Part shown: piece after piece, positions 1 to 64,000 of the stretch | Position numbering within the stretch: position 1 is the first letter of the stretch | How the letters are laid out: every line of letters begins with the position of its first letter | Program-made: the position numbers and the translations under genes | The notes under the pieces: generated by a model | What the model was told of the DNA's origin: nothing | Seen by the model: only the letters and a program-made list of their open reading frames with translations | Databases searched by the model: none | Source of the DNA: an uncultured bacterium | Lineage (GTDB): Bacteria > Acidobacteriota > Thermoanaerobaculia > Multivoradales > JAHZIX01 | Assembly (NCBI GenBank): GCA_965368975.1 | Contig: CBDUPA010000005.1 | Span: forward strand, 224,001-288,000 | Length of the DNA: 64,000 nucleotides | Reading direction: 5' to 3'

Positions 1-2
1 GG

Positions 3-104
3 CTGTCGCAGGCGCAGACGGGAAAGCTCGATGACGTCCGGTCGCGGGCTCAAGAGCGTCTGCAACGTCGAGGGCAGAGAAGGGTTCGATGGAAGAAGGC
101 GTAA
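3..104 (+). CDS. Probable 3' end of an upstream gene, truncated by the window edge
   Basis: Frame 3 is open from the edge (LSQAQTGKLDDVRSRAQERLQRRGQRRVRWKKA) to TAA at 102-104, 19 nt before the TIR gene ATG. Too short to identify. Confidence 0.35.
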   Translation: MSQAQTGKLDDVRSRAQERLQRRGQRRVRWKKA

Positions 105-123
105 GCTATATGAAGGGGGTTAT

Positions 124-1791
124 ATGAGGGTATTCATTTCTTATTGCAGGGAGGATAAGCGCGTTGCCGATGAAGTATATCTTGGCCTGAGAGACCGAGA
201 CTTTCTTCCTTGGATGGATGAGCCTCCTGAACCTTACCACCTTGAGGGCATCAGACCCGGAGAGCATTGGAAGATTAGAATCGAGGAGCATTTGGGCCAG
301 TCTGACTTGGCGATTGTTCTAGTATCATCCATGAGATATTTGAAAAAGAGGCGATATTTTAACAATGAAATGAAGTTGATTTCAGATATCCGGGACTCGA
401 TGGCGGGGACCGAGATTTTTCTGGTACCGGTAGTGTTAGATGAGGCCCTCAATATCAATGAGGTTCGGTTTGGCCGATCAAATCTAGCCGATATTCACTA
501 CGTCAGATACTACGCTGGGGGAGTCGGACTTTTATTAAGCGGTCTGGAAGCGCTCAGAGAGAGCATCCAGAATCCCTTCTCTGAGTCACCGTTTGAGACG
601 AATGATGGCACTTGGCGTAGTAAAGAGCTTTCTGAGGAGGGGTGGGCGATTCTGTTCCCTGAGTCGGCAGGACCAGGCACAAGAGATGCGTTGAAGCCCT
701 TGATGGATCATCGTAGAAATCAGGTTGGGCCTTTGTTCAGAGAGTTTGAGTACAAGATGGGGGAATCGGTTCAGCAGTTTTTGGGGCGGAATGGTGCTGG
801 TGCAGGGGTTGTCAACCGAGCAATGATTCCTGCAAACATCCTGATCGTAGGTGACCCCGGGTGGACGGGTGACCCCACTTTGATACCATATGATTTTCAA
901 ATAGACCTAGGAATACAGTTTTCTGTAGGCAGACTAGCACTGGAAAAAGATGAAGATTTCTCTGTATATGCAAGTAAGTTAGTCTCATATGAGCGCGCTC
1001 TTCCTCGTGAGCCTTTGAAGCTTGGGCTTTTTGCCCCAGTTCATCAAGGAGACATAGTAAGCAAGATCGTCTTGGAGAATCTTGCCAATCCCCTGAAGCT
1101 TGGCATCTCAGCCAGGATCGGACCTGAGAAGGTTGATGAAGTATTTGGCTCTGTGGCTACGAAGGAGCGGCTGACAAGGATGATTTCGAACGCTCAGGGG
1201 GTCATAGTCTCGATGTCACACGGGGTTTCAGGTCAGAGCAGACAGACAAGTTCAATTCTATGTGCAGACTGGGAAGGAGTTGGGACACCGCTTTGCGATC
1301 AAGATCTGTTCTCTGAGGGAGATGTCTGCTCATTGACAAAACGAGGGGAAAGGGATGGGATTAATGGTTCAGTTTTCGTTATGTTTGAGGCGTATGGTTG
1401 TGGAGGTCTCCAAACTAAGAGCAGTGCTCCTTATGTTTCGGCTCTCAGTAATAGCCTTCTTGCTTGCCCGGGGATCTCGACTTTGGCAGTAGTCGGACGG
1501 CTGAGCGAAGGATCGACGTGCACCTTCGATTGGTTCGGAAGAGGCGGAGATGTATGGACGTATGTAATGTTAGTTGATTCTCTGATGACAGGTGCAAAGG
1601 TAGGGGAATCGTTGTCTTTCCTACGGGAACGACAAAAAGTTCTTGCAGGCCAGATAGCTAGCTTGACTGACTCACAGTTGCTCCGATTAGCATATCCTAG
1701 CGGCACTGAACTCCTGCGGTTATGGGACGTTTACAGAGATGCACGTGGATTCGTTCTCTTGGGTGATCCAGCGACAAGACTGATGAGGTAG
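124..1791 (+). CDS. TIR domain fused to a caspase/gingipain (peptidase C25-like) domain
   Basis: N-terminus MRVFISYCREDK..PWMD..IRPGEHW..YFNNE..FLVPVVLD is TIR_2-like with the catalytic-type Glu. C-terminal ~390 aa has GWAILFP, ILIVGDP, SVGRL, SHG and LLGDPATRL. Start moved from 31 to ATG 124, preceded by GAAGGGGG. Confidence 0.8.
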   Translation: MRVFISYCREDKRVADEVYLGLRDRDFLPWMDEPPEPYHLEGIRPGEHWKIRIEEHLGQSDLAIVLVSSMRYLKKRRYFNNEMKLISDIRDSMAGTEIFLVPVVLDEALNINEVRFGRSNLADIHYVRYYAGGVGLLLSGLEALRESIQNPFSESPFETNDGTWRSKELSEEGWAILFPESAGPGTRDALKPLMDHRRNQVGPLFREFEYKMGESVQQFLGRNGAGAGVVNRAMIPANILIVGDPGWTGDPTLIPYDFQIDLGIQFSVGRLALEKDEDFSVYASKLVSYERALPREPLKLGLFAPVHQGDIVSKIVLENLANPLKLGISARIGPEKVDEVFGSVATKERLTRMISNAQGVIVSMSHGVSGQSRQTSSILCADWEGVGTPLCDQDLFSEGDVCSLTKRGERDGINGSVFVMFEAYGCGGLQTKSSAPYVSALSNSLLACPGISTLAVVGRLSEGSTCTFDWFGRGGDVWTYVMLVDSLMTGAKVGESLSFLRERQKVLAGQIASLTDSQLLRLAYPSGTELLRLWDVYRDARGFVLLGDPATRLMR

Positions 1792-3129
1792 GCGATAGGC
1801 TGGATCTCCGAGGAGGATATAGTTCCTGGCATCTTCTAGCGCTAGCCACAGAGTGTCTTCATCTCTAGGCACTAACTGCGGCCCATTCTTTATTTTGCCG
1901 CCGTGTACTTCATTTATAAAAATACAGGCAAGTGCATTGTACCGAGCCTGGAAGTGCCTCATGGCATGGCCTGCCGGAGTGCCTGCTAGTAATTCATTAA
2001 TAACATTCGCGTAGGTTGCAATTTCGCTCGACGGATGCAGAAAGCTTATCGAAGTGTCCCATAACTGGCCAAGGTGCCCAATCACTGCAAGAGCTCCCCT
2101 GGACAGCGCGGTCTTCGCAAGAGCGGACAAGAAGCCTGATTGCGCGTTTTGTTGAGCTCTCTGGAGATTGCGATAATTGCTATGTTTCGGAGTGCCTGCA
2201 CCGCACGTTGTTAGAAGGAAGAGGATTAGTCCGTGCGCCAGTTCGGTAGGTAGATCATCTGATTGCAAGCAATGATCCAGATCTAGTGGCCAAGACATCC
2301 CGGGCCAGTCTTGGCATACAAAATCTCCTTGATGGGAGAACTGCTCGGGACGATCGATTGGAAAAGTAACACCATGGCCTGCAAGCAGGGCGATGTCGAG
2401 ACGTTCTCTCAGGGCAGCGATTAGGTTTTTCTTCGTGGCTGCATGACCGAAAAGCTTGACTATATTGCAGTCAACATCTACTCGACTTAGCTGATCTAGA
2501 ATGGGTGGAAAGAAATCATTATGGAGAACTTGGAGTGCTGGAGCTCCGTTGTGTTCGGCTGCGCAGAATAGTGTTTGGGCCCGGGTTCGTTCTTGCTGAT
2601 CTGAGACTGCCTTGAGAGCGTACTGGCGATAAGACTCAGCGTGATCGAAGTGAAGTCGACCTACAGCATAGGTAGCGGATAATTCTTGTTGTACGCTGAA
2701 TGATATCTCCTCTGGAGATCCTACAATCAAGATATAGTATGGCAACTTGAGAGGGTCTAGTGATCCTGCTCCGCACCCTAATCGATGAAGGAACTGGAAA
2801 GTTGAAGACTCTTGGAGTCCATCCTGAAAGGCGAGCTCTTTGTATAGATTGCCTGCTTCATCTTCTCTGCGATGCCTGAGAGGAGCCAGGGCTCTATATA
2901 TATCACTATCGGTTTCCTTTGGGAAGACTATGCACCAGCCGCTATCCTTGACCGTTGAGAGGTCTATGGGTTTAAGATGAGCTGTGGTTAGCCGGGGTGA
3001 ACTGGCAGCTTCTCGGGGTGATCGAAGGAGTCCTGTGTTCTCAGAAGCCCCTGGTTGGAGCGTGGCTCCAGAAGAGAAGTCAATCCCTATGGTTAGGGGC
3101 TCAGCCATCGTTTTGTGAAAAATTGTCAT
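1720..3129 (-). CDS. Stand-alone peptidase C25-like (caspase-fold) protein, paralogue of the facing gene's C-terminal domain
   Basis: GWCIVFP, PYYILIVGSP, YAVGRLHF, AGHG, TTCGAGTP, AVIGH and DARNYILLGDPAYRL align block-for-block with ORF 124-1791. The start may be the second Met at 3108 (MAEPLTIGID). Confidence 0.8.
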   Translation of the reverse strand: MTIFHKTMAEPLTIGIDFSSGATLQPGASENTGLLRSPREAASSPRLTTAHLKPIDLSTVKDSGWCIVFPKETDSDIYRALAPLRHRREDEAGNLYKELAFQDGLQESSTFQFLHRLGCGAGSLDPLKLPYYILIVGSPEEISFSVQQELSATYAVGRLHFDHAESYRQYALKAVSDQQERTRAQTLFCAAEHNGAPALQVLHNDFFPPILDQLSRVDVDCNIVKLFGHAATKKNLIAALRERLDIALLAGHGVTFPIDRPEQFSHQGDFVCQDWPGMSWPLDLDHCLQSDDLPTELAHGLILFLLTTCGAGTPKHSNYRNLQRAQQNAQSGFLSALAKTALSRGALAVIGHLGQLWDTSISFLHPSSEIATYANVINELLAGTPAGHAMRHFQARYNALACIFINEVHGGKIKNGPQLVPRDEDTLWLALEDARNYILLGDPAYRLPHQSCRWITQENESTCISVNVP

Positions 3130-3741
3130 CGTCTCGGGTTCTCGGCGAGGTGCTGTTTCTTCTTACAAACTTCCTGAGTGTTAGCAGGTCGAATCATGTG
3201 GGATCTTACATCATGCTGACCTCACAAGTGAGGAAAGTTGGCCGAGCCCATGAACCTGGGTGGAACCTGAATTGTGAAGAGGTTGAACTGTATGCATCCT
3301 GCTCCGCGGTTCCAAGCTCGCGTCTGGAGTTGGCGGCGTCACGAGTTGGAGATTCTGCGTCGCGTTTAAGGGTGTCCGATTTGTTAGTGCCGTAGAGGAG
3401 TTCTTGCTAGCATTATTCATGTTTGTCTGCAATTAGTTTCTTGAGATTGGATGTGGCTAAAGGGGATGCTCTGTCAAGAGTGTGATTAGGGCGATGTCCG
3501 TGTCTGCCGGCCGGAGAATATGACATGGTTCGACGGGGTGTGGCTATGGGGGCACGGAGAAGGTTAGCGGGAAACGCCGCTCGACCATCAGGAAGCCAAA
3601 CTTTCGGCGAGACCTGCCGCGGTGGAGCGGCTCTTGGAATCCATTCAAGACTCCAGCTTGCTGCAAAGATCCTCTCGCTGCGTCCTGAAAGCAGCCTACC
3701 CGGGGCTCGACGAGATGAGGTTACCGGGCTGACTTCCCGCC

Positions 3742-4527
3742 CTACGACGACGCCGACGCGTAAGCTCGCAATCCCCGGCGCCAGAACCAGAGCGTGAAGA
3801 GCGAGAAGGCCACGACGATGGCGAGGGCGTGCAGCAGCGTCCCGAGGGTCAGGCCGTCGAACAGGACGTGTGCCGGGATCGAGCCGAAGAAGGCCAGGGG
3901 TAGCACGGTGATCATGGCGATGCGTAGCCAGCTGCTGTAGATCTGGTGCGGCCGCTCGGCGAGGTCGCTGAGGCGCCAGGAGACTTCGTCCAGGCCGCGG
4001 CTGCTGTGCAGCCAGAAGACCGGGATGATGAAGATCATGCGGATCAGGTACTCGACGATGACACCGATCCCCAGGAAGCCGAAGTAGGTCATGATCGAGA
4101 CGGTGCCGAGCGGGTCCGGGTAGCGGCTCAGGGCCCAGGTCACCAGGCTTCCAGCCATCAGCATGTTGACGAACGAGTTGGCGGCGAAGTCGCGCAGGCT
4201 GAGCATGAACAGGGAACTCACCGGCCGCACCAGGTAGTAGTCCAGATCGCCGCGGTTGATGAAGATGGGCAGCCACCAGAGGTTGTTCGAGAACACCGCC
4301 ATGATTACGGCGTCGACCAGCAGCAGGCCGCAGATGAAGATGTAGACCTGGTCCAGCGTCCAGCCACCGAGGGCCGAGGTGTGCTGGTAGAGGATGGTGA
4401 AGAAGGCGAGGCTGATGCCGTAGTAGGCGAGATCCATGAAGATGCGGAAGAAGAAATCCATGCGGAATTCCAGGGCTCGGCTGAAGGAGAAGCGCAGGAA
4501 GCCGAGGTAGAGGTAGAAGTAACGCAT
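3742..4527 (-). CDS. ABC-2 family permease (DUF990/ABC2_membrane_6-like)
   Basis: Multi-TM protein with GGW, INRGDLDYYLVRPVS and P..IY..W motifs. Start taken at MRYFYL (4527), 4 nt from the upstream stop. Confidence 0.85.
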   Translation of the reverse strand: MRYFYLYLGFLRFSFSRALEFRMDFFFRIFMDLAYYGISLAFFTILYQHTSALGGWTLDQVYIFICGLLLVDAVIMAVFSNNLWWLPIFINRGDLDYYLVRPVSSLFMLSLRDFAANSFVNMLMAGSLVTWALSRYPDPLGTVSIMTYFGFLGIGVIVEYLIRMIFIIPVFWLHSSRGLDEVSWRLSDLAERPHQIYSSWLRIAMITVLPLAFFGSIPAHVLFDGLTLGTLLHALAIVVAFSLFTLWFWRRGLRAYASASS

Positions 4528-4531
4528 GGCT

Positions 4532-5374
4532 TCAGATCCCGACACCACTGTAGACGCGGTAGCCACGTTGCCAGACGCTGTGGCCGATCCACATCAGGAG
4601 CAGGCACCAGGCACTGCCGACGCCGAGAGCCTGCAGCCAGGCGGTGCCGTCGACCTCGCCCATCAGGGTGCGGACGGGGAAGGAGTAGAGGTAGGGGAAG
4701 GGTGTCCACTGCAGCACGTTCTGGGCCCAGGCGGGGAAGACGGCCAGGGGCAGGATCCGGCCGCCGAGCAGGTCAGAGCAGATATGCAGCATGAGGTTGA
4801 GGCTCCACACATTGTCGGCCCAGAAGGCGATGCCTTCGAGGGGCACGGCGAGCAGGAACCACAGCAGGTTGGCGAGGGCGACGGCGATGATTGTGCGCAC
4901 GAGGCCACCGGCGGTGATCTCCAGACTCTGCGAGAGTGTGCCGTCCGGCAGGGTGCCCTCCGCCAGCGTGAACAGGAGCAGGCTGATGGCGGTGAACAGG
5001 AGTAGCTGAATCGCCGCCGGTGCCAGGCGTGCCAGGTGCTGGGCGTACTTGAAGCCCCAATAGGACGCGGGGTAGACCAAGTAGCGGGTCAGGGAGCCTT
5101 CGTAGATGTCCTGGGACAGCCAGCTCTCGGTGCGCCCGCCGGCGACCATCTTGGCCAGGAGGATGACCAGCACGTAATAGAGCACCATACCTTCGAAGGT
5201 GAAGCCTTGGATTTGCTCGGCGCCGCTGGCGGCGAAGACAGCCTTCCAGACGAACCAGGCGAGCGTCAGCTCGACGACGAAGGTGACCAAGGCGTTGATC
5301 CAGAAGTCGACGCGGTAGCTCATCTGCGTGCGCGCTTCCAGGCTGAGCACTCGGCGGAAGAGCAACGGCGTCAA
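4532..5374 (-). CDS. ABC-2 family permease
   Basis: YRVDF, IYEGSLTRYLVYP, GGRILPLAVFP.W and PFPY..FP motifs; its TTG start overlaps the ATPase stop. Confidence 0.85.
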   Translation of the reverse strand: MTPLLFRRVLSLEARTQMSYRVDFWINALVTFVVELTLAWFVWKAVFAASGAEQIQGFTFEGMVLYYVLVILLAKMVAGGRTESWLSQDIYEGSLTRYLVYPASYWGFKYAQHLARLAPAAIQLLLFTAISLLLFTLAEGTLPDGTLSQSLEITAGGLVRTIIAVALANLLWFLLAVPLEGIAFWADNVWSLNLMLHICSDLLGGRILPLAVFPAWAQNVLQWTPFPYLYSFPVRTLMGEVDGTAWLQALGVGSAWCLLLMWIGHSVWQRGYRVYSGVGI

Positions 5375-6414
5375 GCTTCGCCCTCCTCTGGCTGCTGCTG
5401 GCGCGCGCGCAGCAGGCCCTCAATGATCGTGCCGACATCCTCTTCCTCGATCGCCAGGTCGACCACGGGGAAGCGCTGTAACAGCTCGGCAGCGGCGCGG
5501 GTGACGTCGGCGCGCGGGACTTCCAAGCGAACCTCAATGTCGGTACAGCTGAGCACGCGGCCCAGATCCTGGAGCTCGTCGTCGCGGGGGATCCGGCACG
5601 GAGTCTCGAGGCTGTCTCGCAGTGCTTCCGGCAGGACTCCTGGATCTAGGCGGGCGGTAATGATCTTGTGGCGCGCGAAGCGTTCGATCACCTGTTGTAG
5701 CGGGCCATCGTAGACCAGCTCGCCTTCGCGCAGGATCAGAATTCGTTCGCACAGGCGCTCGATGTCTTCCATGTAGTGGCTGGTCACCAGCATCGCTGGC
5801 TGATGCTCCTGCCGGTATTCGAGCAGGAACTCGCGCACCGCACGTTGTGCCGACAAGTCGAGACCGATGGTGGGTTCGTCCAGGTAGACGACGCGCGGCT
5901 GGTGCAACAGGGCGGCGATCAGCTCCATCTTCATGCGTTCGCCGAGCGATAGGCGGCGCAGTTGGATGTGTAGCTCGTTCTGGACCTCGAGCATCTCGGC
6001 CAGGGTGTGCAAGGTGTCGCGGAAGCGGGCGTCGGGGATGCGGTAGATCTCCTTCAGCAATAGGAAGGAGTCGGCGGCCGGCAGGTCCCACCACAGCTGC
6101 GCTTTCTGGCCCATGATCAGTGCGATCTGCCGGCGCATACGATCGTCGCGCTTCCACGGCACGTGACCCAGGACGCGTGCGTCGCCGCCGCTCGGGTGGA
6201 TGATGCCGGCCAGCATCTTGACCACCGTCGTCTTGCCGGCGCCATTGGCACCCAGCAGGCCGACGATCTCGCCTTCATCGACGCGGAAGCTCACGCCACG
6301 CACCGCTTCCTTGGCCACTTTCTCGCGCAGTAGCAGTGACTTGACGGAACCCCACAGGCCGGGCTGCTTGCGATGGACGTAAAAGGTCTTGCGCAGATCG
6401 GTGGCTTCGATCAC
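5371..6414 (-). CDS. ABC transporter ATP-binding protein
   Basis: Walker A GANGAGKT, signature LSLGERMK, Walker B VVYLDEPTIGLD, H-loop TSH. Confidence 0.95.
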   Translation of the reverse strand: MIEATDLRKTFYVHRKQPGLWGSVKSLLLREKVAKEAVRGVSFRVDEGEIVGLLGANGAGKTTVVKMLAGIIHPSGGDARVLGHVPWKRDDRMRRQIALIMGQKAQLWWDLPAADSFLLLKEIYRIPDARFRDTLHTLAEMLEVQNELHIQLRRLSLGERMKMELIAALLHQPRVVYLDEPTIGLDLSAQRAVREFLLEYRQEHQPAMLVTSHYMEDIERLCERILILREGELVYDGPLQQVIERFARHKIITARLDPGVLPEALRDSLETPCRIPRDDELQDLGRVLSCTDIEVRLEVPRADVTRAAAELLQRFPVVDLAIEEEDVGTIIEGLLRARQQQPEEGEA

Positions 6415-8693
6415 GGGGCTGGTGTCCTCGGGGCTGGTGTCCTCGGGGCTGGTGTTCTAGGGGCTGGCTCGTCCACCGCGCGCAACGCTCCGCCCTCGGT
6501 CAGCTCATAGCTCGTACCGACGGCCACGTCGGTGAAGGTCTGGACGCCGCCGCCGGGCCAGCGCACTTCCAGGCTGTCGATCTTCTGCGCCTGGCCGACG
6601 CCGATCTCCTGGCGCAGGGGGGAGCCACCGAAGGAGCCGCCGGTGCCGACCAGCCGGTGCACGCTGCGCTGGCGTGCGCCGTCGCGGAAGGTGAGCGTGA
6701 GGCGAGCGCCGATGGCGGCCCGATTGCTGCGTTGGCCGTGCAGGCGCAGCTTGAGCCAATGATTCTTGAAGCCAGGGTTGCGGTAGAGCACGCTGGGGTA
6801 GTTGTCGCCCGGATAAGCGCCGCCCATCTGCTCGAAGACATCCTGGTCGCCATCTTCGTCGACGTCCGCGAAGGCGACGCCGTGGCCTTTCTGCAGGTGG
6901 CCGAAGCGGCCGGCGAAGGAGACGTCGACGAAGCGCTGACCGCCATCGTTGCGGTACATCAGGTTGGGCATCAAGGCCTCGAAGGGCGGCACGCCGGTGC
7001 CTAGGTAGACGTCGAGGAAGCCGTCGTTGTCGAGGTCACCGAAGTTGCTGCCCATCGGCAGAGCGGGTGCACCCAGGCCGAGTTGACGACTGATCTCGGT
7101 GAAGCGATGGCCGCCGGGGGCTTGTGGGTCGGCGCCGTCATTGCGATAGAGGCGCGGGTGAAAGCTGGTCACGGGGGCCTCGGTGGCGCTGGCGGCGAAG
7201 TAGAACCTCGCGATGTCGATCGTGCCGGCGTTGTAGTCGTTGACCCACAGGTCGAGGTCGCCGTCGTTGTCGTAGTCGAAGAACCAGGTGGCGAAGCTGC
7301 GGTCGCGCGGGGCATCGACACCGAGCTGGGGCGCGACATCGGTGAAGGTGCCGTTGCCGTTGTTGCGCCACAAGCGGTTGGGGCCCAGGTTGGAGGTGTA
7401 GAGGTCGGGGTCGCCATCGTCGTCGTAGTCGCCCCAGGCGACGCCCTTGGTCCAGTGCACCCCGTCGGCAACGCCAGCCTGGCGCGTGACGTCGGTAAAG
7501 CGCAGGCGGCCGGTCGCCGCGTCGAGATCGTTGCGGAAGAGCTGTGACGGATAGGCGCCGCCGTAGGGACCTTCATTGCCGATATAGAGGTCGAGGTCAC
7601 CGTCCAAGTCGTAATCGGCCCAGGCGGCGGTCTGCGTTGGGTAGGCGGGCGTGGCCAGGCCGGCTTCGGCGGTGACGTCGACGAAGTTGCCCGAGCCGCC
7701 ATTGAGCAGGAGCGAGTTGCGCATTTGGCCGTCGGCACCGAACCAGCCGCCGCGCAGCACCAGGATGTCGAGATCGCCATCGTTGTCGACATCGGCGTGC
7801 ACCATGTTGAGACCGCCCAGCTGGCCGTGCAGGCCGGCGGCTTCGGCACCTTCGGCGAAGTGGCCGCGGCCGTCGTTGACAAAGAAGCGCAGGTGGGAGC
7901 ACGGGTCGATCGCCGAGGTGACGACATCGAGATGACCGTCGCCGGTGAAGTCGTCGATCAGAGCACCGCCCGAGGTGTCGTTGATGTGCAGGCCGGCGTG
8001 ATGCGCCGTCTCGGCAAAGGCGGGGAAGCTTTCGCTCGACTGCAGGCGCCGCGGCGGAATGCGCAGCGCTGGCGGCAGCTCTGCTTGCGTGCCCAGCGTC
8101 ATGGCGGCGACGTTGAGCAGCCAGCGAGCCACGATGTGGCCCGGGATACCGGATAGTACTCCCGTGAAGGCGCGAACCGCCGCTTCCGAGCCGCGCCGGT
8201 CGACGTGCCGGCCGCCTTCGGAGATCGGGAAGATGCACATTTCCGGCGTGTGATGGCCGATGCAATTGCTCACTTCGCCCAAGCGCAGAGACGCCAGCCC
8301 GAGGTCCATCAGAATCTGCATCTGCAGCCGCACATCGAGGCGTGCCTGCGATGCCAGCTGCAGCGCCAGCTGCAGATTCTCCTGGGCCTCGGCGTTCTGG
8401 CCCAACCGCAGCTGTTCCAGGCCGAGTTTCTGCAGCCCGCGCGCCTGGGCGTCGGCGCCCTGGTCCGCGCGCTGCAGCCGCTGGCCCAGCTCGACGACGT
8501 GGCGGACTCCGTAGTATTCATTGTCGCTCTGGCGCAGCTGGTGGCACATCTCTAGAAACTCGCGCCGCGTCTGCTCGGGAGTTGTGGCGGCGGAAGCTGG
8601 TGCTGCTGTCAGCCATCCCCAGGGCAGCGCCAAGGTGCAGAGCACCGGGAGAAAGAGTCGCGGAGACGGTAAAGACATCGACGGCATTCTCAT
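6411..8693 (-). CDS. Exported CRTAC1-family protein (TPR-like N-terminus, FG-GAP/VCBS repeats, ASPIC/UnbV C-terminus)
   Basis: Signal-like hydrophobic N-terminus, seven D.D.DG..D repeats, C-terminal NHWLKLRL.G..SNRAAIGAR...G.G....ID.LEVRWP. Start uncertain (8693, 8687 or 8678). Confidence 0.85.
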   Translation of the reverse strand: MRMPSMSLPSPRLFLPVLCTLALPWGWLTAAPASAATTPEQTRREFLEMCHQLRQSDNEYYGVRHVVELGQRLQRADQGADAQARGLQKLGLEQLRLGQNAEAQENLQLALQLASQARLDVRLQMQILMDLGLASLRLGEVSNCIGHHTPEMCIFPISEGGRHVDRRGSEAAVRAFTGVLSGIPGHIVARWLLNVAAMTLGTQAELPPALRIPPRRLQSSESFPAFAETAHHAGLHINDTSGGALIDDFTGDGHLDVVTSAIDPCSHLRFFVNDGRGHFAEGAEAAGLHGQLGGLNMVHADVDNDGDLDILVLRGGWFGADGQMRNSLLLNGGSGNFVDVTAEAGLATPAYPTQTAAWADYDLDGDLDLYIGNEGPYGGAYPSQLFRNDLDAATGRLRFTDVTRQAGVADGVHWTKGVAWGDYDDDGDPDLYTSNLGPNRLWRNNGNGTFTDVAPQLGVDAPRDRSFATWFFDYDNDGDLDLWVNDYNAGTIDIARFYFAASATEAPVTSFHPRLYRNDGADPQAPGGHRFTEISRQLGLGAPALPMGSNFGDLDNDGFLDVYLGTGVPPFEALMPNLMYRNDGGQRFVDVSFAGRFGHLQKGHGVAFADVDEDGDQDVFEQMGGAYPGDNYPSVLYRNPGFKNHWLKLRLHGQRSNRAAIGARLTLTFRDGARQRSVHRLVGTGGSFGGSPLRQEIGVGQAQKIDSLEVRWPGGGVQTFTDVAVGTSYELTEGGALRAVDEPAPRTPAPRTPAPRTPAP
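6415..6467. repeat. 15-bp tandem repeat (3.5 copies) encoding (PAPRT)n
   Basis: ggggctggtgtcctc x2, ggggctggtgttcta, ggggctgg. Confidence 0.9.
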
Positions 8694-8891
8694 GCTGTGA
8701 GCATAACGTGCCGAACGCGCGAGCGGATGCGGTCGACGCAGGGACGTGGTTGGCGTTCCTGGGCACTTCGTGTATCCTGCCAACTCTGGCGGTGCAAGCT
8801 ACTTGCGAGGCAGGGCGACGGACGCTCCTGGCCGAACGCCAGCTCCATTGAGTTCCACTTTCGATTCGACCGGCGGAAGAAAACCGAGATC

Positions 8892-11414
8892 ATGAAGGCG
8901 CTATTGCTAGCTTGCAGCGCCGAGCAGGAGCGCACATTGCGGCCGGTGCTCGCGGCGCGTGGTTTGGAAGTCACGGCGGCAGCGGATCTGCAGGCGGCGC
9001 AAGCTGAATTGCAGCAGGCGTTATGCCGGCTGGTGCTGTGCGGTGAGGTCGATGAAGAGCAGCTCTTGCAGCTGCGCGCGCAGGCGCCGAGCGGCGAACG
9101 CCAGGTGCTGCTGGTCGACGACCCGCCGGGCAACGGTCAGGCGCGCGACACGGCGGAGTTGGAGCGTTTGCTGCGCGCCGGCGCCGACGACTTTCTGCTG
9201 CTACCGATGGAAGGCGAGGGCCTGACCCTGCGGCTGGCCGCGGCGCAGCGACGGCTGCAGACTCGTGGTCCAGCCAGTGCGCCACCCGAGCAGGTCGGCG
9301 GTGAGCTGCGGCGCTTGCTGACCGCACCGTACGAGGACTTCGGCGAGGGCGACCTGCCGTCCTGGGCTCTGCCGCTGCGCATGCTGATGCAGCAGCTCAA
9401 GGCGGTGCTGTGGACCACCGACCGCCGTCTACGCATCACCTCCGTCCATGGTTCGGGCATCGAAGCTCTGAGCATTCAGCCGCAGCGCGTGCTCAACAAG
9501 GGGGTGGTCGAAGCCTTCGGCCGCGATGCCACGAGCACGCTGCCTCTGCGTTTGCTACGCAAGGCGATGCGGGGCCAGTCGGTGACCTTCGAGGTCACCT
9601 GGGGTGAGTTCACCCTGGAGAACTACGTCGAGCCGCTGCGCGACAACGAGGGCCGTGTCGTCGGCTGCATCGGCGTCGCGGTCGACATCTCGCAGCGACG
9701 CCAGGCCGAGGAGGCACTGAGCCTGCAGGAAGCCTACTTCCAGCAGCTGTTCGAGAACTCGCCCCAGGGCATCGTCATCCTCGACGCCAAGGACCGCGTG
9801 GTCAACGTCAACAGCGGTTTCGAAGAGCTATTCGGGTACAGCAACGACGAGGTGCGCAGCCGCTCGCTCAACGCCGTCATTGTGCCGCGTGGCATGTACG
9901 ACGAAGCTTCCGCGCTGTCGGCGTCGGTGCTCGACCGCAAGATCATCCAGCAGGAGATCGTGCGCCGGCACAAGGACGGCCGCTTGATCGACGTCTCGGT
10001 GATTGGCTTCCCGATCAAGATTCACAAGCGCGTGGTCGGTGTCTTCGGTATCTACAACGACATCACCGAGCGCAAGCGGGCCGAGGAGCGACTGCGCCAC
10101 GATGCCATGCACGACTCGCTCACCGGCTTGCCCAACCGCAACCTGGTGCTCGACCGCTTGAAGCAGAGCCTGGCGCGCAATCGGCGCAATCCCGACTATC
10201 GCTTCGGCGTCTTGTTCATCGATCTCGATCGCTTCAAGATCGTCAACGATAGTCTGGGTCATGGTCTTGGCGACGAGTTGTTGATCCGCATCGCCAACCG
10301 CATTCGCAACGCGCTGCGTCCCGGCGACACGGTCGCGCGCGTCGGCGGCGACGAGTTCATCCTGCTGCTCGAGGACATTGCCGGTGTGCGCGAAGCGATC
10401 CGCGTTGCCGAGCGGGTGCAGCGCGAGCTGGCGGCGCCGTTCAACCTGGCCGGTCACGAGCTGTTCACCGGTGCCAGCATCGGGATCGTGCTCAGTGCGT
10501 CGAGCTATCAGCGGCCCGAGGACCTGATCCGCGACGCCGATATTGCGCTCTACAAGGCCAAGGCACGCGGTCGCGCCTGCCATGCTGTGTTCGACGCCCA
10601 GATGCACACCGTCGCTATGGACCGTCTGCGTCTCGAGACTGACCTGCGTCGGGCGCTCGAACGCCAGGAGTTCCGCCTGCGCTATCAGCCGATCGTGCAC
10701 CTGACCGACAAGCAGGGTAGCGCTGGCGGCATCGTGGCCTTCGAGGCGCTGCTGCGCTGGCAGCACCCGCAACGTGGCTTGCTGCTGCCCGGGCATTTCC
10801 TGGAGGCGGCCGAGGAAACCGGCTTGATCGTGCCCATCGGTCGCTTCGTGCTGGCTGAGGCTTGCCGTCAGTTGCAGCGCTTGCACCAGCAGCTGGGTGC
10901 CAACGACTTGGCGATCAGCGTCAACCTGTCGACCAAGCAGTTCTTGCAGGCCGATCTGCTCGACCTGATCGACAGCGCGCTCGAATCCGGTGAGCTCGAT
11001 CCGCGGCGCCTGCATTTGGAGATCACCGAGAGCGTCATCATGCACGACTCGGAGAACGCGGTTTCCACGCTCACCAAGCTTAAACAGCGTGGTATTGGGC
11101 TGTTTCTCGACGACTTCGGGACCGGCTACTCGTCGCTGAGCTATCTGCAGAATTTCCCGATCGACACGCTCAAGGTCGACCGTTCCTTCGTCTCGCGCCT
11201 GCATGACCGCGACGGCAAGCCCGAGATCGTCGGCGCTATCGTCAACCTGGCCCACAACCTCAAACTGGACGTGGTCGCCGAGGGCATCGAGACCTCCGAG
11301 CAGCTCTCGACGCTGCGCAACATGGGCTGCCAGTTTGGCCAGGGCCTGCTGATTTCCGAGCCGCTGGATGCCGCCGCCGCCGCCGCGCTGGTCCAGCGCA
11401 AGCCCACCTGGTAG
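8892..11414 (+). CDS. Degenerate REC-PAS-PAS-GGDEF-EAL c-di-GMP signalling protein
   Basis: AGADDFL REC remnant, two PAS/PAC segments (DISQRR, DITERK), HDSLTGLPNR, intact GGDEF, FEALLRW, DDFGTGYSSL and VVAEGIE. Start taken at MKALL (8892). Confidence 0.92.
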   Translation: MKALLLACSAEQERTLRPVLAARGLEVTAAADLQAAQAELQQALCRLVLCGEVDEEQLLQLRAQAPSGERQVLLVDDPPGNGQARDTAELERLLRAGADDFLLLPMEGEGLTLRLAAAQRRLQTRGPASAPPEQVGGELRRLLTAPYEDFGEGDLPSWALPLRMLMQQLKAVLWTTDRRLRITSVHGSGIEALSIQPQRVLNKGVVEAFGRDATSTLPLRLLRKAMRGQSVTFEVTWGEFTLENYVEPLRDNEGRVVGCIGVAVDISQRRQAEEALSLQEAYFQQLFENSPQGIVILDAKDRVVNVNSGFEELFGYSNDEVRSRSLNAVIVPRGMYDEASALSASVLDRKIIQQEIVRRHKDGRLIDVSVIGFPIKIHKRVVGVFGIYNDITERKRAEERLRHDAMHDSLTGLPNRNLVLDRLKQSLARNRRNPDYRFGVLFIDLDRFKIVNDSLGHGLGDELLIRIANRIRNALRPGDTVARVGGDEFILLLEDIAGVREAIRVAERVQRELAAPFNLAGHELFTGASIGIVLSASSYQRPEDLIRDADIALYKAKARGRACHAVFDAQMHTVAMDRLRLETDLRRALERQEFRLRYQPIVHLTDKQGSAGGIVAFEALLRWQHPQRGLLLPGHFLEAAEETGLIVPIGRFVLAEACRQLQRLHQQLGANDLAISVNLSTKQFLQADLLDLIDSALESGELDPRRLHLEITESVIMHDSENAVSTLTKLKQRGIGLFLDDFGTGYSSLSYLQNFPIDTLKVDRSFVSRLHDRDGKPEIVGAIVNLAHNLKLDVVAEGIETSEQLSTLRNMGCQFGQGLLISEPLDAAAAAALVQRKPTW

Positions 11415-11431
11415 ACGCGGAGCCGCCTGCG

Positions 11432-11899
11432 ATGCCGCCGACGGAACCCACCGCCAGCGCTGCTTGCCACGCAAAGACCGTGTCCGAGGACGCGCGGCCG
11501 GGTGATGAGGCTGTTCGCATTGACGCTGCGATGCACGAACTGCGTGCCGGCGTGCGGCGCCAGCGGGCCGCGACCGCCGCGCTCGAAGCTGCCCGTCAGC
11601 AACTGCCACCGGGGGGTGGCGGTCTGAGCGTGATCGCCGAGCTGCGCGAGCCAGTGTGCACGTCCGGCATTCCGGTGTTCGGTCGTTTGCTGGTGCTGGC
11701 ACGCCGCGTCGTGCTCAAACTGTTCTTGGGCTGGTACCTGCGGCCGGTCCTGCAGCAACAAAGCCGCTTCAACCTGGCGCTGGCCCAGCATCTGGGTGCC
11801 CTGGTCGACGCCCAGCGAGCACTGCGCCGTGACCTGGAGGCGCTAGAAGAGGAGCTGCGGGACAGCGAGCCCGCGGCCGGAGTGGGTGAGTCGGAATGA
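11432..11899 (+). CDS. Hypothetical coiled-coil protein heading the glycosyltransferase genes
   Basis: Fills the gap, overlaps the next ATG (ATGA), and has WYLRPVLQQQSRFN plus a coiled-coil tail. Confidence 0.6.
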   Translation: MPPTEPTASAACHAKTVSEDARPGDEAVRIDAAMHELRAGVRRQRAATAALEAARQQLPPGGGGLSVIAELREPVCTSGIPVFGRLLVLARRVVLKLFLGWYLRPVLQQQSRFNLALAQHLGALVDAQRALRRDLEALEEELRDSEPAAGVGESE

Positions 11900-12999
11900 G
11901 CGACTCCCCACGGCGGGGACCCGTGCGCCTGGTGATCTGCAGCGCGCAGGTTCCGTTCAGTCGCGGTGGCAATGAAGTCCTGGTGGATACCCTGCACGAT
12001 CAGCTGCGCGCCCGCGGCTATGCCGTCGACGTCGTGCGCTTGCCGTTCAGCTGGTCGCCACGCCAGCAACTGCTGCAGAGCTGCCTCGCCTGGCGCCTGC
12101 TCGACCTGCGAACCGCCGAGGGCCAGCCGGTCGACCGGGTCATTGCCACGCGCTTCCCCTCCTATCTGATCCGCCACCCCGCCAAGGTGGTGTGGCTGGT
12201 ACACCAGTTTCGCCAGGCGTACGACCTGCGCGGCACCCACTACTCGGATGTCGGTGGTGCCGTCGATGACGAGGATCTGGTGGCGCGTATTCACGCGATG
12301 GACGGGCGCGGCTTGGGCGAGGCGCAGGCGGTGCACGCCATCTCGCAGAATGTCGCCGGTCGTCTGCGCCGCCACAACGGTCTGGAAGCGGGGGTGCTCT
12401 ATCCGCCGCCACCGCACGGTGACGCCTACCGTCAGGAGGGCTACGGTGACTACGTCCTCAGCGTTGGCCGGCTGGATCCGCTCAAGCGTGTCGATCTGTT
12501 GCTGCGTTCTCTGGCCGCGACCCGCGAGTCGTCCGGCGCGCGCGCGGTGATCGCGGGCGAAGGTGCCGCCGGTCCTGAGCTGCGGGCGCTGGCGTCCAAG
12601 CTCGGCCTCGACGGGCGCGTCGAGTGGCTGGGCCGGGTGAGCGACGAGCGCCTGCTCGACCTCTACGCCGGTGCTCGCGCCGTCTACTACGGGCCGTACG
12701 ACGAAGACTACGGCTACGTCACCGTCGAGGCGTTCAAGTGCGCGCGGCCAGTTCTCAGCTGGGAGGATGCCGGCGGCGTCCTCGAATTGGTCGACCATGG
12801 CGTCAACGGGTATGCCTGTGCCGCTGGCAAGGTCAAGGCCATGGCCCGCTGCCTCAACGATCTCTTCGCCGGTGACGAGCTGCCGCGACGCCTGGGCGAA
12901 GCCGGCCGCGAACGCGTGCGTGGCATCGGTTGGCCGGCGGTCATTGAGGGATTGACGGCAGGCTTGCCTGTGCCAGGCGCAGAGCGGGAAGGGGCCTGA
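11896..12999 (+). CDS. Glycosyltransferase family 4
   Basis: RGGNE, LYPP, VGRLDPLKRVD, EDYGYVTVEAF (EX7E), GGVLELV..GVNG. Confidence 0.9.
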   Translation: MSDSPRRGPVRLVICSAQVPFSRGGNEVLVDTLHDQLRARGYAVDVVRLPFSWSPRQQLLQSCLAWRLLDLRTAEGQPVDRVIATRFPSYLIRHPAKVVWLVHQFRQAYDLRGTHYSDVGGAVDDEDLVARIHAMDGRGLGEAQAVHAISQNVAGRLRRHNGLEAGVLYPPPPHGDAYRQEGYGDYVLSVGRLDPLKRVDLLLRSLAATRESSGARAVIAGEGAAGPELRALASKLGLDGRVEWLGRVSDERLLDLYAGARAVYYGPYDEDYGYVTVEAFKCARPVLSWEDAGGVLELVDHGVNGYACAAGKVKAMARCLNDLFAGDELPRRLGEAGRERVRGIGWPAVIEGLTAGLPVPGAEREGA

Positions 13000-13000
13000 C

Positions 13001-14452
13001 GTGAAGTGGGCCTGGTGCAGTCCGCTGCCGCCCGCCGGCTCCGGCATCGCTGACTACAACGCTGAGTTGCTGTCGGCGTTGCAGCCGGCCGTGCGAGGTG
13101 ACGGGGGCGATGTCGAAGTCCTGGACAACGCCGACTCCGACGCGCTGGCGGCCTTGCCGGCTCGTCTCGAACGCGGCGACTTCGACCTCGCCGTCTACCA
13201 CCTGGGCAATCATCCCGGCTACCACGCCGCGATCCTGCGCGCCGCCATGGTGCCGGTGAACCGGCAGCGCGGTGTCGCGGTGCTGCACGAGCCGATGCTG
13301 CACCACCTGCTGCGCGAGCCGCTCCTCGGCGGGGGTAAGGATGTTGCCTATCTCGACCTGATGGAGCAGGTCTACGGCCAGATCGGCCGTCATGTCGCTG
13401 AGCGCTTCCTGCAGGCCGACGGCTTGCCCGAGATGTGGGCTTTTGGCCTGTTCGAGCCGGTGGTCGATGTTTGCCGCGGTGTCGTGGTGTTCAATGAGCC
13501 GGCGCGGCAACGCGTGCTCGCCAGCCGTCCGGCGGCAGCCGTCGAGGTGGTGCCGCAGCACGTCGTGATCGAACCGGAACTGCTCGATGGAAGCGCGGAT
13601 CCCGCCGCGCTGCGCTCGTCTCTCGGTCTACCCACTGGCAACCACCTACCCGCCGAGGCCTTCGTCTTCGGCTGCTTTGGTCACCTGACGCTGCAGAAGC
13701 GCCTGCCGGCCATCGTCCGTACTTTCGCCAGTCTGCTCTCCGAGATGCCCCACGACGGGCCGCCCTTGCGTCTGTTGCTGGCTGGCCAACTGGCCGCCAA
13801 CGTCACCGCCGAGAGCCTGCTGGAGGAAGTTTCCGTGGCCCATCGCGAAGCCGTGCGCGCGGCCATGGTGGTGACTGGACGCCTGCCGATGGACGCCTTC
13901 CAGCGCGCGATGGCCGCTTGCGATGTGGCGCTCAATCTACGCTTCCCGAGTGGCGGCGAGACCTCGGCCACGCTGCTGCGCTTGCTGGCGCTGGGCAAAC
14001 CGACCCTGGTCACCGACGTCGGCTCCTTCGCCAGCCTGCCGCCAGACGTCGCTCTGCGTATCCCACCGGACGACAGCGAAGAGGCGCTGCTCTTGGCTTG
14101 TATGCGTCGCCTGGCCACAGATCCGCAACTGCGGTGCGACCTCGGCAATTCCGCGCGCCGCTTTGCTGTTACAGAGCACAGCATGGATGCCTCGATTCGT
14201 TCTTGGACGCGCGCCCTCACCCGCATCGCCGACGCCCGGCCCGCCCCCGTCGTCTCGGCTTCGGGAACTGCTCAGGCAAGCCTGCATCTCGACCTCGGCG
14301 CCCGTCTCGACGAGCTGGGGCTGGGCGATGACGAAGACTTGCTGCGGGCGGTCGCGCGGGCGACCGTCGAACTGGCTCTGGATCCGGCCTTCTCGCCGAA
14401 GCTCAGGGGCAGAACTCAGGCCCTGGCCGCCGGAGTACGCCATGGCCACTGA
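13001..14452 (+). CDS. Glycosyltransferase family 4 (WsaF-like)
   Basis: SPLPP..SGIADY, YHLGNHPGYH, FGHLTLQKR, LNLRFPSGGETSA, GKPTLVTDVGSF. Confidence 0.85.
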   Translation: MKWAWCSPLPPAGSGIADYNAELLSALQPAVRGDGGDVEVLDNADSDALAALPARLERGDFDLAVYHLGNHPGYHAAILRAAMVPVNRQRGVAVLHEPMLHHLLREPLLGGGKDVAYLDLMEQVYGQIGRHVAERFLQADGLPEMWAFGLFEPVVDVCRGVVVFNEPARQRVLASRPAAAVEVVPQHVVIEPELLDGSADPAALRSSLGLPTGNHLPAEAFVFGCFGHLTLQKRLPAIVRTFASLLSEMPHDGPPLRLLLAGQLAANVTAESLLEEVSVAHREAVRAAMVVTGRLPMDAFQRAMAACDVALNLRFPSGGETSATLLRLLALGKPTLVTDVGSFASLPPDVALRIPPDDSEEALLLACMRRLATDPQLRCDLGNSARRFAVTEHSMDASIRSWTRALTRIADARPAPVVSASGTAQASLHLDLGARLDELGLGDDEDLLRAVARATVELALDPAFSPKLRGRTQALAAGVRHGH

Positions 14453-15929
14453 CCGCGACCGTGACCCCCGACCCTCCGGCGAGGGCGAGCGCCCACCGTC
14501 GGTACGCCTCCGGCGGCCAGCCGGGGGAGCCGTGGGAATGGCGCCTCCGCTCGACTCAGCACCGGGAGCCTCGGAGGGCGCGCCCTCCCCGGGTGGCGCC
14601 GTCAAAGTCCGGGCGAGCGGGGCCGCCACTCGTCGCCGGCGCCCCTGGTTCCGTCTGCTGTTCATCGTCGCGCTGCTCGCGGCCTTGGCCGTGCACATCG
14701 TCCATCACTACGTGCCACGGGAGCGCGCCGCGATACCGGCGGCCGGTGACCTGCCGGCACGCCTGCTGGCCGAGGGGCAGTTCGACGCCGTCGTGTGGTT
14801 GCCCTATCCGCACCAGAACCTCGAAGCCGCGCTCGGCGACTCGCGTGTCGCCCTGCAGGAAGCTGCCCGCGCCGCCGGGCGGCCGGCGCCGCGCGTCCCG
14901 TCGTTCGGCCCGTTCCCGCTGCCGCCGTCGGAAGAACTCACCCTCGCTCTCGACGACGATGGCCGCCGTTTCCAGCTCGTCGCTCGCATCTACCCGGGCC
15001 TTGCCCTGGTCGCTCGCCTGGCGGGGCGCCTGGCGTCCAACCCGTGGCTCGAGGGTGGTCCCGTCGTGCTCGACGGGCAACCGGCGCAGGTACGCTGGCA
15101 GGACGGCCTGTGGATCGTCGCTTCCGATGCCCAGCCGGGCCCCGAAGACGCTGCCCCCTTGACCGCCGAAGAAGCCGGGCCGCTACGCCGCCCCTTGCTC
15201 GCTGCCCTGCGCCTGCGCCAAGCCACCGGTCCGCTGCCTGCCGGTCTCTACCCGCTGGAGCGTCGTCCGGAGCTGGGGCGTGCGGAAAAGGGGAAGGAGG
15301 CGGGGCCGCTCGTGCTGCGCCGCGCGGGCGTCGGAGCTGTCGAGCTGCCGCCCGAGAGCCGTCCCGAGACCTTGTGGCAGCCCTACCAGGCTCTGCTCGT
15401 CCTGCAATCCGAGACCGGCAGCACCGATGTTGCCGCCTTCCTTCTTTTCCGCGACACCGTTCCCTCCGGTCTGGTCACGGGCGCCACCGATCCGGCCAGC
15501 GCCGTCGGGGGCGACAAGCGCGGCTTCGCCCTGCTGCAAGCGCGCACCGGCCGCGACCTCACCCTCGGCGCTGTCGGCGTCTCGGCCCTGCTCGGCAAAG
15601 CTGGCTACAGTGGTCAAGCGTCCGGCTGGCGGGTGCAGGCCAACAACGAAGCCAACTTCCTGCGCGGTACCCTGCTCGTCCCGCGGCTGCAACAACTCGT
15701 CAACAGCACAGACGGTCCACGCGTCCGCTTCGCCTTCCTCCTCGATCCAGCCGCCGCCGACCCTGTTCTCGCCGACCTCGAAGCCGGCACCGAACGTCTG
15801 CTGATCAGCGACCTCTCCGAAGCCGCCCAGCTGCGCGCCCTGCGCCGCCTGCTGCAACAGCTCGATCACGCCGGCCGTATCCGCGTCACCGTTACCGAGC
15901 CGGCCGGATTCGAGCTGGTCGTGGAGTGA
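14442..15929 (+). CDS. Hypothetical membrane-anchored protein
   Basis: ATG 14442 follows GGAG and overlaps the GT stop; disordered N-terminus then one TM segment (LLFIVALLAALAVHIV). The 13923 start lies inside the GT gene. Confidence 0.65.
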   Translation: MATDRDRDPRPSGEGERPPSVRLRRPAGGAVGMAPPLDSAPGASEGAPSPGGAVKVRASGAATRRRRPWFRLLFIVALLAALAVHIVHHYVPRERAAIPAAGDLPARLLAEGQFDAVVWLPYPHQNLEAALGDSRVALQEAARAAGRPAPRVPSFGPFPLPPSEELTLALDDDGRRFQLVARIYPGLALVARLAGRLASNPWLEGGPVVLDGQPAQVRWQDGLWIVASDAQPGPEDAAPLTAEEAGPLRRPLLAALRLRQATGPLPAGLYPLERRPELGRAEKGKEAGPLVLRRAGVGAVELPPESRPETLWQPYQALLVLQSETGSTDVAAFLLFRDTVPSGLVTGATDPASAVGGDKRGFALLQARTGRDLTLGAVGVSALLGKAGYSGQASGWRVQANNEANFLRGTLLVPRLQQLVNSTDGPRVRFAFLLDPAAADPVLADLEAGTERLLISDLSEAAQLRALRRLLQQLDHAGRIRVTVTEPAGFELVVE

Positions 15930-15962
15930 TGGGTGGTGAGGTGCCGTGTGCGGGTGCGGAAA

Positions 15963-15992
15963 TTGACACCTCTCCCTCTCTTGCCGTAAGCT
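15963..15992 (+). promoter_or_regulatory. Sigma70-like promoter of the yceD-rpmF-fab operon
   Basis: TTGACA (15963-68), 18 nt, TAAGCT (15987-92), then GGAGG before ATG 16026. Confidence 0.6.
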
Positions 15993-16025
15993 CACGACCT
16001 TGTCCGTGGGAGGGCTACGCAAATC

Positions 16026-16559
16026 ATGCTCGTTCGTTTCGAAGACATCCGCGAAGAGCCTTTCCAGTGGCAGGAAACCGTCGACATCTCGCCTGACTCC
16101 TTGGAGCAGCCCAACCTTCAGAGCCTGGGGCCGGTCTCGTGGCGCGGACGCGTCACGTACGCCGAGCCGGGTTTTCATCTCAGCGCACGTTTGCAGTACG
16201 AGCAGCAGCTGGAGTGCATCCGCTGTCTGCAGCCGGCGGTGCAAGAGGTGAATTCGGAGGTCGAGCTGATGATCTTCGCTCACGGGGACCAGCGGGGGGC
16301 CGGCGACTACGAATTGCAGGAACGCGACATGAGCATTGTCCACGTGACGGGCGAAACGCTGGATCTGGAGCCCATCTTGCGCGAGCAGATGCAGCTGAAT
16401 GTCCCCATGCGGGCGTTGTGCAAAGACGACTGCGCCGGGCTCTGTCCAGTGTGTGGCATCAACCGCAACGAAGCCTCCTGCGATTGCCAGAACGAAACCA
16501 CCGATCCCCGCTGGGCGGGGTTGCAAGCCTTGCGCGGCCAGCTCGGCGACGACGGATAG
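16026..16559 (+). CDS. yceD: DUF177/YceD family protein
   Basis: CIRCL, PMRALCKDDCAGLCPVCG.N.N, DPRWAGL; canonical position before rpmF. Confidence 0.9.
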   Translation: MLVRFEDIREEPFQWQETVDISPDSLEQPNLQSLGPVSWRGRVTYAEPGFHLSARLQYEQQLECIRCLQPAVQEVNSEVELMIFAHGDQRGAGDYELQERDMSIVHVTGETLDLEPILREQMQLNVPMRALCKDDCAGLCPVCGINRNEASCDCQNETTDPRWAGLQALRGQLGDDG

Positions 16560-16645
16560 CTAGACGATGAATAGCTAGAACGACCGGCCCTGTATGACCG
16601 CCATCCGACTGATCGCAGTAGAGACAATTCAACGAAGGAGCCGCC

Positions 16646-16831
16646 ATGGCCAACCCCAAGCGACGCCATTCCAAGTCCCGCCGTAACAAGCGCCGCGCGC
16701 ACGATGCTCTGACGCGTCCGACCGCCTCGACATGCGCAAACTGCGGCGAAGTCAAGTTACCGCACCGTGCCTGCCCGAGCTGCGGAGAATACCGTGGCCG
16801 TACCGTGATCGAGGTCGAGGATTCACTCTGA
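16646..16831 (+). CDS. rpmF: 50S ribosomal protein L32 (zinc-ribbon C+ form)
   Basis: [39 protein letters not shown]; AAGGAG RBS. Confidence 0.97.
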
Positions 16832-16872
16832 TCAGCGGCTAGCATGCTGACGCGGGATCCAGCCGAGCGGAC

Positions 16873-17940
16873 ATGCGTATTGCCGTAGATGCCATGGGCG
16901 GCGACGATGCACCCAGGGAGGTGGTCGCCGGTGCCTTTCAGGTCGCCACGCGCAATCGCATCTCGATCCTGCTGGTCGGCGACGAAGCCAAGGTCGGCCC
17001 AGAACTCGAGAAGCTCGGTGACCACGGCGGCCGCATCGTCATCCACCATGCCGAAGAGGTCGTGGGGATGGAAGACACCGCGACCGCGCCGATCCGCAAG
17101 AAGAAGCGGTCGTCGATTCGCCTGTGTGCCGAGCTGGTGCACCGCGGTGAGGCGCAGGCAATGGTGTCCGCCGGCAATACCGGCGCGGTGATGATCGCTG
17201 CCAAGATGATCATCGGCACGATTCCTGGAGTCGATCGGCCGGCGCTCGCCGCCGCTTTCCCCAATCCACGCGGTCGCACCGTGGTGCTGGACGTCGGAGC
17301 CAATGTCGAGACGCGGCCCGCCTACCTACGCCAATTCGCCGTCATGGGACACAGCTACGCCCAGGCGGTGCATCATCTGGAGACACCGCGTATCGGCTTG
17401 ATGTCGATCGGCGAAGAAGACAGCAAAGGAACCGACACCACCCGCGAGACCCTCCGCGTGCTCAAGACCACCGGCCTCAATTTCGTCGGCAACGTCGAGG
17501 GGCGGGACGTCTTCAACGGGGAAGTGGATGTCATCGTGTGCGATGGCTTTGTCGGCAACGTGCTACTCAAGAGTGCCGAGGCGATGGCGGAACAACTCAA
17601 ACGCATGCTCTACGAAGAACTCGACCGCAGCCCGCAGGCCCGGCTGGGCGCCAAGCTGGCGGGACCTGCCCTGCGTCGGCTGGCTCGCCGTACCGACTAT
17701 CGCGAGTACGGCGGCGCGCCGTTGCTAGGCCTGTGTGCCGGTTGCTTCATCGCTCACGGAAGTTCCAACGCGCGGGCGATTCAGAACTCGATCCTGCGCG
17801 CTGTCGAGTTCACGCAGGCGCGGGTACACGAGAAGATTCGCGACAAGGTCGCCGTGCTGCACGATCAGGAGGCACTGCTGCTCTCCTCGACCGAGGCGGG
17901 ACCGGATATGACTGAGCCCAAGGCGGAGAAGAAGACATGA
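16873..17940 (+). CDS. plsX: Phosphate acyltransferase
   Basis: IAVDAMGGDDAP, SAGNTGA, DVGANV, NFVGNVEG, CDGFVGN, GGAPLLG, HGSS. Confidence 0.96.
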   Translation: MRIAVDAMGGDDAPREVVAGAFQVATRNRISILLVGDEAKVGPELEKLGDHGGRIVIHHAEEVVGMEDTATAPIRKKKRSSIRLCAELVHRGEAQAMVSAGNTGAVMIAAKMIIGTIPGVDRPALAAAFPNPRGRTVVLDVGANVETRPAYLRQFAVMGHSYAQAVHHLETPRIGLMSIGEEDSKGTDTTRETLRVLKTTGLNFVGNVEGRDVFNGEVDVIVCDGFVGNVLLKSAEAMAEQLKRMLYEELDRSPQARLGAKLAGPALRRLARRTDYREYGGAPLLGLCAGCFIAHGSSNARAIQNSILRAVEFTQARVHEKIRDKVAVLHDQEALLLSSTEAGPDMTEPKAEKKT

Positions 17941-18896
17941 CAGCGATCGGATTCATTTTTCCCGGGCAAGGGTCCCAGAAGGTCGGCATGGGCCGCGACT
18001 GGGCCGAGGCCGTGCCGGAAGTGCGTCACACCTTCGAGGAGGCTGACGACGCGCTCGGGGTCCACCTCTCCCGCTTGTGCTGGGAAGGTCCCGAAGACGA
18101 GCTCAATCTGACCATCAACACGCAGCCGGCGCTACTCGCCTGCTCGATCGCCATTCTGCGCGTCGCACAAGCACAAGCCGATCTCGACGCCGTCGCGTTC
18201 GCTGGCCACAGCCTGGGTGAGTACTCGGCGCTGGTCGCCGCCGGCTCCCTCGACTTCGGCGACGCGCTGCGCCTGGTGCGCGAGCGCGGCCGTTTCATGC
18301 AGCAGGCGGTGCCGCTGGGCGAAGGCGCCATGGCGGCGATCATCGGCCTGAGCGTTGAGCACATCGTCGAGTTGACCGAGCAGGCCAAGCGCAATGGCGA
18401 GGTCTGTGGCTTGGCCAACCTCAATGGCGAGCTACAGACGGTGATTGCCGGGCACAGCCGGCCGATCGAGGAGACGGTGGGCCTGGCCAAGGCCGCCAAG
18501 GCCAAGAAGGCGGTGGTGCTGCCCGTATCGGCGCCCTTCCACTCGCCGCTCATGGCGCCGGCGCGCGAGCGCCTGACGCCGCTGCTTGGCGATACCGCAT
18601 TTCGCGCCCCGGGACAGCCCGTGGTCTGCAACGTCGACGCACGCCCGGTTACTGACGGGGATACCGCCCGTGATGCCCTGATTCGTCAAGTCGATGCACC
18701 CGTGCGCTGGGTCGAGTGCGCGACCTGTATGGCCGAAGAACTGGGCGTCGGTACCTTCCTGGAAATCGGCCCTGGCAAAGTGCTGACCGGAATGACCCGT
18801 CGTATCGTCGACGGTTCCTCGTGTACCAGCCTGCAGGATCCCAAGAGTCTGGACCGCTACCTGTCCAAGAGTGACGGCGGTTCGGGCGACGACTGA
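17937..18896 (+). CDS. fabD: Malonyl-CoA:ACP transacylase
   Basis: FPGQGSQ, TQPA, GHSLGEY, VSAPFHS, EIGPGKVL. Confidence 0.96.
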   Translation: MTAIGFIFPGQGSQKVGMGRDWAEAVPEVRHTFEEADDALGVHLSRLCWEGPEDELNLTINTQPALLACSIAILRVAQAQADLDAVAFAGHSLGEYSALVAAGSLDFGDALRLVRERGRFMQQAVPLGEGAMAAIIGLSVEHIVELTEQAKRNGEVCGLANLNGELQTVIAGHSRPIEETVGLAKAAKAKKAVVLPVSAPFHSPLMAPARERLTPLLGDTAFRAPGQPVVCNVDARPVTDGDTARDALIRQVDAPVRWVECATCMAEELGVGTFLEIGPGKVLTGMTRRIVDGSSCTSLQDPKSLDRYLSKSDGGSGDD

Positions 18897-18909
18897 AGGA
18901 GAACACCGC

Positions 18910-19653
18910 ATGTTTCGATTGGACGGCAAGACGGCGCTGGTGACCGGCGCTTCCCAGGGGATTGGCGAGGCGATCGCGCGTCGACTGGCACAGCAAGGGG
19001 CGCGCGTCATCCTGGCAGCGCGCTCGGTCGACAAGCTGCAGGCCTTGCAGCAGGAACTCACCGACGCGGGAGCGCAAGCCACGGTACTGCCGCTCGATCT
19101 GTCGCAGGCGGCGGAGCTGGAGGCCCGCGTCAAGGAACTGCCGGAAGACTGGGCCAACATCGACATCCTGGTCAACAACGCTGGCATCACTGCCGACAAC
19201 CTGCTCGCACGCATGGGGCTCGATGACTGGCAGCGTGTGCTGGATACCAACCTCACCGGCACCTTCGCGCTGACCAAGTCGCAGGTACGCGGCATGATGC
19301 GTCGGCGCAGCGGCCGTATCATCAACATCTCGTCGGTGACCGGCCTGATGGGCAATCCCGGGCAGGCCAACTACGCCGCCGCCAAGGCCGGCCTGATCGG
19401 TTTCAGCAAGTCGCTGGCACGCGAATTGGGCAGCCGTGGTATTACCGTCAACGTCGTCGCTCCGGGTCTGATCGAGACGGCGATGACCGAAGGTTTGCCC
19501 GAGAAGGCACGCCAAGCGTTGACTGAGAACATCGTGGCCAAGCGCCTTGGCGATGTCGACGACATCGCTGCCGCCGTCGTTTACCTGGCCAGCGACGAAG
19601 CTGCCTACGTCACCGGTACCGTGCTCAACGTCTCTGGCGGCCTCTACATCTGA
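18910..19653 (+). CDS. fabG: 3-oxoacyl-ACP reductase
   Basis: TGASQGIG, NNAGIT.D, YAAAK, PG.IET.MT; AAGGAG before ATG 18910. Confidence 0.95.
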   Translation: MFRLDGKTALVTGASQGIGEAIARRLAQQGARVILAARSVDKLQALQQELTDAGAQATVLPLDLSQAAELEARVKELPEDWANIDILVNNAGITADNLLARMGLDDWQRVLDTNLTGTFALTKSQVRGMMRRRSGRIINISSVTGLMGNPGQANYAAAKAGLIGFSKSLARELGSRGITVNVVAPGLIETAMTEGLPEKARQALTENIVAKRLGDVDDIAAAVVYLASDEAAYVTGTVLNVSGGLYI

Positions 19654-19665
19654 TCTCGTAGCCGC

Positions 19666-19825
19666 GGCCTGGGTGACCAAGAGTTGCGTCAGGCCACCGG
19701 TTCATGCGATGCTCTCGGCGGAACCGGAACCCGTCGAGCCAAAGCGATCGAACACCCGGACTCCTCGCCAGGATGTCCTCCGAAGAGGTTCGGTTCCGAA
19801 ACATCCAAAAAGCTCCGGGCTCGAC
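19666..19825 (+). other. Highly base-paired intergenic segment (candidate terminator plus structured RNA)
   Basis: ggcctg/caggcc (19666-95), ccggttc/gaaccgg (19697-727), nested gtcgagc/gctcgac, ccgga/tccgg and ggatgt/acatcc enclosing two small hairpins. Confidence 0.35.
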
Positions 19826-19997
19826 TTCGACTTTGACCTCGGTGCGTGGTACCAACATCCTGGCGCCAGGCACCTACAAGGCTCGATCGTGTCGAACCCG
19901 ACTTCCTTGAGACCCGTAAATTCCAAAGACCCCCTAGGGACCCCGTTCTCGTACGGGCTCCGACGTACCCAGGGATAGAGACAGGAGGGACTTGCCC

Positions 19998-20243
19998 ATG
20001 TCTGCCGTTGCAAACAAGGTGAAGCAGATCATCGTCGACCAACTTGGTGTGGACGAAGACGAGGTGACCATGGACGCTAGCTTCACCGACGATCTCGGCG
20101 CCGACTCCCTCGACATCGTCGAGTTGGTCATGGCCTTCGAAGAAGAATTCAACATCGAGATCCCGGACGAAGAAGCCGAGAAGATCAGCCGCGTCAAGGA
20201 AGCCGTTTCGCACATCGAAGCGGCGGCGAAAGACGCCGAGTAA
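19998..20243 (+). CDS. acpP: Acyl carrier protein
   Basis: [20 protein letters not shown]; AGGAGG before ATG 19998. Confidence 0.97.
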
Positions 20244-20273
20244 TTCCTTCGGCTCCTGCGAGGACTCCCCAAG

Positions 20274-21539
20274 TTGAGCAGAAAGGTCATTGAGACGCGT
20301 CGGGTTGCCGTCACTGGTATCGGTCTGGTTTCCGCCCTCGGGGTGGGGACCGAGATCAACTGGCGGTACCTGCGCGAGGGTAAGAGCGGCGCCGCCCGGA
20401 TCGACCGCTTCGACCCCTCGGAGTTCACCTCACAAATCGCTGCCCAGGTTACCGATTTCGATCCGCTGGACTACCTGCCGAAGAAGGAGGTCAAGAAGAC
20501 CGACTCTTTCACGCAGTATGCCCTAGCGGCTTCGACCTTCGCCATTGAGGACAGCGGCCTGGTGATCGATGGCAGCAACGACGAACGCGTCGGTGTCATC
20601 ATCGGCTCCGGTATCGGCGGTTTGCCGCTGATCGAGGCGACGCACGAGGTGTACATGGAGCGAGGGCCGAGTCGGATCTCGCCCTTCTTCATTCCGGCGA
20701 TGATCTCCAACTTGGCGGCCGGCCAGGTGTCGATCCGCTTCGGGGCCAAAGGCCCGAACACGACGCCGTGCACCGCCTGTACCACCGGCTTGCACGCTGT
20801 CGGAGATGCCTTCCGGCAGATTCAGCTCGGCTATGCCGACGCCATGATCGCTGGCGGTGCCGAGGGGCAGATCACGCCTCTCGGCGTCGGTGGCTTCTGT
20901 GCGATGAAAGCCCTTACCACGCGCAACGACGAGCCGGCAAAGGCGTCGCGGCCGTGGGACAAAGATCGGGACGGTTTCTTGGTTGGCGAAGGTTCCGGCA
21001 TCTTGGTCTTGGAAGCTCTGGACCAAGCGCAGGCGCGCGGGGCCACCATCTACGCCGAGGTCGTCGGCTACGGCATGAGCGCCGATGCCTACCACATCTC
21101 GGCACCACATCCGGACGGCGATGGCGCCGCCCGCGTCATGGCGGCCGCGCTCAAGGACGCCGAACTGCCGCCCGAGAGCATCGGCTACGTCAACGCCCAC
21201 GGTACCTCGACTCCTCTAGGTGACCTCTCCGAAGTGCGGGCCGTGCGGCGAGTGTTCGGTGAGCATGCCGAGCGATTGGCGGTGTCCTCGACCAAGAGTT
21301 GCACGGGCCATATGTTGGGTGCAGCCGGCGGCTTCGAAGCCGGGGTGCTGGCGCTGGCGTTGCACGATCAGACCCTGCCGCCGACCATCAACCTGGACGA
21401 ACCCGGCGAAGAATGTGACTTGGATTTCGTACCCAACACCGCGCGTGTGGTGGAGGGTTTGGAATATGCCTTGACCAACAGCTTCGGTTTCGGCGGCACC
21501 AACGGTGCGCTGATTCTGAGGCGCTGGTCGGGCGCGTAA
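20274..21539 (+). CDS. fabF: Beta-ketoacyl-ACP synthase II
   Basis: GSGIGG, TACTTG (Cys), NAHGTST, GHMLGAAG, NSFGFGGTN. Confidence 0.96.
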   Translation: MSRKVIETRRVAVTGIGLVSALGVGTEINWRYLREGKSGAARIDRFDPSEFTSQIAAQVTDFDPLDYLPKKEVKKTDSFTQYALAASTFAIEDSGLVIDGSNDERVGVIIGSGIGGLPLIEATHEVYMERGPSRISPFFIPAMISNLAAGQVSIRFGAKGPNTTPCTACTTGLHAVGDAFRQIQLGYADAMIAGGAEGQITPLGVGGFCAMKALTTRNDEPAKASRPWDKDRDGFLVGEGSGILVLEALDQAQARGATIYAEVVGYGMSADAYHISAPHPDGDGAARVMAAALKDAELPPESIGYVNAHGTSTPLGDLSEVRAVRRVFGEHAERLAVSSTKSCTGHMLGAAGGFEAGVLALALHDQTLPPTINLDEPGEECDLDFVPNTARVVEGLEYALTNSFGFGGTNGALILRRWSGA

Positions 21540-21579
21540 GCCGGTAACGGCTCGGTAGGGGCGTCGCTTCTGGCGCCTC
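21539..21579 (+). repeat. GTAA-loop hairpin followed by a GTAG-type REP-like palindrome
   Basis: agccg-gtaa-cggct (21539-52), then gtag-gggcgtc-gcttct-ggcgcctc. Confidence 0.45.
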
Positions 21580-21610
21580 ACTCACCGTGCTCCGGTGAAG
21601 CAGTATCCCG

Positions 21611-23485
21611 ATGAATCGTCGGGGTACCGATTGCATGCGACGGTCTCCGTACCACTTCGAGCCCGCGGAACACCTGCCGCAACTGACGGCAGTGATCCGC
21701 GAGCTGGAGGCGCTGGAGGACGTGGCGCCTCGGGATCTGGACCGCATCCAGCGCCGTCATCCCAAGCGAGATGGCCGGGTGTTTTCCAAGAGCGAGATCA
21801 TCCGCGGCTACCGCTACTTGCAGCGCCAGCGAGGTCTCGACCCGGACGCCGGTCGTCTCGTCGAGCGCCTGCAGATGAAACCCGTGCGGACGCACAGCGG
21901 GGTGGCGCCGGTGACCGTGCTGACCAAACCGTATCCGTGTCCCGGGCGATGCATTTTCTGTCCCAACGACGTGCGCATGCCCAAGAGCTACCTGTCCAAC
22001 GAACCCGGAGCCCAACGAGCCGCCAGCCATGGATTCGACCCCTACCTACAGACCTACTTCCGGCTACGCAGCCTGCGCAACATGGGGCACCGCGTGGACA
22101 AGGTCGAGCTGATCGTGCTGGGTGGTACCTGGTCCTTCTATCCGGAGCCCTACCAAATCTGGTTCCTCAAGCGCTGCTTCGACGCTCTCAACGATTTCGC
22201 CGACCGTGACGGTCCGCGGGACGATCCCGACGCCCTGGCGCCGGACGACGCCGTGCCCTTCGACCAGCTCGACGAGATCGGCGTCGCCGCGCACGCCGAC
22301 CGTCTGGAGCGAAGCTACAACCAGGTGGTCAGCGAGCACCTGCAGCAGCATCTCGACGGTCGCCTGCTGCCTGACGACGAGCACGCCGACTGGAGCGATC
22401 TCGAGTCCGTCCAGCGCGTCAACGAGGGACAGAAGGTGCGCTGCGTCGGCCTGGTGCTCGAGACGCGGCCCGACCACATCAGCGAAGACGAAGTCATCCG
22501 GGTGCGCCGCCTGGGCGCCACCAAGGTCCAGATCGGTATCCAGAGCCTGAACGATGTCGTGCTCGCAGCCAATCGCCGAGGCCACGACGTCGCCGCCACG
22601 CGCCGCGCGTTCCGGCTGCTGCGCGCCATGGGCTTCAAGTTGCACGCGCACTGGATGCCCAACCTCTATGGCTCCAACCCGCAAGCCGACCTCGACGACT
22701 TCGAGCGCCTGTTCGGCGACCCTGACTTCTGTCCCGACGAACTCAAGCTCTACCCCTGCTCCCTGATCGAGAGCGCCGAGCTGATGGTGCAGTATCGGGC
22801 TGGTGCGTGGCGCCCGTATAGCGACGACGAACTGCTCGGTGTGGTCACGGGCTGTCTCGAGCGGACGCCGCCCTGGTGCCGGCTGACCCGCGTCATTCGC
22901 GACATCCCGTCGCAGGACATCGTGGTCGGCAACAAGCAGACCAACTTCCGCGAAGTTGCCGAGCGCGCCCTGGCCGAGCGGGGAGGCGGCAGTCGCGACA
23001 TCCGCAGCCGCGAGATTCGCCGCCGCCAGGTGAAAGACGACGAGCTGCACCTCGACGCGATCGAGTACACCAGCGCCGTTGGTCGCGAAGTCTTCCTACA
23101 GTTCATCACCGACGCCGACGAGATCGCCGGTTTCCTGCGGCTGTCGCTGCCTTCCGAGCCCGTCTTCCTGGACGAGATCGCCGACAGCGCGATGGTGCGT
23201 GAAGTGCACGTCTACGGTGCGCTGGCGGGCTTCCAGAGTGCGGGCGAGACGTCCCCATCTCACCCCAAGACCCAAGATCCCAGAACCCAGCACCCCGAGA
23301 TTCAACACCCCAAGACCCAGCATCGGGGCCTCGGTCGCCGTCTGCTCGACGAGGCCGCCCGCCGGGCCGTCGAGGCCGGCTTTCACGACCTCGCCGTCAT
23401 TTCCTCTGTCGGCACCCGTGACTACTACCGCCGCCAGGGCTTCACCGACGGTGAGCTCTACCAACACCTTTCGCTCGTCCACTGA
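21611..23485 (+). CDS. elp3: Elp3-family radical SAM/KAT tRNA U34 carboxymethyltransferase
   Basis: KPVRTHSGVAPV, CPGRCIFCP, PKSY..EPG, GGTW, ETRPD, GIQS, HWMPNL, KLYP, RVIRDIP, N.RE, IRSRE, REVHVYG, QHRGLG, ISSVGTRDYY. Start 21611 or 21635. Confidence 0.92.
   Translation: MNRRGTDCMRRSPYHFEPAEHLPQLTAVIRELEALEDVAPRDLDRIQRRHPKRDGRVFSKSEIIRGYRYLQRQRGLDPDAGRLVERLQMKPVRTHSGVAPVTVLTKPYPCPGRCIFCPNDVRMPKSYLSNEPGAQRAASHGFDPYLQTYFRLRSLRNMGHRVDKVELIVLGGTWSFYPEPYQIWFLKRCFDALNDFADRDGPRDDPDALAPDDAVPFDQLDEIGVAAHADRLERSYNQVVSEHLQQHLDGRLLPDDEHADWSDLESVQRVNEGQKVRCVGLVLETRPDHISEDEVIRVRRLGATKVQIGIQSLNDVVLAANRRGHDVAATRRAFRLLRAMGFKLHAHWMPNLYGSNPQADLDDFERLFGDPDFCPDELKLYPCSLIESAELMVQYRAGAWRPYSDDELLGVVTGCLERTPPWCRLTRVIRDIPSQDIVVGNKQTNFREVAERALAERGGGSRDIRSREIRRRQVKDDELHLDAIEYTSAVGREVFLQFITDADEIAGFLRLSLPSEPVFLDEIADSAMVREVHVYGALAGFQSAGETSPSHPKTQDPRTQHPEIQHPKTQHRGLGRRLLDEAARRAVEAGFHDLAVISSVGTRDYYRRQGFTDGELYQHLSLVH
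23261..23320 (+). repeat. 15-bp x4 degenerate tandem repeat inside the Elp3 KAT domain
   Basis: caccccaagacccaa/gatcccagaacccag/caccccgagattcaa/caccccaagacccag = HPKTQ DPRTQ HPEIQ HPKTQ. Confidence 0.85.
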
Positions 23486-23494
23486 TCGCGCATT

Positions 23495-24442
23495 ATGAAA
23501 CGAACTCTCTTCTTGCTCACGCCGATCTTCCTGATCGTCATTGGCGTCTTCTACTACACGGCCTACCGCAAGACGCGCTCCCAGACCATCGTCTACCAGG
23601 CCCCCGGCGCCGACACTGTGCGCGTCGAGAAGGACCTGATCTACCTGCCGGTGGACGACGAGCGTCCGAATGGAGACACCGCTCGGGCCTTCGACCTGTA
23701 CCTGCCGCCGGAGCCGTCCGCGCAGCCGCTGCCGGTCGTCGTCCTGGTGCATCCGGACGGTCCCGCCAGCGTCATCGACAACTTCAAAGACTGGGGCCAG
23801 ATGACCTCGTGGGCCCGCACCTTCGCCGCCTCCGGCCTGGCTGCCGTCACCTTCAATCGGAGTTCCACCGAACTGCTGAAGGACATCGAAGTTGTCGCCG
23901 CCGAGGTCGAGGCGATGCTGGCCTACCTCCAGCAGCACGGCGAACGCCTCGGCATCGATCCACAGCGCATCGGCATCTGGGCCAACTCCTCGGCGCCGCC
24001 GTTCGCCCTGCGTGCCGTCCTGCGTGATCGTCCCGCAAACGTGCGCGCCATCGCCATCTACTACGGGGCCGTCAGTTTCGACGCCTTCCCGGCCGTGCAC
24101 ACGCGCGACGCCGAGCCGAGCCTGTGGCACGAATTCGATCTCGCCCGTCATCTCGGTGCATCGGGCCACCTGGACCCACCATCGACCGACGCTGAGAGCG
24201 GCCCCGTCCAAGATTTGCCCGCCATGCTCGTGGCGATCGCCGGCAAGGACACCCCCGAGCTGAACACCGCCCTCACCAACTTCATCGATGCCGCACGCGC
24301 CCACGGCGGCGACGTCACCGTACTCGAACATCCCGAAGGCGACCACGCCTTCGACCTGGGTAGCGATACCGACACGACGCGCAACATCGTGCGTCAGACC
24401 ATCGAGTTCTTCCAACATCACCTCACGGAGGCCCGAGGATGA
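23495..24442 (+). CDS. Membrane-anchored alpha/beta hydrolase (dienelactone-hydrolase-like)
   Basis: N-terminal TM, FDLYLP, VVLVH, GIDPQRIGIWANSSA (atypical nucleophile elbow), GKD, GDHAFD. Confidence 0.75.
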   Translation: MKRTLFLLTPIFLIVIGVFYYTAYRKTRSQTIVYQAPGADTVRVEKDLIYLPVDDERPNGDTARAFDLYLPPEPSAQPLPVVVLVHPDGPASVIDNFKDWGQMTSWARTFAASGLAAVTFNRSSTELLKDIEVVAAEVEAMLAYLQQHGERLGIDPQRIGIWANSSAPPFALRAVLRDRPANVRAIAIYYGAVSFDAFPAVHTRDAEPSLWHEFDLARHLGASGHLDPPSTDAESGPVQDLPAMLVAIAGKDTPELNTALTNFIDAARAHGGDVTVLEHPEGDHAFDLGSDTDTTRNIVRQTIEFFQHHLTEARG

Positions 24443-27285
24443 GCTTCCAGACCCCGACTTTCGAGCCCGGAGACACCGTCTCCCACCGCCACAACCCAGA
24501 CCTCGGCCCCGGCCGCATCGTCAGCCTCGATCCGCGGCGCATCCAGGTCGAGTTCCCCGACGCGCGCAAGGTTCTGTTCATCTCCGCCGCCGCCGATGCC
24601 CTCGAAAGGCTGGAGCTACACGCCGGCGGTAAGGCGCGCTATCGCGTCACCGGCAAGAAAGTCGGCTTGGTCAAGCCGAGTGACGACGGCGAGCACTGGC
24701 ACCTGACTAACGGTGAGACCGTTCTCGCCTCCGAGTTGTTGCCGCTGCCGCAGCCGCCGTCACCGTTGGAGCGTCTGGCCTCCGGCAAGGTCGACGCCTT
24801 CGAAGACTTCCGCAACCGCCTCGACGCCCTGCGTCTGCTGCGCCTGCGCGAAGCTCAGGGCCTCGGCTCCTTCCTCGGTGGCCGTATCCGTCTCTTCCCG
24901 CACCAGCTCTACGTCGCCGAGAAAGCCTGCCACAGCGATCCCGTGCGCTGGCTGCTGGCCGACGAGGTCGGCCTCGGCAAGACCGTCGAAGCCTGCCTCA
25001 TTCTGCAGCGCCTGGTGCACACGGGGCGTGCCGGTAAGATCCTGGTGCTGGCGCCCGAAACCCTCACCGTGCAGTGGCTCGGCGAGCTGTGGCGCAAACA
25101 CCACCAGGTCTTCGCCCTGCTCGACCACAAGCGCCTCGCCGACGTCCACCGCGACTTCGGTCGTCGTCTCAACCCCTTCGAGGTCTACACCCGCGCCATC
25201 CTCAGCTTCGAGCTGCTACAAGAGCGGCCCAGCCTGGCACGCCAAGCCGTCGAGGCCGGCATCGACCTGCTCGTGGTCGACGAAGCCCACCACCTCAAGC
25301 GTCCGCCCAAGCACAGCGGCAACCTGCTCTATCGCGCTGTCCAGCGCATTACCAAGCAGGGCAATCACGTGCTGCTGCTCTCCGCCACACCGCTGGAAGA
25401 AGACGCCCACGGCTTCTTCCGCCTGCTGCAGATGCTGCGACCGGAAGAGTTCGCCGAGTCCTCCAGCTTCGAGAAGCGTCTGCGGGCACGGCGCCCCCTG
25501 CCGCCTTGCACCAGCGCTACCCGCCGCCGCGACATCGGCGGCCTGCCGCCGCGCAAGGCCTTCCCGGTCAACCTGCGCAAAGTCGACTGGGCCCCCTGGT
25601 CGCGCATCGAACTCGAACTCCGCCGCCTGACGGCACGCAGTCCCACGCAGCGCAAGCGCCGCCTCGAGCAGCTCGAGCGCTCCCTGTCCTCTCCGGCGTC
25701 CCTGCTCAACCTGTTGGACATCGAAGAGATCAAGGAACCGGTCGATCCGAAGGCCGAGGACGGCAAGAAGAACGGGGACAGCAAGAAGGTCGAAACGCCC
25801 GCGGAGGCGCCCGTCGCAGCAGCCGCACCGGCACCGCCGACCAAGCGCATCGGCAGACCCAAGGGCACGGCGATCGACGAAGAAGAGTACCCCGGCGAAG
25901 GCAAACCCCCGAGCCGTCGTGGCCGGGCCGCCCGCGGCCGTGGCCGCTGGCGCCGCCGCCGGGGCCGTGGAGAGGAGGGGGGCGTCAATCCGGTCGAGAT
26001 CGAGACCAAGGTCGCCGAACTGGCGCGTGACCTGCTCGACGACAACGACGCCGCCGATCCCGAAAAGGATCCCCGCCTCGCCTGGCTGCTCGAACAGCTG
26101 CCGCAGTGGCGCAAAGACGGCGACAAGGTCCTGCTTTTCGTCGCCTGGAAAGACAGCATGGACGCGCTCAAGAAGGCGATCGAGTGGCACGGCCAGACCC
26201 GCGTCAGCCTGTTTCACGAAGAGCTTTCCCCTGAGCGCCGCGACCTCGAAGTCGCGCAGTTCCGCCTGCCCGAAGGCCCCACCTTGCTGCTCTCCACCGA
26301 GTGTGGCGGCGAGGGTCGAAACTTCGAGTTCTGCCGCCGCCTGGTGCTCTACGATTTGCCCCTCGATCCCGCCAAAGTCGAGCAGCGCATCGGCCGTCTC
26401 GATCGCATCGGCCGTAAAGTGCCCACCGAGATCGTCTACTTCCGGCCACCCCGGGGCCTCGGCCGCGTCGCCGTCGAGTTGTACGAGAAACTCGGCGTCT
26501 TCCGCGAACCGCAAAGTGGCATGGTGCGCGAACTCGATCGCATCGCCGAGCGTCTGCGCGACATGGCTCTGGCCAAGCGTCCCCCCGAGCCCGACGCCTT
26601 TGACGATCTCCTCGACTCCGCACGAAAGAGCCGCAACCGCATCCGCCGTGCCGCCTACCACGAGCTGCACCGCGCTCCCTACCGCCGCCGCATGGCCAAG
26701 GACATCCTCCAGCGCGTGCCACCCGACCTCGACGAACTCAACGAAGACGTCGTCCTGCGCGCCGCCGCCCGCTTCGGCTTCAAGATCGAGGAACGTCGCG
26801 GCCCCCGCGCCAACTACATCGAACTAGGCTCCGAAGCCCTGGTCGACCGCCTCCCCGGCGTCAAACCCGGCTCCCGCTTCCTCGGCACCTTCGACCGCGA
26901 ATTCGCCGTCGAAGACGAAGGCATGGACTACTTCGCCTCCGGCCACCCCCTGGTCGAGGGTGTCCTCGCCGAACTCGAAGACGGTCCCCGCGGCCGCTCC
27001 GCGGTCTTCCGTCTGGACGGTGACGAAGAAACCTTCGGTCTGCTCGCCCTCTACAAGAAAGGCCCCGAGTTCGAGGCCGTCGCGGTCGATAGGGAAGGCA
27101 ACAAGCGTCCCGACCTGGTGCAGATCATCCTGGAAGGCGAACAGAAGGTCCATCGCGTCGATGCCCCCAAGTGGACCGGCCAAGCCGGCTGGAAGCCAAC
27201 CCTGGAGCGCATCGCCAAGTACCTGCCGCACGATCGTCCACAAGCGGTAGCGGCGTTCCGCGTCAAGAAGGTGACCGGGGACTGA
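24439..27285 (+). CDS. SNF2-family helicase/ATPase, RapA/HepA-like
   Basis: FPHQL, LLADEVGLGKT, QW..EL, VVDEAH, LLLSATP, GGEGRNF, EQRIGRLDRIG, GTFDRE.A, GHPLV. Confidence 0.88.
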   Translation: MSFQTPTFEPGDTVSHRHNPDLGPGRIVSLDPRRIQVEFPDARKVLFISAAADALERLELHAGGKARYRVTGKKVGLVKPSDDGEHWHLTNGETVLASELLPLPQPPSPLERLASGKVDAFEDFRNRLDALRLLRLREAQGLGSFLGGRIRLFPHQLYVAEKACHSDPVRWLLADEVGLGKTVEACLILQRLVHTGRAGKILVLAPETLTVQWLGELWRKHHQVFALLDHKRLADVHRDFGRRLNPFEVYTRAILSFELLQERPSLARQAVEAGIDLLVVDEAHHLKRPPKHSGNLLYRAVQRITKQGNHVLLLSATPLEEDAHGFFRLLQMLRPEEFAESSSFEKRLRARRPLPPCTSATRRRDIGGLPPRKAFPVNLRKVDWAPWSRIELELRRLTARSPTQRKRRLEQLERSLSSPASLLNLLDIEEIKEPVDPKAEDGKKNGDSKKVETPAEAPVAAAAPAPPTKRIGRPKGTAIDEEEYPGEGKPPSRRGRAARGRGRWRRRRGRGEEGGVNPVEIETKVAELARDLLDDNDAADPEKDPRLAWLLEQLPQWRKDGDKVLLFVAWKDSMDALKKAIEWHGQTRVSLFHEELSPERRDLEVAQFRLPEGPTLLLSTECGGEGRNFEFCRRLVLYDLPLDPAKVEQRIGRLDRIGRKVPTEIVYFRPPRGLGRVAVELYEKLGVFREPQSGMVRELDRIAERLRDMALAKRPPEPDAFDDLLDSARKSRNRIRRAAYHELHRAPYRRRMAKDILQRVPPDLDELNEDVVLRAAARFGFKIEERRGPRANYIELGSEALVDRLPGVKPGSRFLGTFDREFAVEDEGMDYFASGHPLVEGVLAELEDGPRGRSAVFRLDGDEETFGLLALYKKGPEFEAVAVDREGNKRPDLVQIILEGEQKVHRVDAPKWTGQAGWKPTLERIAKYLPHDRPQAVAAFRVKKVTGD

Positions 27286-27295
27286 GAGCGTCCTG

Positions 27296-28081
27296 GTGGA
27301 CGAAAAAACGAGGCGCGCCCTCAACGCCATCAACCGCCACTTCTACCAGCACCACGCTGAGCGCTTCAGCGAGACTCGCTCGAAGCCTTGGCAAGGTTGG
27401 GATTACGTCGTGCGTCGCTTGCTGGAACGCTCGGTAGGGAAACCGGCGGAGCCTTTGCGCGTGCTGGACGTGGGCTGTGGCAACGGGCGGTTCGGGGAGC
27501 TACTGCACCAGAAGTTCCCGCGGGCCGTCGAGTACCTCGGCATTGACTCCAGCGCGCCGCTCCTGGAGCACGCGCGCGCGCGACTGCAGGGGCGAGGGGA
27601 CTGGGATGTCGAATTCGTCCAGCACGACTTCGTGGAAGCTGGGCTGGCAGAAGTGGTGGGCGAGCGATTCGACCTGGTGGTGCTGTTTGGCGTGCTGCAC
27701 CACATACCGGGTGCCGAGGTGCGACAGCGCTTGGTCGGAGAGTTATTGGGGAGCCTGGCGCCAGGTGGGGAGGTGGTGCTGTCGGTGTGGCGCTTTGCGG
27801 AGGACCCGCGGTATGAGCGTCGCGTGGTGAGCTGGGAGGAGCACAACGCGTGGGTGCGGGAGAGCGGGGTGGGCGTCGAGATGCTGGTGGATGCTGGGGA
27901 GGTCGAGGAGGGGGATGTGTTGCTGCGGTGGGGTGGGAGGGAGTCGAGTTGGTGGCGGTATTGTCATGCGGTGGGGGAGGGGGAGTTGGGGGAGCTGGTG
28001 AAGCGGGGTGGTGGGATTGTGGTGGAAGCGGGGGTGGGGGATGGGGGGAATGGGTACTGGTGGGTCAAGTTGGAGAGTTGA
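27296..28081 (+). CDS. Class I SAM methyltransferase, Trm9/ALKBH8-like
   Basis: FY..HAERFSETRSKPW, LDVGCGNGR, GIDSS..LL, FD....GVLHH, L.PGG...SVW, RYCH...EGEL: the motif order of Trm9-type tRNA carboxyl methyltransferases. Confidence 0.8.
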   Translation: MDEKTRRALNAINRHFYQHHAERFSETRSKPWQGWDYVVRRLLERSVGKPAEPLRVLDVGCGNGRFGELLHQKFPRAVEYLGIDSSAPLLEHARARLQGRGDWDVEFVQHDFVEAGLAEVVGERFDLVVLFGVLHHIPGAEVRQRLVGELLGSLAPGGEVVLSVWRFAEDPRYERRVVSWEEHNAWVRESGVGVEMLVDAGEVEEGDVLLRWGGRESSWWRYCHAVGEGELGELVKRGGGIVVEAGVGDGGNGYWWVKLES

Positions 28082-28120
28082 TAGCGGTCAGAAGAGCGGT
28101 GCGAGGTCGGCTGGGGTGCC

Positions 28121-28149
28121 TTGACACCTCGGAGGTAGATGACAATACT
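28121..28149 (+). promoter_or_regulatory. Sigma70-like promoter of vapBC with a spacer palindrome (possible operator)
   Basis: TTGACA (28121-26), 17 nt, AATACT (28144-49); acctc-g-gaggt at 28126-36. Confidence 0.45.
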
Positions 28150-28200
28150 GGTCTTACCCGCTTCTTACTGAGGGCTCAGCCCCTGACAGAGGACTCAACC

Positions 28201-28464
28201 ATGTCGAGCATACCCGCCACCACCCGACTCTCCACCAAAGGTCAACTCATCATCCCTAAAGACATCCGTGACCGCCACGGCTGGCGTGCCGGAAGTGCGT
28301 TGATCGTCGAAGACCGGGGCACAGAAGTCGTATTGCGGTCGCCTCTGGAGATCCCGGAAACGACCTTGGAAGACCTGGTGGGCTGTACCGGCTATTCCGG
28401 TCCAAGGCGCTCACTCGAAGAGATGGAAGAGGCGATCGCGAGGGGGGCGAGGGAGCGGAGATGA
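28201..28464 (+). CDS. vapB: AbrB/MazE/SpoVT-family antitoxin
   Basis: TRLSTKGQLIIPKDIRDRHGW..G; GAGGA before ATG 28201; ATGA overlap with the toxin. Confidence 0.88.
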   Translation: MSSIPATTRLSTKGQLIIPKDIRDRHGWRAGSALIVEDRGTEVVLRSPLEIPETTLEDLVGCTGYSGPRRSLEEMEEAIARGARERR

Positions 28465-28868
28465 TCGGGCTCGACACGAATGTCCTAGTGAGAATCGTGA
28501 CGCGTGATGATCCCGAACAGCTTCCTGCCGCTATGGCAGTCATGGAAGCTGCCCGGCTTCATGTCACCAAAACGGTGCTGCAAGAGCTGGAGTGGGTGCT
28601 GCGCTATAGCTACCGCCTCGGACGCGAAGAGATCAGCCGGGCCTTGGTGGGTTTGCTGGGACTACGGCGCCTGGAAGTGGAAGATCGGGAAGCAGTCGTC
28701 AGGGCATACCAGGGATACCAGGTCGGAATGGATTGGGCAGATGCACTCCACTTGGCTTCGAGACCAGCAGGTGGTTCGTTGAGCCGCTTTGCCACGTTCG
28801 ACCGAAAACTGGCCAAGACGGCGGAAGGTGTCGAGGCAATGCCAGAGGTCGAGCTGCTCGGAGCCTGA
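28461..28868 (+). CDS. vapC: PIN-domain VapC toxin
   Basis: IGLDTNVLVR, ELEWVL, DWADALH, TFDRKL (acidic PIN tetrad). Confidence 0.92.
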   Translation: MIGLDTNVLVRIVTRDDPEQLPAAMAVMEAARLHVTKTVLQELEWVLRYSYRLGREEISRALVGLLGLRRLEVEDREAVVRAYQGYQVGMDWADALHLASRPAGGSLSRFATFDRKLAKTAEGVEAMPEVELLGA

Positions 28869-28884
28869 TCGCCTCGGTGTTAGC

Positions 28885-30315
28885 TCATCCCGGCAGCTTT
28901 GACGCGTCCACATCCTCCGGCACCGCATCCCCTCGACCCTGCAACCACTTGCGGAACGTATCCTTGTCCAGCGCCTTCTCTAGCCCATCCAGGGGATCCG
29001 CCGTCCCGGCTTCGACGAGCTTCTTCAGGCTGTCATCCATCGCCACCATGCCGACCTTGCGGCCGCCGGAGATGACGTCGGGGATCTGGTGGGTCTTGCC
29101 TTCGCGGATGGCGGAGGAGAGGGCGGGGTTGCGCAGCAATACCTCGACGGCGGCGACGCGGCCTCCGCCTTTTCTGGGCAGGAGCTGCTGGGCGACGATG
29201 CCTTGGATGACGCTGGAGAGCACACCGCGGATCTCGTCGATGCGGCTGGCGGGGAAGACGCTGACGATACGGTCGACGGTCTTGGAGGCGGAGTTGGTGT
29301 GCAGGGTGCCGAAGACGAGGAGGCCGGTGTCGGCGGCGTTGAGGGCGATGCCGATGGTTTCGACGTCGCGCATTTCGCCGACCAGGACGGCGTCGGGGTC
29401 TTCACGTAGGGCCATTCTCAGGGCGTGGGAGAAGCTGGGAGCGTGAGCGCCGATCTCGCGGTGGCTGATGACGCTCTGCTGGTTCTGGTGCACGAACTCG
29501 ATGGGATCCTCGATGGTGATGAAGTGCATGGGACGCTTCTGGTTCATCTCGTGGATCATGGCGGCCAGGGTGGTGCTCTTGCCGGAGCCGGTGGGGCCGG
29601 TGACCAGGACCAAGCCTGAGTTCAGGCGGGTGAGTCTGCGCAGGACGCGCGGGAGCTTGAGATCATCGAGGGTGAGAATCTTGCTCGGGATGATGCGGAA
29701 GACGGCGCCCATGCCGCGCTCTTGCTGGAAGAGGTTGACGCGGAACCGGGCGAGGCCGGGGACCTCGTAGGCAAAGTCCATGTCGCCGGTGGCGCGGTAG
29801 CGCGACCACAGTTCCGGCGGCGTGACGGGGCGCATCAGGTTTTCGAAGTCGCGGTCGTCGAGCACACGGTAGCGGATGGGCTCGATACGACCGGAGAGGC
29901 GCAGCATGGGAGGACGGCCGGCGCTCAGGTGCAGATCGGAGGCGCCGCGGTCTTGCATCAGCTTGAGGAAGCGGTCGATGCGGTTGGTGCGGTGCTCGGT
30001 CTCGACGCTCACGGCGGCTGGCTGGGCTGCTTGTTGAGCTGGCGCCGCGGGTTGAGCTGGTGCCGCGGGCTGGGCCGGTGCTGGCTGAGCTGCGGCTGGC
30101 TGGGGTGCGGGCGAGACCGGTGGGGGCGTCGGCGCCGCGGGAGCGGGCGAAGCAGGGGATTGAGTCGCCGGTGCCTGGGGAGCTGCCGGTGCCTGGGGAG
30201 CTGCTGGGACCTGCGGCACTGCTGGTGCTGGGGGAGCCGGTTGGGTTGCAGCTGCGGGGGCCGTGTCGTCGGGTGGCAGGTCGATGACTCTTGGCGTCTG
30301 TGGGGTGTCGCTCAT
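28885..30315 (-). CDS. pilT: PilT/PilU-family ATPase with a Pro/Ala/Gln-rich N-terminal extension
   Basis: GASDLHL, RFRVN, GPTGSGKSTT, TIEDPIE, ALREDPD, VGEMRD, GTLHT. Confidence 0.88.
   Translation of the reverse strand: MSDTPQTPRVIDLPPDDTAPAAATQPAPPAPAVPQVPAAPQAPAAPQAPATQSPASPAPAAPTPPPVSPAPQPAAAQPAPAQPAAPAQPAAPAQQAAQPAAVSVETEHRTNRIDRFLKLMQDRGASDLHLSAGRPPMLRLSGRIEPIRYRVLDDRDFENLMRPVTPPELWSRYRATGDMDFAYEVPGLARFRVNLFQQERGMGAVFRIIPSKILTLDDLKLPRVLRRLTRLNSGLVLVTGPTGSGKSTTLAAMIHEMNQKRPMHFITIEDPIEFVHQNQQSVISHREIGAHAPSFSHALRMALREDPDAVLVGEMRDVETIGIALNAADTGLLVFGTLHTNSASKTVDRIVSVFPASRIDEIRGVLSSVIQGIVAQQLLPRKGGGRVAAVEVLLRNPALSSAIREGKTHQIPDVISGGRKVGMVAMDDSLKKLVEAGTADPLDGLEKALDKDTFRKWLQGRGDAVPEDVDASKLPG
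30033..30238. repeat. 18-bp tandem repeats encoding the PAAPAQ/AAPQAP linker
   Basis: gttgagctggYgccgcgg x2 (30033-68); gccggtgcctggggagct x2 plus two degenerate copies (30167-238). Confidence 0.85.
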
Positions 30316-30325
30316 ATCTGGATGC

Positions 30326-32803
30326 TCATGCGTTGGGTTCCTGCTGGCTGAGGAAGCCGGGATCGCACATGGGGGCGAAGGTGGCGGGCTTGTCGGCAGC
30401 CTTCCAGGCGGTCTCGGGGGAAATCAAGTCGGCTTCGACAAGGTCCATGAGGCTCTGGTCGAGCATGCGCATGCCGATCTGGCGACCGATCTGCATCAGG
30501 CCGGGAAGCTGGAAGGTCTCGTCGCGGCGGATCGTCGAGCCGACGCTCATGGTGCCCTTGAGGACCTCGAAGGCGGCGACGCGGCCGTGGCCGCTCTTGT
30601 GCTGGAGCAGACGCTGGCAGACGATGTACTTGAGCGATTCGGACAGTGCCATGCGCACCTGGGCCTTCTCATCGGCCGGGAAGCTGTCGACCAGGCGATC
30701 GATGGTCTGGACGGCATTGGTGGTGTGCAGGGTGCCGATCATGAGGTGACCGGTCTCGGCGGCTTCGAGCGCCATGCGGATGGTGTCGGTGTCGCGCAGC
30801 TCGCCCACCACGATGATGTCCGGGTCTTCACGCAGGGCGGCGCGCAGGCCGCTGGCGAAGGCCTTGGTATCGCGGCCCACTTGACGCTGGTTGATCAAGG
30901 CCTGCTTGGGTGGATGGACGAACTCGATCGGGTCTTCCAGGCTGATCAGGTGCGACGGCTTGGTCTCGTTGATCAGGTTGATCAGCGCGGTGAGGGTGGT
31001 GCTCTTGCCGCAGCCGGAAGGGCCGGAGATGACGATGACGCCCTGGTGGAAGTCGAGCAGTTCCTTGAGCTGTTCGGGCAGGCCGAGTTCGGCGAAGCTG
31101 GGCGGTCGGTTGGGGATGACGCGGAAGGAGGCGCACAGGCCGAGACGTTGCTCGTAGGCGTTGGCGCGGTAGCGGCCGACTTCGGGGATGGCGTGGCAGA
31201 AGTCGAGGCCCTTCTCTTCCTCCAGGGTCGCCCACTGCTGGTCGTCGAGGGCAGCGCGCAGGTAGGCTGCGCTCTGTTCTGCGGTGATCGGCTTGAGGTG
31301 GTCGAGACGGTAGAGGACGCCGTCGCGGCGTACGACGGGCGGCTCGCCGACGCTGATGTGCAGGTCGGAGGCTTCCATGTCGCGGATTTGCACGAGCAGC
31401 CGGTCGAGCGGGTTGGAGAGCTTGCTAGTGTCGACCTTCGGGCCGCCTTCGCCTTCCTGGTGTGCGACCTGGAACAGCTCGTTCATGCCGCGTAGCACGT
31501 CGTTGGCGCGCAGGCGTACGTCGGCGTCGGGGTCGCGGTCGCGGACTTGCTTGAGGATGCTGAGCAGACGCCGGTCGTTGAACTTGGAGAACGCCTGCAG
31601 CACCTCCATGCGTACTTCCGGTCGCGGGTCGCGCAGCAGTTGGCTCAGCGGCTGCAATGACGAGACGGCGCCGATGTGGGCCAGCGCGTCGACGGCGGCC
31701 CAGCGGGTGTCTTCATCTTGCAGCATGCGCACCAGATGCGGCACGGCGCGCTCGTCCTTGAGGTTGCCGAGCACTTCACAAGCGGTGACGCGCAGCCACC
31801 AGTCCTTGTCTGCCAGCAGCTTGCAGAAGGGCTCGACGAGACGTTTGTCGTTGAAGCCTTCGGCCAGCATCAGCGCGGCGGTACGGATCTCGGGTGTCGG
31901 ATGGCCGAACAGCTTGACGGCGGCGCGCAGCACCGGCTCGCCGCCTTCGCGCAGGGCCTCGTGGATGCGCAGGCGTAGCCAGCCGGCCATCTTGTGGCCA
32001 AGGTTCAGGATCTCGGTAACGGCCTGCTCCGCACTGCTGGAGTCGATCAGGATCTTGATCGCGCTGCGCCGGGTCTGCTCGGTGCCGCGGGGCAGCAGGT
32101 CGAGCAGCGAGCGGCGCAGGACTTTCGGGTTGGACTCGAGTTCGCGCCGCAGGTAGCTCTCGGCGATGCGTCGGCTGGCGTCGTCGCCGTCGGCCAGACG
32201 GTCGAGCATCAACTCGAGGACGCGCGAGTCGGGAGACGTGGACAGCGCCTTGAGCGCGACCTGGGCCAGCTGCAGGTCTTTGTCGCGGCCCAGCTTGAGC
32301 AGCATGTCGAGACGTGCGTCGGGCGGGCTGGTCTCGAGGATCTCGCTCAGCGCCTTGTGACGCATCGCCGCCGGTGCCTCGAACACGGCGCGATCGAGGT
32401 AGGACGCCCGGATACTGCCGGGCAGCGCCAGGGCGACTTCCCAGGCGGTGCGCCGCGCTTGCAGGTCGTCGCTGGTCAGCAACTGCTCCATGGCGCCATG
32501 GACGGCCGCAGCAGGCAAATGCTCGACCAAGGGCAGCAAGCCCTCGCGCATTTTGGCCGACTTGGTGCCCAGCTCGGTGACGAAAGCTTTGACGCCCTCG
32601 GCGTCGGCGCCGCTGACGAATAGCTGGGTGCCGCTCTGGCGTACCGCGCTGTCCTGGTGCACGACCAGCGGCACTAGCTCTGCGCTTTGCTTGGGCGGGC
32701 TCTGCTGCAGCTGGGCCAGCAGGGCGTCGCGCTCTGCTGGGTCGCCCCAGCCGCTGGCGGCGAGGGTCTGGACGGGCGTCTTCTTGCTGCCGAAGAGGGC
32801 CAT
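30326..32803 (-). CDS. HEAT-repeat / PilT-family ATPase fusion
   Basis: ~450 aa of HEAT-like repeats (LLADKDWWLRVTACEVLG, LLRDPRPEVR, DPDADVR), then ASDLHI, GPSGCGKSTT, EDPIE, ALREDPD, GELRD, GTLHT. Confidence 0.85.
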   Translation of the reverse strand: MALFGSKKTPVQTLAASGWGDPAERDALLAQLQQSPPKQSAELVPLVVHQDSAVRQSGTQLFVSGADAEGVKAFVTELGTKSAKMREGLLPLVEHLPAAAVHGAMEQLLTSDDLQARRTAWEVALALPGSIRASYLDRAVFEAPAAMRHKALSEILETSPPDARLDMLLKLGRDKDLQLAQVALKALSTSPDSRVLELMLDRLADGDDASRRIAESYLRRELESNPKVLRRSLLDLLPRGTEQTRRSAIKILIDSSSAEQAVTEILNLGHKMAGWLRLRIHEALREGGEPVLRAAVKLFGHPTPEIRTAALMLAEGFNDKRLVEPFCKLLADKDWWLRVTACEVLGNLKDERAVPHLVRMLQDEDTRWAAVDALAHIGAVSSLQPLSQLLRDPRPEVRMEVLQAFSKFNDRRLLSILKQVRDRDPDADVRLRANDVLRGMNELFQVAHQEGEGGPKVDTSKLSNPLDRLLVQIRDMEASDLHISVGEPPVVRRDGVLYRLDHLKPITAEQSAAYLRAALDDQQWATLEEEKGLDFCHAIPEVGRYRANAYEQRLGLCASFRVIPNRPPSFAELGLPEQLKELLDFHQGVIVISGPSGCGKSTTLTALINLINETKPSHLISLEDPIEFVHPPKQALINQRQVGRDTKAFASGLRAALREDPDIIVVGELRDTDTIRMALEAAETGHLMIGTLHTTNAVQTIDRLVDSFPADEKAQVRMALSESLKYIVCQRLLQHKSGHGRVAAFEVLKGTMSVGSTIRRDETFQLPGLMQIGRQIGMRMLDQSLMDLVEADLISPETAWKAADKPATFAPMCDPGFLSQQEPNA

Positions 32804-32879
32804 GCTCTACCTTCCCGCTAGGGTTCCAGTGTTTGAAGTCCTCGTGACTGGTGGTTGCCTATCCGAGGGTGAAGAAGCA

Positions 32880-33419
32880 CTATTCCAGCGTGAAAAGGGG
32901 ATCGCCGCCGTCGACGTTCTGCCCCGGTTGCACGTGGAGCTTGGTGACCGTGCCGGCCTGCTCGGCGACGATTTCGTTCTCCATCTTCATCGCCTCGAGC
33001 ACCACAATGCCCTGGCCTGTCTCGACCTCCGCACCCTCTTCGATGAGCACCGCGACGACGCGTCCGGGCATGTAGGCGGTGACTTCTTGCCGGCCGCCAG
33101 TACCCGCGCCGGCGGCGGCTTCCTGGGCCAGGAAGGTCAGCGGGTCGGTGACGGTGGCCAGGCCGTGGCCGCAGTGGCCATTGCTCGGGCTCAGCTGATA
33201 ACGACCGCTCCCCTGGGGGTGGACGGCGACCTCGAACTGCGACTCGACACTGTGGTTGTCGGCGGTCTCGACGCGCGTACGCAGGCTGTGCAGGTGGGCG
33301 CCGATGCGCACCGCGTCGACGTGGTAGCTCGCCTCGCCGACGCGCACTTGCCAGCCATCGCCGACACGTTCGGCGTTCACCCGCTCCTGGCGGCCATCGA
33401 AGGTGACGATCAGCTCCAT
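32880..33419 (-). CDS. Biotin carboxyl carrier protein with an N-terminal BT-like domain
   Basis: MPGRVV..EAMKMENEI. Start taken at MELIVT (33419) with GGAGAG upstream, overlapping the carboxylase stop. Confidence 0.9.
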   Translation of the reverse strand: MELIVTFDGRQERVNAERVGDGWQVRVGEASYHVDAVRIGAHLHSLRTRVETADNHSVESQFEVAVHPQGSGRYQLSPSNGHCGHGLATVTDPLTFLAQEAAAGAGTGGRQEVTAYMPGRVVAVLIEEGAEVETGQGIVVLEAMKMENEIVAEQAGTVTKLHVQPGQNVDGGDPLFTLE

Positions 33420-34951
33420 GGGTCTCTCCTCAGACTGGTGCTGCGGCCGCTCTGGCGCCAGTAGGATCGGTACGCGCCGGCACCCTCGGCGGGTACGGAC
33501 GCCAGTCGTTCGCTGTCTTCGGCGAAGGCCAGGGCGGCGGCGATGAAGGGCAGGTCGGGCAGGTCGTTGCACTCGGTGGGTTGCAACTCGCCAGCCGCCA
33601 GCTTGCGCTCGAGCATGTCGTTGTCGAGGTTGCCAGCCAGGAAGTCGGCGTCGTCGAGCAGTGCACGGTAGAGTGGGATGGTGGTGCGGATACCCTCGAC
33701 GCGCATCTCGGCGAGCGCCCGGCCCATGCGTTGCACGGCCTGCTGGCGGTCCTCGCCGAAGAAGATCAACTTGGCGAGCATCGGGTCGTAGTAAATCGGG
33801 ACCTCGGCGCCTTCGTAGACGCCGGCATCGACGCGAACGCCCGGACCATCGGGCCAGCGCAGCATGCGGATCAGGCCCGGTGAAGGGGCAAAGCCGCGGT
33901 AGGCGTCCTCGGCGTAGAGGCGTAGCTCGATGGCGTGACCGCGCGGTTCGACATCGTCATACCGCGCGTCGAGAGCTTCGCCCCGGGCGACCGCCAGCTG
34001 TGCCGCCACCAGGTCGAGGCCGGTGACCATCTCGGTGATCGGGTGCTCGACCTGCAGGCGGGTGTTGACCTCGAGGAAGTAGAAGTCCTTGCCGTTGGCG
34101 TCGAGCAGGAACTCGACGGTGCCGGCATTGGTGTAGCCGACCGCGGCGGCGGCGCGCACGGCAGCTTCGCCCATCCGCTTGCGCAGGTCGGCATCGACCA
34201 CCGGCGACGGTGCTTCTTCGACCACCTTCTGGTGCCGGCGCTGCAGCGAGCACTCACGCTCGCCGAGCGAGACGATCTTGCCGTAATGGTCGCCCAGCAC
34301 CTGGATCTCGATGTGGCGCGGGCGGACGACGAACTTCTCCATGTAGACGGCGTCGTCGCCGAACGAGGCTTTGGCTTCCGAGCGCGCGGTGCGGAACGCC
34401 TTGGGCAGTTCCTCGGCCGAGGGCACCATGCGCATGCCCTTGCCGCCACCGCCGGCCGCCGCCTTGAGCATGACCGGGTAGCCGATCGTCTCGGCTGCAG
34501 CGACAGCGGCGTCGACGTCGGGCAGCGGGTCGCGGCCGCCGGGAACCACTGGAACGCCGGCGTCGATCATCATGCGGCGGCTCTCGACCTTCGAGCCCAT
34601 CGAGGCGATCGCCGACGGCGGTGGTCCGATGAAGATGACGTTCGCGTCGGCGCACATCTGGGCGAATTCGGCGTTCTCGGACAAGAAGCCGTAGCCGGGG
34701 TGGATGGCATCGGCGCCGATTTTCACCGCCAAGTCCACGATCGCCTGACCGCGCAGATACGACTCGCTCGAGGGCGCCGGCCCGATGCAATAGGCCTCGT
34801 CGGCCAGCAACACCGGCAGCGCTTCGCGGTCGGCTTCGGAGTACACCACCGCCGCGCGGATGCCCTGGTCGCGCAAGCCGCGCAGCACCCGCACCGCGAT
34901 CTCTCCGCGGTTGGCGATCAATACCTTCTGGATCGTTTTCGTCTCGCTCAT
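33410..34951 (-). CDS. accC: Biotin carboxylase subunit of acetyl/propionyl-CoA carboxylase
   Basis: IANRGEIA, HPGYGFLSEN, GGGGKGM, RECSLQRRHQK, NTRLQVEH, YDPMLAK. Confidence 0.92.
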   Translation of the reverse strand: MSETKTIQKVLIANRGEIAVRVLRGLRDQGIRAAVVYSEADREALPVLLADEAYCIGPAPSSESYLRGQAIVDLAVKIGADAIHPGYGFLSENAEFAQMCADANVIFIGPPPSAIASMGSKVESRRMMIDAGVPVVPGGRDPLPDVDAAVAAAETIGYPVMLKAAAGGGGKGMRMVPSAEELPKAFRTARSEAKASFGDDAVYMEKFVVRPRHIEIQVLGDHYGKIVSLGERECSLQRRHQKVVEEAPSPVVDADLRKRMGEAAVRAAAAVGYTNAGTVEFLLDANGKDFYFLEVNTRLQVEHPITEMVTGLDLVAAQLAVARGEALDARYDDVEPRGHAIELRLYAEDAYRGFAPSPGLIRMLRWPDGPGVRVDAGVYEGAEVPIYYDPMLAKLIFFGEDRQQAVQRMGRALAEMRVEGIRTTIPLYRALLDDADFLAGNLDNDMLERKLAAGELQPTECNDLPDLPFIAAALAFAEDSERLASVPAEGAGAYRSYWRQSGRSTSLRRDPWS

Positions 34952-34952
34952 G

Positions 34953-34983
34953 GGACCGCCGATGTTAGCACCATCGGCGGTCC
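34953..34983 (-). promoter_or_regulatory. Perfect 12-bp inverted repeat immediately upstream of the accC start
   Basis: ggaccgccgatg-ttagcac-catcggcggtcc; on the minus strand the loop region reads TGcTAACAT (extended -10-like). Confidence 0.55.
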
Positions 34984-34996
34984 TCCGGACTCCGAG

Positions 34997-35131
34997 TCAG
35001 TCGGTCTCGTTGCAGGTACCAATACGCCGTGTCGGAAGTCCGCCCGCGGCTTCGGTCAACTCTTGTTCGGCCAGTTGCTGCAGGGTTTCGCGCTTGAGTT
35101 CGAGCTTCAGTTTGTGCTTCGCGAGTTTCAT
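34997..35131 (-). CDS. 44-aa RiPP-type precursor peptide with a double-glycine leader (absent from the ORF track)
   Basis: Hand translation: MKLAKHKLKLELKRETLQQLAEQELTEAAGG-LPTRRIGTCNETD*. AAGGAG 7 nt before ATG, host-like codons, fills the accC/desulfurase gap. Confidence 0.8.
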   Translation of the reverse strand: MKLAKHKLKLELKRETLQQLAEQELTEAAGGLPTRRIGTCNETD

Positions 35132-35211
35132 GCATCTTCTCCTTTATAGCAGGTTAGGGGGGCGATGGTTGGAAGATACCATCGTGCGGAGCACCTTGGT
35201 ATCCTGCCTGG

Positions 35212-36489
35212 ATGCACGATCCAATGCTCGATCTCGATTATGTCCGTGGACAATTCCCAACCCTGAGTGCCCACCCTGACTGGTCCTTCATGGACAACGC
35301 CGGTGGCAGTCTACCGCTGCGCGGTGTGATCGACGGTGTGGCGGACTGCTTGGCTCGCTGGCCGGTGCAACTGGGTGCCAGCTACGAGGTCAGTGCCGAA
35401 GCGACACGGCGCTTTGCCGAGGCGCATGCGACGATGGAAGCGTGGATTGGTGCCGCGCCGGGATCTGTCGTTCTCGGCCCGTCGACGACGCGCAACCTGC
35501 ACATGCTCGCGGCGGCGCTACGGCCGCTGTGGCGAGAGGGTGACGAGGTGATCGTCACCAACCTGGACCACGAGGCCAACATCGGGCCCTGGCGGCGCCT
35601 GGCGGCGACGGGGATTGTGGTCAGGGAATGGCGTGTGCATCCCGAGTCCGCGCGCTTGGAGCTCGACGACCTCGACGCCCTGCTCAGCGAGCGCACACGC
35701 CTGGTCGCCTTGACGCATTGCTCCAATATCGTCGGTGAGATTGTCGACATCGCCGAGGTCGCGCGCCGGGTGCACCAGGCGGGGCCGTCGGGGGATGGTG
35801 TCTCGGAAGATGGGGTGATGGCTGGTGCGAAGGTGTGCGTTGACGGGGTCGCCTACGCGCCACACCGTTGCCTTGATGTGACCGTTTGGGACGTCGACTT
35901 CTACGCCTTCTCTCTGTACAAGACCTACGGCCCGCACCTGGCGCTGCTCTACGGCAAACCCGAGCTGCTGCGCGCGGCACGCAACCAGAATCACTTCTTC
36001 TACGAGGAAGACCAGGTGCCGGGCAAGTTCGAGCCGGGCAATGTGAGCCACGAGCTGGTGGCGGCGTTGCCGGCGATCCCGCACTACTTCGAACAGCTGG
36101 CGTCACGGCATGGACTCGCCGGAGCCGGCGGCGCCGACACGCTGATTCGCAAGCACGAAGCACAGCTGGCGTCGAGGCTGCTCGACTTTCTGACGTCGAG
36201 GTCCAATGTGCGCGTCCTCGGCCCGACGACAGCCGATCCGGACGTCCGAGTGCCGACCCTTGCCTTCCTCCTCGAGGATGCTGCGGGTAGAGCGAGGAAG
36301 TCGAGCGACATCCCGCCGCTGCTCGACCGCGAGCACATCGCTATCCGCTGGGGTGATTTCTACGCCCGCCGCCTGATGCAGGATCTGGGCTTGCTCGAGC
36401 AGGATGGTGTGGTGCGCGTCAGTCTGGTGCACTACAACACGCTGGACGAGGTGGACCGTCTCGTCGAGGTGCTGGAGCGGGTGCTGTAG
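35212..36489 (+). CDS. Class V PLP aminotransferase / cysteine desulfurase-like protein
   Basis: VRGQFP, DNAGG, LDHEANIGPW, HCSNIVG, DGVAYAPH, FSLYK.YGPH (PLP Lys), VRVSLVHYNT. Start may be 35224. Confidence 0.85.
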   Translation: MHDPMLDLDYVRGQFPTLSAHPDWSFMDNAGGSLPLRGVIDGVADCLARWPVQLGASYEVSAEATRRFAEAHATMEAWIGAAPGSVVLGPSTTRNLHMLAAALRPLWREGDEVIVTNLDHEANIGPWRRLAATGIVVREWRVHPESARLELDDLDALLSERTRLVALTHCSNIVGEIVDIAEVARRVHQAGPSGDGVSEDGVMAGAKVCVDGVAYAPHRCLDVTVWDVDFYAFSLYKTYGPHLALLYGKPELLRAARNQNHFFYEEDQVPGKFEPGNVSHELVAALPAIPHYFEQLASRHGLAGAGGADTLIRKHEAQLASRLLDFLTSRSNVRVLGPTTADPDVRVPTLAFLLEDAAGRARKSSDIPPLLDREHIAIRWGDFYARRLMQDLGLLEQDGVVRVSLVHYNTLDEVDRLVEVLERVL

Positions 36490-36693
36490 CTGGCTCTCCA
36501 GGGCACTGGCAGACCGTTGCGTTCATGATAGTTTGGGGCGGTCTATGCCGGCGGCGTCCGGGTTGCTTCCCAAGACTCCAGTCCCGGTTCTGCGGTTGGG
36601 CTGCACAAGCCATGGTAGAGCGTTCCGGACTCTTCAATGAGTTCGTCTTGTTTTGCTTTGATCTCTGATTACCCTTGAGGAGAGCAGACTTCT

Positions 36694-39600
36694 ATGGAGT
36701 TCGCGACCCTGCTCGACGTCCTGCGGGCGCGAGCTGATTCCTATTCGCAGCAGGAAGCATTTGTATTCCTCGCCGATGGTGAGGAGGTCGGTGAACGGCT
36801 CACCTTCGGGCAGCTGGACCGCGACGCGCGTGCACTCGGGCACCGGATGCGCGCACACGTCGGTGGTGGGCTGGCCGGGGAGCGTGTGCTCCTGGTGTAT
36901 CCACCGGGGCTGGATTTCATCCGCGCCTACATGGCTTGCTTCTACGCCGGGGCCGTCGCGGTGCCGGCGTATCCGCCGCGCTTCAACCGGCCGCAGCCGC
37001 GACTGCGCTCGATCCTGCGCGACGCGCGACCGAAGCTGGCACTGACGGTCGACAGTATCGCGCGCCGCGTCGACGCGCTGGCGCGTCACGTGCCGGAGGC
37101 TGCCGCGCTGGAGTGGTGGTCGACGGACGACGGCTGGCTGCAGGGCGCCGACGCGGACGCCGCCGCGCAGAGCTGGGTGCATCCCGATCTGGGGGCCGGT
37201 GATCTGGCGTTCCTGCAGTACACGTCGGGCTCGACGTCGCTGCCCAAGGGCGTCATGGTCAGCCATGGCAACCTGATCCACAATGAGACGCTGATCCGTA
37301 CCGCCTTCGGCCACGACGCTCTTGGTGAAGGGCCGGCCGGTGAGGGGACGGCGACGCGCGTGGTCAGCTGGCTGCCTCTGTACCACGATATGGGCCTGAT
37401 CGGCGGCATCCTGCAACCGCTGTTTCTTGGCACCACGTGCGTGCTGATGGCGCCGATGTCGTTCCTGCAGAAGCCGCTGCGCTGGCTGCAGGCGATCAGC
37501 GACTGGGGCTCGAAGCTGGATCTGGACACGACGTCCGGTGGTCCCAACTTCGCCTACGAGTTGGTGGCGCGACGCGCGACCGCGGAGGACCTGCAGGGAC
37601 TCGACCTGTCGCGTTGGCGCGTGGCGTTCAACGGCTCCGAGCCGGTGCGCGCGTCGACGCTGCGCCGTTTCGCCGAGGTCTTCGAGCCCTGTGGGTTCGA
37701 CCCCAAGGCCTTCTTCCCGTGCTACGGCCTGGCCGAGACGACGCTGTTCGTCACTGGCGGTGTGCCGGAGCGGGGGCCGGGTGGACAGGGTGCGGTGATC
37801 GAGAGTTTCGACGACGTCGAGCTGGGCAAGGATCGGGCGGTCGAACTGGCGGAGGCCGAAGGTGGACGGCCGCTGGTCGGCTCAGGGCGGACCTGGCTGG
37901 ATCTGGATGTCGCTATCGTCGAGCCGGACAGTCGGCGCCGAGCGGCACCGGGCACCGTGGGGGAGATCTGGGTTCACGGACCGAGTGTGGCGCAGGGGTA
38001 CTGGGCCAACCCGGAGCGGACGCGCAACGACTTCCACGCCACCATTGTGGGTGAGGACGCGACCCGGCACTATCTGCGCACCGGCGATCTGGGCTTCTTG
38101 CATGCCGCGAGCCACGGCCGTGCCGGTGCCCAGCTCTATGTTACGGGTCGTTTGAAGGACCTGATCATCCTGCGCGGGCGCAACTACTACCCGCAGGATA
38201 TCGAGCTCACCCTCGACGACGCACACCCGGCGATCCGTGCCGGCTGCGGTGCCGCCTTTGCGCTCGAGGTCGAGGGCGAGGAGCGGCTGGTGGTGGTGCA
38301 GGAGCTGGAGCGACGGCAGGAAGCCGACGCCGATGGCGCACTGGAAGCGGTGCGTCACGCGGTGTCTGAGGCGCACGAGCTGGCCGTCTACGAGGTGGTG
38401 CTGCTGCGCGCCGGCACGCTGCCCAAGACCACCAGCGGCAAGATTCAGCGCCACGCCGCCCGCCGTGGATACCTGGAGGAGTCCCTGCACATCATCGCCA
38501 GGAGTGGTGCCGCGGAGGCGAGTAACGCTGTCTCGCATGGCAGTGGCGATGTCCAGTGGGAGGCGCTGAGTCGCCAGGCTCTCGACGGTCTCGATCTCGA
38601 CGCCCAGCGTCAGCTACTGGAAACGTACCTCGTGCACGCGGCGGCGCGCGCCTGCGGCCTCAAGGCCGAGCAGGTGACGACGGATCTGCCTCTGCCGCGC
38701 CTGGGGCTCGACTCGTTGGCGGCGGTCGAGCTGCAGCACCGTGTCGAGGGTGATCTGGAGTTGGAACTCGAACTGGCGCCGCTGCTCGAAGGCGTGACGC
38801 TGGGCGAACTGGCGTTGCGCCTGGCCAAGCAGGCGGCGCGGCCAAGGACGGCGACCGCGGCCGCCGCCGAGGTCGAGATGGAAGTGCCGGCGGAGACGGC
38901 GTCGCAGGGGCAGCGTTCTCTGTGGTTTTTGCAGCGTTTGGCGCCCGAGAGCGGCGCCTACCACATCGCGGCGGCGGCACGCCTGGTGGCCAATCCCGCG
39001 GGTGCCGGCTTTGGTGGTGTCGACCTCGATACGGCCGCCTTGCGCTGCGCTCTGGCGGCTCTGGCGTTGCGCCACGGCGAACTGCGTGCCAGCTTCCCGG
39101 GTGTCGATGGCGAGCCGCGCCGACGCCGGCACGAGGACCTGGTGCCGGAGCTGCTAGAAGAACCGGTCGCCGCGGCCCAACTGGTCGATCTGGCGGCGCG
39201 CCTGGCCCTGCTGCAGGAGTGCGTCAGTCGCCCCTTCGACCTCGAGCGCGGTCCTTTGCTACGCCTCTTTGTTCTTCGGCCGCAGGCCGCGACGAACCAG
39301 GTCGAAGAGAGCCAGGCAGCGATCGCGCTGCTGGTCGTCCACCATCTGATCGCCGACTTCTGGTCGCTCGGTGTGCTGGCACGCGAGCTCGACATCTTGT
39401 ACCGGCACGCGCTGGAAACCCCGGAGCGTTCGGCGGCTGACCTCGCCGCTGTGCTGGCACCGCTGCCGGCGAGCTACGACGATCACGTGCGCTGGCAGGC
39501 GCAGTTGCTGGCGGGGGCCAAAGGCGAGGCGCAGCTGCGTTACTGGCGGCAGCAGCTCGACGGTCTGCCCGTCCTCGACTTGCCAACCGACCGTCCGCGG

Positions 39601-42600
39601 CCGGTGGTGCAGAGCTGGGCTGGCGACACGCGGCCCATGCGGCTCGGGTCGGCACTGTCCGAGCGCCTGCACAGTTTCTCGCGCGACCGCGGAACGACTC
39701 TCTTCGTCACTCTCTTGACCGCCTGGCAGTCGCTGCTCAGTCGCTTGTCGGGGCAGCACGACATCGTGGTCGGAGCCCCGACGGCTGGTCGCCGTCAAGC
39801 CGAGCTGGCGGGGGTTGTTGGCTACTTTGTCAATCCGGTGGCGCTGCGCGCCGACCTGCGGCCGCCACGCCAGACGAACGGCACGCCCAACGGGGCCCCT
39901 CCGGGCACTTTGTCCTTCGGTGAGCTGGTGCGCGAGGGCCACGTGCGTTTGCTCGAAGCCTTCGCCAACGCCGACTATCCGCTGGCCTTGCTCGCAGAAC
40001 ACCTGCAGCCGCAGCGCGACCCGGCCCGACCACCACTGTTCCAGGTCATGTTCGTGTTGCAGCGGGCGCAAAAGCCGGAGGAGCAACCGCTCGGTGCCTT
40101 CGCGCTCGGTCTGCCGGGCGGCCGGCTGCGCCTGGGCCCGTCGGAAGTCGAATCGCTGGCCTGGCGCGAGCCGTACACGCCCTTCGACCTGGTGTTGCGC
40201 AGCGCCGACCTGGTCGATCCCGAGGGGCACCGCCAGCTCGGCGTGTCGCTGCAGTTCAATCGCGACCTCTTCGATGGCACCACGATCGAGCGCTGGCTGC
40301 GCCTGTGGCGGCGTTTCCTGGTGGCTGCTGCTGCCGAGCCGTCGCGGCCAGTAGAGAGTCTGAACCTGCTGTCGCCCACCGAGCGTCACCAGCTGTTCAC
40401 CGAATGGACCGACACTGGCGCACCCTACCCACGGAACGCCAGCGTGCCGGCACGTCTGGCCGAGGTTGCCGCGGTGCGGCCCGAGACGGTAGCGGTGGTC
40501 GGTGGGCGTATGCACTTGAGCTACGGCGAGTTGGTGCGTCGTGCCAGTGGTCTGGCTGGCGAGTTGCAGCGACGCGGTGTGCGTCCCAGCAACCTGGTGG
40601 CGGTCTCCACCGAACGTACGGCCGACCGCGTCGTCGCTCTGGTGGCGATCCTGTGGAGTGGTGCCGCGTACCTGCCACTCGACGCCCGCCTACCCGCCGC
40701 GCGCCTGAACCTGCTGTTGCGCGACGCCCGCCCGGTGTTGTGCCTCGCCGACGCCCGCTCGCGCGCCGTCTGGCCCCGCGAGGAGATCACCGAGGATGTC
40801 GAAGCGGCGGACCTCGAAGCCCTCATCACCGGCAGCCAGGGTGCCGAGACCGCGGGTACGAGCCTGCAGCAGGCCGTCGGGGGTATCCGGGCCGACGCCG
40901 AGCAACTGGCCTATGTCCTTTACACCTCCGGTTCCACCGGCACCCCCAAGGGTGTCGCGGTAGCGCACCGGTCGATCTTGCGCCTGGTCACGGCGTCCCT
41001 GGGCGGCGACGCCAACTATATGGACTTCACGCCGCACGACACCTTCCTGCAGCTGTCGTCGCTGTCCTTCGACACCTCGACGTTCGAACTCTGGGGCTCC
41101 TTGCTCAGCGGCTCGCGCCTGGTCATGCTGCCTGGCCATGGTGCACCGGTGCTGACCGAGCTGCGCCGCGAATTGACGCAGCAGCAGGTCAGCGCCCTGT
41201 GGCTCACCGCGGGTCTGTTCCACCAAGTGATCGAGGAAGACGTCGCGATGCTCGCCCGCCTGCGTGTGCTGATGTCGGGTGGCGACGTGCTGTCACCGCC
41301 TCACCTGCGCCGCCTGCTGGCCGCCTTCCCTGGCCTGCGCATGGTCAACGGCTATGGCCCGACCGAAAATACGACGTACACCAGTTGCCACGTGATGACG
41401 GGGGGCCCCGAGGCCATTCCGCCGGGGTCGGTGCCGATCGGTCGCCCGGTGGCCGCGACCACGGCGGTGGTGGTCGATCACGCCGGCCGTCCGGTGCCCC
41501 TGGGCGTTGCTGGCGAGTTGTGGACCGGTGGCGACGGTGTGGCGGTCGGGTACTACGCGCGACCGGCCCAGACGGCTTCGGTGTTCGTGCCGGATCCCTT
41601 CGGCGCCTCGGTGGCAGTTCCCTCCCAGGGCACCCACAGCGGGGTGCCCCTACAGGCGGGATCTCTGGCGCCCGACGGCGGGGCCCGTCTCTACCGTACC
41701 GGTGACCTGGTGCGCTGGCGTGCCGACGGCGTGCTGCAGTTCTTCGGCCGCATCGACCGCCAGGTAAAGATTCGTGGTTTCCGCATCGAGCCGGGCGAGA
41801 TCGAAGCGGCGCTGAGCCAGCATCCGGCGGTGCGCGAGGCGGCGGTGGTGGTGCTGCGACCCTCTGGCGGCGCCATTCTTGTTGGTTGCCTCGTGTTGGA
41901 AGACTCGGAACTGGAGAATGGCCAGCAGCTCGCGGACGGTGATCTGCGCGAGCACCTGGGAGGGCGCCTGCCCGAGTACATGGTGCCGTCGCGCTTCGCT
42001 TACTTCGATGTTCTGCCGCTCAACACCAGTGGCAAGGTGGATCGCAACGAGCTGGCCCGCCGTCTGCCCGCGCTGCTCGCCGAGCAGGCCCCGGCAGAGG
42101 GGGATGCACCGCGCACCCCGACCGAGAAGCTGATCGCCGAGCTGATGGCGGAGTTGCTGGAGCACGGCACCGGCGGGGCCACGCTGGGCCGTGACGTCGA
42201 CTTCTTCGCCCTCGGCGGTCACTCGCTGATGGCCACGCGCCTGATTTCCCGCCTGCACGCCGCGCTCGGCGTCGAGATTCCGCTGCGCCTGCTGTTCGAG
42301 GCTCCGACGCCGGCTCGTCTCGGCACTGCCGTCGACGCGCAGGTGAAAGCGCAGGGCGGTAGCGTCCTGCCAGCGCTCGAACCGGTGGCGCGACCCGAGC
42401 GGCCCGCGCTGTCGCCGGCCCAACATCGCCTGTGGCTGCTCGACCGTCTGCACCCGGGCAGTCCCGCCTACAACATTCCCGGGCGCCTGCACCTACGCGC
42501 CGAGTCGACCGTGGCCGGGCGGAGCTCTGGCGGGCTGGATGTCGAGAAGCTGGAAGCGGCTCTGCGTCAGATCGTCGAACGCCACGAGGTCCTGCGTACC

Positions 42601-45600
42601 GTGTACCCGACGGGTGACGACGGCGAACCCTGGCAGCAGATCCAGCCGCGCGTCGAGACCGCGCTGCCGGTGCTCGACCTGAGCCACCTCGCTGCGGCTG
42701 ATCAGCAGCGCGAAGCCGGACGGCTGGCGCGACAGGAGGCGCTACGGGCCTTTGATTTGGTCGCGGGACCGGTGGTGCGGTGGCTGTTGGTGCGGCAAGA
42801 CGCGGTGGGGCAGGATCTCCTGCTGACGCTCCACCACATCGCGGGTGACGGCTGGTCGCTGGGCGTGCTCGTACGCGAGCTGGAAGCGCTCTATCGGGGC
42901 GACGACCTGCCGCCGCTGCCGGTGCAATACGTCGACTTTGCCGCCTGGCAGCTGGATTGGCTGCAAACCGGCGCAGCGGTGGCGCGCGACCTGGCCTGGT
43001 GGCGCGACGAGCTGGCTGGTGTCGAGGCGCTGCCGCTGCCCACGGATCATCCACGACCGGCGACGCCGAGCTATCGTGGCGGCGCCGTGCCGATCGCGCT
43101 GGATAGCGAGCGGGGAGGGGCTGCTAGTGCTCGCCTCGACGCCTTCGCGCGGGAGCGCGGCGTGACTGCCTTCATGGTGCTCAGTGCCGTCCTGCAAGTC
43201 TTGCTCGGCCGGCTGGCCAACCAGGCGGACGTGCCGCTGGGGACGCCGGTGGCGGGTCGTGCGCATCCGCGGACCGAGAGCCTGATTGGTTTCTTCGTCA
43301 ACACCCTGGTGCTGCGCGCCGACCTGGGCGGGGATCCGACCTTCGGCTCGTTGCTGGAGCAGGTGCGACGGTCGACGCTGGATGCGCTGGCGCACCAGGC
43401 GGTGCCCTTCGAGCAGCTGGTCAATGAACTGACGGGTACGGCAGCGTCGCGGCGCGATCTGGCACAGACACCTCTCTTCCAGGTCATGCTGGCGCTCAAC
43501 AACGCGCCGTTCCGCGCGCCTGTGCTGCCGGGCCTGGACGTCGAGGCGAGTGCCGTCGAGGCAGCAACGCAGAAGTTCGACCTGACGCTGTCGCTGGCCG
43601 AGACGCCCGGGGGTGGGCTGCGCGGCGCTCTGGGCTATGCCAGTGACCTCTTCGAGCGCACCACTGCCGAGCGCTGGGCCGCTCATTTCCAGCGTCTGCT
43701 GGCGGCCGCCCTGGCGCATCCGGAAACCCGTCTTTCCGAGCTGCTGATGCTGAGCGACAGCGAGCGCCGCGAGATCCTGAGCTGGTCCGCCGAGGCGTCG
43801 ACCGCGGACGTACCGGCCGAAGACGTACCCGCCGCCGAGAACGCGACCGTGCCGGCGTGGATTGCCGCCCAGGCCGTGCTGACGTCGGAGGCTCCGGCCG
43901 TGCGCTTGGTGGGTGGGGACGCGGTGCTGAGCTACGCCGAGCTGGACGCGCGCGCCGCGGCGCTGGGGGCTCGTTTGCGCGCCTTGGGTGCCGGTCCTGA
44001 GAGCGTCATCGCGGTGCTGGCCGAACGGGTGCCGGCGGCCCTGGTGGCGTTCCTGGGGGTGTGGAAGGCCGGTGCCGCGTTTCTGCCGCTCGATCCGGCG
44101 GACCCCCACGAGCGGTTGCGCTTCGTGCTGCACGACGCCGCGCCGCTGGCGCTGGTGGCGGCGGGGGATGTCGCCGAGATCCTGGCGGCCCTGGAGAGTG
44201 AGGTGCCCGTCGTCGAGATCGAATCCGAGGTCGGGGCTCCCCACGGTGGAGGCTCTCCGGACGCCTCCGCCCAGGACGGTTCCTCTGCGCTGATCGAACG
44301 GGATCACCTGGCCTACGTCCTCTACACCTCGGGTTCGACCGGTCGACCCAAGGGAGCGGGCATCCACCACGGTGCCCTGGCCGACTACATGGCGTGGGCG
44401 AAACGCGAGCTGCTGGAGGGTGTTACGGCGATTCCGGCGACCACGCGCTTCAGCTTCGACGCGGCGTGGAAGCAGCTCTTCGGGCCGCTGCTCGGCGGTG
44501 GCTGTGTGCGTCTATGGCCGTCCGAGCTGGTGCAGGACCCGCCGCGCGCGCTCCAGGCGCTGGCGAACGGCACCGACACCGTGGCTTTCAATGGCGTTCC
44601 GTCGTTGTGGCGAGCGCTCCTGCTGGCCGCCGAAGCCGGCGACGGTCCGGTGCCGACACACCTGCGGCGTCTGCTGTTGGGTGGCGCAGCGTTGCCGATC
44701 GAGTTGGTGCGCCGCACCCACGCTTTGCTGCCCGGAGTCGACATCGTCAACCTCTACGGGCCGACCGAGACGACGGCGAATGCGTCGGCGTCGAGAGTGA
44801 CGGCCGATGCTCGCTCGGTGACCCTCGGTCGCCCCGCCGCGCGCCTGCGTCTCCACGTACTGCGCCTCGCCGGTGCGGCCGTGCCGCTGGCCGAGCCGCT
44901 GCCGGAGGGTGTGCCAGGTGAGCTGTGCATCGGTGGCTCAGGCGTTGCCCGAGGCTATCTGGGTCGCCCTGGCCTGACGGCCGCGCGCTTTGTGCCGGAC
45001 CCGTTTGTGGGCACTGGATCCCGGCTCTACCGTACCGGTGATCTGGTCCGCTGGCGCTGCCGCTCCGAAGACCAACACGCCAGTGGAGGCCCCGCCGAAC
45101 CGGAGTTCCTTGGCCGTCTCGACCACCAGGTCAAGATCCGCGGACTGCGCCTGGAGTTGGGCGAGATCGAAGCCCAGCTGCAATCGCACCCGGCGGTGCG
45201 TGCGGTGGTGGCACTGGTGGCCCGACGCGAAGAGGGCAGTTCGGACCAGTTGGTCGCCTTCGTCGAGGCGCCGGAGCTGGCGGCACGACCGCCGCAGCAG
45301 ATCGACGCCGAGGCCGCTGTACTGCGCGACTTCCTGCGCGGCCGTGTACCGGAAGCGGCGGTCCCGTCGGCGCTGTGGATTGTCGATGCCCTGCCGCGTC
45401 TGGCGGGAGGTGCCGGTGGCAAGGTCGACCGCCGAACGCTGGCGGCCGAGGCGCCGTCGCGCCTGGCTGAGACGACGGCGGCGATCCAGACGCACGAACT
45501 GAGCCCGGCTGAGCAGATCCTGGCCGGAATCTTCGCCGAGGTGTTGGGCGTACCCGTCGAGAGTGTTGGAGCTCGGGACGATTTCTTCGAGCTCGGCGGC

Positions 45601-48600
45601 CACTCGCTGCTCGCCACGCAGGTGACCTCGCGCATCCAGAAGGCGTTCGGTGTCGACGTGCCGCTGCGCCGCCTGTTCGAGGCGCCGCGCCTGAGCGAGC
45701 TGGCGACGGCGGTGGAAGCCGAGTTGCGCGAAGGCCGTCCGGCTCCGCCGCCGCTGGTGCGCGTTTCGCGCGCTGGGCGTCTACCGCTGTCCTTCGCCCA
45801 GCAACGTCTATGGTTGCTCGATCACCTGAATCCCGGTTCGCCGGCCTACAACATCCCGATCGCGGTGGCGCTCGAGGGGGATCTCGACGTCGAGGCCCTG
45901 GAGGCTGCGCTGGTCGCCCTGGTGGTCCGGCACGAAGTGCTGCGCACGCGCTTCCCGGTGGTCGTCCGTGAGAACGGGACGGAGCAGCCGTACCAGGAGA
46001 TCTGTGAGCCGGCCTTTGAGTTGGAGGTCGTCGAAGCCAGAGCCCAGGACGTCGCGGACATCGTGCGCGAAGAGGGTCGCCGGCCGTTCCACCTGGCGAT
46101 GGGGCCTCTGTTGCGGGGGATGTTGGTGCGGGAGAGCAAGACGTCCGGGAGCGCCGTCCTCCTTCTCACCCTGCACCACACCGTCGCCGACGGCTGGTCG
46201 ACCGGTATCTTGCTACGCGAGCTGCAGGCCCTCTATGCGGATGCCTCCTCGGAAGCACTCTCTGAAGGGCGCGCCAAGCTGCCACCGCTGCCGGTGCAGT
46301 ACGCGGACTTCGCAACCTGGCAACGCGGCTGGCTACAGGCCCAGGATCTGGAAGAACGCAGTGTCCTGGACGTCCAGATCGACTTCTGGCGCCGTCAGCT
46401 GGGGGATGCGCCGGCCCTCGACCTACCGACCGACCGACCACGGCCGGCGGTGCGGGCCCTCGCGGGGGCGACGCTGCCGGTGCACTTGCCGGCGACGCTG
46501 GTGCGGGGGCTGGAGGCGCTGGCAAGGCACCAGGGAGCGACTCTCTTCATGGTGCTGCTGGCGGGCTTCCAGGCCCTGCTCAGTCGCTGGGTCGGCCTGA
46601 TGCGCGACGCCGACGCGCCGGTCAACGTCGGTTCGCCGGTGGCCGGTCGGCGGGTGGCGGAGACGGAGGGGCTGATCGGCCTCTTCGTCAACACGCTGGT
46701 GCTGTCGGGCGACCTCGCCGATGGTCCGGACTTCGTCGAGCTGCTGGCGCGCACCCGGCGTGTGACGCTGGATGCCTATGCGCATCAGGATGTGCCGTTC
46801 GAGAAGCTGGTCGAGGCGCTGGTGCCGCGGCGCGACACGGCTGTCACGCCGCTCTTCCAGGTGCTGCTGGCGCTGCAGAACGCGCCGATGCCGGCACTCG
46901 AATTGACGCGGGAAGGCGAGCACGGTGCGCAAACCGTGACGCTACGGCCCCTCGATCCGGACACCGCGACGTCCAAGTTCGATCTCAGCCTGCTGCTGCG
47001 GCCGGAGCGTTCTGGAAATGCAGACGCGGCCAAGCGTGGACTGAGCGGTGGCCTGGAGTACGACACGGCGCTGTTCGATGCCACCACCATGCTGCGTCTG
47101 TGGCACGCCTTCGAGCGCCTGCTGCACGGCATTGTCGCATCGCCGCAATCGGCGGTGGCGACGCTTTCGCTGTTCGGCCGCGCCGAGCGCCACCACCTAC
47201 TCTACGAGTGGCCGCCGGGTGCCGCGCTGCCTGAGCGTCTGGACGGTCCGCCCTCGACCCTGCACGAGCTGGTGCTGGCGCAGATCCAGCGCACGCCGGA
47301 CGATACCGCGATCCTGACCGCGCAGCGGCCGGAGAGCGGTGGTACGCAGACGGACAAGGCGAAGAGCCCGCTGATCCGCTGGAGCTACCGTCGCCTGGAC
47401 GCTGAGTCGGCTCGCGTCGCGGCGCACGTGCGGCGTCTCGGTGTCGGGCCAGAAGTGACCGTCGGTGTCAGCATGCGGCGCACTCCGGCGCTAGTGGCGT
47501 CGATCCTCGGCATCCTGCGTGCCGGCGGCGCCTACGTGCCGCTCGATCCGGCCTATCCGCCGGAGCGCCGCGCCTTCATGCTCGAAGACGCACAGATCTC
47601 GATGCTGCTCACCGAGCGTGACCTGCAACCGCCGGCCGACCTGGCGTGTCCGCTGATCTTGATCGAGGACATCCTGACGCCGTGGCAGGCGCCGGAGGTG
47701 GAAGCGGGGACGCCGGAGGCGGACACCCACCCACCCACCCAGGGCACCCACATGGGGGTGCCCCTACCCAGATCCGGTTCCGACTCCCGTGTAGGGGCGG
47801 CTCCCGAATCCCAGCTGGCGCACATCTTCTGCACCGACGTCTGTCCCGACAACCTGGCGTACTCGATCTACACTTCCGGTTCCACCGGACGTCCCAAGGG
47901 CATCGCGATCTGCCACCGTACGGCGGTCAACATGCTGCGCTGGTCGTACACGGTGTGGTCGAAGGAAGAGCTGGGCGCCATGTTCGCCGGCACCTCGATC
48001 AATTTCGACATCTCGGTGTTCGAGACCTTCGCGCCGCTGACCACCGGCGGCATCATGACCATCGGCGACGATGCGCTCGACCTGGCCGGTCACCCGGCGG
48101 CTGATCGCATCAAGCTGGTCAACACAGTGCCCTCGGCGGTCGCCGAGCTGGTGCGCCTGCAAGCGATCCCGCCGTCGGCGACGACGGTCAACCTGGCCGG
48201 TGAGGCGGTGCCGAGAAAGCTGCTGCGGCAACTGGAGAAGCTGCCCAACACGCCGCGTGCAGTCAACCTCTACGGCCCGTCGGAAGACACCACCTACTCG
48301 ACCTGGGCGATCATCTCGGACGTGCGGCACGGCGTGGTCAACCGCGAAGACGACACCTCGGCGGTGTCGGTAGGACGCCTGATCTCGGGCAGCTACGGCT
48401 ACCTGGTCGACCGCCGCGGACAGCTGGTGCCGTTGGGAGTGCCCGGCGAGCTGTACATCGGTGGTGGCGGTGTCACGCGGGGCTACCTGCAGCGTCCGGC
48501 CCTGACCGCCGATCGCTACATGCCCGACTGGGTGACGCCGGCCAGTGCTGCCAGTGCCACGACGACGGCACAGGGCGGTGCCCGCCTGTACCGGACGGGT

Positions 48601-51600
48601 GACCTGATCCGCTGGCGCACCGACGCCGAACTCGAGTTCCTCGGCCGGATCGACCACCAGGTCAAGATCCGTGGCTTCCGCATCGAGCTGGGCGAGATCG
48701 AGTCGCAGCTCGACTTGCACCCGGGCGTCTCCGAGTGCGTGGTGGTGGTGCGCGAGACCTCGTCCGGGGACCGTCGCTTGGTGGCCTACGTGGCGCGTCA
48801 GCTGGTGGTCGAGGCGAGCGTCAGCGATGGCTCGCAGACCGGCATCTTCCAAGGACTGCCCGACGCCGACGAACTGCGCCGGTACCTGCGCGCGCGGCTG
48901 CCCGAGGCGATGGTGCCGTCCCTGTTCCAGTTCCTCAGTGCGCTGCCGCGCAACCCCAATGGCAAGGTTGACCGGCGCTCGCTGCCGGCACCCGAGTGGA
49001 ACCTGGCGGCGGTGCACACCGATGGTGAATACGTGGCGCCGCGCACGCCGATGGAAGAATTGCTGGCGTCGATCTGGGCCGAGACGCTGGGGCTCGACCG
49101 GGTCGGCGTCGAGGATGACTTCTTCGCCCTCGGCGGCCATTCCCTGCTGGCTACGCAGGTGATGTCGCGCGTGCGTCACTCCTGCCGCGTCGACCTGCCG
49201 TTGGCGCGTTTGTTCGAGGCGCCGACGGTAGCGCGCCTGGCGCGCGAAGTGGACGCCGAGCGCAGTGTCGGCCAGCTGTCCGCGGTGAGCATCGAGCCGG
49301 TACCGCACGAGGGACTGCTGCCGCTGTCTTTCGCTCAGGAGCGGTTGTGGTTCCTCGACCAACTGCAGCCGGGCGACTCGGTCTACAACATGCCGTTGGC
49401 AGTGCATCTGGAGGGCGACCTGGCCGTGCGTTCACTCAGCTGCACGCTGGGCGAGATCGTGCGGCGCCACGAGGTGCTGCGCACGTCCTTCACCGAGCAC
49501 GACAGCACTCCTATGCAGGAGGTGCAGCCGCTGCAGCCCTGGCAGCTGCCGATGATCGACCTGCACGCTCTCGGCGAGGTTCCCGCGCTGGTGCGCTCGC
49601 TGGCGTACACGGAGGCACGCCGTCCGTTCGACCTGACGCGGGTTCCGATGCTGCGCGGCGTGCTGGTGCGCACGGCCAGCGATCACGTGCTGCTGCTCAA
49701 CATGCATCACATCGCCTCCGATGGTTGGTCGATGGGCGTGCTGCTGCGCGAAGTTGCCGCGCTCTACGGCGCCTACCGGGAGGAGCGGTCGTCGCCGCTG
49801 CCGGAACTCGGCCTGCAGTACGCCGACTTCGCCGTCTGGCAGCGCAAGCACCTGCCGGGGGAAGTGTTCGACGCGCAGCTGGCCTACTGGAAGAAGCAGC
49901 TCGCTGGCCTGCGTGAGGTGCCAGACCTGCCCTACGACCGCCAGCGCCAGGCGCTGCAGAGCAGTAACGGTGCCGCTTGCTCCTTCGACCTGGACGCCGC
50001 CTTCGTCGCGGAGCTGCGCCGCCTGTCGCGGGAGCAGGGCGCGACGCTGTTCATGCTCCTGGCCACTGCCTTCCAGGTGCTGCTCTACCGCATCACCCAG
50101 AGCGCGGACGTTGCCTTCGGCATGCCGATCGCTGGTCGCAACCGGCGCCAGCTCGAAGAGTTGATCGGCTTCTTCGTCAACACCTTGGTTCTGCGCACCG
50201 ACCTCAGCGGTGCGCCCAGCTTCAACGACGCTCTGCACCGCGTGCGTCAGGTGGCGCTGGACGCCTACGCCCACCAGGATCTGCCGTTCGAGCGCTTGGT
50301 CGACAACCTCAAGCCGTCACGGGATCTCAGCCACCAGCCGCTGTTCCAGGTCATGTTCGCCTACCAGAACGCGCCCATGGGCGTGCTGGAGTTGCCCGAC
50401 CTGCGGCTGTCGACCTTGGAGATCGAATCGCAGATCGCCAAGTTCGATCTCAGCCTGGGGATCGAAGAGCGCGGCGAACGGCTGACCGCGGTGCTCAGCT
50501 ACAACACCGATCTGTTCGATGGTGTCACCGCCCGCCGCCTGGTGCGCGGTCTGCGCCGCCTGCTCGAGTCGGCGGTCGTCGAGCCGACGCGGGCGGTCAC
50601 CGCACTCGACCTTGTGGACAAGGCCGAGCGGCACCAGATGGTGCTGGAGTGGAACGATACCCACACCGACTATCCGCGCCAGACGCCGATCCACCATCTG
50701 GTGGAGGTCGGTGCTACCAACCAGCCGCACAACATTGCCCTGGTGCTGGACGATGGCGTGACCGGCACCGAGTGGTTGAGTTACGGTGAGCTCGATCGCC
50801 GGGCCAATCGACTGGCGCGCTGGCTGCGGAGCGTCGGCGTCGGGCCGGACGTGCGCGTCGGCGTGCTGATGGAGCGCTGCCTGGAGCTGGTGATCGGCCT
50901 GCTGGCGATCCACAAGGCTGGCGGTTGCTATGTACCGATGGGGCCCGACTATCCGCCCGAGCGCCTCAGCTTCATGCGCGACGACTCGCGCATCTCGGTG
51001 CTGTTCACCCACGAGGTGCTGCGCGACAAAGTGCCGCCGGGTACCGACATGCCGGTCTTCTATATCGACTCGGACTGGCACCGCATCGAGTCGCTCGACG
51101 ACTCGCTGGTCCGTCACTGGTGCCACGCCGACAACCTCGCCTACATCATCTATACCTCGGGCTCGACCGGTCGGCCCAAGGGCGTGATGGTCAACCACCG
51201 GTCGGTCGTGCGCTTGCTGCGCAAGACCAACTACCTCAACTACCACGCCAATCACATCTACATGTTCTCAGGTCCGGCGGCCTTTGACGTTTCGACGGTC
51301 GAGATCTGGGGACCGCTGGTGCACTGCGCGACGCTGGTGGTATTGGCTGGCCAGCAGGTGACGGTCGACTTCCTGGCCACTGCCATCCTGCGCCACGAGA
51401 TCAACACCGCCTGGCTGGTCACTGGCCTCTACCACGCGATGGTCGACGAGAAGCTCGACGTGCTGGCAAATCTACGCTGCATCGAGACCGGCGGCGACGT
51501 GGTACGGCCCGGTAAGTCGCGCCAGCTGCTGCAGCGTGCCGACGAGGCCTTCGAGCACAAGTTGACGCTGATCAACTCCTACGGTCCCACCGAGGGCACC

Positions 51601-52665
51601 GTGCTGGTGACCCGCTATGCCGTCACCGACGCCAAGCAGATCGGTACCCAGGTGTCGATCGGGCGGCCGATTTCCAACTCGCACGCCTACATCGTCGACC
51701 GCCGCCTGCGGCCGGTGCCGCTGGGTGTCGCCGGTGAGCTGTGCTGCGGAGGTGACGGCGTCACCCGCGGCTACCTCGATCGTCCCGGCCTGACCGCCGA
51801 GAAGTTCATCCCTGACGCCTTCAGCGGACAGGCGGGCGAGCGCATCTATCGTACCGGCGACCTGGTGCGCCACCTGCAAGACGGTCGCCTCGACTTCATG
51901 GGGCGTATCGACTTCCAGGTCAAGGTGCGCGGCTTCCGCATCGAGCTGGGGGAGATCGAGGCCAGTCTGAGCAAGCATCCGCACGTGCGCGAGGCGGTGG
52001 TGATCACGCGCAAGGACGTGGCGGGTGACAACCGCCTGGTGGCCTACGTTGTGTTCGATGCCGAGCGGCCGGCGCACGAGCTGCCCGCCGGGCCGCGCGA
52101 GCTGCGCACGGTGATGCAAGAATTCCTGCGCGCGACGCTGCCCGACTACATGGTGCCGGTCGATTACGTGCACCTGACCGAGATGCCGCTGTCGTCCAAC
52201 GGCAAGGTCGACCGCCGCCGTCTGCCCGAGCCCGAGCTGCCCGGCGGCAGCAGCGACGAGGGATACGTGGCGCCAGCCAACGAACTGGAGCAGGTGATCG
52301 CGGGCGTCTGGCAGGAGGTGTTGCAGGTCGACCGCGTTGGCACGCGCGACCACTTCTTCGAACTGGGCGGCAGCTCGCTGCTCATCGCGCGCTTGCGCAG
52401 CCGGCTGCAAGCCGTGCTCGAACGCGAGATCCCGCTGGTCGAGCTGTTCAAGCATCCGACCGTGGCGGCGCAGGCGCAGGCGCTGAGTGCCGGTGGCAGC
52501 ATCGAACCGGCCGCCGCCGAACGCTCGCGTGCGCGCTCCCAGACGCGCCGCGACTCCATGCGCAAACTACAGGAGCGGCGCACGCGCCGTGGTGATCGCG
52601 GCCCGCGCGGTGGTCGTGGCGGCCGGGGTCGTGGTGGTCGCGGTGGGCCGGACGACAAGACCTGA
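36694..52665 (+). CDS. NRPS: FAAL-ACP-(C-A-PCP)x4
   Basis: FAAL ([37 protein letters not shown]); ACP GLDSL; C motifs HHLIADF, HHIAGDG, HHTVADG, HHIASDG; four YTSGSTG.PKG/YGP.E/YRTGD sets; PCP GGHSL x3 and GGSSL. Confidence 0.96.
41626..41653 (-). repeat. GTAG-type REP-like palindrome inside NRPS A1
   Basis: cagggcacccacagcggggtgcccctac; stem gggcaccc/gggtgccc with GTAG on the minus strand. Confidence 0.7.
47740..47798. repeat. Second REP-like copy plus inverted half-partner inside NRPS A3
   Basis: cagggcacccacatgggggtgcccctac (26/28 identical to the 41626 copy), then gtaggggc at 47791-98. Confidence 0.7.
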
Positions 52666-52686
52666 GAGCGAAACGTTGCTAAGCTC

Positions 52687-52718
52687 GGAGGGAGCGCCGC
52701 CCGTGGGCGTCGTTCCTC
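52687..52718 (+). repeat. Intergenic hairpin between NRPS and PKS (GGAG-prefixed, REP-like or RNA-stabilising)
   Basis: ggag-ggagcgccgcc-cgtg-ggcgtcgttcc-tc. Confidence 0.4.
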
Positions 52719-52799
52719 GCCTGCAACTACCCTCCCTCCTGAGCTTGAACCTGAACTGCTAGCTACCTCGGCCCCTGAGCCGAGTATCTCGGAGATCCC

Positions 52800-55700
52800 A
52801 TGAGCGACTACGAGCAAGGCGCCACTACGGAAGCCAGTATGGACACAAGCGCGGAAGGCATCGCCATTATCGGCTTGGCCGGCCGTTTTCCCGGCGCCCG
52901 CGATATCGAGGCCTTCTGGCGCAATCTACGTGATGGTGTGGAGTCCATCACCTTTTTCACGCCCGAGCAGCTGCAGGAAGCCGGCCTCGACCCGGCGATC
53001 CTGGAGCAGCCGAATTTCGTGGCCGCCAACGGTATGCTCGAAGACATTGATCGCTTCGACGCCGCCTTCTTTGGCTACACGCCGCGGGAAGCACAACTGA
53101 TCGATCCGCAGCAGCGCCTGTTCCTGGAGTGCGCGCAGCACACGCTCGAGCACGCCGGCTACGATCCGGCACGCTTCGACGGCCGCATCGGCCTGTTCGG
53201 CGGTGCCGGCGCCAACTACTATCTGCTCGGCAACCTGGTCAACAACCGGGCGCTGATCGAAGAGATCGGCGTGCTGCAGATTCTGCTGGCCAACGAGGGG
53301 GACTACCTGTGCTCGCGCGTTTCCTACAAGCTCGATCTACGCGGCCCCGTGGCCCTGGTGCAGAGCGCGTGCTCGACCGCCCTGGTTTCGGTGCACATGG
53401 CCTGCCAGTCGTTGCTCACTGGCGAGTGCGAAATGGCGCTGGCCGGCGGTGTCTCGATCGGCCTGCCGCAGGACCAGGGCTACTTCTACACCGAGGGCGG
53501 CATCCTGTCGCGCGATGGCCATTGCCGTAGCTTCGACGCCAGCTCCACCGGCACGGTCAACGGCAACGGTGTCGGCCTGGTGGCGCTCAAACGGTTGGAA
53601 GATGCACTCGAAGACGGCGACGTCGTGCACGCCGTGCTCCTGGGCTCGGCGATCAACAACGACGGCGCTTCTAAGGTCGGCTTCACGGCGCCCAGTGTCG
53701 AGTGCCAGAGCGAGGTGGTGGGCGAGGCCCTGGGAGTCACTGGCGTCGACGCCGAGACGATCGCCTACATCGAGACCCACGGCAGCGGTACCGCGCTCGG
53801 CGACCCGATCGAGGCGCAGGCACTGATCGACGCCTACGCCGACCACGCCGAGACCAGCGGCTACTGCGGTATCGGCTCGGTCAAGTCGAACATCGGCCAC
53901 ACCAACGCTGCCGCTGGCGTCGCCGGCCTGATCAAGGTGGTGCAGGGGCTCGAACACGGAGAGATCCCGCCCAGCCTGCACTTCGAGCAACTCAACCCCG
54001 AGATCGACTTCACCGACACGCCCTTTTTCGTCAATGCCGAGCTGCGTCCGTGGCCGCGCCTCAAGGATCAGCCCCGGCGCGCCGCCATCAGTTCCTTCGG
54101 CCTCGGTGGTACCAACGCGCACGCCATCGTCCAGGAAGCACCGGCCGTCGAGCCGTCGGGCCCGTCGCGCGGTCATCAGCTGCTGCTCGTCTCGGCACGT
54201 AGCGAGGCGGCGCTGGACGCGGCGACGCGCAATCTCGCCGACCACCTGCAAGCACATCCGGACCTGAAGCTCGCCGACGCCGCCTTCACGCTGCAACTCG
54301 GTCGCGCCGAGATGGACATGCGGCGTGCCGTGGTGGTGCGCGACGATGGCGGTGAGGCCGGCAAGAAGGCGGCCATCGAAGCGCTGCGCGCCGAGCCGGT
54401 GGCCACCAAGGTGGACAAGGACACGCGCCCCGTCGTCTTCTTGTTGCCTGGCCTGGGTGACCACTACGTGCAGCTGGGGCGCCGTCTCTACGAGGACGAG
54501 CCGACCTTCCGCGAGGACTTCGACGCCTGTGCCGAGGGCCTGCTCGAACCGTTGGGCGTCGACATCCGCGAGATCCTGTTCCCGGGCGCTGCGCCGCCCG
54601 AGCCGACAGACGAAGAAGCCGCCGCCGGCACCGACTTCAAGGCCCTGCTGCGCCGCGGCGGCGGTGAGGTCGACGAGGCGACCGCGCGCCTCAACCGCAC
54701 CGTGCACGCGCAGCCGGCGCTGTTCGCCGTCGAGTACGCGCTGGCACGGCTGCTGATGGATTGGGGCCTCGAGCCTTCGGGCCTGATTGGCTACAGCCTC
54801 GGCGAGTACGTCGCCGCCTGCCTGGCCGGTGTGCTCGAGCTCGACGACGCGTTGGCCCTGGTGGCCAAGCGCGCGCGCCTGATCGACGATTTGCCCGAGG
54901 GTGCCATGCTGGCGGTGCCGCTGCCTGAGAGCGAGCTGCTACCCAAGCTGAAGAAGCACCCGGACCTCGACCTGTGTGCCACCAACGGCCCCAACCTGAG
55001 CGTCGCGGGCGGTCCGGTGCCGGCGGTCGATGCGCTGGAACAGGAACTGCAAGCGGCCGGTGTCACCTGCATCCGCCTGACCACCACCCACGCCTTCCAT
55101 ACGCGCATGATGGCGCCGGTCGCCGAGGCGCTGACTGAGCTGGCTAGCGGTTTCGAGCTGCAGACGCCCGAGATCCCGCTGCTGTCCAACGTCACCGGCA
55201 CCTGGCTGAGCGACGCCGATGCTACCGATCCCGCCTACTGGGCGCGTCACCTGTGCGGCACCGTGCGCTTCGCCGAGAGCCTGAGCGAGCTGCTCAAGGA
55301 CGCGCGCCGCTTGCTGATCGAGTTGGGACCGGGCAACGCTCTCGGTACCCTGATCAAGCAGCACCCGAGCGTCAAGCCGGAGCAGGTGGTGATCTCGGCC
55401 TTGCGCCACCAGAGCGAGCGCCGTTCGGACGTCGCCCACTTGCTGCGCGCCCTCGGCCACGCCTGGCTGGCCGGCGCCCGCATCGACTGGCACGGCTTCT
55501 ATGCCCACGAGACACGCCGCCGTGTCGTGCTGCCCGGCTATCCCTTCGAGCGTCGGCGCTACTGGATCGATCCCAACCCGGCCGAGAGCGGTGCTGCCGG
55601 CAAGCGCGGCCGTGCGGGTTCCGGAGGCGGCCAGGTCGGCATCGCTGAGATGCGCAAGGGCAAGTTGCCGCTGGCCGACTGGTTCTATCTACCATCCTGG

Positions 55701-57746
55701 CGCCAGACGCCCACCCGCCTGCCGGCCGACGGTCGCGCACCCGAGGACGCCATGGAGACCGGCCGCTGGCTGATCTTCCTCGAAGCTGACTCTGACGCGC
55801 ACGGCGTCGGCGGTGACCTTCTGCGCCGCCTGCGTGCCGCGGGTCATGACGTCATCGGTGTGCGAGCTGGCGACGCCTATGCCGCCGCGTCCGAAGGGGG
55901 AGCCGAAGGCGATGGGGTCTTCACCGTGCGTCCGTCTGAGCGCGGCGATTACCTCAGCCTGCTGCGTCAGCTCAAAGAAGATGGGGAGCTATCCCATCAA
56001 GAGCTGCCCAGCCGTATCTTGCACCTGTGGAGCCTGACCGAGGAGCACCCGTCGTTCGACGTGGCGCAAGCGCACGGGCTGCACAGCCTGATGGCCCTGG
56101 TGCAGGCCTACGCCGACATCGACGCTGGTGCTCCGCTGCGCCTCGGCGTGGTCGGCAACCGGTTGCAGGATGTCGCCGGCGGCGAGGGCGTCGAAGCGGA
56201 GAAAGCTCCGCTAGTCGGTGCCTGCAGGGTGATTCCGCAGGAATTGCCGCACGCCTGGGCCGCCGCCATCGACGTCGTGCTGCCGCCGCCCGAAGGCCAG
56301 AACCGGCGTCGCCGGCTGGTCGATCAGCTGCTGGCCGAGATGACCGTCGCGCCGACCAGTGCCGATGCGGCCTGGTCAACGCCGGTGATTGCCCTGCGCG
56401 GTCCGCACCGCTGGGTGCAGGACTTCGAGCCCGTGCCCCTGCCGCCCGCCACGGGCAAGGCAGGCAGCGCTACTGGCGACCAGCCACCACGCCTGCGCCA
56501 GGGCGGTAGCTACCTGGTTACCGATGGCACCAGCGAGCTGGGCCAGGAGTTGACCGAGTTCCTGCTGCGTCGTTTCGGCGCCCAGGTTACCGCGGTGCTG
56601 CCTCCTGGCTGGGGCGAAGATGCCGGTAGCGATGAAGGTGCAGAGCCCCAAGCTGGTGAAGCCCAGCAAGCGATGGCCGCGGCGCTGCGTGAGCGCCAGG
56701 CGCGGGCTCGCGCCCGGCTGGACGGCCTGGCCGAGGAGTTCCCGTCGCTGGTGCTCGAACACCACGATGTCACCGACGCGGCGGCCGTGCGTCAACTGGT
56801 CGACGGCGTGCGCCAGCGCCAGGGTGGCTTGCACGGCGTCCTGCACACTGCCACCGACTTCTCGGGCGGCCTGATCCAGGTCAAGACGACCGCCGACCTG
56901 ACCGCCGTCCACGGCGCCGTGGCGCGCGGTGCCCTGGCCTTGGAAGAGGCTCTGAGCGGCGCCGCCGCGGACACGGCCGTTCCGGACTTCGTGTTGCTGT
57001 CCTCGACCTCGACCGCCGTCACTGGCGGCCTGGGTCAGCTCGACCTGTGCGCCGCGGGTTCCGTCCTCAGCGCCCTGGCCGACCGCCGCGCCGCCGCCGG
57101 CGACAGCCATTGGTTGACCGTCGGCTGGGGTTCCTTCGCCTGGGACCAGTGGGGCTTGCCGGGCATGATGGCCAACCCCGAGCTGCAGAAGCAGGTGCGC
57201 GAGAATCTCGAGACCTACGGTGTCTCGGCCGGCGAGAGCGTCGACGTCTTCCAGCGCGCCCTGGCCAGCCGTCAGCCGCGCCTGGTGGTGTCGACGCAGG
57301 ACTTGCACACCGTCATTGCCAACACCACCGCGGTGACCGCCGAGAGCCTGCTCGAACAGGTGTCACAGACCACCGAGTTGCACCCACGCGGCGACTTGTC
57401 CGTGCCTTACGAGGCGCCGACAGACGACGTCGAGGCGCAGCTGGCGGTCATCTGGCAGCGCCTGTTCGGCATCGACAAGGTCGGCATCCACGACAACTTC
57501 TTCGAACTCGGCGGCTACAGCCTGCTGGGCATCCAGATGGTGACCCAGGTGCGCCAGACCTTCGACTTCGAAATCCAGATCACCGAGCTGTTCGACACCC
57601 CGACCGTCGCCGGCCTGGCCGGGCGCATTCGTGGTGACGAGAGCGAACCGGAACTGGACGAGGACGACATGGCCGACCTGCTGAGCCAGGTCGAAGGCAT
57701 GAGCCCCGAAGACATGGCGGCGCTGCTCGCCGAGAGCGACGGCTGA
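52800..57746 (+). CDS. Single-module type I PKS: KS-AT-KR(degenerate)-ACP
   Basis: IAIIGLAGRFPGA, DPQQR, SACST, HGSGT, KSNIGH; AT GYSLGE and HAFH; KR-like region without the GxGxxG and Tyr motifs; ACP GGYSL. Confidence 0.93.
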   Translation: MSDYEQGATTEASMDTSAEGIAIIGLAGRFPGARDIEAFWRNLRDGVESITFFTPEQLQEAGLDPAILEQPNFVAANGMLEDIDRFDAAFFGYTPREAQLIDPQQRLFLECAQHTLEHAGYDPARFDGRIGLFGGAGANYYLLGNLVNNRALIEEIGVLQILLANEGDYLCSRVSYKLDLRGPVALVQSACSTALVSVHMACQSLLTGECEMALAGGVSIGLPQDQGYFYTEGGILSRDGHCRSFDASSTGTVNGNGVGLVALKRLEDALEDGDVVHAVLLGSAINNDGASKVGFTAPSVECQSEVVGEALGVTGVDAETIAYIETHGSGTALGDPIEAQALIDAYADHAETSGYCGIGSVKSNIGHTNAAAGVAGLIKVVQGLEHGEIPPSLHFEQLNPEIDFTDTPFFVNAELRPWPRLKDQPRRAAISSFGLGGTNAHAIVQEAPAVEPSGPSRGHQLLLVSARSEAALDAATRNLADHLQAHPDLKLADAAFTLQLGRAEMDMRRAVVVRDDGGEAGKKAAIEALRAEPVATKVDKDTRPVVFLLPGLGDHYVQLGRRLYEDEPTFREDFDACAEGLLEPLGVDIREILFPGAAPPEPTDEEAAAGTDFKALLRRGGGEVDEATARLNRTVHAQPALFAVEYALARLLMDWGLEPSGLIGYSLGEYVAACLAGVLELDDALALVAKRARLIDDLPEGAMLAVPLPESELLPKLKKHPDLDLCATNGPNLSVAGGPVPAVDALEQELQAAGVTCIRLTTTHAFHTRMMAPVAEALTELASGFELQTPEIPLLSNVTGTWLSDADATDPAYWARHLCGTVRFAESLSELLKDARRLLIELGPGNALGTLIKQHPSVKPEQVVISALRHQSERRSDVAHLLRALGHAWLAGARIDWHGFYAHETRRRVVLPGYPFERRRYWIDPNPAESGAAGKRGRAGSGGGQVGIAEMRKGKLPLADWFYLPSWRQTPTRLPADGRAPEDAMETGRWLIFLEADSDAHGVGGDLLRRLRAAGHDVIGVRAGDAYAAASEGGAEGDGVFTVRPSERGDYLSLLRQLKEDGELSHQELPSRILHLWSLTEEHPSFDVAQAHGLHSLMALVQAYADIDAGAPLRLGVVGNRLQDVAGGEGVEAEKAPLVGACRVIPQELPHAWAAAIDVVLPPPEGQNRRRRLVDQLLAEMTVAPTSADAAWSTPVIALRGPHRWVQDFEPVPLPPATGKAGSATGDQPPRLRQGGSYLVTDGTSELGQELTEFLLRRFGAQVTAVLPPGWGEDAGSDEGAEPQAGEAQQAMAAALRERQARARARLDGLAEEFPSLVLEHHDVTDAAAVRQLVDGVRQRQGGLHGVLHTATDFSGGLIQVKTTADLTAVHGAVARGALALEEALSGAAADTAVPDFVLLSSTSTAVTGGLGQLDLCAAGSVLSALADRRAAAGDSHWLTVGWGSFAWDQWGLPGMMANPELQKQVRENLETYGVSAGESVDVFQRALASRQPRLVVSTQDLHTVIANTTAVTAESLLEQVSQTTELHPRGDLSVPYEAPTDDVEAQLAVIWQRLFGIDKVGIHDNFFELGGYSLLGIQMVTQVRQTFDFEIQITELFDTPTVAGLAGRIRGDESEPELDEDDMADLLSQVEGMSPEDMAALLAESDG

Positions 57747-57842
57747 GGGACACGCCCGACTGAGTACCCTGAGCACCCTGTATCCAACACTGACTGAAGA
57801 ACTCGACCCCTAGATCGTCGGAAGACCCACAAGAGGACCGCC

Positions 57843-61319
<3,477 letters not shown>

Positions 61320-61440
61320 GGCTTCGCTCGTATCGGCCGCCACGGGTAAGAAACAGCTGTCCCGATCCCAGACTTCCCGAGCACTGTATTTCTGAGGAGT
61401 TCGTATCGCCGGTCAGGATGAAGTAGGGTCTACCTTTCCT

Positions 61441-63813
61441 GTGGATTTACAATTCAAAAAAGCGCTGATCTATTGCGCGTTGTCGTGCCTGGCTTGCGGG
61501 GCTGCTACGGTGCAGGCCGAACTTGGAGACGTGGTGCAGGCACCGGCGCCCGAGCCGGCGGTGGAAGCGGCTCGGTTGGAGGAGGAACTGGCCGGGATCG
61601 AGGGACGCGAGCGTTTGCGTTTGCTCGCGGACCTGGTGGCGATCTACCGTTGCATCGCGCCACATCGAGCCCTGGAGCACGGCGAAGAGGTCCAGGGGCT
61701 GTTGGTACAGCAGGCGCTGACACCCCAGGTCGAAGTGCGATTGCTGACGGACCTCAGTGACAGCGCGTACATCACAGGTCAGAACGATGTCGCGCTGAAT
61801 TGGGCCTACTTTGCCCTGCGTGCGGCGCGGCAGGCCGGGTACGAGTGGGGACGAGCGCAGGCGCTCTGGCGCATGGCGCGCATCCATGGGACAGATCTGG
61901 ATTTTGAGCCGGCGATGCAGACGCTCGAAGAAGTGCAGGCCATCGCGCAGCAACTTCAGTCGCCGGAGCTGCTGTCAGCGTACTACTCGACGTTGGCATT
62001 GACGCACGATTACCAGGGGCACACCCTGGATTTCCGCGAGGCGCTCTACGAGAGCCTGCAGCAGGCACGTCTGGGAGGCGACGAGTTCCAGCTCGGGCTG
62101 GCGCTGCTCAACATGGGTTTCGATTACTCGACTCAACAGAACCCTGATGCCGCGGCAGATTACCTAGAGGAGGCGCTCGCGATCTTCCGCCGCCGCGGCG
62201 ATATCTTCTATATCGCGGCGACGATGGAAGTGTTGGCCGGTGTGCTGCACGCGCAGGGCAAGTCGGGGCAGGCCCTGATGACGGTGACCGAGGCGGAACG
62301 CCTGGGGCGCAAGTTGGGGCACAGTACGGTCGTCGGACGGGCGTTGCTGCAGCTGGCAGAGATTCAGCACGACCTCGGTCTCTCGGAGTCGGCGCTCGAG
62401 ACGATCGAAGGCGGACTGGACCATTGGCGGCGCACAGAGAGTGAGCCGTGGCTCGGTGCGGGGCTGGTGAGCAAGGGGGAATACCTGATCAGCTTGGGAC
62501 GCCCGCGCGAGGCGTTGGAGATCCTGCAGCAAGCTCGAGAGATCTTGGAACGGCTCGACCGCAGGGAGACCTTGTTGTTGGCGATCGAGGTGACGGCGCG
62601 CGCCTATGAGGCGCTGGGTCAGTACGGGGAAGCTCTGGATTCCTACCGGCGCTTCGGGGAGCTGCGGACAGAGCAGGCCGAGGAGGGGAGTCAGGAACAC
62701 ATCGAGGAGCTACAGGCCCGCTTCGAGAGCGCCGAGAAAGATCGCGCCATTGCTGATCTCGAACTGACCCGCGTGCTCGATAGCTCCAAGCTGGCACGGG
62801 AGCGTGGGTGGCGGCGAGTCCTGGTGGGGTCTGCAGTGTTGCTGCTGGGCACGGCCCTTGCGGTGATCTTCGCCTACCTGCTACAGCGTCGTGGACGCGT
62901 TGAGCTGCAGGAGGCTTATGGTCACCTGGATACCGCGCACAAGTCGCTGGAGGCGCACAGCTCGGAGATCCGTGAGCTGGTGCGTGAGAAGGAGGAGCTA
63001 TTCGCCCTCGCCGCCCACGATCTACGAGCGCCCGTGGTCAGCATTCGCGAGGTGTCACAAGATCTGCAGGAAGACTTGCGGCAGGTACCAGATGCGCTGG
63101 AAGCGCTGGCTTCGGCAGGGTTTCCAAGCGAGGCCGAGGCCAGCAACGAGGATCGCCAGCGACTGCTACGGCTCGTCGGTGATGAGATGCCACAGGAGTT
63201 GGGGAAGATCCGCGAAGCGACGGGACGCCTGGAGACCCTGGTCGACGGTCTGCTCAAGTTGTACCGCTTGAGCCGCAACGCGCTGGAAGCGATGCATGTC
63301 GACGTGACGGAGTTGGTCGAACGGGTCGTGGCTTCCTACAGTTTCGAGATCGAGCAGGCGCGAGCCGTGGTTCGGATCGCCAAGTTGCCGGTGGTGGTGG
63401 CGGATCGCACGGCTCTAGAGACGGTGTTTGGCAACCTCTTGCACAATGCCATCAAGTACCTGGACCCGGAGCGCCCGGCGGAGATCGAGGTGAGCTGCGA
63501 GCGCCGCCGCGGCGAGACGGTGTTCCACGTCCACGACAACGGACGTGGCATCGCGGCCGACGACGTGGAGCGCGTGTTCAAGGTCTTCGCTCGCGTCGGG
63601 TCGCAGGACCAGCCAGGGGAAGGCATCGGCCTGGCGGCGGCGCGCACGCTCGTTCGCCGTCACGGAGGGTTTCTGTGGTGCACTTCACGGGAGGGTGAGG
63701 GCAGTACCTTCAGCTTCAGCCTGCCCGATGAGCCGCGACACGCGACGATCGCCATCCCTCGACCGAGACGGTTGGACACCGGTTCCTGGGAGGTCCGCGG
63801 TGCTGCGAGCTGA
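61441..63813 (+). CDS. TPR-sensor membrane histidine kinase
   Basis: Signal peptide, helical TPR-like repeats, one TM (VLVGSAVLLLGTALAVIFAYL), AAHDLRAP, NLLHNAIKY, DNGRGI, GEGIGLA, GEGSTF. Confidence 0.9.
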   Translation: MDLQFKKALIYCALSCLACGAATVQAELGDVVQAPAPEPAVEAARLEEELAGIEGRERLRLLADLVAIYRCIAPHRALEHGEEVQGLLVQQALTPQVEVRLLTDLSDSAYITGQNDVALNWAYFALRAARQAGYEWGRAQALWRMARIHGTDLDFEPAMQTLEEVQAIAQQLQSPELLSAYYSTLALTHDYQGHTLDFREALYESLQQARLGGDEFQLGLALLNMGFDYSTQQNPDAAADYLEEALAIFRRRGDIFYIAATMEVLAGVLHAQGKSGQALMTVTEAERLGRKLGHSTVVGRALLQLAEIQHDLGLSESALETIEGGLDHWRRTESEPWLGAGLVSKGEYLISLGRPREALEILQQAREILERLDRRETLLLAIEVTARAYEALGQYGEALDSYRRFGELRTEQAEEGSQEHIEELQARFESAEKDRAIADLELTRVLDSSKLARERGWRRVLVGSAVLLLGTALAVIFAYLLQRRGRVELQEAYGHLDTAHKSLEAHSSEIRELVREKEELFALAAHDLRAPVVSIREVSQDLQEDLRQVPDALEALASAGFPSEAEASNEDRQRLLRLVGDEMPQELGKIREATGRLETLVDGLLKLYRLSRNALEAMHVDVTELVERVVASYSFEIEQARAVVRIAKLPVVVADRTALETVFGNLLHNAIKYLDPERPAEIEVSCERRRGETVFHVHDNGRGIAADDVERVFKVFARVGSQDQPGEGIGLAAARTLVRRHGGFLWCTSREGEGSTFSFSLPDEPRHATIAIPRPRRLDTGSWEVRGAAS

Positions 63814-64000
63814 TCTGCCGTCGGCGGTTCTGCTGATGGTGGTGTCGGTCGTTGTCGTCGCCTCGCAGACCTCCCCGGAAATTCAGCCACTGTCCGTCCC
63901 GGCGGCGCCCGCCTTTCCCTCGGAGACCTTGCCAGACGGGTTGTCAGAGGTGCCTGATGTACCGGACCTGGACATCCCCGAACTCGAGGCGCAGCTCGAG
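63800..64000 (+). CDS. 5' part of an exported protein (runs off the window; absent from the ORF track)
   Basis: GGAGG (63789-93), GTG 63800, open to the edge: MLRADLPSAVLLMVVSVVVVASQT...DIPELEAQLE; overlaps the kinase stop by 14 nt. Confidence 0.6.
   Translation, partial: MLRADLPSAVLLMVVSVVVVASQTSPEIQPLSVPAAPAFPSETLPDGLSEVPDVPDLDIPELEAQLE

Follow-up and report, generated by a model that had tools for sequence, protein, structure and literature searches.

A TIR domain fused to a gingipain-like fold, with a convergent paralogue, on a low-GC islet of an acidobacterial genome: a candidate cell-death module

What might a TIR domain do when it is fused to a caspase-superfamily fold and faces a free copy of that same fold in DNA of foreign composition? 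This question is raised by the left end of a 64,000-nt stretch of contig CBDUPA010000005.1, from an uncultured bacterium of the Acidobacteriota (the whole stretch is termed the window here, and all positions are those of the window), in which gene A encodes the fusion and gene B the free copy (Table 1). Immunity that combines a TIR domain with a caspase fold has been shown in bacteria only recently, in the type IV Thoeris system as presented in passages of a preprint (bioRxiv 10.1101/2024.10.24.620036). The A/B locus joins these two ancient immune folds differently, with the TIR fused to a gingipain-type fold that has no nucleophile and with a paralogous partner that is predicted to bind it.

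Table 1. Coordinates of the features of the A/B locus in the window (C25L, gingipain-like domain)
Feature	Position	Strand	Details and basis
Low-GC islet	105..3500	.	~49-51% GC, composition profiles; NRPS cluster to the left, ABC-2 transporter operon to the right
Gene A, TIR fused to gingipain-like (C25L) domain	124..1791	+	555 aa; ORF, Pfam, A-B alignment
TIR_2 domain of A, residues 3-128	130..507	+	Pfam E = 1.8e-13; Glu82 = nt 367-369
C25L domain of A, residues 165-553	616..1782	+	Family HMM, column analysis, AlphaFold2
Convergent 3' ends of A and B, overlapping by 72 nt	1720..1791	.	B side = residues 448-469 only
Gene B, free C25L protein	1720..3129	-	469 aa; ORF, family HMM, model
C25L domain of B, residues 56-452	1774..2964	-	Column analysis, fold comparison
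Spacer upstream of gene B	3130..3741	.	Noncoding; B promoter presumed here

The N-terminal region of A was recognized by the Pfam TIR_2 profile (PF13676; residues 3 to 128, 51.4 bits with a cutoff of 28, E = 1.8e-13), and its Glu82 falls in a Glu column common to all six of the TIRs aligned; it also lies opposite Glu77 of the SPARTA TIR-APAZ chains, which we take to be the catalytic residue, in a weak alignment (E = 0.5). A sequence-only reading of this DNA had proposed a TIR domain with a catalytic-type Glu fused to a C25-like domain; this is confirmed, the latter half of it by the gingipain-like fold described below. The TIR identity rests on profiles because the TIR part of the full-length AlphaFold2 model of A is unusable (pLDDT <50, with the C25L blocks mostly >90); the linker of about 35 residues between the two domains (residues ~129 to 164) is also of low model confidence. 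The top PADLOC profiles for this domain are the SPARTA-type TIR and SAVED_TIR, the match being weak for A (E = 1.5e-5), and the TIRs of A and two other TIR-C25L fusions have their best scores with the assembly-activated SPARTA/SAVED-TIR effectors rather than with ThsB. We predict that the TIR of A is most likely an NADase of the effector type, albeit one whose regulatory partner is a gingipain-like fold and not, as in SPARTA and TIR-SAVED, APAZ/pAgo or SAVED. A word-indexed protein search recovered one relative with A and none with the TIR part alone, so that a full HMMER search was required, and scans of metagenome contigs with exact peptide patterns recovered no close relative of A.

The C-terminal part of A, together with most of B, belongs to a single domain family, here termed C25L. 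Residues 169 to 553 of A align with residues 60 to 447 of B at 26% identity (E = 2e-35), which establishes B as the free C25-like paralogue that had been posited, and the family HMM (profile A2) recovers both (A, E = 6e-111, positions 53 to 468; B, E = 7e-139, positions 20 to 474), with the domain covered end to end in intact ORFs. Neither reaches the Pfam Peptidase_C25 cutoff of 23 bits (A, 14.8; B, 18.4), whereas 41 of 54 scanned relatives do. Sequence identity to the gingipains is 12 to 14%, and searches of PDB sequences with the family profiles gave spurious PPR-repeat matches or nothing. The model of B (pLDDT 84.6, pTM 0.86) matches Kgp (PDB code 4rbm; Z = 25.9, rmsd 3.5, 318 aligned residues) and, through its residues 56 to 452, residues 4 to 351 of the RgpB chain (PDB code 1cvr; Z = 25.4), the alignments spanning 309 to 318 residues; Foldseek likewise matches it to the gingipain fold (E = 3e-9), and separase (Z of about 17), CHAT (about 16), and the caspases and metacaspases (10 to 11; caspase-8 about 10) follow at lower scores. 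As modeled, B clearly has the two-subdomain gingipain catalytic fold. Like the gingipains RgpB and Kgp (MEROPS C25, clan CD), A and B have both subdomains of the fold and retain the His-Gly; unlike them, they carry no Ig-like or secretion domains after it, B ending about 20 residues past the gingipain-like fold, and the nucleophile Cys is out of place or missing in them. The part of B that is encoded in the overlap with A (residues 448 to 469) is a nonconserved tail of low confidence (pLDDT <50 over residues 452 to 469).

The His-Gly ... Ala-Cys motif is the catalytic signature of clan CD, and in columns taken from the family alignment it is incomplete in both proteins. The His is kept (His366 of A, nt 1219 to 1221; His252 of B, nt 2374 to 2376), and the consensus Cys column is occupied by Ala423 in A (nt 1390 to 1392) and by Thr308 in B (nt 2206 to 2208), with Cys426 of A three residues and Cys309 of B (nt 2203 to 2205) one residue past it. 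Both carry the invariant motifs of the family, H-G, C-x-D-W-x-G, and G-D-P-A, the second as CADW with Cys380 in A and as CQDW in B, where the invariant columns include Cys272, Asp274, and Trp275. Thus, the motif blocks that A and B had been said to share are indeed common to them as regards the His and the other blocks, but not as regards the nucleophile Cys. Across the family, a Cys stands at the nucleophile column in 134 of 169 domains and the His is kept in 158 of 169; a Cys in the register of Cys309 of B also occurs in the TIR fusion L097 and in two of the remaining 168 family domains. All five TIR-C25L fusions found have the His, and four of them have another residue in place of the consensus Cys (E, E, D, and A).

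Because A and B are both without the consensus nucleophile Cys, proteolytic switching is the weaker reading of the pair, and the idea that cleavage by one C25-like domain switches on the TIR loses ground: the TIR-fused domain lacks the Cys, as do most of the fusions, and the Cys of B is one residue off. Judged by its sequence, B may still be a protease via the off-register Cys309. In a decidedly unlikely scheme, B, or the A-B complex, would have gingipain-like protease activity and cut the linker of A, whereupon the freed TIR would oligomerize; the general dependence of free TIR domains on a scaffold for assembly counts against it. Such a scheme would suit the low model confidence of the linker, although no cleavage site can be named in it, and the constant C25L domain with variable effector domains across the family; its precedent is the autoproteolysis proposed for the EACC1-caspase system, which likewise has a constant caspase and variable effectors, in the passages of Kaur et al. 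2020 on that system (PMC7159879).

The other route suggested by the sequence-only reading, in which the two C25-like domains pair, found support. A heterodimer prediction scored A-B at 0.71 and the best of three controls at 0.01, in a comparison comprising A-B and these three controls and with a tool that can pass pairs through likeness to solved clan CD dimers; among solved complexes, 116 of 157 reached its pass mark, as did 2 of 215 mismatched pairs. Contact agreement between runs was at least 68% and partner pLDDT was at least 81, and the predicted interface is built on helices 502 to 513 of A and 395 to 407 of B. Moreover, 15 of 151 family proteins carry C25L in tandem, often as one copy with the His and Cys and one degenerate copy. 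A heterodimer of A and B through their C25L domains is thereby supported as a structural prediction. The caspase-8:c-FLIP complex (PDB code 3h11), in which a pseudo-protease regulates its caspase-fold paralogue, is among the structural matches of B (Z = 10.2), and, like that complex, A and B would form a pair of clan CD paralogues of which one or both are degenerate; the likeness is an analogy only, and the output of A/B would be a TIR rather than proteolysis.

We tentatively interpret the pair, at somewhat less than an even chance, as a cell-death or abortive-infection module in which pseudo-protease regulatory domains control an assembly-gated TIR NADase effector. In protein A, the effector of this scheme, a TIR NADase would be joined to a gingipain-like clan CD domain from which the family's nucleophile Cys has disappeared and which would act as a pseudo-protease, and protein B, a divergent free copy of the fold, would pair with A in a pseudo-symmetric heterodimer. 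This pairing, and not proteolysis by A, would decide whether TIR domains meet and degrade NAD+. The trigger could take two routes: (i) B might keep A off and be removed or remodeled in response to phage or stress, or (ii) a ligand or peptide in the conserved His/C-x-D-W cleft might drive higher-order assembly. The remaining four TIR-C25L fusions lack a further C25L gene in the mostly short stretches flanking them, so that B would not be generally required. If true, this interpretation would make the locus a tractable two-gene case for the pseudo-protease control of TIR enzymes.

The genomic setting shows how the pair may have arrived. The islet is 3.4 kb of DNA at 49 to 50% GC in a 65% GC genome; in composition profiles, gene A stands at 0.49 and gene B at 0.50, with 0.654 for the genome and 0.64 to 0.74 for the flanks, which bears out the low-GC, foreign character ascribed to the pair at the outset. 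The GC content drops within positions 51 to 150 and is back up after about position 3500, and the left edge of the window coincides with the left end of the islet. Most likely, A and B were horizontally acquired on a small islet of foreign DNA. The two genes are convergent and do not form one operon. The gene to the left of A, which encodes an NRPS condensation-domain protein, is at host GC and has its stop at position 104; the ATG of A lies 20 nt past this stop and is preceded by GAAGGGGG. The suggestion that left-hand genes might be parts of the module is not supported by this arrangement. No tRNA was found at the islet, nor were direct or inverted repeats of note found around it. A search of 20 relatives did not recover the islet DNA, matching only NRPS parts and one ABC-permease stretch, and no empty site is demonstrable because all 20 belong to other genera. 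The spacer upstream of B showed no trace of C25L, CHAT, nSTAND1, or the unknown proteins that recur as neighbors; three small ORFs in it or at its edge have no Pfam match. Among sequencing runs, none of RNA is listed as containing the locus, and one of DNA contains a tenth of the words sampled. A promoter and terminator scan gave no excess over the shuffled expectation, in the spacer as elsewhere, and the single sub-threshold Rfam match in positions 1 to 4200, to a snoRNA, lies inside gene B and is taken as chance.

A check of the neighborhood for a defense context gave no support to such a role: PADLOC recovered only generic ABC-ATPase, methyltransferase, and helicase matches among the 20 neighboring ORFs, with no defense-island context, and the upstream DNA is NRPS. 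The strongest neighbor match, an SNF2 helicase at 24.4 kb (about 21 kb from the pair) hit by the DpdE, DrmD, and BrxH models, was rejected as a defense gene, since it contains RapA_C and was judged to be a RapA-like housekeeping helicase. No PADLOC model covers the C25L part, and searches of PADLOC, NCBIfam, and the literature agree in giving no named system for A/B, just as none had been recognized from the sequence. A full-text literature search found no paper joining Peptidase_C25 (PF01364) to a TIR domain or a defense system, and searches on gingipains with conflict systems, antiphage functions, and STAND/CHAT immunity, judged by titles and abstracts, yielded nothing on the C25L family.

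A defense or cell-death role is nevertheless plausible on account of the family at large, even as the A/B locus shows no defense island. The C25L family is a large, uncharacterized one with 3,841 cluster representatives and 591 confirmed stretches of related loci, and in 59 of 80 related loci a gene for a CHAT protease or an nSTAND1 NTPase lies at most 3 kb away (as a comparison figure, the whole 7.1-Mb genome has 22 CHAT ORFs). Domains fused to C25L among 54 relatives include Endonuclease_NS, Trypsin_2, S8, lipases, TIR, CHAT, and nSTAND1. The family context is thus one of STAND/CHAT conflict systems, unlike that of the gingipains, which are secreted virulence proteases. No CHAT or nSTAND1 gene is present on the A/B contig, and the third C25L member of the host genome sits inside a TPR-CHAT/C25L/TCAD7-CHAT operon; both observations would fit an orphan or decaying remnant of a larger STAND/CHAT system, which acts only in trans with CHAT/STAND genes elsewhere or is nonfunctional. 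So would the state of the proteins themselves, which, besides having no consensus Cys, are the most divergent C25L members seen, each being a near-worst family match of the other (ranks 325 of 369 and 353 of 371), and this divergence could reflect relaxed selection. We consider that reading unlikely, as the ORFs of 555 and 469 codons are intact in 50% GC DNA, a length not expected by chance, and retain the conserved core motifs, and as a TIR-C25L gene stands alone in locus L080, as a single-gene low-GC insert.

Very improbable, in our estimate, is a role outside immunity, be it housekeeping or developmental, such as control over NAD+ turnover or the recognition of self in a bacterium of complex lifestyle. 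It would agree with the commonness of C25L in the host order (25 of 41 genomes, the source genome counted) and with the failure to find a phage or defense-island link: beyond the PADLOC neighborhood, viral contigs scanned with four peptide patterns gave no C25L relative, and tblastn of B against 50,697 phage records gave no match. Passages of Kaur et al. (PMC7159879) also tie such systems to a multicellular habit. The foreign composition of the islet, the patchiness of the pair in the relatives and metagenome contigs searched, and the variable effector fusions, which are typical of conflict systems, argue the other way.

Among known immune systems, the pair is similar to type IV Thoeris but, going by its layout, would fall outside it. 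As that system is described in the preprint (Rousset et al., bioRxiv 10.1101/2024.10.24.620036), its short TIR stands free and produces N7-cADPR, which activates the protease ThsE; in this protease, Cys129 is essential and a sensor domain sits at the C terminus. A/B similarly comprises a TIR with a catalytic-type Glu and a clan CD fold in two compact genes, and by analogy an abortive-infection logic is plausible for it; it differs in having a gingipain-type, two-subdomain fold fused to the TIR, a convergent second copy as the partner, and the consensus Cys in neither protein. We see a minor chance that it nonetheless works along similar lines, in which case the TIR of A would make a nucleotide signal on infection and B, activated as a protease through His252 and Cys309 or another Cys, would degrade cellular proteins. 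Apart from the common layout, this possibility draws on the His-Gly of B with a Cys adjoining the consensus position, and on the most invariant residues of C25L, which include Arg88, Gln147, Arg158, and Tyr170 of the N-terminal subdomain and might serve a ligand pocket. It is at odds with the fusion of the TIR to a copy that lacks the Cys, in place of a short free TIR, with profiles that favor effector-type TIRs, with a two-subdomain gingipain fold in B to which caspases and metacaspases are distant matches and which has no extra C-terminal sensor domain, and with the lack of a free partner in the other TIR-C25L fusions. Searches of NCBIfam and PADLOC with B likewise returned no Thoeris effector match at E ≤1.

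A second precedent lies in the STAND systems of Kaur, Burroughs, Iyer, and Aravind (2020; PMC7159879), with which, as far as the passages of that paper go, the C25L family appears to have in common a constant caspase-superfamily domain with alternative effectors and the neighbors nSTAND1, CHAT, and TCAD7; catalytically inactive caspase domains are also reported there among STAND conflict systems. The words "C25" and "gingipain" occur zero times in its main text, and its passages name no such clade. The EACC1-caspase proteins it describes have an N-terminal caspase domain and a variable C-terminal effector, an order that is reversed in gene A with its N-terminal TIR, and an EACC1-like gene (small, 5', and with a transmembrane helix) was not found beside A/B, where the small ORFs have no Pfam match and an NRPS gene lies upstream of A. 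A broader generalization, which we regard as unlikely, is that the C25L fold would be a widespread, undescribed, and largely nonproteolytic regulatory module of STAND/CHAT death systems, in which dead clan CD domains with a paralogue would gate a TIR NADase in the manner of c-FLIP and caspase-8, as a new single- or two-gene antiphage system spread as low-GC inserts and a bacterial counterpart of pseudo-caspase regulation. If the interpretation of A/B preferred here is right, thousands of proteins annotated as "hypothetical" or "C25 peptidase" would be parts of STAND/CHAT conflict systems missed by the PADLOC 2.0 profiles, and there would be reason against the default annotation of C25L proteins as active gingipain-like peptidases. 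TIR-C25L genes are low-GC inserts in other hosts as well (L080, 0.49 versus 0.67 for its locus; L098, 0.48 versus 0.57; L099, 0.48 versus 0.54), and in plasmids B was matched in 6 of 72,556 records.

Genes A (a TIR domain fused to a gingipain-like domain) and B (a free copy of the same domain) are convergent and lie within the first 3,500 nt of the window. They share 72 nt at their 3' ends, and on the B side this overlap codes just for a non-conserved tail (pLDDT below 50 in the model). Their GC contents (0.49 and 0.50) stand against a genome average of 0.654 and flanks of 0.64 to 0.74 on both sides. Directly upstream is an NRPS megasynthase ORF of >2,840 aa (a lower bound, as it reaches past the stretch read), and between it and the low-GC islet is a 520-aa ORF with NRPS condensation-type motifs, these assignments being a reading of the translation without a profile search. 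The 520-aa ORF stops at window position 104, and the ATG of gene A comes 20 nt past that stop, where the GC falls. Thus, the islet consists of genes A and B with nothing to the left, and the suggestion from the sequence-only reading that upstream genes might belong to the module was not borne out. Downstream of gene B, a 612-nt spacer is followed by an opposite-strand ABC-2 transporter operon at host GC. No tRNA or flanking repeats were found at the islet, nor was its DNA found among the 20 relatives searched, none of which is of the same genus.

Coordinates of the features discussed (window, 64,000-nt stretch at G000:C5:224001-288000; G000, host genome; L, related or fetched loci; C25L, gingipain-like domain family)
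Feature	Location	Strand	Details
Gene A	window 124-1791	+	open frame, 555 aa
Gene B	window 1720-3129	-	open frame, 469 aa
NRPS DNA upstream of islet	L001:2-10104 (= G000:C5:214002-224104; end = window 104)		host GC
FG-GAP_3/UnbV_ASPIC protein	window 6411-8783	-	790 aa
SNF2-family helicase	window 24439-28081	+	948 aa
ORF with two TIR-like stretches	G000:C1:577856-579187		444 aa
Cassette of third host C25L gene	G000:C24:26517-33141 (L082:7517-14141)	-	C25L 544 aa
TIR-C25L, Thermoanaerobaculia MAG	L080:9533-11236		27% to A (E 4e-54); Cys column Cys; GC gene 0.49, locus 0.67
TIR-C25L, metagenome contig	L097		28% to A; Cys column Glu (Cys at +1); GC gene 0.56, locus 0.58
TIR-C25L, metagenome contig	L098		28% to A; Cys column Glu; GC gene 0.48, locus 0.57
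TIR-C25L, metagenome contig	L099		27% to A; Cys column Asp; GC gene 0.48, locus 0.54
Recurrent C25L to nSTAND1-WD40 order	L010:9851-18332; L050:9872-18572; also L006, L007, L008, L029, others		
440-470-aa neighbor family	L005:11298-12611; L043:8295-9665; L070:8227-9630; L058:11238-12620; L074:11825-13192		
Short TIR/nSTAND1 loci	L141, L145, L147-L151, L154, L157-L163, L165, L168, L169, L174, L175, others		

The C25L domains of A (residues 169 to 553) and B (residues 60 to 447) share 26% identity (E = 2e-35), and both score under the cut-off of Pfam Peptidase_C25. The structure model of B (pLDDT 84.6; pTM 0.86) matched gingipain Kgp over both catalytic subdomains (Z = 25.9) and gingipain RgpB (Z = 25.4; model residues 56 to 452 on chain residues 4 to 351; 309 to 318 residues aligned; rmsd 3.5), followed by separase (Z about 17), CHAT proteases (about 16), metacaspases and MALT1 (about 11), and caspase-8 (about 10). 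Hence, the initial call of a C25/caspase-like domain was correct, and the fold is gingipain-like in particular. The pair did not arise by recent duplication: each domain falls near the bottom of the other's match list (ranks 325 of 369 and 353 of 371). Among the family members seen, these two diverge most, reaching at most 33% (A) and 37% (B) identity to any other member; the others share about 40% among themselves.

The N-terminal domain of A (residues 3 to 128) was recognized by Pfam TIR_2 (E = 1.8e-13; 51.4 bits versus a cut-off of 28). Its Glu82 falls in a column with Glu in all six aligned TIRs (A, two stretches of one other protein of the same genome, two from L080, and the family representative P0016, which has the opposite domain order, C25L then TIR), and in a weak alignment only (E = 0.5) it pairs with Glu77 of SPARTA TIR-APAZ chains, which we take to be the catalytic residue. 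The top PADLOC profiles were the short-pAgo (SPARTA-type) TIR and SAVED_TIR, with ThsB ranking lower (E = 0.028); two further TIR-C25L fusions gave the same ranking more strongly (E = 1e-15 to 1e-17). The domain is a putative NADase. In the AlphaFold2 model of full-length A, the TIR part is unusable (pLDDT below 50), two alignment rows covering it. A further ORF of the host genome resembles the TIR of A over two TIR-like stretches (E = 3e-9).

Of 169 family domains, 158 have His in the His column; in the Cys column, 134 have Cys, 16 Ser, 5 Glu, and 4 Ala. The consensus (..SHG.. and ..FACYGAGTP) agrees with the His-Gly/Ala-Cys signature of clan CD. Gene A keeps SHG and has FEAYGCGG, placing Ala423 in the Cys column and a Cys three residues on; gene B has GHG and LLTTCGAGTP, with Thr308 in that column and Cys309 next to it, a register common to 2 of the 168 other family domains and the TIR fusion of L097. 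The consensus Cys is missing in four of five TIR-C25L fusions, A (Ala) included, and the His is present in all five. A rival mechanism in which the TIR is set free by proteolysis is weakened by these columns; B has a Cys in the shifted register. Conservation in the family peaks at G-A-L-L-C-Q-D-W-P-G (Cys in 154 and Trp in 158 of 169) rather than at the nucleophile, and both A and B keep this motif. Proteins with tandem copies often have one copy with the dyad and another that is degenerate (P0006, P0008, P0010, P0011, and P0013). The 16 Ser and 5 Glu domains still have the His (169 domains, P0001 to P0151). As C-x-D-W is better conserved than the nucleophile, the role of the conserved cleft is in question.

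The complex prediction called for in the sequence-only reading supports its idea that the two C25-like domains pair. With A residues 159 to 555, B residues 50 to 452, and a 34-row alignment for each, the predicted heterodimer scored 0.71, 0.71, and 0.68, versus 0.01 for the best of three controls. In calibration, 116 of 157 solved complexes cleared the pass mark, as did 2 of 215 mismatched pairs; these counts hold roughly here because the alignments were custom-made. The runs share at least 68% of contacts, with partner pLDDT of at least 81, and the predicted interface is pseudo-symmetric and centered on helices A 502-513 and B 395-407. This result may partly reflect likeness to solved structures, since clan CD dimers are among them.

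The best-supported interpretation of A-B is an assembly-gated TIR effector: gene A would combine an effector-type TIR with a gingipain-like pseudo-protease, gene B would be its partner of the same fold, and their pairing would decide whether the TIR domains can act. The domains, the fold, the composition, the dyad columns, and the genomic associations of the family are established, and the interface is predicted in silico; NADase activity, which way the regulation runs, what triggers it, and a role in defense are what we infer. As far as the portions consulted describe type IV Thoeris (bioRxiv 10.1101/2024.10.24.620036), A-B works like that system without being a member: its TIR is fused rather than free, its protease fold is gingipain-type and lacks the extra C-terminal domain of the type IV effector, the essential Cys is missing, and, unlike in type IV, the partner of A is a paralogue of its own C25L domain. 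These differences count against a rival relay resembling type IV Thoeris, in which a signal would activate B as the protease. The consulted part of a report on further Thoeris types (10.64898/2025.12.03.692087) mentions caspase-like effectors for type IV only. PADLOC has no model for the gingipain-like fold, and full-text searches, judged in part by titles and abstracts, found no paper linking C25 or gingipain-like domains to TIR or defense systems, in agreement with the first impression that this is no named system. Together with the absence of a defense-island context at the locus and of any C25L copy in the viral contigs and phage records searched, the lack of a PADLOC fold model weakens the claim of defense, and a non-immune role of the pair is a rival.

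Four further TIR-C25L fusions align with A end to end. No second C25L gene was found in their available flanks, three of the contigs being <5 kb. The L080 fusion is a lone gene forming a ~1.7-kb stretch of 0.49 GC within DNA of 0.70 to 0.75 GC, which, with the GC of L098 and L099, suggests that TIR-C25L genes move as small foreign inserts. The L080 gene is closely preceded by a 188-aa ORF containing a portion of another TIR_2 domain. In 28 of 80 metagenome loci, a short ORF for a TIR related to the one in A precedes an nSTAND1 NTPase ORF of ~1,160 aa by ~150 nt.

A profile built from A, B, and one relative and searched against 1.84 billion proteins recovered 3,841 cluster representatives with E values no greater than 1e-3 (1,951 of them no greater than 1e-30). 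Among the closest relatives of B, those with names are all "hypothetical" save one JGI entry, "Peptidase family C25"; plasmid copies are annotated by PGAP as "C25 family cysteine peptidase." Named matches span Acidobacteriota, Chloroflexota, cyanobacteria, Myxococcota, and other groups; of 41 genomes in the host's order, 25 have the family, the host included. A Pfam scan of the 54 top representatives put 41 at or above the C25 cut-off; the domains fused to C25L include nSTAND1 (5 proteins), Endonuclease_NS (4), CHAT (3), Trypsin_2 (2), and, once each, TIR_2, Peptidase_S8, FHA, DUF900, an LCAT/PGAP1-type lipase, and HEAT. Two or three C25L copies occur in 15 of 151 proteins.

Within 3 kb of C25L, a CHAT gene is found in 47 of 80 related loci, nSTAND1 in 26, and either in 59 (42 of 49 among loci at least 15 kb long); of 84 CHAT matches, just one overlaps the C25L domain itself. 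As the 7.1-Mb host genome has 22 CHAT ORFs in total, chance adjacency would be a few per cent. The neighbors (Pfam, 55 chosen) comprise nSTAND1-WD40 giants, CHAT-nSTAND1-WD40, CHAT-nSTAND1-FGE-sulfatase, CHAT, CHAT-SIR2_2, NACHT, and kinase-TPR proteins, and the two plasmid loci examined have the same CHAT/nSTAND1-type company. A recurrent order is C25L, a 255- to 320-aa protein without a Pfam family, CHAT or CHAT-SIR2_2, and nSTAND1-WD40. Thousands of C25-like proteins, often catalytically degenerate, lie beside CHAT/STAND genes, a broader lead that is probably worth more than the A-B locus. As a rival reading, the A-B pair could be left over from a STAND/CHAT system, either orphaned or in decay. 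In the portions consulted, Kaur et al. 2020 (PMC7159879) describe NTP-dependent "conflict systems" with constant caspase-superfamily domains, frequently including catalytically inactive copies, and many alternative effectors; the genomic company of C25L belongs to this world, and those conflict-system passages make no mention of C25 or gingipains. The host's third C25L gene lies in an operon, between TPR-CHAT (1,053 aa) and TCAD7-CHAT (617 aa) genes, at a near-host GC of 0.61 to 0.64, a native-looking cassette of a type found in relatives.

The 255- to 320-aa neighbors of L010, L050, L031, and L054 form one family (25 to 28% identity). A second recurrent neighbor is a 440- to 470-aa family without a Pfam match (40 to 62% mutual identity), whose L074 member is flanked by two C25L genes. 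Elsewhere in the window, the FG-GAP_3/UnbV_ASPIC protein ends in three tandem PAPRT repeats at its C terminus. The SNF2-family helicase, which PADLOC DpdE, DrmD, and BrxH models match at E = 2e-52, is probably a RapA-type RNA polymerase recycling factor, given its RapA_C domain, and is followed by a class I methyltransferase-fold gene.

Follow-up and report, generated by a model that had tools for sequence, protein, structure and literature searches.

The closest described counterparts of the locus reported here are the eukaryotic systems in which Elongator acts with Trm9-Trm112 or with ALKBH8-TRMT112, and the cm5U chemistry of Elp3 is established for the archaeal and eukaryotic enzymes. Our locus encodes an Elp3 and a methyltransferase (MT) that would represent the same two catalytic families acting in the same order, with the Trm9 active-site residues kept and the same substrate tRNAs expected. 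The comparison also brings out differences: none of Elp1, 2, 4, 5 or 6 is expected here, the MT has a Cys at the position of yeast Y243 (yeast Trm9 residues carry the prefix Sc below), it has neither the AlkB nor the RRM domain of ALKBH8, and thiolation would use the bacterial MnmA, whose eukaryotic counterpart is the Ncs6/Urm1 route. A lone Elp3 is the arrangement described for prokaryotes in the literature (PMC13315578). Archaea such as Haloferax volcanii and Sulfolobus solfataricus likewise have a lone Elp3 and a short Trm9, the latter working with Trm112, and the two genes are reported to be clustered in S. solfataricus (PMC6144793). Compared with archaeal Trm9, the bacterial MT family forms its own group with an RYCH motif, whereas the haloarchaeal reference has RFYH but a Pro at ScH115.

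Among bacteria, the Elp3 that has been studied, that of Dehalococcoides mccartyi (DmcElp3), is also a lone Elp3, and 5l7j is a close PDB relative of our protein (5.7e-93). A 2020 review describes a much shorter N-terminus and weak in vitro activity for DmcElp3, and points out that xcm5U derivatives lack direct evidence in bacteria (PMC7663514). The Elp3 at our locus differs from DmcElp3 in being 624 aa long, about 80 of these residues preceding the matched core. The MnmE-MnmG pathway (with MnmC or MnmM; cmnm5U/mnm5U) also targets C5 of U34, on the same set of tRNAs, and works, like the pair proposed here, alongside MnmA for s2, but its enzymes and chemistry are unrelated to Elp3 and the MT. 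In Gram-negative bacteria, CmoA, CmoB and CmoM lead from cmo5U to mcmo5U. Here too a bacterial SAM-dependent enzyme methyl-esterifies a carboxyl group carried on the side chain of a wobble uridine, but the side chain is oxyacetic acid and the tRNAs are different ones.

The four-gene string and its Elp3

The window (the whole 64,000-nucleotide stretch of DNA that was analysed) belongs to a 7.1-Mb genome that is 99.3% complete. A sequence-only reading of this DNA had described four co-directional genes with very short gaps, and we reproduced this arrangement from the ORF coordinates: four ORFs on the + strand with intergenic distances of 9, -4 (a 4-nt overlap) and 10 nt.

21611-23485, + strand: Elp3 with radical-SAM and GNAT domains (624 aa; TIGR01211, Pfam and PDB relatives)
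23495-24442, + strand: alpha/beta-hydrolase, esterase-like, with an N-terminal hydrophobic segment (315 aa; Pfam)
24439-27285, + strand: RapA-like SNF2 helicase with an Arg/Gly-rich insert (948 aa; Pfam and NF003426)
27296-28081, + strand: predicted Trm9/ALKBH8-family class I SAM methyltransferase, the MT (261 aa; GTG start)

For the MT, the N-termini of 26 homologues are consistent with a start at the GTG codon. By consensus scans only, no + strand terminator-like site was found inside the string, and the sole promoter-like site lay at 28121, past its end. The two middle genes were assigned from Pfam matches to BD-FAE (29.8 bits) and Abhydrolase_3 (21.6 bits) for the esterase and to SNF2-rel_dom, Helicase_C and RapA_C for the helicase, which scored 361 bits against the NF003426 RapA model, under its cut-off of 576.

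The description of the first gene as a full Elp3 held up. Its ORF matched the curated TIGR01211 model with 451.6 bits (cut-off 350) in a single stretch spanning residues 82-617 and model positions 50-517 of 522, behind an N-terminal extension of about 80 residues. Both halves of the protein were present, with Pfam matches to Radical_SAM, Radical_SAM_C and three GNAT families (GNAT at 566-613), and the CxxxCxxC motif could be read from the translation as CPGRCIFC at residues 110-117 (C110/C114/C117). The top PDB relatives were chains labelled 'ELP3 family', 6iaz (3e-94) followed by 5l7j. Judged by its family membership, the protein would synthesize cm5U34.

Identity and active site of the methyltransferase

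The translation of 27296-28081 carries FSETRSKPW, DVGCGNG, VLHH, PGGEVVLSVW and RYCHAVGEGEL, that is, all of the motifs listed for it in the sequence-only reading, and the Trm9/ALKBH8 motifs cited there agree with real eukaryotic Trm9 sequences. Its family is bacterial and large, counting 1,874 representatives at E <= 1e-30. The protein has Pfam matches to Methyltransf_25, _12, _11 and related models, and its AlphaFold model (pLDDT 93.2) has a Rossmann-type order of strands and helices. HMM and sequence comparisons, which had been suggested as a check, returned Trm9 as the best solved relative: with the MT sequence alone, the best PDB match was chain 5cm2_Z (4e-9), and the family profile put this chain first again (2.1e-14, 56.3 bits, with the next chain at 45.5 bits). 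Using hhalign, the family aligned with ALKBH8 over residues 13-238 with 98.9% probability (E 3.9e-17). In the opposite direction, the MT was the best match in this genome for 10/10 Trm9/ALKBH8 references, namely seven Trm9 proteins from eukaryotes, two ALKBH8 domains and a haloarchaeal homologue (P0246, 4e-13). Identity to true Trm9/ALKBH8 proteins is low (23-34%) with moderate E-values (1.5e-5 to 5e-15), and some reciprocal margins were narrow, for example 1e-9 vs 2e-7 for Capsaspora. Query coverage among long proteins was 92% and 90% for ALKBH8, 92% for a bacterial fusion (P0121), 69% for its sister fusion (P0122), and 24-56% for other long methyltransferases. The JGI pipeline label TRM9 was attached to five of the 120 MT homologues listed.

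Comparisons of structure and phylogeny, also suggested beforehand, gave a divided answer. Foldseek ranked 5cm2_Z first by E-value (3.5e-14), others following closely, but the Z ranking and the trees do not discriminate. VIA-align Z-scores were 19-21 for all candidates, METTL6 being the highest. In the tree, the MT family and Trm9 join against four of the seven paralogues (82/77), the bacterial family forming its own group (72/92); the three remaining, long-branch paralogues intrude on the bacterial side, and a clade of the MT family and Trm9 was neither recovered nor rejected (AU p 0.15). From the sequence comparisons, we predict that the MT is a Trm9/ALKBH8-family enzyme acting as a cm5U34 carboxyl methyltransferase.

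Yeast Trm9 requires residues R29, D72, H116, W145, W168, R241, Y243 and N271 (PMC4678810). Of these, R29, H116, R241, N271 and W145 are the proposed contacts for the cm5U carboxylate and the uracil ring, with N271 as the proposed reader of uracil O2 and N3. We counted the conservation of MT residues in 150 family representatives. In the N-terminal region, Y17 (ScY18) on the helix and R28 (ScR29, the proposed carboxylate ligand), which lies within an FSxTRxxPW segment, were conserved in 150/150; this region aligns with the HFSxTRYKPW of eight eukaryotic and one archaeal reference, and hhalign also aligned it to ALKBH8. The motif I Asp (D58) was found in 150/150 and the motif II acidic residue (D84, ScD72) was Asp in 149/150. 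The His-His pair after strand 4 lines up with (V/I)IHH in the eukaryotic references, with H135 (ScH115) in 150/150 and H136 (ScH116, essential) in 145/150. Trp was nearly invariant at W165 (ScW145; 149/150) and alternated with Phe at W212 (ScW168; W in 122/150, F in 27/150), a position aligned with the LVPW of ALKBH8. On the strand corresponding to RYYH, R221 (ScR241) was present in 150/150 and H224 in 149/150. The Asn column equivalent to ScN271 was at least 90% conserved in the family alignment A1, and the cross-domain alignment matched ScN271 to the (D/G)NW of the references, with the GNGYWW of the window included. MAFFT --auto mis-gaps the unusual C-terminus of the window's MT; an Asn occurred within 8 columns in 150/150.

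The exception is ScY243, which is Tyr in all nine eukaryotic and archaeal references and Cys in 149/150 members of the MT family. The Trm9-like motifs of the sequence-only reading thus match, but the Cys of RYCH turns out to stand, throughout the family, in place of a Tyr that is important for the yeast enzyme. The yeast Y243A variant retains about 10% of wild-type specific activity (PMC4678810), by which measure a Tyr at this position appears to be helpful but not indispensable. Apart from Y243, the catalytic residues mapped in yeast Trm9 are kept.

Linkage with Elp3 and the tRNA modification background

Co-occurrence of the two genes, a further check that had been named, was very strong. Among 41 genomes of the same order, the MT was found in 17 of the 18 with Elp3 and in none of the 23 without; G020 (96% complete) is the sole relative with Elp3 in which the MT was not detected. 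In a sample of 151 genomes from the phylum, the same four genomes carry both genes and the other 147 carry neither. Across 80 named MT-bearing genomes from several phyla, Elp3 was present in 75 (55 in the flank and 20 elsewhere), and five MAGs showed no Elp3. With the count restricted to loci whose upstream flank reaches 2.5 kb or more, Elp3 was in the flank in 46/62. The flanking Elp3 lay upstream of the MT on the opposite strand in 54/55 cases, at a median distance of 334 nt.

The remainder of the string does not share this conservation. Only the Elp3/MT pair was conserved in 10/10 relatives examined, in which neither the esterase nor the RapA-like helicase was found within about 8 kb of the pair. 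The flanks of the 80 named loci held no esterase homologue, and a RapA-like homologue was near the pair in just three (L023, L025 and L086). The one gene string seen earlier stands as the layout in this genome, but the conserved unit is an Elp3/MT pair, which is head to head almost everywhere else. Inside the string, the esterase and helicase are peculiar to this genome and are not conserved partners.

Searches for mnmE and mnmG, which had likewise been proposed, found neither MnmE nor MnmG over cut-offs in this nearly complete genome. MnmG was over its cut-off in 0/41 relatives and, at E <= 1e-30, was found in 0/50 named pair-bearing genomes. MnmG and the pair are mutually exclusive here, with MnmG in 0/68 pair-bearing genomes tested overall vs 124/151 genomes of the phylum sample. 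Twenty-three relatives lack Elp3, MT and MnmG all together, and the pair is therefore not simply the filler of an MnmEG gap. The genome does encode MnmA (352 bits) and the U34 substrate tRNAs Lys-UUU, Glu-UUC, Gln-UUG, Arg-UCU and Gly-UCC. CmoA was not found in the genome, the best match (32 bits) being the MT itself. As the sequence-only reading had stated, the window holds no Trm112-like gene; the single PF03966 (Trm112-family) match in the genome, at 22.5 bits against a cut-off of 22, is on another contig. A genome-wide search thus did yield a candidate, but a Trm112-family gene is present in 41/41 relatives, pair or no pair, and its distribution therefore does not follow that of the pair. 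Among the MT homologues listed there was no Trm112 fusion.

A proposed pathway and its alternatives

Our main reading, with a rough probability of 0.7, is that Elp3 and the MT, encoded at the two ends of the string, provide the two steps of an Elongator-type wobble-uridine pathway in a bacterium. Elp3 would use acetyl-CoA and radical-SAM chemistry to place a carboxymethyl group on C5 of U34 (cm5U), and the MT would methylate the carboxyl group with SAM to give mcm5U. Because MnmA is also present, mcm5s2U would be expected as the end product in the tRNAs for Lys, Glu and Gln, making this a mixed pathway of bacterial-type thiolation and a eukaryote- or archaeon-type side chain. In this lineage, the Elp3/MT pair would occupy the usual place of MnmE/MnmG/MnmC, and the esterase and RapA-like helicase would be passengers of a local rearrangement. 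Consecutive steps of a eukaryote-like wobble pathway had been proposed from the letters alone; with the corrections given above, this proposal is supported by the reciprocal matches, the linkage to elp3 and the absence of MnmE/G. Of the suggested checks that were run, all were favourable or neutral and none spoke against it.

The replacement of ScY243 leaves room for a different chemistry, in which the MT partners Elp3 but does not carry out the plain esterification of cm5U to mcm5U. A Cys at this position might alter the substrate or product, such that the enzyme might act on cm5s2U only or on another Elp3 product, or might form an ester only transiently, en route to an amide-type side chain. 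The near-invariance of the Cys against a Tyr in every reference and the separate tree group of the bacterial family would fit such a change, as would the unresolved route to ncm5U in yeast, where a trm9 mutant accumulates ncm5U (PMC3110198). The other residues contacting carboxylate and uracil (R29, H116, R241, N271 and W145) are nevertheless kept, and the yeast Y243A enzyme still yields product at its reduced rate (PMC4678810), so altered chemistry seems rather unlikely. It is improbable that the two proteins have a target other than tRNA U34, such as another RNA or a small molecule, their eukaryotic resemblance being ancestral only. Such a role would agree with the weak activity of DmcElp3 and, according to the review, the lack of any xcm5U derivative shown in bacteria (PMC7663514), and with the 23 relatives that live without Elp3, MT and MnmG, so that this order may be able to do without xm5U34. 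On the other side, DmcElp3 is reported to hydrolyse acetyl-CoA only when triggered by tRNA (PMC6367351), the pair never occurs with MnmG, fitting two pathways on a shared substrate, and the MT keeps the Trm9 residues that bind uracil and carboxylate.

The layout of the string raises the question of whether all four genes form one functional operon, with the esterase and the RapA-like helicase taking part in the tRNA pathway, for example through demethylation of the ester by the esterase. The short gaps and the lack of an internal + strand terminator-like site suggest co-transcription, and a RapA-like gene does recur at three loci; but neither gene accompanies the pair in the 10 relatives, the esterase is missing from all 80 named loci, and its hydrophobic, membrane-anchor-like start is ill-suited to a cytoplasmic tRNA enzyme. 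We consider this arrangement quite improbable. The genome counts make it very unlikely that the MT is an unrelated class I enzyme next to elp3 by chance: three independent samples show exact or almost exact co-occurrence, divergent adjacency recurs in several phyla, and Trm9-specific residues beyond the Rossmann core are conserved.

Returning to the Elongator-type pathway, we lean slightly towards a broader form of it, in which bacteria of several phyla (Acidobacteriota, Myxococcota, Chloroflexota, several Patescibacteria lineages and others) that lack MnmE/MnmG make mcm5U/mcm5s2U via a compact head-to-head Elp3/Trm9 pair and MnmA. For the bacterial Trm9 branch, with its invariant Cys for Tyr, there would then be two possibilities, a Trm9 that works without Trm112 or the first client identified for the enigmatic Trm112 of bacteria, and the Elongator-type pathway would be a widespread bacterial alternative to MnmEG. 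These results suggest a eukaryote-type tRNA modification in bacteria, where it has not been reported, and many bacteria lacking MnmE/MnmG carry both enzymes. If this is true, the Elongator-type pathway would no longer be an archaeal and eukaryotic invention with one odd bacterial outlier.

The gene string and its methyltransferase

Four ORFs had been read from the sequence as one co-directional string, and the ORF listing bore this out, with spacings of 9, -4 and 10 nt on the plus strand:

21611-23485, plus strand: ORF 1, Elp3 (624 aa)
23495-24442, plus strand: ORF 2, hydrophobic N-terminus and weak alpha/beta-hydrolase match in Pfam (315 aa), here called the esterase
24439-27285, plus strand: ORF 3, RapA-like SNF2 helicase, scoring below the RapA equivalog cut-off (948 aa)
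27296-28081, plus strand: ORF 4, methyltransferase, with generic class I methyltransferase matches alone in Pfam and NCBIfam (261 aa)

ORF 1 was confirmed as a full Elp3 by a TIGR01211 match of 451.6 bits (cut-off 350) in a single stretch covering residues 82-617. Pfam finds its radical-SAM and GNAT domains, its top PDB relatives are "ELP3 family" chains (3e-94), and a CxxxCxxC motif can be read from the translation at residues 110-117. At residues ~540-570 sits a low-complexity insert of repeated HPKTQ-like units (…SHPKTQDPRTQHPEIQHPKTQH…), immediately preceding RGLGRRL, the acetyl-CoA-binding segment of the GNAT domain. In the RapA-like helicase the N-terminus is DUF3553-like, and ~100 residues rich in Arg, Gly, and Pro form an insert. 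In the sequencing-run listing for 21400-28300 there are six rows, all of them DNA metagenomes with a share of at most 0.06, and no RNA rows.

Upstream of the string lies a housekeeping yceD-plsX-fabD-fabG-acpP-fabF cluster. Directly after the methyltransferase, a PIN-domain ORF (28461-28868; 1.3e-12) overlaps by 4 nt a reading frame ending at 28464, the last ~90 residues of which begin MSSIPATTRLSTKGQLIIPKDIRDRHGW; the latter resembles an AbrB/SpoVT-type antitoxin, and the two would therefore form a VapBC-like pair. Two adjacent PilT/T2SSE-type ATPases occupy 28885-32803 on the minus strand, the second (825 aa) fused to an N-terminal HEAT-repeat region. A large NRPS/PKS cluster spans 36694-61319 and includes a 5,323-aa ORF, a 1,648-aa PKS module (KS-AT-KR-ACP), and a 1,158-aa NRPS module (C-A-T); contigs 3 and 39 of the genome carry methyltransferase domains within giant synthetases. 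Positions 1-4000 form a low-GC island (0.50-0.54 vs ~0.66 elsewhere) that looks like foreign DNA. An rRNA operon was ruled out there, with 0 Rfam matches over the window, and the ORF at 31-1791 encodes a 586-aa TIR-domain protein (PF13676, 2e-13; GC3 0.48), possibly a defence gene.

All of the motifs that the sequence-only reading had quoted for the methyltransferase (FSETRSKPW, DVGCGNG, VLHH, PGG..W, and RYCH..EGEL) are present in the ORF 4 translation, and its proposed relatedness to Trm9/ALKBH8 was supported by sequence searches. The best solved relative by sequence is 5cm2_Z, which is Trm9 in the Yarrowia Trm9-Trm112 complex: the single-sequence match (4e-9) runs from TRxKPW at the N-terminal end to RYxH..EGE at the C-terminal end, and a profile of 27 family members reaches 2.1e-14 (56.3 bits, the next chain scoring 45.5 bits). 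Alignment of the family with ALKBH8 by hhalign gave a probability of 98.9% (E 3.9e-17). When the 7.1-Mb genome was searched in reverse with two ALKBH8 methyltransferase domains, seven eukaryotic Trm9 proteins, and one haloarchaeal homologue, ORF 4 was the best match for 10/10 references, some by small margins.

Among long proteins found with the family profile, query coverage is 92% and 90% for named ALKBH8 proteins, 92% for the bacterial fusion P0121, and 69% for its sister fusion P0122; other long methyltransferases match the Rossmann core alone (24-56%). P0121 and P0122 are metagenomic proteins of ~500 aa that join the Trm9-like methyltransferase to a WecG/TagA-type glycosyltransferase domain (PF03808), an odd fusion partner for a tRNA enzyme.

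The family comprises 1,874 representatives at E<=1e-30 (~1,900 at 50% identity), most of which current pipelines annotate as "class I SAM-dependent methyltransferase". No Trm9-specific model was among the NCBIfam and Pfam matches of ORF 4, and the ESM Atlas returned generic methyltransferase clusters alone. The Trm9 likeness is not invisible to pipelines, since JGI automatic annotation gives the name TRM9 to 5 of the 120 homologues listed.

Linkage to Elp3 and the distribution of MnmE/MnmG

We evaluated the co-occurrence and synteny of the methyltransferase with elp3, and both agree with the proposed link. Among 41 genomes of the same order (methyltransferase threshold E<=1e-26), 17 carry the methyltransferase and 18 carry Elp3, the latter count being 17 over the cut-off plus G004, in which the gene is split across two contig ends. 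Elp3 is present in 17/17 methyltransferase-bearing genomes, and the methyltransferase in 17 of the 18 Elp3-bearing genomes but in 0/23 Elp3-less ones; the genome with Elp3 and no methyltransferase is G020 (96% complete). Relatives G012, G022, and G040 each consist of one contig and may come from isolates. Of 151 genomes drawn evenly from the phylum, four (G000, the genome under study, with G008, G019, and G112) carry both genes and the remaining 147 carry neither.

A single-sequence scan of genome contigs gave no matches, whereas an alignment-based scan with one genome per species found 398 relatives, of which the best 80 were retained. These 80 fall in Acidobacteriota, Myxococcota, Chloroflexota, several Patescibacteria lineages, Fermentibacteria, and spirochaete-labelled MAGs. 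For 55 of these best 80, Elp3 is encoded in the flanking sequence (46/62 where the upstream flank extends to at least 2.5 kb). In 54 of the 55 cases it is upstream and on the opposite strand, with a median separation of 334 nt. A further 20 of the 25 without a flanking Elp3 carry it elsewhere in the genome, so that Elp3 is present in 75 of the best 80 of 398. Bacterial Elp3, for its part, is nearly always accompanied by a Trm9-family partner.

In ten relatives, over 20 kb each (5 kb for G112), the Elp3/methyltransferase pair is the only conserved content, arranged head to head with an intergenic distance as short as 14-21 nt. The same-strand arrangement of the window, with two intervening genes, is thus derived. 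Neither the esterase nor the RapA-like helicase is near the pair in these ten regions, and at 3 of the 80 named loci (L023, L025, and L086; best 80 of 398) a RapA-like homologue is encoded within a few kb of the pair. Both proteins were rejected as pathway members for want of conserved linkage to the pair.

The genome, which is 99.3% complete, was also searched for the usual bacterial enzymes, as had been proposed from the sequence. Neither MnmE (best 92.8 bits vs a cut-off of 252.6, from GTPase-domain matches) nor MnmG (32 bits vs 525) was found over the cut-offs. CmoA was not found, one MnmC-domain match was marginal, MnmA is present (352 bits), and the usual U34 tRNAs are encoded. MnmG was over the cut-off in 0/41 same-order relatives and was found (E<=1e-30) in 0/50 named pair-bearing genomes; across the pair-bearing genomes tested (17 same-order, 50 named, and G112) the count is 0/68, among genomes that are relatives and not independent. 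In the phylum sample MnmG is present in 124/151 genomes, a tally in which G125 and G150 (flagged unpublished) figure as MnmG-positive rows only, and all four pair-bearing genomes are among the 27 without it.

Elp3, the methyltransferase, and MnmG are all missing from 23 of the 41 same-order genomes, and we therefore rejected the pair as a simple replacement of MnmEG: it is restricted to MnmG-less genomes yet is no universal substitute. In these 23 genomes (G006, G007, G009, G011, G013-G018, G021, and others) a known xm5U34 route is not apparent.

Catalytic residues, trees, and the predicted pathway

Residues needed in yeast Trm9 are identified in the text and Table 2 of the Trm9 structure paper (PMC4678810), and we counted their conservation across 150 bacterial family representatives.

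Table. Yeast Trm9 residues, their counterparts in the methyltransferase, and conservation across 150 bacterial representatives
Y18: Y17, Y 150/150
R29: R28, R 150/150
D72: D84, D 149/150
H115: H135, H 150/150
H116: H136, H 145/150
W145: W165, W 149/150
W168: W212, W 122 and F 27 of 150
R241: R221, R 150/150
Y243: C223, C 149/150
H244: H224, H 149/150

Yeast N271 is also matched in the cross-domain alignment. The sole systematic difference is at Y243, which is Cys in bacteria and Tyr in 9/9 eukaryotic and archaeal references.

In a first tree, with two detectable paralogues as outgroup, branch lengths were 5-9 changes per column and one of the paralogues was placed inside the methyltransferase family. 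In a second tree, eukaryotic and archaeal Trm9 form a group (96/71) and the bacterial family its own (72/92); the two join against 4/7 paralogues (82/77), with three long-branch paralogues on the bacterial side. A single clade of the bacterial family and Trm9 was not rejected by the AU test (p 0.15).

The formation of cm5U34 is established chemistry for the Elp3 family. By family membership, Elp3 of this bacterium would make cm5U34; the Trm9-family methyltransferase, judging from its conserved carboxylate- and uracil-binding residues and its genomic linkage, would methyl-esterify cm5U34 to mcm5U34; and MnmA would add s2 on Lys, Glu, and Gln tRNAs. We place a probability of roughly 0.7 on this predicted Elp3, Trm9-family methyltransferase, and MnmA mechanism. 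The main alternative is that, in the branch marked by the Tyr-to-Cys change, the substrate or the product of the enzyme differs somewhat. The near-invariant Cys speaks for it and the match at the other residues needed in yeast against it, and we consider it unlikely. The earlier proposal that Elp3 and the methyltransferase are consecutive steps of a eukaryote-like wobble pathway is supported computationally.

That the window holds no Trm112-like gene proved correct: the single PF03966 match of the genome is on contig 31 (L001, 1390-1692, minus strand). It belongs to a Trm112-family protein of 83-101 aa that is conserved in the order and unusual for bacteria, with a CP...YPI..DIP signature and a strongly conserved insert of ~30 residues (YREHFRDEEPVVEQGL) and without a four-cysteine zinc site. 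It is present in 41/41 genomes of the order, and its occurrence therefore does not follow that of the pair. Complex prediction for the methyltransferase (family alignment A1) with residues 1-82 of this protein (Trm112-family alignment A2) scored 0.28 vs a mark of 0.32, in a run without controls.

Relation to known systems and significance

In the portions of the literature covered here, reviews attribute U34 modification in bacteria to MnmE/MnmG and state that searches for bacterial relatives of the Trm112-dependent methyltransferases detected none (PMC5372719). Bacterial Elp3 is treated in parts of two papers as a rarity of Dehalococcoides, its product in vivo being without evidence (PMC7663514, PMC6367351): the former confines it to "one specific" clade and sees no evidence for xcm5U, and the latter calls DmcElp3 "a rare example". 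A passage of a more recent paper states that "numerous bacteria" have Elp3 alone (PMC13315578). In the full text of open-access papers and preprints, the phrase "bacterial Trm9" has 0 occurrences and neither a bacterial Trm9 nor bacterial mcm5U was found described, although a passing mention elsewhere is possible. Clustering of Elp3 and Trm9 genes, as in the bacterial pair, is noted for Sulfolobus in part of one paper (PMC6144793).

The pathway proposed for the bacterial pair is the same as the eukaryotic/archaeal mcm5U pathway. The finding, supported computationally, is a new, bacterial occurrence of an already known pathway, with a large family behind the methyltransferase. It predicts concretely, and in a form open to experiment, that bacterial tRNA contains mcm5(s2)U, and it makes small two-gene systems available for the enzymology of Elp3 and Trm9. 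For bacterial Trm112, which is uncharacterised, the methyltransferase is a candidate client, and the pair adds new information on how the Elongator pathway originated.

Follow-up and report, generated by a model that had tools for sequence, protein, structure and literature searches.

A small open reading frame (ORF) was identified on the minus strand of a 64,000-nucleotide stretch of DNA (C5:224001-288000, hereafter the window) from a soil-type Acidobacteriota genome of 7.13 Mb in 59 contigs with a G+C content of 65.4%. The ATG is found at positions 35131-35129 and the TGA at 34999-34997, and the translated product is MKLAKHKLKLELKRETLQQLAEQELTEAAGGLPTRRIGTCNETD. The features of the gene are collected in Table 1. 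The GC content by codon position is 0.66/0.39/0.68. A preliminary description of this DNA had reported a 44-codon ORF with AAGGAG; the ORF is present on the minus strand and its translation is identical to the one given there. It had also been described as unlisted. The ORF itself exists as stated, but the exact 44-residue product was already gene-called in a public protein collection (P0001). An overlapping frame of 56 codons that starts 4 nt upstream, with a 3-nt spacer and without relatives, was set aside.

Table 1. Features of the precursor peptide gene, in positions of the window.
Feature	Positions	Strand	Description and basis
Precursor peptide gene	34997..35131	-	44 codons including TGA; ORF list and sequence, leave-one-out leader HMM
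Leader, residues 1-31, MKLAKHKLKLELKRETLQQLAEQELTEAAGG	35039..35131	-	LxLx(K/R)x5L motif, Gly-Gly end
Core, residues 32-44, LPTRRIGTCNETD, with stop codon	34997..35038	-	three Thr, one Cys
Shine-Dalgarno sequence AAGGAG	35139..35144	-	7 nt 5′ of the ATG; sequence
Hairpin	34953..34983	-	perfect 12-bp stem, 7-nt loop, without a U-tract; between the peptide stop codon and the biotin carboxylase ATG (34951)

The gene for a biotin carboxylase (33410-34951) is located on the same strand, starts 45 nt downstream, and is followed by a gene for a biotin-carrier-like protein. The hairpin in the interval has a minimum free energy of -32.7 kcal/mol (z = -3.6), and a structure as good was obtained with 1 of 200 shuffled sequences. 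Two divergent genes are found upstream, for a class V aminotransferase (35212-36489) and for an NRPS of 5323 amino acids (36694-52665). A functional tie of the peptide to either of these was rejected since proximity alone speaks for it. Positions 34800-35400 were scanned for a sigma-70-like promoter with a consensus that is blind to non-canonical promoters, and no sites were returned. The sole terminator-like match in the same interval lies within the ORF but in the wrong orientation.

The leader of the peptide reads L10-E-L12-K-R14-ETLQQ-L20 ... G30-G31, with Arg for Lys as in the consensus for this genome. Double-glycine leaders have a consensus that comprises positions -12, -8, and -7 and the terminal Gly-Gly pair. 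All of these are in place here as L20 (-12), E24 (-8), L25 (-7), and G30/G31 (-2/-1). The three Thr of the 13-residue core are residues 3, 8, and 12, and the Cys is residue 9. The double-glycine signal and the composition of the core had both been proposed in the preliminary description, and both are read directly from the sequence.

A regular expression and subsequently an HMM built from its matches were used to search the genome for the leader, which was found in 55 small ORFs distributed over 36 loci and 21 contigs. The consensus leader of this family is MKKxxxxKLxLxRETLxxLxxxxLxxAxGG, and the cores that follow are unrelated and hypervariable. The mean column identity is 43% for the leader versus 21% across the whole peptides. 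A leave-one-out HMM constructed from 27 other leaders of the same genome matches the window ORF with an E-value of 4.7e-7 and 31.5 bits, at rank 37 among 81,378 small ORFs, and the best match of this HMM in a reversed database has an E-value of 0.023. The nearly invariant positions of the family (L10, L12, T16, L17, and G30) are all kept by the window copy. A Shine-Dalgarno-like 4-mer is located at -17 to -5 in 53 of the 55 family members, versus 303 of 3000 random small ORFs. The window ORF is very probably a real gene and a member of the leader family. The search for leader paralogues that had been called for thus returned 55 genes. Membership of a dispersed family of signalling peptides had been offered earlier as one of two possibilities; the dispersed family agrees with the 36 loci and the leave-one-out E-value, and the signalling role would be putative.

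The family cores contain 11.5% Cys, 10.9% Thr, and 8.2% Ser, and the leaders are rich in Lys and Arg and nearly without Cys. At least one Cys together with at least one Ser or Thr is found in 52 of the 55 cores, and the number of Cys residues is odd in 27. The window core is the shortest in the family, save for that of a decayed copy at C11:198981 with a four-residue core (SVNK).

The genes next to the family loci are unrelated to one another and include rho, ccm genes, clpB, rpoC, groES, and genes for tRNA synthetases and kinases. For loci L001-L014 the survey covered 139 proteins within ±6 kb at E ≤ 1e-5, and for L015-L036 it covered 77 of 114 selected ORFs (at least 110 amino acids, within ±3.5 kb) at E ≤ 1e-12. 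The distances to LanB, LanC, C39, and LanM genes were obtained for all 55 genes from whole-genome family scans. The S9 prolyl oligopeptidase genes that adjoin L003 and L013 were judged to be there by chance, the genome being rich in such genes. A radical SAM gene adjoins one family locus (L019).

The leaders were assigned to a type using curated models, for which 53 family members were scanned. NF038153 (lant_leader_L1a, class I lanthipeptide) matches 29 of the 53 at E ≤ 0.01, and no other curated model matches the family consistently. A scan of the genome with NF038153 provided 36 matches at E ≤ 1, with 16 of these above the curated cut-off. The window copy is the weakest of the genome's matches, at 13.8-14.7 bits (E = 0.026), under the cut-off of 22. 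TIGR04149 matches one of the 53 members (E = 0.005), the Nif11/NHLP models of NCBIfam match none of them, and the local copy of Pfam provided no match to any of the 53. In the ESM Atlas, the closest clusters bear the name 'class I lanthipeptide leader' with a score of 0.88, which is taken as a lead only, and a newer family, PF28317, is also named there.

According to the accessible portion of Walker et al. (2020, PMC7268733), LxLxKx5L replaces FxLD in many class I LanAs of Bacteroidetes, and a Gly-Gly end is frequent in these leaders, along with a C39 protease encoded in the cluster. The earlier assignment of KLxLxxETLxxL to a class I lanthipeptide-type leader is in agreement with this motif, as given in that portion, and with the NF038153 matches of the paralogues. 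Class I L1a precursors (NF038153; the pinensin group; the same portion of PMC7268733) have the same leader build, a Gly-Gly end, and a core rich in Cys and Thr, and this leader is found beside LanB, LanC, and C39 exporters in the present genome and its relatives. The window peptide differs from the Bacteroidetes LanAs in its acidobacterial host and in its score under the NF038153 cut-off. It differs from the L1a precursors in that no enzyme is encoded within at least 54 kb and in belonging to a set of 55 copies, most of them unlinked. By its leader, the window peptide is placed with the Bacteroidetes-type class I LanAs, from which the curated score and the linkage to an enzyme set it apart.

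One full-length, high-scoring LanB was identified in the genome at C13:~49.7-51.8 kb (1159 amino acids, Lant_dehydr_N at 558 bits plus Lant_dehydr_C), and two further LanB-like loci are found on C12 and C9. There are four stand-alone LanCs (three on C13 and one on C1) and one class II LanM (DUF4135+LanC, C18). Other proteins with a LanC domain are a RamC_N-kinase-LanC (C22), a kinase-LanC (C41), and a HopA1-LanC fusion (C1). Three intact C39-ABC exporters (PCATs) have OEP or HlyD neighbours, and the one designated PCAT 1 (C13) has nearby acidic peptides of its own of the ELxxxxLxxVAGG type, which resemble class II substrates. A canonical class I cluster on C13 is composed of LanB, two precursors with the same leader, and two LanCs. 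At C1:561300 and C13:186196 the precursor is directly followed by LanC and no LanB is encoded on those stretches, and thus LanB must already act in trans there.

A LanB gene is found within 20 kb of 2 of the 55 family genes, and for the other 53 it is farther away or on another contig. LanC is found within 20 kb of five family genes, four of them directly adjacent, and none of the 55 has a PCAT or LanM at this distance. The absence of LanB, LanC, LanM, and C39 exporters from the window, as noted in the preliminary description, extends in the whole-genome family scans to all of contig C5 and thus to at least 54 kb around the peptide gene. The enzymes that it suggested should be sought elsewhere (LanB, LanC, and PCAT) were located on other contigs. 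Since about 55 genes share the docking leader of class I lanthipeptide enzymes, one distant enzyme set probably serves all of these precursors.

The distribution of the leader was determined across a sample of 121 genomes from the order using the leader profile of the present genome and Pfam models. Leader genes are found in 31 of these. LanB (E ≤ 1e-30) is encoded in 28 of the 31 leader-positive genomes and in 8 of the 90 leader-negative ones. C39 is encoded in 30 of the 31 and in 57 of the 90, and LanM in 18 of the 31 and in 22 of the 90. LanB is thus singled out as the enzyme that tracks the leader, unlike LanM or C39, in counts that are descriptive and overstate the support, the genomes being related and hence not independent of one another. 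Of the three leader-positive genomes that lack LanB, one is 79% complete and the other two have marginal leader matches only. The LanBs of the eight leader-negative genomes are mostly of weaker types. Three genomes of genus g10 contain 20, 29, and 46 leader genes with one LanB each, and LanM is present in none of the three. LanM is found without leader genes in four of five genomes from the family of the present genome.

In low-copy relatives the leader gene is located between LanB and a C39 exporter (G007:C11, G007:C7, G201:C149, G228:C4, G210:C43, and G235:C35). High copy numbers are found in the sister family f7 (genera g10 and g24), where 10 of 15 genomes contain 20-57 copies per genome and each has 1-3 LanBs. 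Dispersal is the rule in two complete high-copy genomes of 57 and 41 copies, for which LanB is within 20 kb of 2 of the 98 leader genes (one of these genes precedes LanB by 3.7 kb in the same orientation) and LanM is likewise within 20 kb of 2 of the 98. By our own arithmetic both values are about those for random placement, and adjacency is therefore uninformative about the enzyme in these genomes. In a sample of 150 other genomes of the phylum, NF038153 has matches in only five, with one or two matches each.

A model of the complex was calculated for LanB residues 1-900, with an alignment of 44 homologues, and the window peptide. A score of 0.62 was obtained (0.65, 0.59, and 0.62 in the individual runs) versus 0.01 for the best of three controls. 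Among solved complexes this mark was reached in 116 of 157 cases, and among mismatched pairs in 2 of 215. At least 53% of the contacts are shared among the runs, and the pLDDT of the partner is 46-49. In the model, leader residues 8-10 and 12-21, which form the KLxLxRETLxxL block, are in contact with LanB residues 244-263 and 290-316. Residue 306 of the LanB query aligns with residue 212 of NisB in the PDB, and the modelled contacts are thus in the N-terminal region, where NisB binds the nisin leader. NisB, MibB, and 9G04 are solved relatives by sequence, and the score of the complex may therefore reflect what the model retains of solved LanB-leader complexes. The window leader thus looks like a LanB ligand in the model, which speaks for likeness and not for binding.

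The reading that is preferred for the window precursor, with a probability of roughly 0.6, is modification in trans by LanB and LanC followed by cleavage and export by a PCAT. The 31-residue leader would dock on the single cognate full-length LanB, which is encoded on another contig (C13), and this enzyme would dehydrate Thr residues of the core. One of the four stand-alone LanCs would then add Cys9 to a dehydrated Thr. Finally, one of the three C39-ABC exporters would cut after Gly31 and secrete a product of 13 residues. At most one ring is predicted since the single Cys is adjacent to a Thr in a short core. From general lanthipeptide chemistry, a methyllanthionine ring between Thr3 and Cys9 is the most plausible, since Thr8 is adjacent to Cys9 and unsuitable for a ring. 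A ring between Thr12 and Cys9 would need the less common C-to-N direction. For this particular copy, we infer from the genes its binding, dehydration, cyclisation, cleavage, and export, as well as any biological role that the product may have.

Alternatively, the leader may be a double-glycine secretion signal only, and the product may leave the cell unmodified, with the Cys free or in an intermolecular disulfide bond, and act in the manner of class II bacteriocins or small signal peptides. The -12 to -1 segment does fit the double-glycine consensus, as it does for peptides exported by PCATs. Three intact C39-ABC exporters with OEP/HlyD partners are available in the genome, C39 is encoded in 30 of the 31 leader-positive genomes, and a short core with one Cys has few options for a ring. 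This reading is nevertheless unlikely. C39 is also encoded in 57 of the 90 leader-negative genomes, and across genomes it is LanB and not C39 that the family tracks. None of the 55 genes is linked to a PCAT. The leader has an additional conserved N-terminal block, KLxLxRETL, and a block of this type is outside the protease signal. Its conserved residues (L10, L12, and RETL, with L20) extend upstream of the usual -12 to -1 signal and are those that are placed on LanB in the model. The odd number of Cys residues in 27 of the 55 cores also argues against it, since internal disulfides alone cannot explain the family.

The history of the gene bears on whether this copy is a productive substrate. 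A related core was found in one other sequence only, the paralogue MRTKSKHTKLELHRETLRKLSENELIEVQGALPTTPIGTCSDAEACMSTVY at C12:60843-60998, which is located between the gene for isoleucyl-tRNA synthetase and an ABC transporter. Its core, ALPTTPIGTC..., is similar to the window core at the start and is composed of 21 residues with two Cys. The DNA identity of the two genes is about 75%, such that about 25% of the aligned bases differ, and the Nei-Gojobori dN/dS over 41 codons, a small sample, is 0.48. Synonymous changes are found at the conserved L-E-L, R-E-T-L, L-P-T, and I-G-T-C residues. For this small sample, the substitutions have the pattern of a coding sequence.

No leader match was found in the five genomes of the same family. 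In a DNA search of 40 relatives, the only matches were to about 35 bases at the start of the adjacent carboxylase gene and to the C12 paralogue. A search of 5.8 billion clustered proteins with the single peptide recovered the window peptide itself only, and a profile search recovered 24 proteins, none with a related core. Nine contig loci, from Thermoanaerobaculia and Holophagales MAGs and three Actinomycetota MAG contigs, have the leader alone in common. Lack of ORF conservation in relatives had been named earlier as evidence against the gene; no orthologue was found in these searches, one paralogue with a related core was, and the conservation of the window gene rests on this paralogue. In the five same-family genomes a conserved membrane-protein gene on the same strand precedes the orthologous carboxylase gene, and the peptide, aminotransferase, and NRPS genes are absent from that position. 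Synteny is therefore broken at the peptide gene, which probably arrived at this locus recently.

A recent paralogue with a truncated core could also be a decaying copy, an unproductive substrate that persists only through its youth. The core of 13 residues, compared with 21 residues and two Cys in the nearest paralogue, would be consistent with such a fate, as would the synteny break and the failure to find an orthologue among the 40 relatives, the 5.8 billion clustered proteins, and the five same-family genomes. At least one family member, with the SVNK core, has clearly decayed. Decay of the window copy is considered less likely still than export without modification. All of the nearly invariant leader residues, a strong Shine-Dalgarno sequence, and a perfect downstream hairpin are retained. 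The divergence of about 25% from the C12 paralogue was accompanied by a dN/dS of 0.48 and by synonymous changes within LPT..IGTC, and selection has therefore retained the start of the core after the two copies arose.

Class II systems typically combine a GG leader with a C39 exporter. In a further reading, the enzyme that recognises the leader would be the LanM on C18, a radical SAM enzyme, or a different RiPP enzyme, and not LanB. The combination of a GG leader and C39 is class II in style in the accessible portion of Walker et al. (2020, PMC7268733), and the genome does encode one LanM (DUF4135+LanC). For a radical SAM enzyme, the gene beside L019 and the single family match to TIGR04149 can be cited. 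TIGR04149 (GG_sam_targ_CFB) describes peptides of Bacteroidetes that are modified by radical SAM enzymes and have a similar style of leader, KLxLxKE(T/I)..L...GG. A different enzyme for the window peptide is nonetheless improbable. TIGR04149 does not match it and no rSAM/SPASM maturase is adjacent, whereas NF038153 matches 29 of the 53 family members. No family gene has LanM within 20 kb, and LanM is encoded in four of five same-family genomes without leader genes and is absent from the three g10 genomes with 20-46 leader genes. Additionally, PCAT 1 is accompanied by its own class II substrate-like peptides. That the ORF is a chance frame in a GC-rich intergenic stretch, as its 44 codons and the negative consensus scan for a sigma-70-like promoter might suggest, is very unlikely given the leave-one-out E-value of 4.7e-7 versus 0.023 for the reversed database, the optimally spaced Shine-Dalgarno sequence, and the coding-type substitutions relative to the paralogue.

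With modification in trans by LanB and LanC as the preferred reading, the arrangement of the family is similar to that of the prochlorosins, which are class II lanthipeptides of marine picocyanobacteria according to the accessible portions of PMC10783134 and PMC9872173. In those portions, dozens of scattered precursors that combine a conserved leader with hypervariable cores are described for ProcM/SyncM, apparently with very few modifying enzymes. Here there are 55 genes for one cognate LanB, and in the sister family there are 20-57 genes for 1-3 LanBs. Differences include separate LanB and LanC proteins in place of a fused LanM, a leader that is not of the Nif11/NHLP type, and another phylum and habitat. 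With another enzyme class and another type of leader, the family falls outside the prochlorosin group. Promiscuous modification was demonstrated experimentally for ProcM; here we infer it, and with it modification in trans, and the layout of the family would be the class I counterpart of the prochlorosin arrangement. More tentatively, at odds slightly short of even, a single LanB and a few stand-alone LanCs may mature the entire hypervariable library of about 55 peptides, as a class I counterpart of prochlorosin/ProcM that originated or spread in two or more families within a single order of Acidobacteriota, with the present genome in one and the sister family of 20-57 copies per genome, two complete genomes included, as the other. 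The 13-residue core of the window peptide would then be one product of this library.

The precursor search in Walker et al. (2020, PMC7268733) covered seven genes on either side of the enzyme, according to the accessible portion of the paper. Mining only beside enzymes, as is standard for genomes, would miss 53 of the 55 precursors in this genome. In openly accessible full texts, Walker et al. (2020) was the only paper found for the leader type, and none was found on dispersed class I expansions in Acidobacteriota. The acidobacterial clusters treated in the accessible portion of a 2026 paper on the coral microbiome (PMC13083261) are of classes II and III only. If the library reading is correct, the LanB and LanC proteins would be natural substrate-tolerant class I catalysts and a toolkit for peptide engineering, and the lanthipeptide diversity of soil Acidobacteriota would far exceed the counts of clusters. 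The purpose of hypervariable peptide libraries, including the prochlorosins, could then be approached in a second, unrelated lineage.

The RNA downstream of the family genes was also analysed. The 70 nt located 3′ of the stop codons have a median folding energy of -28.5 kcal/mol, compared with -23.3 kcal/mol for random genomic 70-mers (Mann-Whitney p = 1e-4), and 17 of the 55 family 70-mers are below the 5th percentile of the random set.

The gene order around the orphan lanthipeptide-type precursor (the peptide gene) was compared with that of the five loci carrying the orthologue of the downstream biotin carboxylase gene in genomes of the same family (L059-L063). Synteny is broken across positions 34952-36693 of the window. 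In the five genomes, a conserved membrane-protein gene is followed on the same strand by the carboxylase orthologue. In the window, the peptide gene, a divergently oriented class V aminotransferase gene, and the gene of a 5323-aa NRPS stand in place of the membrane-protein gene. The coordinates of these and other features are collected in the table.

Coordinates of features in the window and at other loci of the same genome (G000)
Feature	Location	Strand	Remark
Hairpin	window 34953-34983	minus	3' of peptide gene
NRPS, single 5323-aa ORF	window 36694-52665	+	
825-aa protein, HEAT repeats and T2SSE/PilB-type secretion ATPase domain in one chain	window 30326-32803	-	
29-codon ORF (MNTVLALQDL...SLNCC)	L066:3208-3294, contig C22	+	
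Three small ORFs, acidic leaders with ...(V/L)AGG end	L056:14752-17152, contig C13		
760-aa protein, HopA1-family domain fused to LanC-like domain	L065:5541-7820, contig C1	-	

The hexamer TAACAT (34962-34967, minus strand) falls within the hairpin's loop and 3' arm, about 11 nt 5' of the carboxylase ATG. A TAnnAT element is conserved at the same position upstream of the carboxylase orthologue in the five genomes, where the peptide gene is absent. The hairpin may therefore overlap the carboxylase's own -10 element, and it may have a dual role in which it also terminates the peptide gene.

The NRPS starts at its N-terminus with a fatty-acyl-AMP-ligase-like adenylation region, continues through several C-A-T modules, and ends in a Gly/Arg-rich tail.

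Within G000, the dispersed genes that share the leader of the peptide gene are clustered at some loci. Six are held in 8 kb of contig C11 (197990-205944), and the copy at C11:198981 retains the leader with a core of only 4 residues. This cluster adjoins genes for a CHAT-TPR protein, a Ser/Thr kinase-TPR protein, and an ECF sigma factor. Two neighboring family members on contig C21 (93192-93876) end their cores with the same 23 C-terminal residues, TTISPDCVHNESVGCPTTFTPTW, but diverge in the leader and in the first part of the core. A near copy exists in the metagenome protein P0003. The same leader type (MKKLELHRETLRDLTEVDLAEAVGG...) appears in three Actinomycetota MAG contigs (L050-L052), and the leader family thus extends across phyla.

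Precursor-like genes of other kinds are also found in G000. The 29-codon ORF, which contains an LxLQ-like motif and lies directly 5' of the gene for a RamC_N-kinase-LanC protein, probably encodes the precursor of a class III lanthipeptide. The three small ORFs have a leader family different from that of the peptide gene and adjoin genes for a peptidase-C39 ABC exporter (PCAT), a second ABC protein, and an outer-membrane factor; they probably encode that PCAT's own substrates. The architecture of the HopA1-LanC-like fusion is out of the ordinary.
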